DNA of 64,000 nucleotides from Eledone cirrhosa (Eukaryota): contig OZ024742.1 of assembly GCA_964016885.1 (NCBI GenBank), forward strand, positions 170,748,001 through 170,812,000, given 5' to 3'. The position numbers were made by a program, and so were the translations under genes. The notes beneath the pieces were generated by a model. That model saw only the letters and a program-made list of their open reading frames with translations, did no database searches and had not been told where the DNA came from. Below are positions 1-64,000 of this stretch, in pieces (the first letter of the stretch is position 1; every line of letters starts with the position of its first letter).

Positions 1-1302
1 TGATGGCATAAAGAACAACAAAATGAAGGAATTGTTAAGAACTGAATACATTCGGAGAGTAAGGAGCATATTGAAGTCACATCTGAACAGCAGAAATGCC
101 ATAAGCGCAGTAAATTCCCGAGCTGTGTCTATTATTAGGTACAGTGCGGGAATTCTGAGATGGAATGTTGCTGAACAAAAAGAAATGGATAGGAAGACTA
201 GGAAGCTATTGACTATCTACAACATGTTCCACAAGAGGAGTGATGTCGATAGACTATACTTAAGGAGATCTGAGGGTGGAAGAGGTCTTATCAGCATAGA
301 GGACTGTGTTCAGATGGAGAAAAAAAACCTACACAAATACGTGACTGATAGTAAGGAGCCAATGCTCAGAACTGTACTGAAGGAGGAGACAATAGGCCAG
401 GGGATGTCCAAGGAGGAAATAACATCAAGGAGAAAGAGCAGCCTTCAGGAAAAATCCCTTCATAGTACCTTCTTTGAGAAAACTGAATTTAGAGATCCAC
501 AGACATGGAACTGGTTGAAAAGAGGAGACCTTAAAAAGGCTACAGAAGGAATGTTAATGGCTGCGCAGGAGCAGGCCCTCAAAACGAAGTGGTTGAAACA
601 CCATATTTACAAGGAGGAGGCTAGTCCACTGTGCAGGATCTGTGGAGAGAGAGAGGAGACTGTGGCTCACATTGTATCCGAGTGTAAACACCTAGCCCAG
701 ACCGACTATAAGGGCTGGAGACATGATATGATGGGCAGGGTGATCCACTGGCACCTGTGCAAAGTAAACAATTTACCACATTCTGAGAAGTGGTATGGGC
801 ATAAGCCAGAGGCGGTGATAGAAAACGATCAGGTGAAGGTGCTGTGGGATTTTAGGATACAGACGGACAAGAAACTGGAACACAATAGACCTGACCTGGT
901 GGTTGTGGACAAAGAAAAAAGATCGTGCCTGATTGTGGATGTGGCCTGCCCATTCGACACGAGAGTGCAAGAGAAGGAGAGGGAGAAAATTAACCGATAC
1001 CAGGACTTAAAGTGGGAGGTAAAAAGGATTTGGAACTGCCATGAAGTCAAAGTGATCCCGATTGTCATAGGCGCACTAGGGACTCTTCAAAAGTTTCCAG
1101 GGATGGTTAAAGAAAATCGTCCCTTCACGCTCTTTGGAACGCTTCAAAAGGCATGCTTGCTGGGAACAGCAAGAACCCTCCGATACGTCCTGAATGTCTG
1201 GGGCTGCAGGTAGTGGCTTGATATTCATTCCAACAGATTTTCCAGTTAACTAACATCAATGACTGAGACTCAAGGAGTAATAACAACAATAATAATAATA
1301 AT
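1..1302 (+). mobile_element. R4/Dong-like non-LTR retrotransposon, 3' part (post-RT region, CCHC knuckle, restriction-like endonuclease), copy 1
   Basis: ORF 23-1213 has RLYLRRSEGGRGL, CRICGEREETVAHIVSEC, RHD and PDLVVVDK...IVDVACPFD...EKINRY. It frameshifts near 1085 and is followed by a short 3' UTR and an (AAT)n tail. Confidence 0.9.
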
Positions 1303-1310
1303 AAAAATAT

Positions 1311-1893
1311 ATAAGGGCTGGAGACATGATGTGATGGGCAGGGTGATCCACTGGCACCTATGCAAAGTAAACAATTTACCACATTCTGAGAAGTGGTATG
1401 AGCATAAGCCAGAGTGGATGATAGAAAACGATCAGGTGAAGGTGCTGTGGGATTTTAGGATACAGACGGATAAGAAACTGGAACACAATAGACCTGACCT
1501 GGTGGTTTTGGACAAGGGAAAAAGATCGTGCCTGATTGTAGATGTAGCCTGCCCATTCGACACGAGAGTGCAAGAGAAGGAGAGGGAGAAAATTAACCGA
1601 TACCAGGACTTAAAGTGGGAGGTAAAAAGGATTTGGAACTGCCATGAAGTCAAAGTGGTCCCGATTTTCATAGGCGCACTAGGTACTATCTCAAAGAGTT
1701 TTCAAGGATGGTTAAATAAGATTAGTCCAGCCCCGCTTTTTGGAACACTTCAAAAGGCATGCTTGCTGGGAACAGCAAGAACCCTCCGATACGTCCTGAA
1801 TGTCTGAGGCTGCAGGTAGTGGCTTGATATGCATTTCAATAAACTTTCCAGTTAAATAACATCAATGACTGAGACTCAAAGAACAATAATAAT
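1311..1893 (+). mobile_element. R4/Dong-like element, 5'-truncated tandem copy 2 (RLE domain)
   Basis: Near-identical to about 708-1290. It starts directly after the (AAT)n tail of copy 1 and ends in its own (AAT)n tail. Confidence 0.9.
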
Positions 1894-1913
1894 AATACTA
1901 CTACTAATAATAA

Positions 1914-2898
1914 TGATTTCATTTATTAGCCACAAGGGCCGACATGTAGGGGACAATACAAAGACAGGGACAGTGGGGGTTTACAATAAGGTCGAGTAAA
2001 AGTGCACAATGGCAATACTAATTTAACAATGAAGATATAAAAATATAAAATAAACTGTGCATTAATATAACAAAATAAATTCCCCTATAGGGGGTGGACG
2101 ACCCAGGGTGACTCAGGTACCCCACCAATCCTGAACCACCCTGCGCTTCTAGGGAACCCAGGGAGAGCACGCCTCTCCTCAAGTTAGCTAGTCTATAAGC
2201 GCATGGTCAGAGTAGGCCCATTCACACGAGCCATTCTCGCCACATTCACCCACCTTTTAGCAAATGTACTGGGGGGTAGCACTTCTCTCTTCACCCTCTC
2301 CTTCCTTTCGAGGTGAAACTTGAAGAAGTTGATGAGGGATTGGCCGAAGAGAAAAGTGACTGTCTTCAGTCCTTTTAATCTGGTCCACCATATAACCTCT
2401 TTTGCAACGGCCACCAGACAGAGAAAAATTTCCTGCTCTTCCTGACCTAAGGAAGGCGGCGGGTCGATCTTCACTATAGACTCGGCCAATAGCCGGATCC
2501 GTTCCACACGCGACAGTAGCTGTTCGACATAACTCCACAAGTCAGTAATGCACGGACATTGGACAAGTGCGTGCAGAACGGTTTCGTCGCTCTGTGCGCA
2601 TCTTGGGCAGGTCCGTCTGACAGCACTTCCGTGCCTGTAGAGTTTATCCCGAACCGGCAGTGCCCCCCGGTAGCACTGCCGAGGGAGGTATTTCTGGAAA
2701 TTGTCCATCGTCCCCGCCTCGAAAGTCCTCCGGTACAGACTGGTCAGTTCGAATTCGTCGAGGCCGAAAGCTTCTCCGAGTGCGTCATCGCACTTGCCCA
2801 TCACTAATCTTCTATAGAACTCGAGAGTGGAAGTTCCACTGATCGCATTGCCCACCTGGTAGAGGGCAGTGAGTGCCTGGCAACATTCCAGGTGCCAT
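1914..2898 (-). mobile_element. Tx1/L1-clade LINE 3' fragment ending in (ATT)n
   Basis: ORF ending at 2193 (GALPVRDKL, TCPRCAQSDETVLHALVQCP) is homologous to the ORF2 C-termini at 22.8, 26.3 and 59.3 kb. The 3' end reads GCCCTTGTGGCTAATAAATGAAATC(ATT)n. Confidence 0.88.
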
Positions 2899-2903
2899 AA
2901 TAG

Positions 2904-3350
2904 AGCATAAGCCAAAGTCGGTGATAGAAACCGATCAGGTGAAGGTGCTATGGGATTTTAGGATACAGACGCAGAAGAAATTAGAACACAATAGGCCTGA
3001 CCTGGTGGTTTTGGACAAGGAAAAAATATCGTGCCTGATTGTAGATGTAGCCTGCCCATTTGAGACGAGAGTGCAAGAAAAGGGAGGGAGAAAATTAACC
3101 GATACCAGGACTTAAAGTGGGAGTTAAAAAGGATTTGGAACTGCCATGAAATCAAGGTCGTCCCGATTGTCATAGGCGCACTAGATACTATCTCAAAGAG
3201 TTTTCAAGGATGGTTAAATAAGATTAGTCCAGCCCCGCTTTTTGGAACACTTCAAAAGGCATGCTTGTTGGAAACAGCAAGAACCCTCCGATACGTCCTG
3301 AATGTCTGAGGCTGCAGGTAGCGGCTTGATATTCATTTCAACAAACTTTT
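2904..3350 (+). mobile_element. R4/Dong-like element, copy 3 (frameshifted RLE fragment)
   Basis: Near-identical to about 1400-1845 and lacks the final UTR and tail. Confidence 0.88.
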
Positions 3351-3360
3351 GTAATCTCTC

Positions 3361-3815
<455 letters not shown>

Positions 3816-4615
3816 TATATATATATATATATTCTCAGTAATCACAGGGAATTAAGAGGAGATTCAGTGAGCCAGGACACCAGAAGTTACCAATACTGTG
3901 GCTTCGACAATGTATTATATATACGTATTGTTCTTAAATAAAATGGGAATTGTTAAAATCTGAAATAAGGCTACAATATTTTTGCATTTAACTACACACC
4001 AGATTGTATGTATGAATTTGTAACTCCTGGTGGACTCGTTGGGGAAGCGTAGTGTCATACAATGTACTGGAGCATTTCTAAAATCTGGTGAAGTGCATTC
4101 CTTCTCCACGTTGGAACACAGCCTATTTCCCCGGAGAAGGAAACAGTGACAGAGAGACGTGAGAAAGAGATATAGAGGCATTTGCTTCTTCCACCTCGTA
4201 AAGATGAAAGGTAAAGTTTGAATTTGAACTCACTACAGAGAGCCAAAAACAAATACTGCAACGCATACTACCCTGCCAATGCGCCGCCTTCACACAAGAT
4301 TACTCTGGAGCAAAATACCTCATTCAACTATAGTTGAATAGTAATTAGTTCTTAGTTCTGAGGTCTCCCTGCATCTTGAGATGTACAAGATAACAAGCTT
4401 CCACCATCACGGTTGATCTGTTGCGGTTCTCTTATCACATGTCCAACTAATTTCTGAAATCCTTTTGGAATGTTCATCACTAGCTGTTCTTGGACCGGTC
4501 CCCCCTCTGCATTCTCTTCCGCTTTGACTATAACATTGCAGGCCGACTGGCTGACAGACACATTATGTGAGCCGCCTAACGAAACTGACTCCATGATGTT
4601 TTACAGTGTTTAGTA

Positions 4616-5035
4616 CAGAGGTCTCAAACACGCGGCCCGCAAACTACTTTTCTATGGCCCACGGCAGAACAATTTTCGTGACGAATATTTTTCTAAAATT
4701 AAAATTTGGTAATTTGTCCTACTCTTGTAATTTACCTACGAAATACAATAAAATGGAAAAAACGGAATTTATTAAAAGTAAAAAAGAAATAAGGAAAATC
4801 TGCACCAGAAAATCTGTCTCCCTACATATTGTAATAATTTCCATACACCACTTACTATCATATATGTATTCATTTTGATAAAGAAAAAATAGCAGCCTAC
4901 CAGCTGTATTAGCAGTATAACTGGAGGAAAACCGCCCCCACCACAAATCCTATTTTTGGCCCGCTAGGCCTCACCCCCTAGACAGAATAGACCTTCTGAG
5001 ACCTTGTGGTTGAAACCCTGAGATTGAGACACCTT
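4616..5035. mobile_element. Degenerate hAT-type MITE
   Basis: Starts CAGAGGTCTCAAAC-ACGCGGCCCGC and ends GGCCCGC...TTGAGACACC, i.e. imperfect TIRs with GGCCCG subterminal motifs. No clean TSD is visible. Confidence 0.5.
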
Positions 5036-5082
5036 ATCTAGTATATGATCCGTAAAACAATTTCATCATGTGTGACTTTGTG

Positions 5083-5272
5083 TCAGGTCACTCTTGAGTG
5101 ATACTGGTAACATGTAACCCAGTACAACCTGTCGCATGGTCCGGTCGTCGGCGACTAAACCAGCAAACCAACCAAGCTTGCTTTGTGAGGAAGGTGATTT
5201 TGGACACCCTGCTGGACGAGAAAAAAACCTGAAAAAGAGTGGAGGAACTCATAAGAGTCAACGGCCATCCAA
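5083..5272 (+). mobile_element. 5' part of a dispersed ~520-bp non-coding retroposon family (family X)
   Basis: Homologous to 13347-13540 and, in reverse complement, to about 10750-10938. Confidence 0.7.
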
Positions 5273-5322
5273 TAGTGTAAATGTGTATAAATGTAGATCA
5301 GGGTTTGTGTGGGATTGATTGC

Positions 5323-5812
5323 GCAGTGCAATGAAAGAATTCAGTCAAAGAACAAGACAGTACCCCAGTATGGCCAAAGTCTAATGACAGAATTCAGTAA
5401 ACAAATAAGATGATACTCCAGCATGGCCGCAGTGTAATGAGAGAATTTAGTAACAGAATAAGACAGTACCCCTGTATTGCCACAGTCTTATGACAGAACT
5501 CAGTAAACGAATAAGATAGTACTCCAGTATGGCCGCAATGTAATGACAGAATTCATTAAAAAACATTAAGGCAGTAACCCCAGCATGTACGCAGTCTAAT
5601 AACAGAACTCAGTAAACGAATAAGATGGTACTCCAGCACGGCCGCAATGTAATGACAGAATTCATTAAAAAAATTAAGGTAGTAACCCCAGTATGGCCAC
5701 AGTCTAATGACAGAACTCAGTAAACGAATAAGATAGTACTCCAGCATGACCGCAGTCTAATGAAAAAGAACTCAGTAAATGAATAAAAGAATAAGAGAAT
5801 AAGAGAAGATAA
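5323..5812 (+). repeat. ~53-bp tandem repeat, about 9 units, resembling a SINE 3' terminal module
   Basis: Unit is approximately GCAGTCTAATGACAGAACTCAGTAAACGAATAAGATAGTACTCCAGCATGGCC. The array ends in an (AAGAAT)-like tail. Confidence 0.85.
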
Positions 5813-6081
5813 GAATGGTAATAATTTCAGTAGAAATTTCTAGTGAGCCAGTTTAGTATTACTTGTTGGTAGAGCCACTATTACGAACGGTTATATGAAC
5901 ATACAGTAAGCAGAATATAGTCAGCTTACCCATTAACAAGACGTTCATTACTGACTTAGTATATATGTCAGATTATATTATATACTAATGGAGACTGTAG
6001 ACTAAAGACTTTAATGTCTAGAAACAATACACACGCTTACACACATATATATATATATGTATATGTATGTATGTTTGTAAG

Positions 6082-6084
<3 letters not shown>

Positions 6085-6162
<78 letters not shown>

Positions 6163-6166
6163 ACGT

Positions 6167-6242
<76 letters not shown>

Positions 6243-6306
6243 GCACACACACACACACACACACACCCACACACACACACACACAAATACACACAAACAC
6301 ACACAC
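6085..6306. repeat. (CA)n microsatellite, one of many
   Basis: Directly visible. Confidence 0.98.
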
Positions 6307-6413
6307 ATATATATATGCAAACTAATTGTAGATATGAGTGTATCATTTATGATTATATATAAAATACAGATATGTATAAACATATATTGATCTCTTTCTT
6401 CTCATCTACCTCC

Positions 6414-6459
<46 letters not shown>

Positions 6460-6578
6460 CGGAAGAGAGAGAGATATTATATACATATTCATAAACGATA
6501 CACACACATGTAATACGCACATAATACTCACACACTCACTAACACACATACACGCACACGCACACATAAATATATCCC

Positions 6579-6615
<37 letters not shown>

Positions 6616-6651
6616 TTATCTATCTATTTATCTATTTATCTATCTATTTAT

Positions 6652-6699
<48 letters not shown>

Positions 6700-6735
6700 T
6701 TATCTATCTATTTATTTATCTATCTATCTATCTAT
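6579..6735. repeat. (ATCT)n microsatellite without an adjacent LINE
   Basis: Directly visible. Confidence 0.97.
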
Positions 6736-7340
6736 CAATATATCCATATCTCTCTCTCTATATATAAATATAGATTTAAAATTAGTTTATACGCCTGGTG
6801 TGTGTGCGTGTGTGTGCGTGCGTGTGTGCGTGCGTGTGTGCGTGTGTGTGTGTAGCAATATATCATCATTATAAGTCGACGGACCAATTTTTCCACAGCC
6901 AATTAGGCAGAAATATGAAATTTGCTTTGAAAATTAGTCACGAAGAAGAAGAAGAAGATGTCGTAATTACATCTACAGCTAAATGCTTGCCTTGCATGCA
7001 ATCTTGGAGACGGAACTGAAAACTAAAAAGAAATTTTACCAAAAACGTAGAGAGGCAAATTGATAGTGTGTAAGGCCAGGAACTAAAACAAGCTAATGAA
7101 AGAATTTATTGAATGGAAACTGTATCGATTAGAAAACCTATTGCTGACATCATTTAAAAACGATTTAAGTCTTTTGAACAGCTTTAAAAGCCACAAAGCC
7201 ACGCATTGAAGCAAAACTCGGAACATATTACATTGGGAGGAATGACATATACTGCAGCAAATATTCATGTTGCTAAATAGACTCACACACAAACGTATCT
7301 ACACATATGTAGATACGGAGAAAGACAGGGAGGTAGAGTC

Positions 7341-7447
<107 letters not shown>

Positions 7448-7453
7448 TGTATG

Positions 7454-7508
<55 letters not shown>

Positions 7509-7527
7509 GGAGAAAGAGAGGTAGAGT

Positions 7528-7560
<33 letters not shown>

Positions 7561-7641
7561 GTGGAAAGAGAGAGAGAGGAGGAGGAGGAAAGAGGGAGAA
7601 TGGGGGATAGAGAACGAGTGAAAGACACACACACAGAAAGA

Positions 7642-7685
<44 letters not shown>

Positions 7686-8048
7686 CTTATAGAGAGATCC
7701 CAATGAATCTGTAAGACAAAGATATTTGAGCGGGACAAGTTGCTGGTGAATAGGATATTATCGACTGAATAACATGCCAATTACAAACTTATTAATTAAG
7801 ATTATTAGCAATGAAAGAAATAGATTGTAATAATCTGCCACACACACACACATATACACAAACACACACATATAGACATACACAAACACACACACATACA
7901 CAAACACACACACATATATAAACATACACAATCACACATATACACATACACAAACGCATATATATATACACATGCACAAAGACACATACCCACATACATT
8001 CATTTTATTTCCCGTTAGCGTGTGTTAATGGAAAACAATTACGTGTTA

Positions 8049-8114
<66 letters not shown>

Positions 8115-8190
8115 GCTGCTGGAGAGAAGGCCTTCTCGGGCGATAAGGAATTAAAAGGAACTTATATATGCGTTACATTAACACATTAAC

Positions 8191-8248
<58 letters not shown>

Positions 8249-8397
8249 GATTAAATCTCCACTACGGTAACCCTTCTACCTTTGTTTTGTTTTCATCTTT
8301 GTCTCTCTCAATTTTCACTTTCACCTGTTTTTCCTATCTATCTTTCACTTCCTACCTCGAGATTTCCCTCTGCATTGTTGTGGCTTTCTTAACTACG

Positions 8398-9146
<749 letters not shown>

Positions 9147-9159
9147 ATATATATATATA

Positions 9160-9909
9160 TATCAACTAGAAATTGATTGACATATATATATATCTAAAAT
9201 AAACATATGAAACAATCACAGGGAATAATTTGTAAAAGTGTGTAAGCACACATAGCTATGTAGGTAACTAATTAAAGTTTAACTAGAACTTTAAAAATAG
9301 ATACCTTATAAATGGATTAATCTTCCTTGTATATATTTCATTAAAGAAATATATTTCACCATTAATCTTTCGGTACACTACAGTAGCCAAATCCGGATTT
9401 TCAACAAGGAAGAAGACTTAACTATTTGTGTTTACACAGCAAATCCAAATCTGCGAATGGCTAGTAGCACGTGTTGCACTTATCAAAAATATACACATCG
9501 TACCAGCTTCATCCCAGTGGCGTGAATAGGGTTATCGACAACTATAAATAGCAGTCGAGTCCTTTCAACTGAGTTAGCTCAAACTGTGGTTTACCGAAAG
9601 ATTGATGGTGAAATATATTTCTTTAATGAAATATATACAAGGAAGATTAATCCATGTATAAGGTTTCTATTTTTAAAGTTCTAGTTAAACTTTAATTAGT
9701 TACCTACATAGCTATGTGTGCTTACAGACGTTTACAAATTATTTCCTGTGATTGTTTCATATGTTTATTTTAGATATATATATATGTCAATTAATTTCTA
9801 GTTGATATAAAATGCTCGGATCTATTCATTGGAATCTTGGAGCATATTCTACAGTGGATATGGTGCATGTCTCTCTGACATGACACCCTTAAATTAATTT
9901 AATTTAATT

Positions 9910-9913
<4 letters not shown>
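9160..9913. mobile_element. Fold-back module with ~220-bp arms, ~200-bp loop and ~105-nt right tail
   Basis: About 9160-9382 is the reverse complement of about 9585-9808, flanked by (TA)n. No clear ribozyme core was found. Confidence 0.8.
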
Positions 9914-9964
<51 letters not shown>

Positions 9965-10156
9965 ATTAGTATATATACCAACATATGCGTACAGATGTAC
10001 ACTAATGCTAGTAAATACATAAGTTATGTCATAGTACCTAGGTGGTTCAATGCAGGAGGATGCAGAACAATTATATGAAAGACGTAAAATAAGAAAATTT
10101 TAAAAATTAAAAATTAACTTACTTACTAAAATTTTCACTCCAACTAATTAGTTTCT

Positions 10157-10267
10157 GTGGCTGAGTGGTTAGAGAATTGGATTCGCAATCGTAAGGTTGT
10201 GAGTTCGATTCCTGGACCAGGCGATGCGTTATGTCCTTGGGCAAGACACTTTATTTCACGTTGCTCC
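10157..10267 (+). mobile_element. tRNA-derived SINE head with CORE-like domain
   Basis: A box TGGCTGAGTGG and B box GAGTTCGATTCC, followed by GTCCTTGGGCAAGACACTT. Confidence 0.8.
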
Positions 10268-10380
10268 TTCTACCTGGAGTTGCGACCGATAGATAGTATT
10301 AGCAATTGGAAAGACCAACGGAAACATTGTTCCCTCGGTCCGATTTGACGAAAGTCGATCGTTCCTTGTATATATATATG

Positions 10381-10938
10381 TACATATCATGGCTGCAACT
10401 CGATTTCGAGTAATGGCATCGCTTCGTACATAAGCATGAAAATCACGGACGTGGCTTTTTAGTCCTGTTAGGGACTTGTCTACTTGTCTATGGCCAGTAT
10501 TACCGTGCATCGCAAAAGATTTCATATATCAATCGGTGCCTGTGCTTGAAGATTTTTTAAATGAGGAAAGGCTTTGCACGGGGCCAATCCAACTCTCTGA
10601 ACATCGAATGCATTTGACCCAAAAAGAAGAACTGGTCTACGTCATTGGATGCAAATGAAGTTTTTATATCATAGTGGCCTTCCTAGAGAGATGTCTAAAT
10701 GAAGACTAGGAGTCTCTCAATCTACAAAAAAAAAACAAAAAAACTTTATTGAATGGCCGTTGACTCTCCTGAGTTCCTTCGCCCTTTGACGGGTTTTGTT
10801 TTTCATTCCGCGTGGTGTCTAAATTCACCCTCCTCACCAAGCAAGCTTGGTGGGGTTGCCGGTTTAGACGCCGATGATCCGACTATGCACAGGTTGTACT
10901 GGGTTACATGTTACCAGTAGCACTGAAGAGTGACCTGA
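10381..10938 (-). mobile_element. Family X non-coding retroposon, near full length
   Basis: Reverse-complement homology to 13347-13863. It ends GCAGCCATGATATGTA into a simple repeat. Confidence 0.7.
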
Positions 10939-10982
10939 CATGCACACATTTGTACACATACATAAATGAACGAACATAAATG

Positions 10983-11087
<105 letters not shown>

Positions 11088-12422
11088 GTGTGTGTCTGGC
11101 TAGGCTTCTGCCTGCTACTGGTACGATGTAACCGGGTACAACATGCCTCATGGTCGAAGCACACAAAGAAAGAGCTGCTAAACACCTTAGAGTCAACGGC
11201 CACCCACTCCAATTATGGGTTAAATATTCTCACCAACCCGCAATTGAACAAGCGTGGTGAGTACAGCTACACTACAGAAGACATGACCAAAATCAAAAGC
11301 TGTGGAGGTCAACCAGGTAGGGGTTCCTCCAACAGGAGTGAGAAAGCCCTTGATTGGATTGGATATATGCATGATCGTAAGACATGGAGAAATACAATTA
11401 AACCAGGGTGTCAATTATGGGATGAAACGAAAAAAAACAAGAGGAGTTAAAACGGGCCCTAAGAAAGGTGGAATCGGTAGAGCTTGAAAATGTTGATTAT
11501 TGGGCCAGCAAATTCTTACATTTGGACACTTGATCTTTGCTCTTTGAACTCTGCTGCTGGGGATCGAACTTTGTAGTGAGAGATATCACATGTTGATGCC
11601 CAGTCTGCAACTGGCAGAGTTTAGCGTCACAAGAGAGAGATTCTTACACGAGTGTACGATTCGCACACCAATGGAGGAAGAGTTAGAGTAAGTCCTGCGT
11701 GAAGGAGTCGGTATATTCTTCAGGGAATAATCAATCTCATGGAGGTCCATCTTCACATTGTGTCGGGTACTCGGATATATAGAGCGCTCAACAGTTTAAA
11801 GTGGTTTGCTAATCGTACACTCAAGTAAAAATCTGCTGGTCACAATAAGTTTCTGGAGTTGGTTACTGTAGTAAAAGTTAGGTGGAAATATCCATAGGAC
11901 GAGTTTAGTATAATTAATTACAACAGTGACATAAACAGGTACTCAAGTTTAAACAAAGGCAGGTAATTTAGAAATTACTTAGAAAAAAGTTTTCTTTTAA
12001 AATTAAATTCTTTGAGTCAGCTAGAAAAAAATATTTTTCTTCTATTTTTATTCAAGTTTGACTGTGGTCTCTCAAGAGTTACCTCCCTTGATCTTACCTT
12101 CTAATAAAAAAAACAAACTCTTTTTTCTTATGATATATTCGTAAAAGGAATGCACAATCAACCCTAGACAGCCATCTTTCTTTTTCTTTTTCTTATGACA
12201 GGCTGAATGAGTTGGGGTCCAGAACCCAACGATATTTGAGCACCTGTTTATGTCACTGTTGTAATTATTTATAATTGGCTACTACCATGACTACCTCTCT
12301 CTATATACGCAAGATTCCATTTTCCAGTCTCCTTCTCAGCAAGAAAGATGAACAAACTTGCCTCAACACTTAATTTTTAATTTTTAATCTTTAACTCTTT
12401 TTAATTCTTTTTAATTTGATAA

Positions 12423-12472
12423 GATACATTTGATAAGATGATTTTACTACTACATCGAAACCGGTTATATTT
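12423..12472 (+). ncRNA. Degenerate minimal hammerhead motif
   Basis: TTGATAA-GATG...CATC-GAA-ACCGGT-T. Stem II pairs and stem III is palindromic, but the core is mutated. Confidence 0.45.
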
Positions 12473-12605
12473 TATATATTTTATATACATTATAAAACTC
12501 TTAAAATAATTGTCTCTATCATTTTTTCAATAATGTTCACTTTGACGATTCAAAGATAGGAAGAAAAAAAAATAGAACTTTCATTGTAGGAACCGCACGT
12601 ACGAG

Positions 12606-12637
<32 letters not shown>

Positions 12638-12952
12638 CATGCACACACACTTACACACACACGCACACTTACACACACACTTACACATACACACACACGC
12701 ACGCACACACAAAGACACACAATGTCAGGCATATAAGGTTGGAGTCTCTCAAATCAGTTAACTTTATTGATCTAAATGTTTAGAATAAATACAAGATCGG
12801 ACGACTGAACTGGAAATATTCTAGTTTCTTTATCAGAACCAGGTTCATGGATTCTAAAATTATTGGCTGAATTTATCATACATCCGGGCATATTTACATA
12901 GGAAAATATGATACCATTTATAGACATCTATTATATTATCATGTGTATTAGT

Positions 12953-12977
<25 letters not shown>

Positions 12978-12988
<11 letters not shown>

Positions 12989-13342
12989 GTGTGTGTATAT
13001 ATATATGTATGTACGTATGCATGCATGTGTGTATGTATGTATGTATGTATGTATGTATGTATGTATGTATGTATGTATGTATGTATGTATGTATGTATGT
13101 ATGTATGTATGTATGTGTGTGTGTGTATGTGTGTATGTATGTATGTATGTATGTATGTATGTATGTATGTATGCATGTATGCATGTATGTATGTATGTAT
13201 GCATGCATGTATGTATGTGTGTATGTATGTGTGTATTTATGTAAGTATGTATGCATGTATGCATGTATGTATGTATGTATGTATGTATGTATGTATGTAT
13301 GTATGCATGTATGTTTGTATGTATGTATGTATGTATGCATGT
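12978..13342. repeat. (ATGT)n microsatellite
   Basis: Directly visible. Confidence 0.97.
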
Positions 13343-13346
13343 ATTT

Positions 13347-13863
13347 CAGGTCGCTCTCGAGTGCTACTGGTAACATGTAACCCAGTGCAACCTGTCTCAT
13401 GGTCGGGTCGTCGTCAACTAAACCAGCAACCCCACCAAGCTAGCTTGGTGAGGAGGGTGATATTTGGACACCCAGCGGGATGAAATACAAGACCCGGCAA
13501 AGGTCGGAGGAACTCAGCAGAGTCAACGGTCATCCAAATAGTATTTTTTTCTTTTCACCTGGGAGTGAAAGGCCCCCAGTTGTCGTCACAACACCTTTCT
13601 AGGAGAGGGAAACTCTGAAAAAAAATCTGCGGCTTCGGAAGCATCCGATGATGTTGACCAGTTATCCTTTTCATGTAGTGTTTTCGATGCTCAGAAAGTG
13701 AGATTGGCCGAGTGCAGGGCCTTTCCCCACTTCAAAAACCTTCAAAGCACAGGCATTGCTTGTTCAGGATATGTTACAGATTCGTGTGGCTGGCCGTAGC
13801 CTAAAAGTGCAACAAACTCTATAATCTGACAAGCAATGCGCTTAGCACAGTTTCCAACCATCA
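13347..13863 (+). mobile_element. Family X non-coding retroposon flanked on both sides by (ATGT)n
   Basis: Dispersed homologues at 5083, 10381 and 33108. It has no ORF and its 3' end CCATCATGTATG runs into the repeat. Confidence 0.75.
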
Positions 13864-13972
13864 TGTATGTATGTATGTATGTATGTATGTATGTATGTAT
13901 GTATGTATGTATGTATGTATGTATGTATGTATGTATGTATGTACGTATATACATACACATATACACACACAC

Positions 13973-14003
<31 letters not shown>

Positions 14004-14020
14004 TATATATACATATATGT

Positions 14021-14112
<92 letters not shown>

Positions 14113-14389
14113 TGTGTGAGTGTATGTATCAGACCCACACACACACATTTATACATATATACATAATTAATCATATCATAGGAAAATATTAATACTTAAG
14201 AACAATGCGGAAATCCTACAATGGTAGAAATCTGATGTTACGATAAAAAAAATAGACTTCAGTGATGAATGACTTTTATATTAGCTTCTTTATCTGGTTC
14301 ATAATTCTCCCGCTCCGCCCACCCTCTCTCTCTATATATATATATATATTTCTCTCTCGCTGAAAAAAAAAAAAAAAATATATAAATAA

Positions 14390-14480
<91 letters not shown>

Positions 14481-14631
14481 AATAATGGAGCTGCGGCGCT
14501 GCAAATGGGTTACATATGAAAAAGTTTGTCCTCATCAGTGGCCTTCCAACCGTCGTAGGCATTAAATATATATATATATCTTTGATTCATAACTCTCTCT
14601 CTCTTCCTCCTCTCTCTCTGTATATATATAT

Positions 14632-14730
<99 letters not shown>

Positions 14731-14899
14731 ACGAAGGAGTTGTGGTAAGGAACTAGATGGACCATAACGCACCAGAGTACTCAATACTTAGGGTAGTAGA
14801 GTGGGTAATAGGAAAATGTATGACCCCGACGGCAGAGCTCAAGCCGTTTCGACGGCTATTTCTGGACTCTGAGCTCTGCCGTCGGGGGTCATAGATTTT

Positions 14900-14904
<5 letters not shown>
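14731..14904. mobile_element. Fold-back PLE-type module, family Y copy 2
   Basis: Homologous to 8946-9146 with a different inversion point. Confidence 0.8.
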
Positions 14905-14926
<22 letters not shown>

Positions 14927-14933
<7 letters not shown>

Positions 14934-15113
14934 TGAGATTCTACAGGACTAGAACTGTTTCATTCATTAGAAATCATCAGGAATCCCTGATGATTTCTAA
15001 TGAATGAAACAGTTCTAGTCCTGTAGAATCTCATCTATATTAAAACTGTTATACTCTGCTATGTATTGAGTACCTTACTTACTGTGGTTACCTCCGATTC
15101 AACCCGGAATAAC

Positions 15114-15114
<1 letters not shown>
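14927..15114. mobile_element. Fold-back PLE-type module with hammerhead core
   Basis: Perfect ~54-bp arms (14927-14981 and 14986-15039). It has CTGATGA-TTTCTAATGAAT-GAAACAG-TTCTAGTC-CTGTA and a 75-nt right tail into (TA)n. Confidence 0.82.
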
Positions 15115-15149
<35 letters not shown>

Positions 15150-15152
<3 letters not shown>

Positions 15153-15312
15153 GTATAATGAGGACGTTTTTCGTATTCGTCTTATTCGGGAAACCTCTGG
15201 TAATGAGGTAATTATATTGTATTGTTTATTATACATTAAATTTTGCTCTGGTACTTACATAGAGCACTCTTCACTCCTATGACTTTTTCAGTTTTCAACG
15301 GAAACTTCAATA

Positions 15313-15384
<72 letters not shown>

Positions 15385-15525
15385 TGAAAATGAAGTATTT
15401 CCGTCGGAAAGGTACAGGAAAAAAGAGTGCTGTATGTAGGCTACAGATATAAATATCTGCCTCCAAGAAACCACTGGTAAATGAAATAATTATCTTATGT
15501 TGTTTATTACATAACTAAATAAATA
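15150..15525. mobile_element. Two related PLE-type terminal fragments separated by (TA)n
   Basis: 15150-15315 (+) has GAAACCTCTGGTA and a TAGAGCAC tail. 15381-15525 is a related tail on the minus strand joined to a tail-less GAAACCACTGGTA segment on the plus strand. Confidence 0.6.
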
Positions 15526-15542
15526 AATATATATATATATAT

Positions 15543-15840
15543 GGGATAACAAGTTATCGTTATCGGTAATCCAGTTAGAGGTTGTGAGTACTCTGCATCG
15601 TGGATAGTTTTAACGTACGGCTTTGTTTGACTCCACAAGATGCTTCCATAGTTATGCAGCGAGTTCGCAGTAATTCCTATGCAGGTTATACTTGGAGTAA
15701 TAATAGTTAAAGAATGAAGAGTAACAAGGTTGGCTGTACAATAAAGGCTTTATTTAAAGTACTGACAATTGTTTCGTTTATCAGGTGAGTCTAGAGTTCG
15801 CTCATCGCTTGAGGTTGCGTCACTCGATCTCCAATACATT
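15543..15840 (-). mobile_element. PLE-type terminal module
   Basis: Minus strand has GAA-ACAATTGT-C (palindromic stem III, GUC site), then AATAAA, and CAGAGTAC about 50 nt from (TA)n. Confidence 0.55.
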
Positions 15841-15843
15841 ATT

Positions 15844-15978
15844 TACGTCCCTTTACGATCTGAGTTCAAATCCCGCCGAGGTTGACTTTGCCTTTCATCC
15901 TTACGGGGGTCGATAAAATAAAGTACCAGTAATGCACTGCGTAATTGCTGCCCTTGTGCCTAAAGTAGAAACAATTAT
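15844..15978 (+). mobile_element. Nin-domain-like SINE fragment
   Basis: B box GAGTTCAAATCC followed by GCCTTTCATCCTTACGGGGGTCGATAAAATAAAGTACC. Several dispersed copies occur in this window. Confidence 0.8.
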
Positions 15979-16069
15979 TTACCTCAGGTCAACACATCAG
16001 AGTACGTAGATATTAAAATAATTCACTCGAGGCAAGACATATGTAGAAGAATAGCGTATAATCAAAACA

Positions 16070-16124
<55 letters not shown>

Positions 16125-16194
16125 AACAAGGTTTAGTAAATAATGAAAAAGTTTCAAAATAAATTTTAAAAAATTGACTTTACCTACCATAGTT

Positions 16195-16278
16195 ACCTTT
16201 ACCGATCGGTTTCGAATCCCAAAAATAAAACGGAAACCATACGGCCTTCGTTGCAAAGAGAGATTCCCGTCAGAAGGT
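16195..16278 (-). ncRNA. Type I hammerhead ribozyme (A9G variant)
   Basis: ACCTT-CTGACGG-GAATCTC...GGGATTC-GAA-ACCGATCGGT-A-AAGGT. It lies between ~48-bp direct repeats at 16121-16168 and 16604-16651. Confidence 0.75.
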
Positions 16279-16646
16279 TCTTTTCATTCAAAGAATATAA
16301 AATTCCTGAATTTAAATCACAAACTAGCGCTATCAAAAACTGTTCCTGGGATGAGAGTGGATGATGTAGAACAGGTTTATCAAGGGCCGTAGCAAAGATA
16401 GAGGCAAAAGGAGGTAGGTCAAACTAGCCACTGCTATTACTAGTAGCAGTCGGAATGACCCGGTTTGTTCTCAACGTTAGTGGAGGTAGTAGTAATATGA
16501 AATACGTTCCTTCACGCACAAGGCGCCAAGGTACGCATGTATTGTCCAACCAAATGCCAATGTGGTTCAATGGCGGGTTAATAAATCAACGAGCCAGAAC
16601 AAATATAAACAAGGTTTAGTAAATAATGAAAAAGTTTCAAAATAAA

Positions 16647-16714
<68 letters not shown>

Positions 16715-16860
16715 TTTTGAGTTTATGTTGGTTGTATACCACACCTCAGTATGCAGACTGGAGCACTCGACGAAGTGCGCAGGTTGGTTTGGTTACTCCG
16801 GAGTAATGTAAAATAAAGTTAAATAAAAAGTCAAATGTTTAAAATTTAGCTTCGTTTATT

Positions 16861-16915
16861 ACTGCTATATATATTTCAGTGACAGCCATCTTTGGCTGTG
16901 ACCTCTTCAGGCAGT
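16861..16915 (-). ncRNA. Minimal type I hammerhead ribozyme, left arm
   Basis: Reverse complement of 17109-17163. Confidence 0.85.
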
Positions 16916-17108
16916 TTGAATTAGTGTGGTATAGACAAGTACAAATGTTGTTGAGGTGTATAATTTTGTCAATACTCTGATATGCCCAGTTCCTGGTTGG
17001 GTTGTTATCAGTGAAATAACAACCCAATCAGGAACTGGGCATATCAGAGTATTGACAAAATTATACACCTCAACAACATATGTACTTGTCTATACCACAC
17101 TAATTCAA

Positions 17109-17163
17109 ACTGCCTGAAGAGGTCACAGCCAAAGATGGCTGTCACTGAAATATATATAGCAGT
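17109..17163 (+). ncRNA. Minimal type I hammerhead ribozyme, right arm
   Basis: ACTGC-CTGAAGA-GGTCACAGCCA AAGA TGGCTGTCACT-GAA-ATATATAT-A-GCAGT, followed by AATAAA. Confidence 0.85.
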
Positions 17164-17236
17164 AATAAACGAAGCTAAATTTTAAACATTTGACTTTTTA
17201 TTTAACTTTATTTATATATATATATAAGACAGTTAT

Positions 17237-17395
<159 letters not shown>

Positions 17396-17547
17396 GATAT
17401 AACTGTCTCACATTCACTCTCTTCTTTAGTTGATAACTCTCTCCCTCTCTGTTTTTCTCTCTCTTACTTTTGGTCTGTCTCTGCATTCCTTTTCCTTAAT
17501 TCTCTCTGTTTCTCTCTGTTTTTCTTCCTTACACCTCTCTCCCCCTC

Positions 17548-17638
<91 letters not shown>

Positions 17639-17861
17639 GTGGGATGGAAACATGTGTTAAATTTGCTCGGTAAGTTTTGTTTAAATTTCTTTAGAAATTC
17701 GTCATTGTGAACTTTTATTTTTATACCAATTTGTAGAAGGACTGACAGGTCAAATTTTGATCTGGTCAGTCTCCCAAAATATCGTGCCCCTCAGGGCAAA
17801 AACATCCAAAATATTTTCGAAAAGTTTTTGCAAAACACTTTTTAAAAACAATAAAAAAAAA

Positions 17862-19727
17862 ATGGCCGAAGCAAAGGCACCTACTTCTTTGTCAAAACAA
17901 GAAGATGGGAAGGGAAAGCCATGTCTACTTGACCAGCAGGTAGTAGCAGACATGGACAGAGGAATGCCAACATTATCGCCTCAACATTTAGAAGAGGAAC
18001 AAGCTTCAGCTGCTTGTAAGCAACTGAACACATCTGACGTCACAAACGTCACATGTATCCACACACAGAAGGAAGTATGTGTAGCGAACACTAATACCAC
18101 CACAACCAACAACAACAACACAATAAATGAGAACAACAACAACACAAGAAAAGGAATCAGTGGCAACACAACGAATGAAACCATCATCACCACCAACAAG
18201 AAAAATAACAAAATTTCATTTGCAGCAACCGTTACTAAGCAACTGGATTTTAAATACTACTCCATGGATATTTCACAAAAGTCCCAATATTTGGAAGAAG
18301 CTTCCAACTATGTGACGTTTGAGGGAGACACCCCACACATACACATACCCCCACAAGTAAGAGAGATGACACAGAAAAAGAAGCTAATTTATAGAACAGC
18401 TGACATCATAACCAAAAAACCCATAACGCTCCCACCAAGCACTATTGAAGCTGCACTAAAAGATATCAAGCCAGACGTGGCATACCACCAAAGAGGTAAA
18501 CAGTATGGAAGTGTGTCAGTGCTCTTTAAGAGCGAAACTCTGGCACAAAAGACACTCGGTTCACACAATAAAAACGGATCAACACATCTTCTTCCCCACA
18601 TACATGGGAAGAGATCCTACAAAATAAAAATAACCAGGATCCCAGCAGAGGTCAACATATGGTGGATCCTACGCTGCATCCTGAAGAAGGATGAGGACAC
18701 CCTCCTATCTGTAGACAGGACAGACCGGCATAACTGGTTTGGAACCTGGATCGAGGTTTTGGTACAAATGAGACCAGAGAGAGTTGAAAAAATACCGGAC
18801 AGGATCGTCCTTGAGGAAGATGTCATCTCCATTTTAGTGGAGGGAAAAAGACCTCAGTGCCATAAGTGTGGGAAAAACCACATACTTAAAGGCCTTTTGC
18901 CCTCACTTAAACAAACCGAGGACAAACAAGGTGTTGTTACCAACACCAAAACTCCAACATCAACACTCCAAACCAAACACAACACAAAAACCTGCAACAT
19001 CCACTCCCACACCACCACAGACCAGAGACAACCACACACACAAAATCCCACTGAAAAACCCTCCATTGCCTCTCCCCCCCCCCCTGTCAAATACGTCCAC
19101 AAACACCTGCACAAACACTCCACCACACAACATACCCCTCCCATCTACCCCTGATTCAGAAGTCTCAGACACGGGAACCTCTACATCTCTAAGTGAGAAC
19201 GAAGAGGAACCCCAAAAATCCAAAAAACAAAAAAGACACAAAAACATCTACAGAAAAGACGCACACACTCAACCCCACCATAAACACACCGCCACAAACG
19301 ACAAACACACCAACAACACAATCACCACCAGCACAACCAAACACTTCACCAACAAAATAATCACCCACACCACCACAATCACAAACCCCAATCACAAAAA
19401 GAAAACTACAAACAAACATTACACAGAAAAAACAAACCACATTACACATACATAAAAACAAGAAACAAAGAACTGGTGGAAAGGACCCCCACAATACAAA
19501 CGGAAGGGAAAACCTTCCCCACCAACGACCCACCCCCAAACCTCAACCTTATCAGGGTAACAACCCTACAGTATGAAACTTCAAAAGAGAACTTCCCACA
19601 TGATGTGGGCCCCCCTTGCCAAAAGCCCCTTAACTGTGTCCTGCTAAAAGGATTCCCTCCTTCCCCAAACACCACCAATCTGGACATGGAAATCGAACAA
19701 CCCGACCTCCAGGAAACGAAAAGGTAA
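17862..19727 (+). pseudogene. Tx1 ORF1 (gag-like, CCHC knuckle), frameshifted
   Basis: ISFAATV motif, CHKCGK..LKAFCP knuckle across a frameshift, a T/K/H-rich linker and a C-terminal block shared with copy D. Confidence 0.8.
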
Positions 19728-19767
19728 GTGTTCCTTCCTTTTCTCTCCTTAACTCTTCTTCACCAAC

Positions 19768-22700
19768 ATGGCGACTATACAAGCTGGATGTTTGAATGTA
19801 CGTGGCATGGGTATGTCCTGGAAACAGGGCCAGCTTTTAAATGATCTCAGGTCACATTGTATAGATGTGATAGCCATCACCGAGTCCAGGATTCACGACA
19901 AGCAGCAGCTAACCCGCATGTTCGATGATTTTGAGATCTACGCATCTCTCTGTCAGCCAGGAGGTGGAGGGGAGTTGCTGTTCTGTTTCGAAAAAACTTG
20001 GATTTCAAAATACAGACGATTCACTTGGACCCGGAGGGCAGCCTGGTGGTCCTGGACGTGAATGGTAATGAAGGTGGAGCTTTCAGACTGGTGGCCGTAT
20101 ATGCCCCGACTGGGACATCGCGACCAGAGTTCTTCAAGCGTCTGGAGCCATTCCTGGGAACGTCTCGCTCCTTAGTGTTAGCGGCGGACTGGAATGGCAT
20201 CTTAGACGCACTTGGGACTATGTAGGGGCTTGTGATAATAGAGGGGGGTGTAATAGCCTCAAAAATCTCATCAGCCAATTCCAACTGGCTGATAGATATC
20301 GACTAGACATTCCAAGTACACCACTGTGGACGTGGAGCAACCGCACTGCGTCTTCTAGATCGTATTTAGATAGATTTTTAATTAGACAGAATGATAAGGA
20401 AACATTAAGTTGTCCACAGATGCACATGGTTGCCTATTCAGACCACAAATTAGTCACCTGCGTAGTCAGCATTGATAGAACACATAGACAGGGACCCGCA
20501 TACTGGAAGCTAAACATGTCGCTCCCGGCGCGTTAGGCCTACAGTAAACGGATTAGCACCTTAGTTAAGTGCCAGTTGACGGGGGCAATCGTCAAAAACA
20601 GGTGGTGGAGCTCTCTCAAGAGAGCAATTAGAATAGAATCGATAGCATTTAGCAAGGAAGTAACATTTAGCAAGGAAGAAAAAAACTAAACTGAAAAGGA
20701 ACTGATAGCTTAAACAGAAGAGGCCCTTAGGAATCGCAGTACAGCTGACGTGCTAGTGGCGAGAACGGCACTAGACCAGTTCTTCAATGTGAAACACGAA
20801 GGTTGATTGTCAGAATTAGAACACGTGCTCTAAGAAACGAGGGAGCCAAAGCTGTTAGCTGGGCCCGAGTGGCAGAGGTGAAAAGTGGCAACAAATCCAC
20901 AATTCGGTCTTTGCAAAACAAAGATGGACGCATTATACTTGAATCCAAGCAGATGTGCACGGCCTTCCAGCAGCATTTTGCACAACTGTTCGGGCAAAGC
21001 GCTACATCGAGCGAGGTGATGGACTTCAGCTCCTACCTCGACGGCGTACCGCGACTCTCGAGCACGGATGCGGAGAGCTGCGAAAGGCCGATCACAGCGG
21101 GCGAAATAGAAGACGGCCTAGGCCGCTGCGTGAAACGCAAATCCACCGGTTTAGATGGTTTACCCTATGAGATTTACATAGACATGCCAGACTTGTTCTC
21201 TGGCGTCCTCGAAACGGTCTACTGCAACTGGCAGCATAACGGGAGGATTCCCAGTTCTGTAGGCAGAGGCGTAGTAACGCTGATCAGAAAAGATGAGAAC
21301 AAGGGGGATGAGATAAGCAATTTAACTCAACACAGAGTTAAAGATTTTGGCTAAGGTGTTAGCAGCAAGGCTGGCGCTTGTCGTCGAGAACCTGGTAGGG
21401 GAAGCCCAAACGTGTGCAATCCCGACCAGGTCCATACACGACAACCTCCACCTCATGCGATACATCATGGAGAGGGTAGGGTGTAAACCTGGCTTCGGTG
21501 GGGCTCTGATCAATTTAGATCAGTCATAGGAATTTGATAGGGGCGACCATCAATACTTGGAAGCAGTTCTTAAGGCGGCCGGCTTCGGTCCCGTCTTCAG
21601 AGGCTGTATCGCTGCCATGCATACCAACATCTGCTCGGCAGTCAAGGTGAATGGCTACCTATCAGAGCCATTCCAAATCATGCGTTCCATCCGTCAGGGA
21701 TGCCCTCTCTCCTCCATTCTGTATGTACTGACTCTCGAGCCGTAACTGCAGAAGATGGAGCTGTTGCAGGGCATCCCGATCGAACCAGGACTGCGGAAAG
21801 CAGCGTCGGCCTGTGCCGACGACATAACCGTAATGGTGTCGAAAACCTCGGAAATCAGGGTAATCGGCAACCTATTACAGGAATACGAAACGTTGACAGG
21901 AGAAAGACTAAACCCAAACAAGTCTGTCGGTTTGCAACTCGGCACATGGAGAGGAAAACCCATGCCTTCCGATAATGTCGTTGGACACTGGACGGAAGGA
22001 CCGGTGAAATTGCTCGGGGTCTGGTTCGGTCCAGACCTCCAGGTGGACAAGAACTGGAACGAGGTCAGAAGTGGGCTGAGTGCAAACTCTCCTTGAAAGG
22101 TCGAGTGGAGGTGGCGAACACTTACATTGCGTCCGTCATCTACTACCGCTTCACAGTCGTGCCTTGCCTCCACAAATACCTTACCAAAATAGAACGCCTA
22201 CTCTTCAAGTTCCTCTGGAAGAAACAGGCTCCATTGGTGAGGAGATCCATCTGCTGTCAACACCCTTCTAACGGAAGGCTGAGTATGCCGTGGCTGATGA
22301 TGCGCAAACATGCGCTGAGGCTACGCCATCTCCAGGTATTCCTGACCGGTGAACCGGTGTGGCTGTCGTATGTGAGACAAGCTCTTCCACACTCGTCTCA
22401 TTAACAGAGCTGCAGTCCTGGGTCAAGCGAAGACCGAAAATGGGTGCCTGGCATCTCGAGTGCCTACAGGCGCTCACAGCCCTCTACCAAGCGGAAACGG
22501 CAATCAGCGGAGACACCACTTCGACATTCTATATGGGATTAGTGCGACGACGTTCTCGGGGAAACTCTAGGCATCGAGGAGGACGAACTGACCAGTCTGT
22601 TCGGGAGGACTTTCCGTCCAGGACCTATGGATAACTTCCAGAGGTCTCTGGCCTGGTAGTGCTACCAAGGAGCTCTACCAGTTCGAGACAAAATCTACAG

Positions 22701-23154
22701 GCACGGACACCTTGGCAGGGATCCTGCCAAAAGGACCTGTCCAAGATGCGAGCTGGACATCGAAACCGTTCTGCACGCAATTGTTCAGTGCTCAGGGGTG
22801 ACCGACCTGTGGAATTATGTCGAACAGCTGTTGTCACGTGTGGGACGCATCCAGTTGTCAGCCGAGTCTATCGTGAGGATCAGCCCGCTGCCTTCATTTA
22901 ATAATGAAGGAGAGGCGATTTTCCTCTGCCTGGTGGTTATGACGAAAGAGGTAATATGGTGGACGAGGTTAAAAGGACTGAGGGCAAACACCTCTCTCTC
23001 CGGACAACAACTTACCCCTTTCTTTAAGTATCACTTCAGAAGGAAGGTGAGAGTGGAGAGAGAGGTGCTACACCCCAGTAAATTCGCTGAAAGGTGGGCG
23101 AATGTGGCAAAAATGGCCCGAGTGAATGGGCCTTCTCTGTATATAAACCTGTAG
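19768..23154 (+). pseudogene. Tx1 ORF2 (APE endonuclease, RT, C-terminal Zn motif), disrupted
   Basis: LNVRG, AVYAP, DWN, SDH, KSTGLDGLP, IRQGCPLS and CADD motifs with multiple stops and frameshifts. Confidence 0.92.
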
Positions 23155-23410
23155 GTTGAGGAAGATAAACAGAGGGTAGACGGGAACACCTACATAAGGT
23201 GTTCCTGGTGTTGAGGGCTGTTCTATCCACGGGGTCTAAAACAACCTTGCAGTAACGTTCCCCCCTACTGGGGATTTCAATTGCTATTTTATTATATATA
23301 GTTTATTGTTATTTATTAATGTTAAAGTTATATGATTTTTATGTAAAACCCCCGCCGTCACATCTTGTAATGTCCCATTTTTGTACGGCCCTGTGGCAAG
23401 TAAAGAAAGA

Positions 23411-23503
<93 letters not shown>

Positions 23504-23508
<5 letters not shown>

Positions 23509-26500
23509 CGCATCTCTCTGTCAGCCAGGAGGTGGAGGTGGAGTGGCTGTTATGTTTCGGAAGAACCTGGACGTCGGAGTACAGCAAGTACACTTGGACC
23601 CGGAGGGTAGACTGGTAGTCCTAGACGTGAACAGTATCGGAGGTGGAGCCTTCAGACTGGTGGCCGTTTATGCCCCGACCGGGCAATCGCAATCACGACC
23701 AGACTTCTTTAAGCGTCTAGAGTCTTTTCTGGGAACGTCTCGCTCCTTACTTTTAGTGGGGGACTGGAATGGTATCCTAGATGCACGATGGGACTATGTG
23801 GGAGCATGTCCCAGTAGAGCGGGGTGCAACAGCCTCAAAACTTTAATCGGCCAATTCCAACTGGCCGATAGGTATCGACTGGATTTCCCGACTGCACCAC
23901 AGTGGACGTGGGTAAACCGCAGTGGGACATCTAGATCGTATTTAGATAGGTTCTTCATTAGAGAAAGGGACAAGGATATGTTAAGCTGTCCACGAATGCA
24001 CATGGTTGCCTATTCAGATCACAAGTTAGTCGTCTGCTTAGTCAACCGTGATAGAATACATAGACAGGGTCCCGGATACTGGAAGCTGAACGTGTCGTTG
24101 CCGGCACGTAAAGCTTACAGTGAACGGATAAGTAAACTAGTCAAGCAACAGTTAACGGGAGCCATCGTCAACAATAGATGGTGGTACTCTCTCAAGAAAG
24201 CAATTAGAATAGAATCGATAGGGTATAGCAGAGAGTTAGCCTTAGAGAAAAACAGAATAGAAAGAGAACTAGTAGCCAAGGTAGAGGAGGCACTTAGAAG
24301 TGGTAACGCGGCTAGAGTGTTAGCGTCGAGAACGGCACTGGACCAGTTCTTCGATGCGAAACACGAAGGCTGCGTAGTCAGAAGCAAAACACGTGCTCTA
24401 GGAAACAAAGGAGCGAAAGCTGTCAGCTGGGCCCGAGTGGCGGAGGCAAAAAGTGGCAACAAGTCCACGATTCGGTCTTTGAAAGACCAAAACGGACGCG
24501 TGCTACTTGACCCCAAGCAAATGTGCGCGGCCTTTCAGCGGCACTTTGCGCGACTGTTTGAGCAGAACGACGGTGAGCCGAACGGGGCAATGGACTTTAG
24601 TTCATACCTCGACGGCCTGCCGCGTCTCTCGAACATGGACGCCGAGTTCTGCGAAAGACCGATCACGGACACTGAGATACGGGACGCTCTGGGCCGCTGC
24701 GGGAAACGCAAGTCACCCGGTCTAGATGGTCTACCCTACGAATTTTACATAGGCATGCCGGACTTGTTCTCTGGCGTCCTCGAAGCCGTCTACTGCAATT
24801 GGCAGCAGAACGGGAGAATTCCCAGTTCTGCAGGCAAGGGCGTAGTAACGCTGATCAGGAAAGACGAGAACAAGGGGGACGAAATTAACAACTTCAGGCC
24901 CATAACTCTGCTCAACACAGAGTTAAAGATTTTGGCCAAGGTGCTAGCGACGAGGTTGGCGCTTGTCGAGAACCTGGTGGGGAAAGCGCAAACGTGTGCA
25001 ATCCCGACCAGGTCCATACACAACAACCTCCACCTCATGCGATACATTATAGAGAGGGTGGGTAGTAAACCCGGCTTCGGTGGGGCTCTGATCAACTTGG
25101 ATCAGTCTAAGGCATTCGATAGGGTCGACCATCGATACTTGGAAGCGGTTCTCAAGGCGGCCGGTTTCGGTCCCGTGTTCAGAGGATGGATCGAGGCGAT
25201 GCACACCAGCATCTGCTCGAGGGTCAAGGTGAACGGCTACCTATCGGAGCCGTTCGCAATCACGCGTTCCATTCGACAGGGATGCCCTCTCTCCTCCATT
25301 CTGTATGTATTGACTCTAGAGCCACTACTGCGGAAATTGGAGCTGTTGCAGGGCATCCCCCTAGAACCGGGACTGCGCAAAGCGGCGTCGGCTTATGCCG
25401 ACGACGTGACAGTAATGGTGTCGAGCACCTCGGAAATCGGGGTGATCGGCAACATACTGAAAGAATACGAAACGCTGACGGGAGCAAAACTAAACCCAGA
25501 CAAGTCTGTCGGTTTGCAACTCGGTACGTGGAGAGGCAAACCGATGACATCCGACAGCGTCGTTGGACGCTGGACGGACGGACCGGTGAAATTGCTCGGG
25601 GTCTGGTTCGGTCCAGACCTCCAGGTGGAGAAAAACTGGAACGAGGTCACGGCCAAGGTGTTTGCACTCACTCAGAAGTGGGCAGAGTGCAAACTGTCCT
25701 TGAAAGGTCGAGCGGAGGTGGCGAACACTTTCATAGCGTCCGTCATCTACTACCGCTTGACTGTCGTGCCTTGTCCCCGTGAACACCTCGCCAAGATGGA
25801 ACGCATGCTCTTCCAGTTTCTGTGGAAGAAGCAGGCTCCGCTGGTGAGGAGATCCGTCTGCTGTCAGCACCCTTCCAACGGAGGGCTGGGAATGCCGTAG
25901 CTGATGATGCGCAAACATGCGCTGAGGCTGCGGCATCTCCAGGTATTCCTCACCGACCCCCAACCGGTGTGGGCACCGTTTGTGAGACAGGCTTTCCCAC
26001 AGCTCGTCTCGCTAACGGAGCTGCAGTCCTGGGTGAAGAAAAGACCGAAAACGATGGGCGCCTGGCACATTGAATGCGCTCAGGCGCTCACAGTCCTCTG
26101 GAAAGCGGGCGCAGCAATCAGTGGAGACTCCACTTCGACATTCTATAGAGGGATTGTACGTTACAAGGGCGACGACGTGCTCGGAGAGACTCTGGGCGTC
26201 GAAGACGATGAGCTCACCAGTATGTTTGGTAGGACTTTCCGCCCGGGACCTATGGACAACTTCCAGAGGTCCCTGGCCTGGCAGTGCTACCGAGGAGCTC
26301 TACCGGTTCGTGACAAGATCTACAGGCACGGACGCCCTGGCAGGGATCCTTCCAAGAGGACGTGTCCAAGATGTGCGCAGGACATTGAAACAGTTCTGCA
26401 CGCAATTGTACACTGCCCGGGCGTAAGCGACCTGTGGAACTATGCAGAACAACTGCTGTCGCGTATGGGACAAATACAGTTGACTACCGAGTCCATAGTA

Positions 26501-26779
26501 AGGATCAAACCGCCAGACTCTTTCAAAAACGAAAGAGAGGCGGTTTTCCTCTGTACGGTGGCTATGGTGAAAGAAGTTATATGGTGGACGAGGTTGAGAG
26601 GACTGAGGACAGATGCCTTTCTCTCCGGACAACAATTGATTCCATTCTTTAAGTATCACTTTAGAAGGAGAATCAGGGTGGAGAGAGAGGCACTGCACCC
26701 CAGTAAATTTACTGAAAGGTGGGTGAATGAAGCGAAAATGGCCCGAGTGATTGGGCCTTCTCTGTTTATAAGCCTGTAG
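23504..26779 (+). pseudogene. Tx1 ORF2, nearly intact (one TGG>TAG stop at 25898-25900, N-terminus missing)
   Basis: GDWN, SDH, KSPGLDGLP, FRPITLLN, DQSKAFD, RQGCPLS, YADD and CPRC...HAIVHC lie in one frame over about 1090 codons. Confidence 0.93.
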
Positions 26780-27012
26780 GTTGAGGAAGAGAGCAAAAGG
26801 AAGAAAGGAGCACTTGCACAACACGCTCCTTGAGTTGAGGGTTGTTCTATCGACGGGGTATTAAACAACCCATTTGTGGCGCCTCCCCCCTATTGGGGAT
26901 TTCGATTGTTGAAATTGTTTGTTTTTATATTTTTTACACGACTGTATGTAAAATCCCCGGCATGTCTTTCTATTGTCCCCTTTCTTGTTGCGCCCTTGTG
27001 GCTAATAAAGAA
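23504..27012 (+). mobile_element. 5'-truncated Tx1 LINE, copy B, bounded by (ATCT)n
   Basis: Starts inside the APE domain and ends GCCCTTGTGGCTAATAAAGAA-(ATCT)n. Confidence 0.93.
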
Positions 27013-27080
<68 letters not shown>

Positions 27081-27354
27081 CTCTATAACGTTTATTTTTA
27101 CAATAACTCTCTCTGCTCACTTTCTGTGTTTCTCTCTATTTCTTCTTCCTAACTATCTTTTTTTCTCTTTTTCCCATTTTCTGTTTAACTTTCAAATTCT
27201 TTTTATCTCTTCCTCGTTTTCCTCCCAAGGTTTCTCTTTTCCCTCGTAATCTCTCTCTCTCTCTCTTTCTCTCTCTGTGTGTATATATATATTTATATAT
27301 ATATATATATATCTGTAAATACACACACACAGACACACAGACACACAGACACAG

Positions 27355-27397
<43 letters not shown>

Positions 27398-27464
27398 CAG
27401 CTAAAATTCCGTTATAACGAATTTTTTTGTACTCCGTTAATTTTACTGTATATATACATATATG

Positions 27465-27519
<55 letters not shown>

Positions 27520-28099
27520 GTATATATCACCCTCTCTATCTCTCCCTCTACTATCTCCTTATCTTCTTTTGTCTCTCCCATTATCCTTCACTCTATATAT
27601 TTCTCTCCTCCCTCTGTTTGTCTATCATCATTCTATATAAACTTATTGCAATGCAGTGTAACACATATCTTCACTGCAAACCCACTCACATCCTCACCTA
27701 CACTCGTCACGCACTATACACACCATACACACATACACACAATACATACATGCTTGAATGTGTGTATGGGTGGACGTTATATGATTTAAACTCTATAAAG
27801 TACCAGTAATGCACTGGGTGATTTGCTGGCCTTGTGCCTTGTGCCAAAAGTAGAAACAGTTATATGATTTAAACTCTAACACTTATACACATGCACTATA
27901 GACCCTTTCACACTCTAATATATATACATATACAATATAGATCTTTTCACAGCGAAGCTTTTAATTGAAAACACACCTTATCTCAAATTATTTAATCTAC
28001 GCCGTGTACATATATTTACTAACAATTTCTATACCCTAACTTCCCCAGCCGACGGCTGATGTCCTGCTAGGGTATTGGCATTGTTTCCAAATTTTTTTA

Positions 28100-28420
28100 T
28101 GGCGATCCTTTCTTGATAAGCCATTGATCAATGAGGAAATTTAACATTGCCATCGTCCTTTCTGCTTCTTGGCCCATCTGTGATCCTAGACTACAGAATA
28201 TCGAGGTGCTTCTTGAAAACGCCTATATGCATTCCACGCAAATCTCTCAGGGGTTTTGGCAGCACATTAAAGTGCTGGGGGCTTTTCAATCTCAAGCTAT
28301 TACAGTTTCTGATCTTTACTCTGGATATGAAGGATGGGAACTTTAGTACTATGCAGTGGCGTCCCGTTTGGGGGTTTCTCAGCATAATAATTTTTAAACA
28401 AGCTGGTTTGGGTATTGGCA
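28100..28420 (-). mobile_element. CR1-clade LINE 3' fragment
   Basis: TGRHCIV...SLRLKSPQHFNVLPKPLRDL...VFKKHLD matches a CR1 ORF2 C-terminus. Confidence 0.7.
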
Positions 28421-29344
28421 ATTCATCCAACCCATTTAAAGCTTTCTTACATTTAATTGTAACAAAAACAATTCCTGCCAATGATTTTCAACGATTGATT
28501 TAGATATTGTGAGAACCAATAAGGCATAACCACAATTTATGCCATCACCACCCGAATCCATATTCTCATAAATTTCTTAATAATGTATATTTTTATGAGA
28601 TTTTTCAGAGGTGCGTTTTCAAAGATGTATTTCACGATGAGTTGATGAACATTTAAAAATATTGCTAAAACGTAAACTTGGAATTTTTTTCATAATTCTT
28701 TCCAACTTCATGTTGCTGAAGAATAATATAAATCATGATAATAACATAAATTTCCTACACGAGCTTAATGTCTTTTCAGAATCAAGGAATTGCGTATTAA
28801 AATTGTTTTTATCAAGAAAATCATAATATATATCTACGAAAATGTATCTCTGCGTAATATGTATTGATAAATTAAATGCAACATACTTGTATGTTAACTG
28901 GTGTAAAATACATAAAAATATTCTTACCTGTAGTTAACTGCAATATGCATTTTATTGACGCGTGAAATAAGATTCGCGAATGTCAATTAACGGTTTGCAA
29001 ACTTATTTCATCATGTATGGGACCCCCACACATAGCTACATGGGTACACATACTCATATAAATATTACATGGATATCTATACATCCACACAGCCATACAT
29101 GCATCCATACAAACATACATACATACATACATGCAAATACACACAAACATCATAGGAGTGCTTGGCAAAAATATTTCTTTTTCTGTGTCTCTGTTACTGA
29201 TACTTACATACTTGTTACTGTTAGCGATGTCATGACAGATCCAAGAGATAACTCACCGTCCAAAACCGAATGAATGTGGCCGACTTACTTCATGAAAATG
29301 TCTTCATATAAATAGCATTATGAACAGCAATATTTATTGAAGAG

Positions 29345-29480
29345 TTACGGCCCTTTATGGTCTGAGTTCAAATCCCGCCGAGGTTAACTTTGCCTTTCAT
29401 CCTTACGGGTTCAATAAAATAAAGTACCAGTAATACACTGAAATAATTGCTGGCCTTGTGCCAAAAGTAAAAACAATATT
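29345..29480 (+). mobile_element. Nin-domain-like SINE fragment
   Basis: Homologous to 15844-15978. Confidence 0.8.
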
Positions 29481-29789
29481 TATTGAAGACAGCATTTTAG
29501 GTTATGAAGTTGTAACAAAAATATATTCCTTGAAAATAGGTAAGTCAGGATCATGTTCAATACCCCGACCTACCTCGATAAAAAATAATTCTGAATATTT
29601 TAAGTGATAACGTTGACACAAAGCAATTTTTTAAAATTATAGTAAATTGAGTCGAATTTCTTTTATTCTGAATTATTCGGGTGAAAATTTGTCAGCTCGA
29701 GTCATGGATTTACGTCCAAACAAGTATTACAAGTATTGGCATGAAAAAATGCCCAATGAGAAATTGCTGGATAGATGAAAACAGGAGTT

Positions 29790-30050
29790 ATATCAAAAAT
29801 TATTATCAGAAGAAAATGGAAGTGAATAGTGCATGTTCTCAGAAGGGAGTAAGATAGCATCTCAAGAACAGCTCTTCACTGCATACCAGACGGCGAGTGA
29901 ACACGAGGAAGGCCAAAGAACACCTGGCGCAGAACAGTCGAGGGAGAGATGAAGACCTGGAAACACACATGAGGTACCATCCGGAAGCTGACCCAGGACA
30001 AAGAGGAGTGGAGGACCATCGTTGTTGTGTTAGATGCCAGTTGTCATAAC
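29790..30050 (+). mobile_element. RTE-clade LINE 3' fragment
   Basis: Translates RKWK*IVHVLRRE*DSISRTALHCIPDGE*TRGRPKNTWRRTVEGEMK. Confidence 0.75.
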
Positions 30051-30265
30051 AGTCAGTAGATAGAAGTATTACAAGTACTGAAAGTAATGTTGGTTTGAAA
30101 CAGATAGACCTGACTGTTGTGGTACACGGACCCAGTCACAGATGTCTGTGTGCTTGAGTCACCAATGGCATGTATGTATGTATGTATGTATGAATGAATG
30201 TATGTATGTATGTATGTATGTATGTATGTATTATGTATGTATGTATGTACGAATGCATGTATGTA

Positions 30266-32900
30266 TGAAGTAGGTATTTGGTGGAGATAGCTTGTTCCTG
30301 GATTGCATGGAGATATTCTTCGAGGTGGGATGTTATGAATTGTCGGAACTCCATGCCAAGTTTGTAGCATGAGTTATCTCCTCTATATACACCTTCTCGG
30401 TGAAATGGTTCCATTTTAAAAATTTTGTTCGAGCATTGAGTAGAATCTCCGAATGTTCCTGGGAGAGAGATTTGTCTTCTTCTTCGGTCGAGTTTACACT
30501 CGCAAAGATTCAGCAGACTTTCTCCAATCGTCCCGGTCGAGCATGACATTTCTTAGTTCGTTGATGTTATCAATGTAGGCATCTCTCAGCAGGGTATGAA
30601 TGAGACGGCCTGTCTTTGCACGCTTCTTCGTCCGACTGTCGGTTTGAAAAGAGATTTGTATCAGGTTTTATTTCATATCTCTCTTCTAGATCGGTGGCTG
30701 TGAATTGGCAGTATCGGTAGAGGGTCGGATGCCATGCTTCCCAGCATAGTTACGTCCCTTTACGGTCTGAGTTCAAATCCCGTCGAGGTTAACTTTGCCT
30801 TTCATCCTTACCGGGTCGATAAAATAAAGTACCAGTAATGAACTGGGTAATTGCTGGCCTTGTGCCAAAAGTAGAAACAATTATTATTTCTATGCTCATC
30901 ATTTTTATGCTCTCGTGTCATATTAATATGGATTTTAGGCCCCGGCCACCCTCCTTGCGTGAGAAATATAGCCTATACACATCACTATTGATGCTAAAGT
31001 TTCCAGTAACACTGAGCAGCTTGAAATTCCTTTCATTCATCTCATTCATTTCTAGCAAATATCAGTTCAACAGGCCAAATATTTGCGTTAGGATGTGCAC
31101 AGCAAAAGTATTATGGGCAATGTGCCTGTTAAACTCTAAGGGTTCTGATGAACATATTCTCTTTACTCTCCTGTGGTATTCATTCCTTATCCTCACCTTA
31201 TTTATTCGTTCATTATATCTGACATTCTCATCCTGTCCTAGATACTTATGATTGTCACTTGTCTATAGAGATTCTATTGTCAAGCCTTTCATTTTAGGTG
31301 TTTAGAGATGGGTTCAATTTTTTCATTTTTTATAGTAAAAAATGCACATTTGAATTCACCAAATTTCATTCCAATGTAAAAATTAGGTAATGACGTCCAA
31401 TTGTATTTATATATGGTTGATATTTGATCCCTACAATTTCAGGTCATAGACAAAGAAAAGATGGGGGATTCTTCTGGATCCATTTCTATTACCAGTTTGT
31501 GAGCAGGTGTGATAGTGGTTTTAGTGAGAGAACGAAGAGCAGCACTGACAAGCTACACCCTAAAAGGTGCCGTTTTGAAAGTAAATGATATCAGACACAA
31601 CTTGCTCCTTATCACTCTTAAGGAGTGTTAGTCAGGCGTTCGATAGCAGATGCTAATGGTTGTGTGACTTTGGCTACCTGTAAAGCCTTGATAATCCACC
31701 CATGTTGTATACTATCAAAAGCTCTCTGATTGGCCAGCCACACTACAGTCAAGTTAATGCGTATCTTTACTGTTTTTTCTTGGATAATTTTATTAATTAG
31801 TAGCTGCTCTATGCATCCCCCACACCTCCTCCTTTTTCCTAGCTTCCTCAGGTGTTATAATGCTGTTGGTGGCACAATGATCCTGCAAGAACAGATTGTT
31901 GCACCCAGTGTATGTTTTACATAGTGTTCTGGCAGGTTATTAGCCGGCAATTTTTCGCAAGGGTAATTTGAATATTTTGTGGGATGAGAAGAGTAGTGGC
32001 AGTTGATAACCATTAGGGCATCTCTTGTGTGCTATTGATACTTTCTCCATAAAATGTATGAGATCTCGCCAATAAAAGGTGAAATTCTTCACCCAGTAAC
32101 CTGTTTTGAGGTCTGGGCCTGGGGATTTGCAGTTTGACATTTTCTGTAGAACTGTTTCTATATTGCGCCATCTGTTTCATATTGCTTTTGCTGGACATGT
32201 TGGCAGTGGTCTGACTCCAGTTCGTTTGGCCATACAACTTGTTTGTTGAATTCATCATTTGTTTCCAATACAGATTTCCAGTAGTTCCCAGCCTGAGTGT
32301 CTTTTACAAAGATTGAGCCTTTCACATTGAAGCTACGATAGACTGACTTGGGATCTCTCGCAAATATTCTATTCAGTATGTGCCGATTATAGCCTGGAGA
32401 TTTATATTTTAGTTTTTCAGATGTAGCTGTGAATTGTTGTTTTACTGGTTTAGTATTGAGTTCAGGGTTTTAAATCCTATATCTCCAAATCGTTATGTCG
32501 TGTAAAATTGTTTACTGGCGTTACATTTTATAACTATTTTATTCTTCAAATTGTATGCCCAGGCAAGCCTAGGGTTTCTGCATGTATCTCGAATGCGTAG
32601 CTTTAGCTCTTTGCAATACGCTAGTAAAGTGATAATGGAGACATATGTCAAAAGGTGAACAGTTCCGTAGGTTGTTTTCATAACTTTTTACGGTGTGGCA
32701 TTTAGATAATCGTCTTCAATTTCATTTACTGCCCCCAATTCTAATTTACTTGGTTCTTTACTTATACTGGCTGTAATTCAAATGAAGGTGATGGATCTGT
32801 TGAAACATATTCCAGATCACTTTTAAGTTGTCCACAAGTTTCTGGTGTTCTGCTTGTACAGTTGAGTTATGAATTTCAAGTAAATTGTTGTGTTTTTTAC
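30266..32900 (-). mobile_element. Old, degenerate R4-like RT region interrupted by a SINE
   Basis: Minus-strand remnants KSPGPD..TGYWVK, LLFVLSLKPL, HLFFVYDLKL, KYLGQDEN, KEYHRRVKRI and AIQEQAISTKYL. Confidence 0.75.
30750..30887 (+). mobile_element. Nin-domain-like SINE fragment
   Basis: Homologous to 15844-15978. Confidence 0.8.
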
Positions 32901-33107
32901 TGTTACATTTAGTTGACCATGCGGTCTGTCCATCAATGAAAGTGAGTTGTTTATCTTCAATGACTGGATTTGAATCAATCAGGTATGTATGTATGTATGT
33001 ATGTATGTATGTATGTATGTATGTATGTATGTATGTATGTATGTATGTATGTATGTATGTATGTATGTATGTATGTATGTATGCATGGGTTCATGTGTAT
33101 GTATATG

Positions 33108-33464
33108 CGCGGGGACATAGAAATAGTCGGGCTGGACACCCGATCGCGCGGGTAAACCACTTGGAGTGAACGACCCCTAGCCTTTCTCAGTGCATTCTTC
33201 TAGGAGAAGGCAACTCAGGAAACTGGGATAACTCCGATATAAAACCTGCGGCTCAGTAGTTACCGATGATGTTGATCTTTTCTTCTTTTCGGGTTATAGC
33301 TACTGTCGCTCAGAGAGTGGGATTGGCTCAGTGCACAGTCTTTCCTCACTTTAGAAAATATCTTCACGCACAGGCATTGCACGATAGAATTAATTAATTA
33401 TTATTAATAATGGTATATCGTGCAATGGCCATACTCGATAACGAGGGAGCAGCCATCATCATCA
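33108..33464 (+). mobile_element. Family X-related retroposon between (ATGT)n tracts
   Basis: Shares TTCTAGGAGA..AACTC, CCGATGATGTTGA, GCTCAGA..GTG.GATTGGC and GCACAGGCATTGC with 13560-13863. Confidence 0.65.
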
Positions 33465-33585
33465 TGTATGTATGTATGTATGTATGTATGTATGTATGTA
33501 TGTATGTATCTATCTATCTCTCTCTCTATATATACACACACACACACGCATATATACACACACATACACACACACACATATATAT

Positions 33586-33897
33586 AGGTACCCGTTTTCG
33601 TGAGTTGTATTGAATCGAATAACTATGCTCTGGGAGTGTATTTTACATTACCTATTGACTACGCTGAGATGCAACCGGTCCTAGCACTGACACCTATGCT
33701 GCTCCGTCAACTTCTTATTACTCTGAAGACAGCATATATGTGTAGGTATGTATATTCCCTCTGATAGTTTGTAAAAATTTTACATAGATCTATAGGATAT
33801 GCATACCAACACTAACATATATATCCTAGAAACGATCGTAAAATGATGAATTTTTTAATATAAGGAACTGTTTCTTTGTTTATTCATTATTTTATTA

Positions 33898-33900
<3 letters not shown>
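33586..33900. mobile_element. Two-ended PLE-type module (minus-strand tail plus plus-strand hammerhead segment)
   Basis: CTGAAGA...GAA-ACGATCGT-A on the plus strand and a CAGAGCAT tail motif on the minus strand at 33625-33632, with TA flanks. Confidence 0.55.
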
Positions 33901-33973
<73 letters not shown>

Positions 33974-34212
33974 ATAATAATAAATTTGAAGACTAAAATC
34001 CACAGAGGGTTCGATAAGGATAAATATATATCATATATATAAGAACCGTAGAGCAAATATTTATTAAAATAACAGATTAAAGTTTAAGCAAAGAATCGCT
34101 GCTTTCACCCTTAACGGGATCTTCTGAAACTAACAAAGTCAATCTGTGAACGCAGAAGTAAATATTTCAAAAAACGTTGCAAAGAACGGGAAAAAACGAA
34201 TATAATACGTCG

Positions 34213-34275
<63 letters not shown>

Positions 34276-34276
<1 letters not shown>

Positions 34277-34445
34277 CGAAGGAAATGTGGTAAGGAACCA
34301 GATGGACCATAACGCACCAAAGTACTCAATACTTAGGGTAGTAGAGTGGGTAATAGGAACGAGTAAGACCCCGACGGCTGAGCTCAAGTCGTCCAGAATC
34401 AGCCGTCGAAACGGCTTGAGCTCGGCCGTCGGGGTCCTACTCGTT

Positions 34446-34450
<5 letters not shown>
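34276..34450. mobile_element. Fold-back PLE-type module, family Y copy 3
   Basis: Homologous to 8946 and 14731. Here the tail-less arm is the longer one. Confidence 0.8.
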
Positions 34451-34478
<28 letters not shown>

Positions 34479-34714
34479 TATCCTAATGATATATATTTGT
34501 TTCTATGAATTCTACTCTTTGACTTATAGCAATCAGATCCTCTTTGCCCCTATCGTACCATGTCCGCTTGCGGTCCTTCTCTATCTCCTCCTCTTGCACA
34601 TACACATACACTTATAAACATATGAACACACACTTCTCTGTATAAACATATATTATTGCCATATGCATAGTTCTGTTCGTGCATATATTCATACATACAA
34701 GCATGCATCCACCC

Positions 34715-34780
<66 letters not shown>

Positions 34781-34849
34781 AGAGAGAGAGATAGATAGAG
34801 AGAGATAGAGATAGATAGAGAGATATAAATAAATATATATATATACTTA

Positions 34850-35930
34850 TAGAGCTTCCTGTCAAACAGAACCCAACATGTTGTAGTTGAGGGAGTCAAA
34901 TCAAGCCCAGCCAAAGTCAGTAGTGGGGTCCCACAAGGCACTGTGTTGGGCCCACTTCTCTTCATCATCTATATTAATGACATCACTGACATCATCAAAC
35001 ACAGCAACATTAAAATTTTCGCTGATGATTCCAAGCTCCAAAAGGTCATCAATGGCGTGGATGACCGGATAAGCCTTCAGTCAGACCTACTGGCTGTTAC
35101 CCAATGGGCAGAAAAGAACAACATGTTACTGAACGAAGACAAATTCGAACTGATCCACTTTGGAAAAGAGGATGCTCTGAAACTCCCGTACTCCCTTCCC
35201 TCCGGGGAAACTCTCGTGGCATCTAACAACATCAGAGACTTGGGAGTAACCGTGGACAGCAACATAAGCTGGACCACGCATATAAGCAGCAAAGTTGACA
35301 TGGCCCGCAGAATGTGTTCCTGGATCCTCAGAACCTTCCAGTCGAGAGATTCCCGCACCATTATCCTTCTCTTCTCTACTTTCGCCCGACCACACCTTGA
35401 ATACTGTTGTCCACTGTGGTCTCCCCACACGAAACAAAGTATCATGAAACTTGAAGCTCCTCAAAGGGCAATCACGAAAAAGATAGATGGCATGTCAGAC
35501 CTTGACTACTGGGGTCGATTAGAAAACCTGAAACTTTACTCACTCCAACGTCGCCGTGAGCGTTATATTATCTGCATGATGTGGAAAATGTTCCATCATC
35601 ACTGCCCAAATGATGTTGGCATCGCCTTCAAGATACAACCAAGGCTTGGGCCCCGTGCTATCCGTCCCATTCAAAAATCTAAATCGCAACTCATAACAAC
35701 AATACGGCACAATTATTTCACCTCAATCGGCCCTGCTCTCTTCAACATCACACCAGGACACGTCAAAACAGAAACTGACCACACAAAATTCAAGAAGTCT
35801 TTGGACAAATTCCTCCAAGTAATCCCGGACAAACCACCCACACCCGGATATGTCTCCGCAAACAGTAATTCTCTTCTCGAATGGGCCATGGTGCCCAAAT
35901 CCTGAATTGAAAGACTTCGCCAGGTGGTGC
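34850..35930 (+). mobile_element. 5'-truncated CR1-clade LINE (RT C-terminal half, open frame to 35905)
   Basis: [39 protein letters not shown] and LQRRRER motifs, then a 25-nt 3' UTR running into (TA)n. Confidence 0.92.
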
Positions 35931-37427
<1,497 letters not shown>

Positions 37428-38883
37428 CTAGACAAGCACGTTAGCGTTAGTGCGTGCATTTCCATCTAATCGCTTACAGCACTGCCCTGACAAGGATAAA
37501 TTTAAAAACGTAAATTAGCTAATTAATAGTCAAATGTCAGGACTTCAGTTGCCTCCCCTTCCGTTGGCATTATTCTCAGCGTTTCTGCAGCTAATACAAA
37601 TCTGCCTTATTGAAAGAGGTATCTTCAGACTGTTGCAGATGTCAGGTCAGCTAGTAGATATTTGCTCTTTCCATTCTCGCCTGGCGACTTTTACACTCAG
37701 TACACGTCAAATTATCCTAATAATTAAACTCTATTTCATCTATTTCTCTCCAAGACTTGACTGTTTATTTCATTTTAACTCTTTCTCTTTCCTCTTAGCG
37801 CAGAGTCTTTGCTTTAGCTAATATCTACTCTGCCTGTCTGTCGGCCCGTCTCTCTGCTATATCAGTCGGTCTGTCTGTCGGCTTGTCTGTAGGTCTGTCT
37901 GTCTGTCAGTCTCTCTCTATCACACACACACACACTAAATATCTGCCTGTCTCTCCCTGTCTTTGTATTTCTCTCACATATATAGTCTCTCTCTCTCCCT
38001 CCCCCTCTCTCTCTCATACATACCCAGTCTCTCTCTATGTCTCTCTCTCCCTCTTTCTCTTTCTCTCTCTCTCTGTCTCTCTCTCTCTCTCTGCCTCTCT
38101 CTCTCACAGACTCTGTCTTACACACAGTCTTTCTTTCTCACATCCAGACACATCTCCCACTCACAATCTCTCTCTCCCCCTCTCTCTCTCACACATACGC
38201 AGTCTCTCTCTCTCTCTCCCCCTCTCTCTCTCACACATACGCAGTCTCTCTCTCTCTCTCCCAGTTTTAGTTATGCAGTCTGTCGGCCTGCTTATCTACC
38301 TGTCTGCTTGTATGTTTGTCTCTTGGTTTATCTGTCTGTTTGTCTCTCAGTTGCTGTAACTCTCCCCTGTCTCTCTCTCATATTCCACTGTGTAGAAACA
38401 GTTAGTTAAACTTCAGACCTACACACGCACCATTTACATAGACATGAGAGAAAATATAAACACACATATAGATACACAGATATAACTAGAAAGACATTCA
38501 TATCTATATTTCTATACAAACCCACACAAATAGACACACACTCACACACACGCACGTAGATGCACATAGATACTCACACACACAGACACGCACACACAGG
38601 CAAATAGATACCCATACACACATACACATCCATATAGATATAAAAACACATACAGACACGCACGTACACATATAAATACCCAAACATACACAGACAGGTG
38701 CACAGACACACACACACACAAACACATAGACACACACATAAATATATAACTGATGAGTACGCTTCTCTAACGAGAGACTAACAACTTACCAACATACAAT
38801 TATATTTATAAATATATATCTATATATATGAGTATGTATGTGTGTGTGCGTGTGTGTGTAATTGATATTATCATACCAATCTG

Positions 38884-40183
38884 TACTGATGAGACGATAT
38901 TTGTTAGTAAGATTACTGTCTAGGAAAAAATAACACAGTAGTTTTATTTTTTAAGATATATTTATCAAACTTGGGTCAGTTTGTATTCATGACTTGTTCT
39001 TTCGATCTCACTCGATAAACCCGCCATTGGCTTTGATGACGGCCTCAAGGCGGCCTCGGAACCGGCTACAGGCCTTCGTCAATGTCCCCCGACTTAGGCC
39101 CCTAAAGGCACTTGTGATCCTGGCCTTCAGATCGTCTTTCGTATTGCAGCTAGATCTGTTGGTGTCTCGTTCCACTGCGCGCCACACAAAGAAGTCGAGG
39201 AGATTGCAGTCAGGCGAGCTGGGAGGCCAGATGTCAGGTGAAGTGGTCGACGAAGTTCTCTGACAGCCAGGCTTGGGTCTTTCGGCTGGTATGGCAGGGC
39301 GCTGAGTCTTGCTGCCACACGTACGGCCTACCTGCAGCTACCTGGTCGATCCAGGGCTTTACTACCTCGCTCAGAACGCGCATGTAGCCATCGGTGTTCA
39401 GCTTGAGGCCCTCAGGGAAGAAGTGAGGTGGCATGACGTCACCTTGACTGCTAACGACACCTAAGACCAATGTTGTCGCTGGAAACTTTGTCTGCATGAC
39501 ACGTCTTTGGATGAGACAGCAAGCCACCTGTTGTTCTGGGAGTTGAACTTCTGGTCTTGGCAGAAGTTTTTCTCGTCGGAGAAAAACAACAGCATGTCTG
39601 GCTCCAGTGGGTGTTTCAACTTGTTGATCAGCTTCTTTGCGTGCTTCAGTCGCTTTTCTTGCATCGCCTTTGAGAGAAATTTCCTTTCCTCATCTTGTAT
39701 GAAACGTAGCGAATGTCTTCATGTACCACCAGCCTAATGAGCTTTTCATCCACGCCTTTCTCCCTTGCAATGGTACGCATCGACTTGCTAGGTTCATTGT
39801 TGATGATATCCTGAACTTCAGCGACGAATTCGGGCGTTCTGAAGGCGTCAGATCGTCGATCATGTGTTTTCCTCTCTGATGTTGCTTCGTAGTTGAATCC
39901 TGAATCTTCCAATTCCTTTCTGACCATTTCCACCATTCTCCTGCTGACGCTGAGAAGTCTGAAATTTCCTTATTTGTCCCACTGGCGCGGATTCCAAGAA
40001 GAACTCCGTGTCTCTTCCACAAATTTGGAGGTTCAAAATTATTCATAATCTGAAAATAAATAATGGAAATATAGTCACTGTTTTTATAGTCACTGTTTCT
40101 ATGAAAACAAGAGTGACAACGGAAGTAAAAAAAATTAGCATAAAATTAGCAGTTGAAAATTGCGAACAAATATCGTCCACACC

Positions 40184-40187
<4 letters not shown>
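38884..40187 (-). mobile_element. Tc1/mariner-superfamily DNA transposon (maT/DD37D-like), frameshifted
   Basis: FFSDEKNF, WQQDSAPCH and WPPSSPDCN.LDFFVW motifs. Right TIR reads TACAGGGTGTGGACGATATTTGTTCGC (minus strand, at 40187) and a degenerate partner lies at 38884-38910. Confidence 0.88.
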
Positions 40188-40254
<67 letters not shown>

Positions 40255-40636
40255 TTTGTATTTGCAAGATCTTTTATCTGAAAACGTGTGTTGAAACAGA
40301 TATTGTTATACATTGGGAGGGTCATGCTGCTAATAAAAATATACGCACCTATTAGTTTACACTTCAATTTAATACAAATTTCCAGTAGGTTGGTTTAATA
40401 ACCTGATGTTTGTTTATTTATTGTCAAAGAGCATTCGTCACACAGTCTGTGACCCTCTCAGTGACTAATTTGTTATTTTGTGTCCCTCCTTTGTTCTATC
40501 TTACACCATCTTGTTTTTGTGTGTTGTTTTTGTGTACTTGCTTTGCGCATGCGTTATATCCGGAAATTTGTAATAAATTGAATCGAAAACCAACAAGTGT
40601 GTGTGTGATTTTTATTGGCAGTATGATCCTCCCAAA

Positions 40637-40639
<3 letters not shown>

Positions 40640-40675
<36 letters not shown>

Positions 40676-41758
40676 TGTGGTTGTCTGTCTGCCTATCGAT
40701 TTTTGGCACACATCTCCTCTTAGAATCTCTCACGGAATTGCACCGAAATTGCTAGACTTGTACATTGAGCCCTAGCGAAGACATCGGAAAAAAAAAATTT
40801 CAAATTGACCCACCCTATGTGACGAAATCGAATATAATGTATCGATTTTTGAGCGTAAGTGATCAGTTATTTCCCTTTGTTCTGTTTACATTGAGCGTCT
40901 TACGTAAAAAATTACGCTGGCTTTAACAGTTGTCGAGCCAGCAAAATATTGACCTGCAAAATTCATCAGTTCGAACACTAAGCTTCCGTTTTGCTTCATT
41001 TCCATTTAAAAGCATTTTAAAACAATATTTTTACTTGAAAACAAGTCTATTTAAAGACTACGTAAAACAAGCAAATATTTCGTCGTTAGGCGTGCAGACA
41101 GACAGTCGTGCAGACAGACAGTCGTGCAGAGAGGTGATATAGGCGTGCAGACAGACAGTCGTGCAGAGAGGTGATATAGGCGTGCAGACAGACAGTCGTG
41201 CAGAGAGGTGATATAGGGGTGCAGGCAGACATTCGTGCAGAGAGGTGATATAGGGGTGCAGACAGACAGTCGTGCAGAGAGGTGATATAGGCGTGCAGAC
41301 AGACAGTCGTGCAGAGAGGTGATATACGCGTGCAGACAGATAGTCGTGCAGAGAGGTGATATAGGCGTGCAGACAGACAGTCGTGCAGAGAGGTGATATA
41401 GGCGTGCAGACAGACAGTCGTGCAGAGAGGTGATATAGGCGTGCAGACAGACATAACTGATAATTTGGTTACGCTAATGTTTTTCTCTGCGTTGCAGTGT
41501 TTACATTTTCGATCTTTGTTAATAAATAACCAGTGCAGTTTTTATCCCCAGCATCCTCTTTTGTTATAACATTCGGGTTATCGTTATGTTTTCTTCACTT
41601 CATAAGGCATATTGTTGGTTGAGGGAATATTAATCAAAAACACCACATGCAAGTCTGCACATTAGACACTACAGTTTTTAAGCCAATAAAGAAACTTAAC
41701 ATTGTAACTTTAACACAGCTACTGAGCGACCCCGAGCAACGCCGGGCTTTACTGCTAG
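40640..41758 (+). mobile_element. Non-autonomous Helitron
   Basis: 5' TATATATATAAAA start and a 3' hairpin CCCGAGCAACGCCGGG followed by CTAG then T. Confidence 0.75.
41088..41453 (+). repeat. 37-bp minisatellite, about 9-10 units, inside the Helitron
   Basis: Unit AGGCGTGCAGACAGACAGTCGTGCAGAGAGGTGATAT with no spacers. Confidence 0.95.
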
Positions 41759-42153
41759 TATATTATATATATAGTAGAATAATCGAGTATCGAAACATCG
41801 GCGCACGAGTTCACGATAAACAAAATTCGACATGAGTGGCAGAGGGCTCAATAATTCAGATAAATCAGAGCTATAACTATCGTTAAAATACCAACACACA
41901 TAGATTATGTCTAAAATCAACCATACGACCGAAAAATTACGATCCGGAAGATTCGGGTCACTCAGATAAAATATCAATAAATCAATAAATCATATGAATG
42001 TAAAAAGCTTACCCGGACCCACTAGAAAGATGATAAATCTAGCTTCTTGGGTTTCTGTAAATCCTTAAATCGCCCACTATCAGCCCACATAAAAATATAT
42101 AAGACTTCTAGGGAGCAGCGGACAGGAAATACTTTATCAACGAGCTTTGTCCA

Positions 42154-42275
<122 letters not shown>

Positions 42276-42947
42276 TGTGTATAATTAAAACATAGCTTCA
42301 ATATAGCTGTATACATATATGTATGTCAATTTCTTATATCTAGAGATATACGGTACGTTTAATAAATAAACATTTTGAAAGCTAAGCTAAGAATACTGAA
42401 AAGCTGAAGGTCAGCACCGTCTAGTGGATTCCAGCAGAATCGGCGAGGGATAACTGCCTATACGTATTTCGTACTTAATAGTTCTCATCGGAAAAATGCT
42501 TCCCTTCTACCTTCTGTTGGAAAAATAGAGGAGAGTAATATACAAGCGCTTTTACGGAATATATAAAGTTTTTGAGTTCCACATTCAATAGATATAAATA
42601 ATTAGGAGAGGACAAACTATCGCAGTTTGTAGTAGAATAGAGAATATGAGGCAGGCACAAATATGAGCAGCGCTGGTCATAAAAAATGAAAGTTTCTCCT
42701 CTGGCGATTATTTAGCTCTGCTGGAAATGAAACTTCACTTCGCGTTGTATAATCACTAGAAGCATTTGAAATGTTTCAATCTTCTATATGCATTGAATAC
42801 TCTGACTTTGTGACGTTTGAATAACTAAATTCTATGACATATATATATATATATATGTATATTTATCACTTTCTCTGTATATATATATTTATATCTCAAA
42901 CAAATAGAATAGTACTTGCTGGGCAACAGCTAAAACTTCGATTTATG

Positions 42948-42978
<31 letters not shown>

Positions 42979-43251
42979 ACACACACACACACACAGATAT
43001 ACATGCACACATAAGACTGAAATAGATTTTTCCAAGTCGAACAGACATGCAAACACGAGACACACACAAAAACACACTCAAGCACACAAACACACACACA
43101 CTCACATGAACACATACACACACAAACACGCATAAAGACACACATATACATACATACAGCGCTACTAAACCAATAAATACGTCCACACACGACATTTGTT
43201 TTCTCACGAGACATTGCTTTGTCTTCGCTTTCCAACTATGACAGCAGTGTA

Positions 43252-43293
<42 letters not shown>

Positions 43294-43376
43294 GGTGCGT
43301 AGGTGTGTGTGTTTGTAGAAGAGGCTCGTCACAGAATGAAAAAGAATGCCTGTATGACGTGTTGGTTTTTGAGCAT

Positions 43377-43440
<64 letters not shown>

Positions 43441-43564
43441 CTATATATATATATTATATATTATATATATATTATATATTATATATATATATATATATTA
43501 TATATATATATTATATATATATATATATATTATATATTATATATATATATTATATATTATATAT

Positions 43565-43621
<57 letters not shown>

Positions 43622-43727
43622 AAATATGTATAATAAAATTTAATTGCTCACAAGAATATCTATTTTGTTAATATTTGAATTAATAATTCAAATATTAACA
43701 AAATAGATATTCTAGTGAGCAATTACA

Positions 43728-43790
43728 TTTTATTATACATATTTCAGAGGTACTGAATCAAGTTCAACAGTACGTCCTCGTCAGATAAAA
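43728..43790 (-). ncRNA. Minimal type I hammerhead ribozyme
   Basis: TTTTAT-CTGACGA-GGACGTACTG...CAGTACCTCT-GAA-ATATGTAT-A-ATAAAA. Confidence 0.8.
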
Positions 43791-44609
43791 TAAAATGATA
43801 CATGACATACCCTGAGATGTTAGATGGTTAAGATTTAATCAAGGTAGTGATTAACTTATGAGAAAACTCAATATTTATACCCTAATATTGAGAACATGTG
43901 AAAACGTAATAGAATCAATAGAGAGAGTGTGAGTAAGAAAAACATTGCCTTAATGCAACAGTTATAGAGTTTTTAAAATTTGAAATACTACTATAGAACT
44001 ATAGAGGAAGACATATCTGGAGTTATCATTTATTTAGTATTTAGCTTGAGAAGACAACTGACAGATAAGTAAAGAGAGGGAGAGACAAAGGGGAGTAATT
44101 TATGCTCAAAGTTCCTTTAGGCACACATAAACATATATAGCTTTGGCGGTTAAATTTCAAAATATTTAATTTATGTTATTTTCGGGTAAAGAATCAAAAT
44201 TTTAGGTTTTAAAAGTTGATGGTTATTTGTATTAATTTTATAATATAATTGTGTTAAATTTCTAAAATTCAAAGTTTTATGAAAACAAATTTAAAGGATT
44301 TACGAGGCCCGCGAAAGAAAAAATTTAAAGTTCAATAGTCTCACAAAGGTAATCTTTAACAAAATTACTTGTAACACTGACAACATTTTCTATAATATAA
44401 TTTATAAAATATTTACAGTTATAACTATTAAGGAATTTATTGTTAAATAGTTATAGTGCCTAAAGTATTAGCAGTTCTATAATTAAACCTGAAGAGGTCA
44501 GAGTTTTTAGCTATATATATATATATATTATGTGTGTGTATTGATCATAATATCAGGACTATAATTTATTATTTGTTCATATATTATATTAAGTCATTAT
44601 ATTAGTTCT

Positions 44610-44710
44610 ACCGAGGTTGACTTTGCCTTTCATCCTTACGGGGTCGATAAAATAAAGTACCAGTAATGCACTGGGTAATTTCTGGCCTTGTGCCTAAAGT
44701 AGAAACAATT
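44610..44710 (+). mobile_element. Nin-domain-like SINE 3' fragment
   Basis: Homologous to 15875-15978. Confidence 0.8.
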
Positions 44711-45238
44711 ATATTAGTTCTACCTTCTAGGGAAGACCGAACTCCAATTATGATTATGTTATTATACAATATAAATATATTTGTACAAACTATATATAGA
44801 GATATACCGAACTATAATTATGATTTTGTTATACAATATAAACATATTTGCACAAGCTATATATATATACTAAGTATTAATGAGACGGTATACATTTAAA
44901 ATAATAACGATTATAATCTTTGTTAGTAGTTTCATACATGTGTAACTACGATTATGTTATTACACTAGATAAAGATATTTGCACAAACAATACATTGATA
45001 TACTAGATATTAATAAGACGGTATATATCCAATAAAACATAGCGATTACAAACACTGTTATAAACCAATATTTGTCTGCTAATAATGTTTGTTAAAAATA
45101 CATCAAAAGCAAAGCGCAAAGCCAACTTTCTGAGTCTTTAAAAACCATCTCCAAATGAGTAAAATACATATATATATATAAAATACATACATATATATAT
45201 GAAATATAAGAATCAAAGAACTGTTCAAAACATTATTG

Positions 45239-45285
45239 TGCTTACAGCTGTTTCCTCCAAACCGAGGTTTGGATTCTTCGGAGCA
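45239..45285 (-). ncRNA. Minimal hammerhead ribozyme (U4C variant)
   Basis: TGCT-CCGAAGA-ATCCAAACC TC GGTTTGGAG-GAA-ACAGCTGT-A-AGCA. Confidence 0.7.
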
Positions 45286-45845
45286 ATTTATTAATGCATG
45301 GACAGTTATATGACCTCCTTTTCAGCCGAGAGACATACCAATACATATTCAAACATTGATACATATTCAAACATTGTGGGTCAACATTCATTACAGAATT
45401 TAGAGTGGCAGTACACACTTCGAGATTACATTTATATTAATAGGTACAATCAAAAATACTTACAACTGCTTAAGGTTTTGTGTTTACATAACCATAAATA
45501 GTATAACTAATACTACATATATATATATATATATATATAAATGTAAACGCATGAATGATCCACAGTTCAAATTAAAGTCAGTAAAATTTACAGGCTAGAT
45601 ATCTAAACTATATATTTAAAACAGAGATAGAAATATAAAGATCTGAATCAAAGTTAAAAATATCCCAAAAGCCTTAGGTTATGCATATCCAACCTGCAAA
45701 CAAGTTATTAAACAAGTGTCACTCATTCAAACATTATTTCCATTATAAATGATTAGAAGATAAAGCATTATTAAAGTTTTATAAGCCGTTATGATTTATA
45801 TGTTCAACAGTTGATGATGTACGTCTAAAAACCAGGCTTGGTTGC

Positions 45846-47295
<1,450 letters not shown>

Positions 47296-48015
47296 GCTGA
47301 AAACTCTGACCTTTTAGGTTTAATTATAGAACTGCTAATACTTTAGGCACTATAACTATTTAACAATAAATTCCTTAATAGTTATAACTGTAAATATTTT
47401 ATAAATTATATTATAGCAAATGTTGTCAGTGTTACAAGTAATTTTGTTAAAGATTACCTTTGTGAGAATATTGAACTTTAAATTTTTTCTTTCGCGGGCC
47501 TCGTAAATCCTTTAAATTTGTTTTCATAAAACTTTGAATTTTAGAAATTTAACACAATTATATTATAAAATGAATACAAATAACCATCAACTTTTAAAAC
47601 CTAAAATTTTGATTCTTTACCCTAAAATAACATAAATTAAATATTTTGAAATTTAACCGCCAAAGCTATATATGTTTATGCGTGTCTAAAGAAAATTTGA
47701 GCATAAATTACTCCCCTTTGTCTCTCCCTCTCTTTACTTATCTGTCAGTTGTCTTCTCAAGCTAAATACTAAATAAATTATAACTCCAGATACGTCTTCC
47801 TCTATAGTTCTATAGTAGTATTTCAAATTTTAAAAACTCTATAACTGTTGCATTAAGGCAATGTTTTTCTTACTCACACCCTCTCTATTGATTCTATTAC
47901 GTTTTCACATGTTCTCAATATTAGGGTATAAATATTGAGTTTTCTCATAAGTTAATCACTACCTTGATTAAATCTTAACCATCTAACATCTCAGGGTATG
48001 TCATGTATCATTTTA

Positions 48016-48078
48016 TTTTATCTGATGAGGACGTACTGTTGAACTTGATTCAGTACCTCTGAAATTTGTATAATAAAA
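48016..48078 (+). ncRNA. Minimal type I hammerhead ribozyme
   Basis: TTTTAT-CTGATGA-GGACGTACTG...CAGTACCTCT-GAA-ATTTGTAT-A-ATAAAA. Confidence 0.78.
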
Positions 48079-48204
48079 TTTAATTGATCACAAGAATATC
48101 TATTTGAATTAATATTAATAACTCAGGAAAATATTTCTTGTAGAGTGCATCCAATCTACTGTAAAACTCATTCTTTGATGTACTCATTGAATCTTGTTTA
48201 ACTC

Positions 48205-48247
<43 letters not shown>

Positions 48248-48264
48248 ATTCAACCCGGAATAAC

Positions 48265-48351
<87 letters not shown>

Positions 48352-48354
<3 letters not shown>

Positions 48355-49166
48355 ATTTACATATACATAAAGTCATAGATATATATGTGGAAACCGGTCA
48401 CGTTGTGGCTCAATGAAGAATTAATAAATTAAATAATCAGAGCAATATATCATAAATCATGTCCTTAGAATTATTAGATAAAATATATACCATTTCCTCT
48501 CCCAATTAGCATAATTAACCATATAAAAAATCAATTAGACCAGGCTATAAGAATAAAGGCTCCTATGAAGAAATTTTCGACAAATAACCGAAAGCGGCCT
48601 CTTCGCGGTGACCCCAATAGAGTATTTATCCAACATTTCAACAGCATGTAGAAACTGACTAAATATACCGTCAACCATACACAATTAGGTGGAAATTTAA
48701 ACTTAGAAGTAACGTGTACATACCGTAATTATATCTCTACCATGGTTTCGTCCGTATTTTTAGATATCCTATTGTTAGGATGTATCCAGAGTAACAGACT
48801 CATCAGGAGAAAACTCAAGATATATCCTAACAATACATCCTAACAATAGGATATCTAAAAATACGGACGAAACGATGGTAGAGATATAATTACGGTATGT
48901 ACACGTTTCTTCTAAGTTTAAATTTACACCTAATTGTGTATGGTTGACGGTATATTTAGTCAGTTTCTACATGATGTTGAAATGTTGGATAAATACTCTA
49001 TTGGGGTCACCGCGAAGAGGCCGCTTTCGGTTATTTATCGAAAATTTCTTCATAGGAGCCTTTATTCATATAGCCTGGTCTAATTGATTTTTTATATGGT
49101 TAATTATGCTAATTGGGAGAGGAAATGGTATATATTTTATCTAATAATTCTAAGGACATTTATTCA

Positions 49167-49170
<4 letters not shown>
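48352..49170. mobile_element. Fold-back PLE-type module with ~335-bp arms and ~95-nt left tail
   Basis: About 48448-48785 is the reverse complement of about 48834-49170, with (TA)n on both sides. Confidence 0.88.
48734..48810 (-). ncRNA. Type I hammerhead ribozyme with intact core
   Basis: TCTC-CTGATGA-GTCTGT...ACGGAC-GAA-ACCATGGT-A-GAGA. Confidence 0.87.
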
Positions 49171-49221
<51 letters not shown>

Positions 49222-49225
<4 letters not shown>

Positions 49226-49480
49226 GGTTTGTTGGTTCACCACTGGATAGAACTGGTCATTCTGTGTGGTCAGCCACGATGTAATGTTATGGAAAGCACT
49301 CAACGTAATGCAACCACTCGTCTTCGTTTGTGTAGTTGGTGGTGCGAGTACGGAGTTGATTATTACAAAATACCAGGAGGTATGTTCTGGTGTAAATCCT
49401 TGAAAGGTTTATTTTACTATGATCATTTCAATGACCGGGTTCAGTATGAATCCGGTGACATCATCAAGTAATTCAAAATA
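49222..49480 (-). mobile_element. Degenerate PLE-type terminal module
   Basis: Minus strand has TTGATGA...GAACCCGGTC and TTGAGTGC at 49296-49303. Confidence 0.45.
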
Positions 49481-49646
49481 TAACGAAGGAATATACCAGA
49501 TAAAAATCTTTGGTGTTTAAATCAGACACCAGAGAGCGGCTGGTATTTTAGCGACTTGTATCTACGTCGACATAAATATACTTATATATATATATGTACA
49601 CACACACACACACACACCACATATATATGTGTGTGTATGTATATAA

Positions 49647-49680
<34 letters not shown>

Positions 49681-50005
49681 GAATATTATTCGTGTACAAA
49701 TCTATATATTTGGTCAATGGAAGAGACAACAATGTCTGAATTTTCTTTATGTTGTCACGTACATATCAGTGACATATCAATTTCACAGAAACACACATAT
49801 ATGTATAATTTGTATATATATATATACTGTATATATATATATATATTCGATATGTCTCATATGAAATAATACAGCCAATTTTCCACACAATACATTTAGT
49901 TAGCACCCCGAACGCTTAATTAGGAATATACTCACTTATTTCCTAATGTTTGTTGAGTGAGTTGGAATTTGGCCGGAGTATCGCTAAAAGCTTTCTCCGA
50001 TAATG

Positions 50006-50075
<70 letters not shown>

Positions 50076-50084
<9 letters not shown>

Positions 50085-50447
50085 AGATCAAAAGATGGTT
50101 AAATGAGTTCCATGTATTTTATTATGCGCATTTCAAAAACAAATATCATCATACAATAACATTTGTGTTTTCATCAGATAAAGGACATGATATGAAGGTT
50201 AAAAAACACTTATGGATAGTGCAGTTTTAAATCAACATATCATGTCCTCCTATTTTACCTGATGAAAACACAAATGTTATTGCATGATGATATTTGTTTT
50301 TGAAATGCGCATAATAAAATACATGGAACTCATTTAACCATCTTTTGATCTTATATATTATGTATACTCCAGTCCTACAAACTGTAGAGTGCTTCTTATC
50401 CGATATCTGCATTGCTTTATTGTACTACAATAAAACTCACCTCCTAC

Positions 50448-50450
<3 letters not shown>
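50076..50450. mobile_element. Fold-back PLE-type module with ~88-nt right tail
   Basis: Arms at about 50076-50194 and 50236-50360, each with a hammerhead. Confidence 0.87.
50252..50320 (+). ncRNA. Minimal type I hammerhead ribozyme
   Basis: ATTTTAC-CTGATGA-AAACACAAATGTTATT GCAT GATGATATTTGTTTTT-GAA-ATGCGCAT-A-ATAAAAT. Confidence 0.82.
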
Positions 50451-50509
<59 letters not shown>

Positions 50510-50516
<7 letters not shown>

Positions 50517-50613
50517 TGTCCCAAAAGATATATACACACTTCAACAGTATTCTAATAAATATTGCCTGTTAAGGAAATCAAATTCTGTATGCATTTTTAG
50601 GGGACACCCTGTA
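50510..50613. mobile_element. Tiny Tc1/mariner-type MITE remnant
   Basis: Right end GGGGACACCCTG-TA with an imperfect inverted partner GTGTTGTCCCAAAAG. Confidence 0.5.
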
Positions 50614-50627
50614 TATATGCATATATA

Positions 50628-51284
50628 TTGGTGATAGTAGACGATCGACCGCGAGCTCGGCGGTTTCGGCTAGTTATCTCTTCTCGTCTTCGTCAGGAAA
50701 CTGTCTCGAATTTAAGGGAAATCACAGGAGGCAGCGCTCTTCTGCTAGAGAACCGGTCGCAAGTGGCGGATAGGGATACGGCCAACAGATATGATGGCTC
50801 GTTGCGATATAAACGGGCAACTGTTAGTCAAATAAGCGACCCCGGATCAACAACGGGAAACTATTAGGGCAGTTGGAGCAATGGGTGACACCTGTAGCTC
50901 TCAAGAAAACTATCACAACCCAGTGACGTAGCTATGACGAGGTGAGTACACAACACCCCCGCAACTCACACCAACCATCGCTACCCACCACCGCCACCTC
51001 GTCATTATGTTCATCTCCCCACCTTTCACACATGCTAAACCATTGCTCATAGCAAAACCATCAATCAAAACAACAAAAACTGACCACCATGTGACTGCGA
51101 ACCGCTACAGACATCTCTATGTTTTATATGTTAATTCTCTCATAACCATAGCAGAGGTCCGACGAGCTTCTGATTCCAGAGCCGGGTCAGATCGATACAG
51201 ATCGTACCTTGAGCTGATCAATAGCGAAACGCGCGTCGCTACTCAATAAACGCAATGAAGGCATAACACTTCGTCCTTAAACTA
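50628..51284. mobile_element. Segment with two different outward-facing hammerhead-like motifs
   Basis: Minus strand about 50644-50700 reads CTGACGA...GAAACCGC.GAGCTC.GCGGTC. Plus strand about 51155-51250 reads CCGACGA-GCT...AGC-GAA-ACGCGCGT-C then AATAAA. Confidence 0.55.
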
Positions 51285-51447
51285 ATATATATATATATAT
51301 ATATATATATGTATAGTTACATACAATTATATAGACATACATAGGCGTATACAATCAAACATACATATGTACGTAGATACTTATGGACACATAGACACAG
51401 ATATATATATGTGTTCTGGATATTTGTTGGATCCGTTATCCTGTATT

Positions 51448-51545
51448 CCAGTTGATTCGATCAACGAAACAGCTGTTCATATAAATGGTTGAACATTCCA
51501 CAGACGCGTGTACCCTTAAGGAAATATTCAGTGTGATACAACTCA
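51448..51545 (+). mobile_element. SINE body fragment
   Basis: CCAGTTGATTCGATCAACG...CCACAGACGCGTGTACCCTTAA resembles a common cephalopod SINE segment (from recall, not searched). Confidence 0.5.
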
Positions 51546-51598
51546 GCCATGCGACTACACTTTCATATATAATACATACATACATTCATACACGAACG

Positions 51599-51694
<96 letters not shown>

Positions 51695-51789
51695 TATAGA
51701 TATATATATATATGCATACCTACTTACATACATATTTACATAAACATATATATACATAAACTTCGATCACTTCTATCAATCTATCTATC

Positions 51790-54752
51790 CTCAAAAATCT
51801 TATCAACCAATTCCAACTAGCTGATAGATATCGACTAGATTTCCCAAGTGCACCACTGTGGACGTGGAGCAACCGCACTAGATATTCGAACAGGGACCCA
51901 GATACTAGAGGCTAAAGCCTACAGTAAACAGATTAGCACTTTAGTTAAACGCCAGTTGACGGGGCCATCGTCAACAACAGGTAGTGGTGCTCTCTCAAGA
52001 GAGCAATTAAAGTAGAATCAATATCATCTAGCAAGGAATTAGCTTTAGAAAAGAACAAAACTGAAAAGGAACTGGTGGCCAAAGTAGAAGAGGCAGTTAG
52101 GAATGGCAGTACAGCTGACGTGCTAGCGGCGAGAACGGCACTAGACCAGTTCTTCAAAGTGAAACACGAAGGTTATATTGTCAGAAGTAGAACACGTGCT
52201 CTGAGAAACGAAGGAGCGAAAGCTGTTAGCTGGGCCCGAGTGGCAGAGGCGAAAAGTGCCAACAAATCCACAATTCCGTCTTTGGCAGACAAAGACGGAC
52301 GCATGGTACTTGAATTCAAGCAGATGTGCATGGCCTTCCAGCAGCACTTTGCACAACTGTTCGAGCAGAGTGGTGCGTCGAGCGGGGTGATGGACATCAG
52401 TTCCTACTTCGACGGCCTACCGCGACTCTTGAACACAGATGTGAAGAGCTGTAAAAGGCCGATCACAGCGGGCGAAATAGAAGACACCCTAGGCTGCTGC
52501 GGGAAACGTAAATCACCCGGTTTAGAAGGTATGTCCTATGAGTTTTATATAGGCACGCCAGACATGTTCTCTGACGTCCTCGAAGTGGTCCACTGGCAGC
52601 AGAACGGAAGGATTCCCAGTTCTGTAGGCAGAGGCGTAGTAATGCTAATCAGGAAAGATGAGAACAAAGGGGATGACATAAGTAACTTCAGGCCCATAAC
52701 TCTGCTCAACAGAGAGTTGAAGATTTTGGCCAAGGTGTTAGCAACGAGGCTGGTGCTCGTCGTCGAGAACCTGATGGGGGAAGCGCAAACGTGTGCAATC
52801 CCAACCAGATCCATGCACGTCAACTTCCACTTCATGCCATACCTCATAGAGAGGGTTGGTTGTAAACCTGGCTTCGGTGGGGCTTTGATCAATTTAGATC
52901 AATCTAAGGCATTTGAGAGGGTTGACCATCAATACTTGGAAGCGGTTCTCAAGGCGGCGGGTTCGGTCCAGTCTTCAGAGGCTAGATCGCTGCCATGCAC
53001 AGCAATATCTGCTCGGCAGTCAAGGTGAATGGCTACCTATCGGAGCTATTTCAAATCATGTGTTCCATCCGTCAAGGATGTCCTCTCTCCTCCATTCTGT
53101 ATGTTCTGACTCTCGAGACACTACTACGGAAGTTGGAGCTATTGCAGGGCATCCCGATGAAATCAGGACCGCGGAAAGCAGGGGTCGGCCTACGCCGACG
53201 ACATGACCGTAATGGTGTCGAAAATCTTGGAAATCGGGCAACTTATTACAGGAATACGAAACGTTGACAGGAGCAAAACTAAACCCGAACAAGTCTCTCA
53301 GTTTGCAACTCGGTACATGGAGAGGCAAGCACATGCCGCCCGACAGCGTCGTTAGACGCTGGACGGAGGGGGACCGGTGAAATTGCTCGGGGTCTGGTTT
53401 GGTCCAGACATCCAAGTGGGCAAAAACTGGAACGAGGTCACGGCGAAGGTGTGCAAACAATCCTTGTAAGGTCGAGCGTAGGTGGCGAACAATTACATAG
53501 CGTCCGTCATCTACTTCCGCTTGACAGTCGTGCCTTGACCCGCGATCACCTCACCCGGATGCAGCGTCTTCTCTTAAAATTCCTTTGGCAGAAACAGGCT
53601 CCGTTAGTGAGGAGATCAATCTGCTGCCAAAACCCTTCTAGCGGAGGGCTGGGCATGCCGTGGCCGATGATGCGCAAACACGCGCTGAGGCTACGCCATC
53701 TCCAGGTGTTCCTGAACGGTGAACCGGTGTTTTTGTCGTTTATGAGACGAGCTTTTCTACAACTCGTCTCACTAACAGAGCTGCAGTCCTGGGCAAGTGA
53801 AGACCGAAAATGGGCACCTGGCACCTCTAGTGCATTCAGGCGCTCACAGCCCTCTACCAAGCTGAAACGACAATCAGTGGAGACTCCACCTCTACATTCT
53901 GTAGGGGATTACTGGAGGATAAGTGTGACGACGTTCTCGAGGAAACTCTAGGCATCGAGGAGGGCGAACTGTCGAGGGCCTATGGATAACTTCCAGAGGT
54001 CTCTGGCCTGGCAGTGTTACCGAGGAGCTCTACCAGTTCGAGACAAAATCTACAGGCACGGGCGCCCTGGCAGGGATCCTGCCAAAATGACCTGTCCAAG
54101 ACGCGAGGAGGACATTGAAACCGTTCTGCACGCAAATGTTCAGTGCCCAGGGTTGACCGACCTGAGGAATTATGTCGAACAGCTGCTGTCACGTGTGGGA
54201 CACATCCAGTTGTCAGCCGAGTCCATTGTGAGGATCACCCTGCCGCCTTCATTTAAGAATGAAGGAGAGGCGGTTTTACTCTGTCTGGTGGCTATGGTGA
54301 AGGAGGTAATATGGTGGACGAGGTTAAAATGACTGAGGGCAAACAACTTTCTCTCCAGACAACAACTTATCCCCTTCTTTACGTACTACTTCAGAAGGAA
54401 GGTGAGAGTAGAGAGAGAGGTGCTACACCCCAGGAAATTCGCTGAAGAGTGGGTGAATGTGGCGAAAATGGCCAGAGTGAATGGGCCTTCTCAGAATATA
54501 AACCTATAGGTTGAGGAAGATAAACAGAAGGAAGACGGGAACACCTACAAAACGTGCTCCTGGTGTTGAGGGTTGTTCTATCCACGGTGTGTAAAACAAC
54601 CCCGCAGTAACGCCCCTCCCCCATTGGGGATTTCGATTGTTTTATTTCTAGATAGTCTATTGTCATCCATTATTGTTAAACATTTTATGTAAAACCCCGC
54701 CGTCACATCTTTTAATGTCCCATTTTTGTAAGCCCTTGTGGCAAATAAAGAA
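51790..54752 (+). mobile_element. 5'-truncated degenerate Tx1 LINE, copy C
   Basis: ORF2 remnants FRPITLLN, DQSKAFE and RQGCPLS. The 3' UTR resembles copy A, the start follows CTATCTATC and the end runs into (ATCT)n. Confidence 0.9.
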
Positions 54753-54828
<76 letters not shown>

Positions 54829-57800
54829 CCTGATCGAAGACGTGTGTCACTTCGCTGCGAAGCTTTTACAGATTTACTATGCAAAAAACTAAGTTTATTG
54901 TTGAATTTGATATTGTTGTTTAGCTTGACCCCTCATCTGGGCTTTCAGACGGTCGGTTAACACATTTTCGTCCATTTCTGGGGCGAAATTTGCATTTGAA
55001 AAATTTGCTGTGAAAAATTATTTACATTTTAAATTCAGTAATGGATACCATTACTACTACACATTCAACTATGAATCCCACGCCCACTAAGAAAGGTGGT
55101 GGAGAGGAAGTAAGAGTACAAAGCTCGCAGCCTTCCCCCCTCACCTTTTTGAAAGACGTTGTGAACGTCGACATGTTTGAGAAGCATGTAAACATGGGAT
55201 CAAACCCGAACAGTAATAACAACACCAACCAGAACAACAATGACAACAACACCACAACCAACAACAGCAACAATGACAACACCAACACCATGAAAAATGC
55301 AAACGGCACCAACAAGAACAATATCAATAACAAGGACAACAACAACAACAATGATGAAAACAACACCAACACCATCAACAGCAACAAGGAAGACACCAAC
55401 ACCAAAATGAACAACCCCACGACCAAAATTTCTTTTGCACAAACTGTCCAAAAGACAAATGTATACACTAATTGACATTTCGAATGTCAAGGAACTGTTA
55501 AAAGACGCAAGGCAATACGTGATTTTGGGGGAGAATAGCGCTTTTAGCATCACTTCTTCCCACGAATTGCGTAGAGAAACTGTCCTGAAAACTATAGTTT
55601 TCAGGACAATCTCAAACACAACCAGAAAACCAGCTCAATTAACGCAAAATGAAATTGAGCTGGTTCTAAGAAACTCCATGAAAGATATTACCTTCATACA
55701 GAAGGGAAAACTCTTCGAGAGTTTATCAGTGATAATGAAAGACCAATTGAAGGCACAGAAATATTCTGTGACGCCAATTGTGTCCCCCACTACACCTTTT
55801 TCCCCACATATATGGGAAAAAGGACACAAAAAATAAGGGTGTCAAGCATTAAACCAAATATAAATATTTGGTGGATATTATGTGGCTTCATCAACTGTGA
55901 TGAAGACACATTAATTTCAATAGGAAAGTCCTCCAGGGGCGTATTTGGTGGTACTAGCCTAGAAGTTCTGGTCCAAATGTGACCAGAACGAATAGCTAGA
56001 ATACCACAACGTGCTAATCTGTTTACTGTAGGCTTTACGCGTCGGGATCGACATGTGACCAGAACGAATAGCTAGAATACCACAACGTGTGCCTCTGGAC
56101 GGAATTTCCTATATAAACATTTCCGTTGAGGGTAGGAGCCTTCATGTTACCACTGTTTAAGCAGTGGTCACCTGAGGGCTTCCTGTCCACAGTTAACTGC
56201 GCTGAAAAAGGCACTAATGCCGACGCCCAACACAACAACACAACCACCACCACCACCACCACAACAACAACAACAACACAAAAATAACCAAAACAAATCA
56301 AACCGCAAACACAGTCCCACCCAGCCCCTCCCCACCTAAAACAACTCCCAATACACCCGCAAGCACAACAGCTCCCCAAAACGTACCCCTCCCCAATCAC
56401 ACAGATACCACAACCGACGAGACCCCCTCATCATCACTCAGTGATGATGAAGGAGAACCCCTCCGCTTCAAAAGAAAGAAAAAAAGACATAACACGAACA
56501 AAAAGCAACAAACACACAGCCACCAACACAAACAACACAAATATTACAAACAAAATTCCCCCTCCTGAAAACAAAACAACGACAACACTCCAAACGCAAA
56601 CACCTACAACAAAACGAAAACACACACAAGAACAACAGACAAAAAAACCAACACAACACAACAAGAACATTACATAAATACACATACATAAATACTGAAA
56701 ACAAAATTTTAATGGAGGTCATCTCCAAAAACCCTGCGGTGAAAACTAAAGGGAAACTTTTACAAGCTGTTTGGACAAACCAAACTTAAAAATGATTAGG
56801 GTTCCGAAGGACACATATAGGTCCATAAAAGAAAACTTTGATAAGGACGTGGGGAATTCATGCGTCAAACCCATGAACCGCGTCCTTTTGAAATGTTTCC
56901 CCACCCCCACGCAGACACCCCACCAGACACCCCCTCTCCATCAAACATCTCCGTCCCCACCCCGCCAGACACCACCACCCTACCAAACACCTCCTCCAAC
57001 ACCCCCATGGACATTGTGCAGCCTGGTCTCCAGGAAGCGAGGAAGTAAGTGAATTCTTTCCTCTTCTTTTCTAACTTTTCCTCACCAGCATGACCAATAT
57101 AAGAGTCGGATGTGTGAATGTGCGCGGCCTGGGGATGCTCTGGAAACAGGGAAAACCCTTAAACGATCTCAGGTCGCACAGTATGGATCTGGCAGTCATT
57201 TGCGAGTCCAGGATCCACAGCGAGCGACAACTGGCCCCCATCTTCGACGACTTTGAGATCTACGCAACTCTCTGTCAGCCGGGAGGTGGGATCGGGGTTG
57301 CCGTTTTGCTGCGGAAACACCTGGACCTCGTAACACAGACGGTACATCTGGACCCGGAGGGTCGACTGGTGGTCCTAGACGTCAGCAGTAGTGAAGGTGG
57401 AATCACGGCGAGACTTCTTCAAGCGTCTGGACACTTTTCTGGAAACGTCCCGCTCCTTGCTTTTAGTGGGGGACTGGAATGGAATCCTAGATGCACGTTG
57501 GGATTATGTGGGAGCATGTCCCGATAGAGGGGGGTGTAACAGCCTCAAACAGTTAATCGGCCGATTTCAACTGGCCGATAGATACCGACTAGATTTCCCG
57601 ACTGCGCCACTGTGGACGTGGACGAACCGCAGTAGGACATTTAGATCGTACTTAGATAGGCTTCTAATTAGAGATAGGGATAGGGACATATTAAGCTGTC
57701 CACACATGTTCATGGTTACCTATTCAGATCACAAACTAGTCACCTACATAGTCAACCTTGATAGAACCCATAGACAGGGACCGGCTACTGGAAGCTGAAC

Positions 57801-59993
57801 CTGTCGTTACCGACACGTACAGCATACATTAGTCGGATTAGCACTTTAGTTAAGCAGCAGTTGACGGGGGAAATTGTCAACAACAGGTGGTGGTGCTCTC
57901 TTAAGAGAGCAATACATTAGAATCGATAGGTTTTAGTAAGCAACTAGCGTTAGATAGGAATAAGACTGAAAAGGAACTGGTAGATTAAGTAGAAGAGGCG
58001 ATTAGGAGTGGCAGAGTAGCTAACGTGCTAGCTACAAGAACGGCCCTGAATCAGTTTTTCGGCGCAAAGCACGAAGACTGCGTTGTCAGGAGTAAAATAC
58101 GTGCTCTGGGAAACGAGGGAGCCAAAGCTGTTAGCTGCGCCCGAGTGACAGAGGTGAAAATTGGCAACAAGTCCACGATTCGGTCTTTGAAGGACCAAGA
58201 CGGACGCGTGATACTTGAACCGGAGCAGATGTGCGCGGCCTTTCAACGGCACTTTGCACAACTATTCGGGCAGGGTGGCGCGCCGGGAGGGGTCCATACC
58301 TCGACGACCTGCCGCGACTCTCGGATGGGGAGGCGAAGTCTTGCGAAGGCCGTTTCGGCCGCTGAGATAGGGGACGCGCTGAGCCAATACGGCAAACGCT
58401 AATCGCCGGGTCTCGACGGTCTATGATCTTTACGTAGCAATGCCGGACTTGTTCTCCGATCTCCTCGAAGCGGTCTACTGCAACTGGCAGCAGATCGGGA
58501 GAATTCCCAGTTCTGTGACCAAGGGCGTAGTCACACTAGGAAGGACGAGAACAAGTGGGACCACATAGGTAACTTCAGGCCCATAACTCTGCTAAACACA
58601 GAGGTACAGATTTTGGTCAAGGTATTAGCAAAGAGGCTGGCGCTTGTCGTCGGGAACCTGATGGGAGAAGCGCAGACGTGCGCAATCCCGACCAGGTCCA
58701 TACACGACAACCTCCACCTCATGCGATACATCGTAGAGAGGGTTGTGTGTGAACCCGGCTTCGGTGGGGCCCTGATCAACTTGGATCAATCTGAGGCGTT
58801 CGATAGGGTTGACCACCATTACTTGGATGCGGTGCTCGCGGCGGCCGGCTTCGGACTCGTGTTCAGGGGCTGGATTGCTGCCATGCACAGCAGCAACATC
58901 TGCTCAGGGGTCAAGGTGAATGGCTACCTTTCGGAGCCGTTCCAAATCACGCGATCCATCCGACAGGGATGCCCTCTCTCCTCCCTTCTGTATGTACTGA
59001 CTCTAGAGCCACTACTGCGGAGGTTGGAGCGGATGTAGGACATCTCGTTGGAACTGGGACTGCGAAAAGTGGCGTCGGCCTACGCCGACGACGTGACAGT
59101 AGTGGTGTGGAGCACTTCGCAAATCGGGGAGATCGGCATCTTACTGAAGGAATACGAAAGGTTCACAGGAGCAAAGCTGAACCGGGACAAGTCCGTCGGT
59201 TTGCAACTCGGATCGTGGAGAGGCAAACCGATGCCTATCTACAGGCACCGACGCCCCGGCAGGGATCCTTCGAAGAGGTCGCGTCCAAGATGTCCGCAGG
59301 ACATTGAAACCGTCCTGCACGCAATTGTACACTGCCCGGGCATAACCGACCTGTGGAACTACGCAGAACAACTGCTGTCGTGTATGGGACAAATCCAGTT
59401 GACTGCCGAATCTATAGTAAGGATCAAACCGCCAATTTCTTTCAAAAAAGAAAGAGAGGCGGTTTTCCTCTGTATAGTGGCTATGGTGAAAGAGGTTATA
59501 TGGTGGACGAGATTGAGAGGACTGAGGACAGATGCCTTTCTCTCCGGACAACAACTCATTCCCTTCTTTAGATACCACTTTAGAAGGAGAATCAGAGTGG
59601 AGAGAGGGGCACTGCACCCCAGTAAATTTACTGAAAGTTGGGTGAATGTGGCAAAAATGGCCCGAGTAATTGGGCTTTCTCTGTATATAAACCTGTAGGT
59701 TGAAGAAGAGAGCAAAAGGAAGAAAGGAGCACTTGCACAACACGCTCTTGAAGTTGAGGGTTGTTCTATCGACGGGGTATTAAACAACCCATTTGTGGCG
59801 CCTCTTCCCTATTGGGGATTTCGATTGCTATAATTGTTTGTTTTATATTTTTTTTTACACGATTGTATGTAAATTCTGAGGATTTTACATACAATCGTGT
59901 AAAAAAATTTTAAAACAAACAATTATAGCAATCGAAGTCCCAATGTCTTTGTTTTGTCCCCTTTTCTTGTGCGCCCTTGTGGCTAATAAAGAA
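54829..59993 (+). mobile_element. Full-length-type Tx1 LINE, copy D, with ~770 bp missing at 59236
   Basis: ORF1 55041-57048 (ISFAQTV, CYHCLSSGHLRASC) and ORF2 57090-59698 (VNVRG, GDWN, SDH, YADD), bounded by (ATCT)n. Confidence 0.92.
57045..57088 (+). promoter_or_regulatory. Putative 44-nt GT-AG intron between ORF1 and ORF2
   Basis: GTAAGT...CTAAC-TTTTCCTCAC-CAG then CATG. An equivalent at 19724-19766 ends in CAA. Confidence 0.5.
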
Positions 59994-60059
<66 letters not shown>

Positions 60060-60073
60060 ATATATACATACAC

Positions 60074-60540
60074 GAAGGAGAGGCGGTTTTCCTTTGTGTC
60101 ATAGCTATGGCGAAAGAGGTTGTATGGTGGACGAGGTTAAAAGGGCTGAGGTCAGACACCTTTCTCTCCGGCCAACAACTGATTCTTTTTTTCACATACC
60201 ACTTTGGAAGAAGAATCAGGATGGAGAGAGAGGTGCTGTACCCCAGCAAGTTTTATGAAAGGTGGGCGAAAGTAGCGAGAATGGTCCGAGTGAATGGGCC
60301 TTCTCTCTATATCAGCCTGTAGGTTGAGGAAAAAGAGGAAGCGAGGAAAGGGGTACAAACTCTTCGTACTCCTGGAGATGAGGGTTGCACATTTTTTCGG
60401 GGGTATGTGTTACCCATATAAGATGTCTCCCCCTATTGGGGAAAATCGATTAATTTTTAAATTACATTTGTGATGGCATTTTACACGTTTTTATTGTATT
60501 TGTCCCCTTCTTTTGTGCCCCTGTGGCTAATAAAGAAACA
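60074..60540 (+). mobile_element. Short Tx1 3' fragment, copy E (third subfamily)
   Basis: AKEVVWWTRLKG...VNGPSLYISL stop, then GCCCCTGTGGCTAATAAAGAAA. Confidence 0.85.
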
Positions 60541-60984
60541 TATCTATATATATATACACATATTGTCATAGACGTACTTAAATATAAATTTTTGTAGACA
60601 TACGAATATATATTTACACATACAAATAGAAACATTAAGATAAAATGTTATATATTGATTAACCTGGACCTGTTAGTTTCCAAAACCAATAGATACTTGA
60701 CATCGATCAATCAAATTCTAAATAATAAATATACAGAGAAATATAGAAGACACATCACCATAAATCATTACGTCTTTCGCGAACTCATTAAAAAATAAAA
60801 TTGCAACGATTTAAAAGTATTTTCCTACACTGTTCTGACAATTTTTTTGTTAGCATACTTAATACAAAGCTAGTACATAACCCATCTTCTACGGATGGCG
60901 GAAAAAAAATATTTACGTGGGTTTCTTCAAATGTGACAGATTATAACTAAGAACTATTTTTTCGTGGATTACACACACATCTGA

Positions 60985-62690
60985 CCGGATGGCCGACCAC
61001 ACACATCAGACCGGACGCCATCTGGCCGACCGGTTCGCCGAGTACCTCCGCGACATCCGCCTCGGCTCGTGTTCCTCCATCATCCGAAACTTCTGCTTAG
61101 CCGGACACTCCGCTCGCAACTTGACCGTTTGCGACCTGATTGCGTGCCCCGGAACCCCCGATGCCCGACTTAGGGCTGAACAACAGACCATCTTCCAATT
61201 ACAGACATGCCCCCCACCCATTCGGTTTGAACTCCTCACCCTTCTTCATTTAGCCCGCAACTGACTCCCTCTACTATCACCACTAACCTCTACCCACACC
61301 TCGCCACCCCACTAACACAACTAACCCCATCAGCCAACCACCCTCACACCACACAAACACACACGCCCTTACACCCTAAGCACACACCAGTATATACACT
61401 CACTCACACACCGACATTACCTCCACGCATGTCCACTACGCTTTCTACACACACATTCACATAACTTCATACACACATACATACACACATATCACTCTCA
61501 CCCACACACACCTGCCTGTCTACACAGCTAACTACCCTCACGCACATATAATAGTATTACTATCACTCTCACCCACCAAGATCTGTTCTGTCAGCACTAC
61601 CTCCTCCTCTCCCTCTCACACATTGCCCTGCCATCACAATCCTCTCCACCTTCTCCTCCCACCCTTTCGACTTGACCACGCAGGCACTTGCACCATTTCC
61701 GCACAGGGGCAACTATGCACCTTACAGGAAACCACATCACCTACAAACATATCACGCATCTCCTTCTATNNNNNNNNNNNNNNNNNNNNNNNNNNNNNNN
61801 NNNNNNNNNNNNNNNNNNNNNNNNNNNNNNNNNNNNNNNNNNNNNNNNNNNNNNNNNNNNNNNNNNNNNNNNNNNNNNNNNNNNNNNNNNNNNNNNNNNN
61901 NNNNNNNNNNNNNNNNNNNNNNNNNNNNNNNNNNNNNNNNNNNNNNNNNNNNNNNNNNNNNNNNNNNNNCATCTCCTTCTATTTAACCACACAAACACAC
62001 ACATACACACTTGCATATCTACACATACACCCACCCACACTTCACCCCCACACTACCTCCGTATTTGACACGATCTAATCTCATACCATCCGTCCCCCCT
62101 CCATCCACACACACACACATATACCTACACCCATACAAGGACTATACACGCACAGACAAACACTCCACCCCAACACACACACACAATGGTTTTTCAAAAC
62201 TCACATTCATATGTTCTCGCATCCTTCCAGACTCTCACACTTACAGCCACACATACACACACACACTCTTACATCTACACATACACACACACATTTCCTT
62301 CCGCCATCCCTGCTCGGACTCTAGTTTTCTTGTTTTCGCCTCGGCCTCTTCATCCCCCTTTTCCTCTCACACACCCCTTACACACTACCACCCCGTTTTC
62401 ATCCCGGACTCGTACACCCCTCCCATCCCTTCATTTTCACATTTTTTAAAATCTGTTCTTTTATATATTTAAAAAAAAATTCTGTTTTTATTTATTTTGA
62501 TTTTCATGTTTATTTTCCCCGTCCTTTCGTGTTCTACCTGTTAAATCCCATCCTTACTCCCCCTCGGAGTTCCTCCCTACGAAGGACTTATGTCTGAAAC
62601 GTCGTTACCTCTCCCATTCTCACAAGGTGTGAAGCTAATAACACTATGTACCATTGACTCCTGCATTTGTTTGTCCTTTTATAAAAAAAG
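60985..62690 (+). mobile_element. PLE (Neptune/Poseidon-like) 3' part: GIY-YIG C-terminal fragment, CA-rich UTR, hammerhead remnant
   Basis: QTGRHLADRFAEYLRDIR...GHS...RLRAEQQTIFQLQT, then CTACGAAGGACTTATGTCTGAAAC at about 62577-62600, ending in (TA)n. Confidence 0.75.
61770..61969. other. Assembly gap (200 N)
   Basis: N run with CATCTCCTTCTAT repeated on both sides. Confidence 0.99.
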
Positions 62691-62701
62691 TATATATTGA
62701 G

Positions 62702-62745
<44 letters not shown>

Positions 62746-62757
62746 CTCAATATATAC

Positions 62758-62790
<33 letters not shown>

Positions 62791-62909
62791 CTGCACTTGT
62801 AGTTCTAAATATCTCAATTTTATAATATTACAATTTTACGAAATTGTAAAATTGTAATGTTATAACATTGAAATGTTTAGAACTACAAGTGCAGTCATTC
62901 TTTTCCTTT

Positions 62910-62957
<48 letters not shown>

Positions 62958-63084
62958 AAAAAAGATGAAATCAAAAATGCAACTGGAGTCTTTTTTTTAA
63001 TAAAAATACATATTTATTTGGTTCCTTTACCGGTTTCGCAGTTCTTCGGCTTTTCAAAAGTAGAATTGAGATGGAGGGTTTTAG

Positions 63085-63196
<112 letters not shown>

Positions 63197-63299
63197 TTCA
63201 AGAGATGGCGACCTAAACAGACATGCTTTCCCCACCAAGAAATTGAAATTGTTTTCGTGTCTGCCACTGCTCGCTCTCCTCTATCTTCCTATTTCTTCT

Positions 63300-63472
63300 T
63301 TAATTTTTCATTCTACTTTCTGATGAGGGACTGCTGTCCGAAACTTTAAGACTCTTTTCCTACTATATGAAGCGTAAAACTAAAAATATATTTCTTCATT
63401 ACATTGTGTAGTTTGCTTTGTTGTTTTTTTCTGCATATATATATAGTATACATATATATATGCACACACACG

Positions 63473-63507
<35 letters not shown>

Positions 63508-63800
63508 GTAATATAACATATATACTTTTTTCTTCTTTTTCTTCCAATTTTTCTTTTTCCTCTCTTTGTTCCCCTTCTTGTTTCAACTTACATTTTTTCC
63601 CAAACATTCCAATCTCCCCTCTCTTCTTTCCCGATGAAGGAATAAGGTCCGAAACGCTGTCGCGTTCTTTTCCCTTTCTCACATCCGTGAAACTAATGAG
63701 AATGTGTCTAATTGTCCCCTGTGTCTGTCTTATTTTAATCTTGAACTCAAATGTTTTTCTCTCAAGGCCGAATATAAATAAGATTTATTGTTATTTGCTC
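63300..63800 (+). mobile_element. Two further PLE terminal fragments with hammerhead-core remnants
   Basis: CTGATGAGGGACTGCTGTCCGAAAC at 63320-63344 and CCGATGAAGGAATAAGGTCCGAAAC at about 63631-63655, similar to the 62577 motif. Confidence 0.6.
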
Positions 63801-64000
63801 ACATTCCATGAGAGTATCTTGGTCAGCTTATGAACCTTTCAGCCGACCCTCGTGGATAGGTCCAATATATTTATTAGACGAGATAACCTTTACAAGGCCG
63901 ATCGATATTCAAGGTGAGCCGAGGTTGTGATCTGGTTTCAACTCCCGATTGAATAATTCCTTTCATCTATGCTTTGTACTTGTAAATGTAATGAGATATA

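Follow-up and report, generated by a model that had tools for sequence, protein, structure and literature searches.

Our analysis of a 64,000-nucleotide stretch of Eledone cirrhosa DNA (contig OZ024742.1, positions 170,748,001 to 170,812,000; hereafter the window) points to a possible RNA-processing site between the two open reading frames of an L1/Tx1-type LINE. The ORF1 stop codon sits inside a splice donor-like motif, and this motif, together with a constrained pyrimidine tract behind it, may steer the element's RNA, probably by binding U1 snRNP, without excision of the 43 nt as an intron. We put this reading forward tentatively, as one somewhat short of an even chance.

Two copies of the element in the window are full-length and decayed, copy A (17640..23412; all coordinates are on the forward strand), which lies between (TATC)n tracts, and copy D (54830..59995), which has an internal deletion in ORF2. 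This deletion was considered as an excised intron and rejected, its ends not being GT-AG by inspection. Copies B (23504..27012) and C (51790..54752) are 5'-truncated, the former in early ORF2, and neither carries the junction. (TATC)n ends copies A, B, C and D and TATC units precede their starts, and a short TA/TATC stretch closes copy E; tail and target are indistinguishable here. ORF1 of copy A (17862..19727) is broken by frameshifts and is homologous (E 1e-10, 25% over 176 aa) to ORF1 of an intact relative found on contaminating contigs of a public MAG (CAXXMW01), whose ORF2 is 44% identical to that of the window family. ORF2 of copy A (19768..23154) encodes endonuclease, reverse transcriptase and zf-RVT regions, is interrupted by stops and frameshifts, and ends in TAG. 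The ORF2 of copy B matched Pfam RVT_1 (8.6e-27) and Exo_endo_phos (3.4e-10), identifying an N-terminal APE endonuclease and a reverse transcriptase. Among solved retroelement proteins, ORF2 was nearest to LINE-1 ORF2p (E 4.5e-50; R2 proteins 1e-20 or weaker). A zf-CCHC domain scored above cut-off in the homologous ORF1 of the MAG relative (L005), and the zinc knuckle of the window ORF1 is broken and gave no Pfam match. With an APE/RT ORF2, an L1-like ORF2 and a CCHC ORF1, the element is placed by its sequence as an L1/Tx1-type LINE. The Tx1 label for the clade is our presumption, as the tree carried no named Tx1 reference; this was a quick tree with SH-aLRT support alone, from which the row winD_part was dropped for low coverage and in which long-branch rows were flagged. 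Subfamily A is represented by one full-length copy. Searches of the window and five loci gave no Rfam match, so a derivation of the donor-like motifs from a known snRNA or spliced-leader target is rejected, and the ESM Atlas returned generic endonuclease/reverse transcriptase clusters only.

At the junction of copy A, GTAAGT (19724..19729) encloses the ORF1 stop TAA (19725-19727), as it does in copy D, and is the best donor match among the 276 GT sites of copy A. Against the usual donor consensus it matched 9/11 positions; the donor of copy D matched 7/11 and is not top-ranked among the GT sites of that copy. Upstream lie the final 13 ORF1 codons (19686..19724), purine-rich and the same as copy D at 27/39 nt, and directly 3' of the donor lies a 19-nt tract of pure pyrimidine (19731..19749). 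A branch-point-like TTAAC follows (19749..19753; CTAAC at 57071-57075 in copy D), and then the ORF2 start context CAA-C-ATG (19764..19770), which lacks an AG, where copy D has CAG-C-ATG. In both copies YTAAC stands 14 nt from the spacer end, with the long tract upstream of it and about 10 nt of sequence left behind it. The copy A spacer given in the earlier note was confirmed letter for letter, with GT at 19724, 43 nt to 19766, a CAA end, C and the ORF2 ATG at 19768. We count 33 pyrimidines among 40 spacer bases and find the second A of TTAAC (19749-19753) 14 nt before the spacer end. The second GGTAAGT that the note placed in the 5' UTR lies at 17669-17675.

The homologous junction of copy D (57045..57092) consists of 44 nt running from GT to CAG (57045-57088), then C and an ATG at 57090. 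Copy D alone has the layout of a complete small GT-AG intron, the removal of which would leave ORF1 and ORF2 as one continuous frame, and its CAG, with 17/20 pyrimidines, is the best acceptor-like site in copy D. The two spacers had been claimed to share length, phase and an AGC join. Their lengths differ by one nucleotide (43 nt in A, 44 nt in D; 40 and 41 nt from ORF1 stop to ORF2 ATG), and of the remainder the common phase 2 stands, whereas the AA on the exon side of copy D would give AAC. Nor is the phase match separate evidence, since blastn aligned 19685-21967 with 57006-59236 at 76% as a single continuous homologous block that runs from the final 13 codons of ORF1 through the spacer into ORF2; the shared phase is therefore inheritance and not a second event.

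Motif totals in the copies were ordinary, whereas placement was not. Sense-strand GTRAGT occurs once in copy D (5,166 nt), at the junction, twice in copy A (5,774 nt) and in none of copies B, C and E, and the shuffle expectation is 1.4-2.0 per copy. A sense TAA with G before and GT after it accounts for 3/207 such triplets in copies A-D, and of the 53 GTRAGT sites in the window three have 16 or more pyrimidines in the next 20 nt, two of these being the A and D junctions. The placement of the donor motif at the junction is thus beyond chance. Among A/D spacer differences that involve a pyrimidine, 12/13 are C/T, compared to 12/37 at four-fold sites (P about 1e-5), and the pyrimidine content of the spacer is, judging from these substitutions, under constraint. 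The donor-like motif and tract of the earlier note held up as constrained, and both are likely to be under selection. Neither the A nor the D junction has an AATAAA close by, which weakens a protective role for U1.

The acceptor fared differently. The CAA of copy A had been explained as post-insertion decay of CAG, which our counts do not support: G-to-A changes were found in copy A at 11/206 conserved non-CpG G sites, and free four-fold sites carry a G/A pair by chance at a rate of the same size (11/211), so that the ending does not decide between the readings. In two related protein records the spacer finishes as D-M and N-M, which is equal to the A-type ending or a single step away from it. 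A profile search gave 162 matches, 150 of them listed, and of these 41 were examined, selected for high rank or for their N-terminal offset; ten of the 41 carry residues ahead of the ORF2 start, and such records may be gene models with introns removed or simply open frames. In these ten read-through relatives F, L, S and P make up 47/108 positions before the start (26% in ORF2), and the residue at -1 is incompatible with AG in eight and Arg in two. With no AG in A and one in D, an acceptor ahead of ORF2 is, on this sequence comparison, not conserved. One of the eight incompatible records (P0031) would fit a spliced AA-C join, but its upstream piece resembles the Asn-rich N-terminal stretch of ORF1, not the C-terminus. 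Searches for longer proteins found no fusion among 252 candidates with the N-terminus of D ORF2 or among 329 with the ORF1 C-terminal alignment, both weak results as few octopod proteins were covered, and none of eight examined among the ten matches to copy B ORF2 had an ORF1-derived N-terminus. A 2A-like peptide at the ORF1 end was also considered, and the sequence there does not match the consensus.

In the main MAG family, GGTAAGT lies directly 3' of the ORF1 stop in 57/57 anchored copies, within a 14-nt spacer that has no acceptor ahead of ORF2. This donor cannot fuse the ORFs, as it sits past the stop with no acceptor before ORF2, and because the copies belong to one family they count as one event. 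The chance of such a donor is 3-4.5% by local shuffle (element background 3.5e-4 per nt), and its invariance within the family is not significant (410/499 four-fold columns invariant; P 0.25 for seven sites). In a second MAG family (L038, L045) the ORF1 stop and ORF2 start overlap as TAATG and the junction lacks a donor, so the motif is present in one of two independent relatives. Donors also occur past ORF2: GTRAGT lies 3' of the ORF2 stop in 50/50 anchored copies of the main family, and in all nine representatives, including the second family (49% identical), the 20 nt behind such a donor contain 13-17 pyrimidines. In the second family, L038 carries an out-of-frame CAG-GTAAGT 41 nt past the ORF2 stop. 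The GT-to-AG distance at these sites is 41-66 nt, and the ORFs there are 2-34 aa in eight representatives and 99 aa in one; donor and downstream tract thus recur in MAG families where no fixed-frame ORF follows. A pyrimidine-rich YAG is found about 240-260 nt past the post-ORF2 donor in 52/52 anchored copies. Part of the post-ORF2 motif can reflect stop-codon selection, because its TAA/TGA shares the ORF2 frame in the main family and in two subfamilies serves as the stop codon itself. A reinitiation motif of the calicivirus type, UGGGA, was sought in the MAG spacer and set aside as it varies between subfamilies.

Our preferred reading can be drawn as a scheme like that of the plant copia element EVD, in which U1, aided by a TIA-1-type factor on the tract behind the donor, would sort the RNA into two pools. 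In the major pool the RNA would stay full-length and protected, and in the minor pool splicing would link the junction donor to an acceptor close to the 3' end, skipping ORF2 and leaving a message for ORF1 only. In EVD, U1 both splices and protects the full-length RNA (PMC5580714, in the part available), and TIA proteins are described as acting through binding downstream of donors (PMC2964331, in part). ORF2 is likely made by termination-reinitiation on the unspliced RNA, from the ATG 40-41 nt past the stop, and CAAC or CAGC would be mere ORF2 start context; spacers within the one clade range from 40-41 nt through 14 nt to the TAATG overlap, which fits reinitiation as treated in the available parts of PMC5381506 and PMC3894237. 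The window copies have no donor past ORF2 and no conserved 3' UTR acceptor, and the one acceptor candidate they share, with 13-14 pyrimidines in 20 nt, is the TAG that stops ORF2, itself under coding constraint. This explanation leaves the branch-like YTAAC and the in-frame CAG of copy D to chance.

Alternatively, no splicing factor may be involved, G-TAA-GT being the last codon's G, the stop and its context, CANC-ATG the start context, and the tract tuning ORF2 reinitiation, either as a hairpin's 3' arm paired with the purine-rich end of ORF1 or as a landing strip without structure. This we hold to be possible but doubtful. It is favoured by the overlap of donor and stop in A and D and by the in-frame stop past ORF2 in the MAG family, by the missing junction donor in one of two relatives, and by fish L1 spacers, which contain T-rich repeats in a text whose available part makes no mention of splicing (PMC5381506). 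A 7-bp stem is predicted in A (19718-19724 with 19737-19743; pair probabilities near 1) and the D junction is predicted to fold to -12.4 kcal/mol, but in 2,000 trials 3% (A) and 37% (D) of the tract shuffles folded as stably as the native sequence, and exchanging the hairpin arms between copies cost about 1 kcal/mol, so that by these controls the hairpin is unspecific. Compensatory changes in its arms, persuasive by eye, failed the same controls. A hairpin with the purine-rich ORF1 end can also account for the tract. A MAG junction donor lying outside the ORF1 stop and the out-of-frame CAG-GTAAGT of L038 are left unexplained if splicing factors play no part.

Excision of the 43/44 nt itself would cut out the ORF1 stop and join the ORFs in frame in a minority of transcripts, in the manner of Ogre, with A having lost its AG after insertion. 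Copy D has GTAAGT, CTAAC and a CAG of top acceptor-like score in order, with an exact in-frame join; the 40 and 41 nt spacers leave the unspliced frame free and the joined frame kept; the Arg in two of the ten read-through relatives is compatible with AG-N-ATG; human introns of 37-65 nt exist as rare cases (PMC4463651, in part); and the predicted hairpin could keep splicing rare. We nevertheless regard an in-frame intron of this size as unlikely. Apart from the missing AG in A, the eight incompatible relatives and the absence of a fused ORF1-end/ORF2 protein in the searches above, the donor-to-branch distance is 29-30 nt with the tract ahead of the branch, and the smallest introns of animals usually measure about 50-90 nt (PMC13644364, in part). 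Cis preference (PMC5860796, in part) predicts spliced insertions, yet the spacer is kept in 2/2 full-length window copies. In-frame joining is also not kept across related families, given the acceptorless 14-nt spacer and the L038 overlap. In the distant relative the donor is retained although its spacer is too short for an intron, and an RNA-processing site is therefore favoured over a 43-base intron. The interpretation in the earlier note is in part supported, by the donor, the tract and the complete layout of D. A longer intron, which we judge improbable, would run from a 5' UTR donor to the tract, YTAAC and CAG as its 3' splice site, removing ORF1 to give an ORF2-only message, the donor adjoining the tract being a separate signal. 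Copy A has a strong GTAAGT (17670..17675) 30 nt from its 5' end, the acceptor-like end of D lies 1 nt ahead of the ORF2 ATG, donor-like GTRAG sites occur in the 5' UTR of 7/9 MAG representatives scanned, and human L1 uses 5' UTR donors (PMC5860796, in part). Yet neither copy has both ends, A having a donor without AG and D an AG without the donor, which is absent at the aligned position; a T-rich TAG (17734..17736), 67 nt past the donor of A, would be a closer candidate acceptor, with one at comparable distance in D (54923), and the main MAG family has no acceptor before ORF2.

The element resembles L1/Tx1 LINEs in its CCHC ORF1, APE-RT-zf-RVT ORF2, short inter-ORF spacer, 5' truncation and microsatellite flanks, and differs in placing donor motifs at ORF stops, of which we found no published account in a literature search short of full texts; in Octopus vulgaris, 13 recently active L1-Tx1 families are described (PMC13282606, in part). 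EVD, other plant Ty1/copia elements and Drosophila copia likewise place a U1 site close to where their structural-protein ORF ends and need far more first protein than enzyme (PMC5580714, in part). They are LTR elements with a single polyprotein, for which splicing and termination are shown where ours are inferred, and the window LINE has its donor on the stop codon itself and no partner acceptor located. An EVD-type subgenomic strategy would find its donor in the window, and its conserved acceptor-like site in the MAG 3' UTR, without a window counterpart. The Ogre inter-ORF intron (PMC6317226, in part) is also a noncoding stretch with intron-like ends whose removal joins the ORFs, as in copy D, but it averages 274 bp with splicing shown, compared to 43-44 nt with an unconserved AG here, and a LINE copies the same RNA that made its enzyme. 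Human L1 shares 5' UTR donors and possible spliced RNAs (SpIREs), which in that case were retrotransposed into genomic copies (PMC5860796, in part); no spliced copy was found among two window and 57 MAG junctions. SART1 UAAUG coupling (PMC3894237, in part) has its like in the TAATG of L038 and differs from the 40-41 nt spacer of the window family.

How LINEs outside mammals obtain high ORF1 and low ORF2 output from one RNA is open according to the available parts of PMC5381506 and PMC3894237. If the motif is stop-codon context only, this is an ordinary LINE spacer. A retroelement copied from RNA is expected to lose usable donors; that this lineage has retained them at ORF stops while ORF2 diverged by 56% suggests that U1 or splicing is put to regulated use. 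It would take a further and unlikely step to suppose a LINE lineage run through the spliceosome, with ORF-end donors and, for octopods, an intron of 43-44 nt guarded by a hairpin, whose removal would take out the ORF1 stop and yield an ORF1-ORF2 fusion protein while unspliced RNA alone is copied. Such a non-LTR element would follow an expression strategy like that of Ogre, requiring a break from cis preference, and its intron would be among the shortest in free-living animals.

The window is animal DNA rich in microsatellites and holds several copies of one LINE family. Two decayed copies, A (17640-23412) and D (54830-59995), are full-length; B, C and E are 5'-truncated, and copies A-D carry (TATC)n at their 3' ends. 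ORF2 of this family matched APE endonuclease, reverse transcriptase and zf-RVT domains, its closest named relative was an Argonauta hians protein (59% identity), which makes an octopod host likely, and among solved structures it was closest to LINE-1 ORF2p. Judged by sequence, the family would be named L1/Tx1-type, where the Tx1 label is our assumption, and the element itself is of an already known kind. Copy D additionally showed a deletion of ~725 nt in ORF2 (59236-59237), whose ends on inspection were not GT-AG, and, within ORF1, a short duplication (55970-56090). A more distant copy F (1912-2897, minus strand; 70-73% to copies A-C) ends in an ATT repeat rather than TATC and is cut off on its 5' side by another repeat.

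An earlier note had described a 43-nt intron-like spacer between ORF1 and ORF2 of copy A that matched copy D in length and phase. The copy A string was exactly as described, with GT at 19724, 43 nt, CAA, C and the ATG at 19768; copy D shares the type of junction and the phase but not the length, which is 44 nt, and ends in CAG. In both copies the ORF1 stop is the TAA inside GTAAGT, which is in phase with the conserved C-terminal domain of ORF1. Because homology between copies A and D runs unbroken from the last 13 ORF1 codons through the spacer into ORF2, the shared phase represents a single inherited event. The junction site is the sole sense GTRAGT in copy D and one of two in copy A, only 3 of 207 sense TAA triplets in copies A-D have a junction-type context (G before, GT after), and only 3 of the 53 GTRAGT sites in the window are backed by a comparable pyrimidine tract. 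The placement of the donor at the ORF1 stop is unusual despite its one-event inheritance.

The spacer keeps its composition while its sequence drifts, since its total divergence between copies A and D (14/40 aligned positions) is similar to that of ORF2 four-fold sites (65/211), but its differences involving a pyrimidine are nearly all C/T (12/13 versus 12/37 at four-fold sites, P ~1e-5, in a low-complexity alignment whose register is uncertain by one or two bases). In both copies the pyrimidine tract is predicted to form a hairpin with the purine-rich end of ORF1; native energy was reached by 3% (A) and 37% (D) of tract shuffles, and swapping arms between copies changed it by ~1 kcal/mol, indicating that any pyrimidine tract would pair about as well, and hairpin covariation between A and D was not established after these controls.

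A scan of a bacterial genome collection returned 54 loci, of which 51 (L001-L050 and L053) lie on contigs of one MAG, CAXXMW01, where intact elements are arrayed head-to-tail with a period of ~6.4-6.9 kb. These LINE contigs are evidently eukaryotic contamination, likely from a host, in a public species representative. MAG ORF2 is 44-45% identical to that of copy B, MAG ORF1 is homologous to that of copy A, and a quick tree placed the MAG elements as sister group of the window family (SH-aLRT 92). The MAG copies are close kin (410/499 four-fold columns invariant), so each copy count below amounts to one event; the chance of a donor motif by local shuffle was 2-4.5% per site. In the main MAG family GGTAAGT directly follows the ORF1 stop in 57/57 copies carrying the anchor, and the ORF2 ATG lies 14 nt on (15 in one copy), with no acceptor before it in the anchored copies. 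Because this donor sits after the ORF1 stop, splicing from it could not yield an ORF1-ORF2 fusion. Another GTRAGT, varying only as A/G at +3 and backed by a pyrimidine tract, follows the ORF2 stop position in 50/50 anchored copies, and a pyrimidine-rich YAG lies ~240-260 nt beyond it in 52/52; within 6.8 kb, L021, L025, L033 and L041 have no sense GTRAGT other than these two. In L038, of the second MAG family (49% identical), the ORF1 stop and ORF2 start overlap as TAATG (L038:3819-3823) with no donor at that junction, and a full CAG-GTAAGT lies 41 nt after the ORF2 stop.

In the main MAG family the TRA of the post-ORF2 motif shares the ORF2 frame, and in two subfamilies it is the actual stop. 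The post-ORF2 module consists of the donor, a tract, in many cases TAAC, and AG-N-ATG at 41-66 nt; it mimics the octopod junction, but without a fixed frame or conserved ORF, so an arrangement of this kind does not have to be an ORF-joining intron. The distal part of the module is predicted to pair with a stretch ~540 nt downstream. This long-range stem, closing ~540 nt of 3' UTR, is predicted in both MAG families with differing sequence (L021:7274-7990; L038:7289-8020). The final 30 nt are alike in window and MAG elements (GGCC...GTG(G/C)C followed by an AATAAA-like signal; window 23380-23412, 26980-27012 and 54720-54752; L005:1495-1540), and elsewhere the 3' UTRs do not align. Across the MAG subfamilies of L005, L026, L033, L031 and L001, ORF2 is 92-99% identical and the 5' UTRs align poorly. 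In several MAG 5' UTRs TCG-GTAAGA is followed by a T-rich CAG at a distance of ~175-200 nt, and a stretch complementary to this donor could hide it in a stem; a similar TCG-GTAAG occurs in the copy A 5' UTR at 17667.

The suggestion that the CAA of copy A arose by decay after insertion met with even evidence: copy A has G-to-A at 11/206 non-CpG G sites that are identical in B, C and D, and four-fold sites with G in D and A in copy A number 11/211, rates so alike that they do not separate decay from free variation. Searching with a profile of the ORF2 N-terminus gave 162 relatives, and among 41 examined of the 150 listed, 10 had residues upstream of the ORF2 start position, of which 6 resemble translated pyrimidine-rich spacers. 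In these decayed, unnamed records, whose back-translation is ambiguous, F, L, S or P occupied 47/108 pre-start positions across all 10 and Arg directly before the start, which fits AG-N-ATG, occurred in 2/10. Protein record P0068 has Val-Ser 16 codons ahead of Met, compatible with GTA AGT, and its end L-F-L-T-D-M differs from the A-type ending by one substitution and from the D-type ending by two; the spacer of P0031 ends in N-M. Indirectly, these relatives lean towards CAA being a real variant. None of the 41 joined an ORF1 C-terminus to ORF2, and two weak searches for length-extended ORF1-ORF2 fusion proteins found nothing. P0031 is a kinesin protein record, likely a chimeric gene model, whose tail contains an Asn-rich ORF1-like stretch joined to a window-family ORF2 start.

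What the clade has in common is a donor where an ORF ends, in many cases backed immediately by a pyrimidine tract, whereas the acceptor before ORF2 is not shared. The spacers (40-41 nt, 14 nt, or stop-start overlap) suit termination-reinitiation, a mechanism that has been proposed in human L1 and demonstrated in SART1 (PMC5381506, PMC3894237). TIA proteins are reported to recruit U1 at a tract directly behind a donor (PMC2964331); in EVD, a U1 site reportedly serves both to generate a short GAG message and to protect the full-length RNA, and a long intron is spliced in Drosophila copia (PMC5580714). From the shared donor, these spacers and these precedents, we tentatively infer that the junction donor may bind U1 and divide the RNA between a full-length and an ORF1-only pool, ORF2 being translated from unspliced RNA. 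The weak point of this model is the partner acceptor, none being identified in the window copies, where the sole shared candidate is the ORF2 stop TAG. As judged from listings, no description of donors kept at LINE ORF stops was found in the open-access literature, and the nearest precedents are LTR elements, namely Ogre (PMC6317226) and EVD/copia. In Octopus vulgaris, 13 L1-Tx1 families have been active recently (PMC13282606).

That the motif has no role in splicing is somewhat unlikely. An intron of 43/44 nt joining ORF1 to ORF2, as the earlier note proposed, finds a good case in copy D; nevertheless, copy A lacks the AG, the length is below the usual animal minimum (PMC13644364; rare human exceptions are reported in PMC4463651), the MAG relative argues against it, and under cis preference (PMC5860796) the full-length window copies are unspliced in 2/2, and we regard this reading as improbable. 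Use of the junction as acceptor for a 5' UTR donor seems very unlikely, both ends never occurring in one copy.

Elsewhere in the window, inverted repeats of ~800 nt (43691-44511 and 47296-48116; 97-98% alike, 2.8 kb apart) may represent a DNA transposon or a foldback element, and long near-perfect palindromic stretches lie at 48445-49174 (92%, 729 nt) and 16811-17213 (98%, 404 nt). A reverse transcriptase fragment of another retroelement (34853-35905; Pfam RVT_1, 1.8e-10) adjoins a 1.5-kb TA tract.
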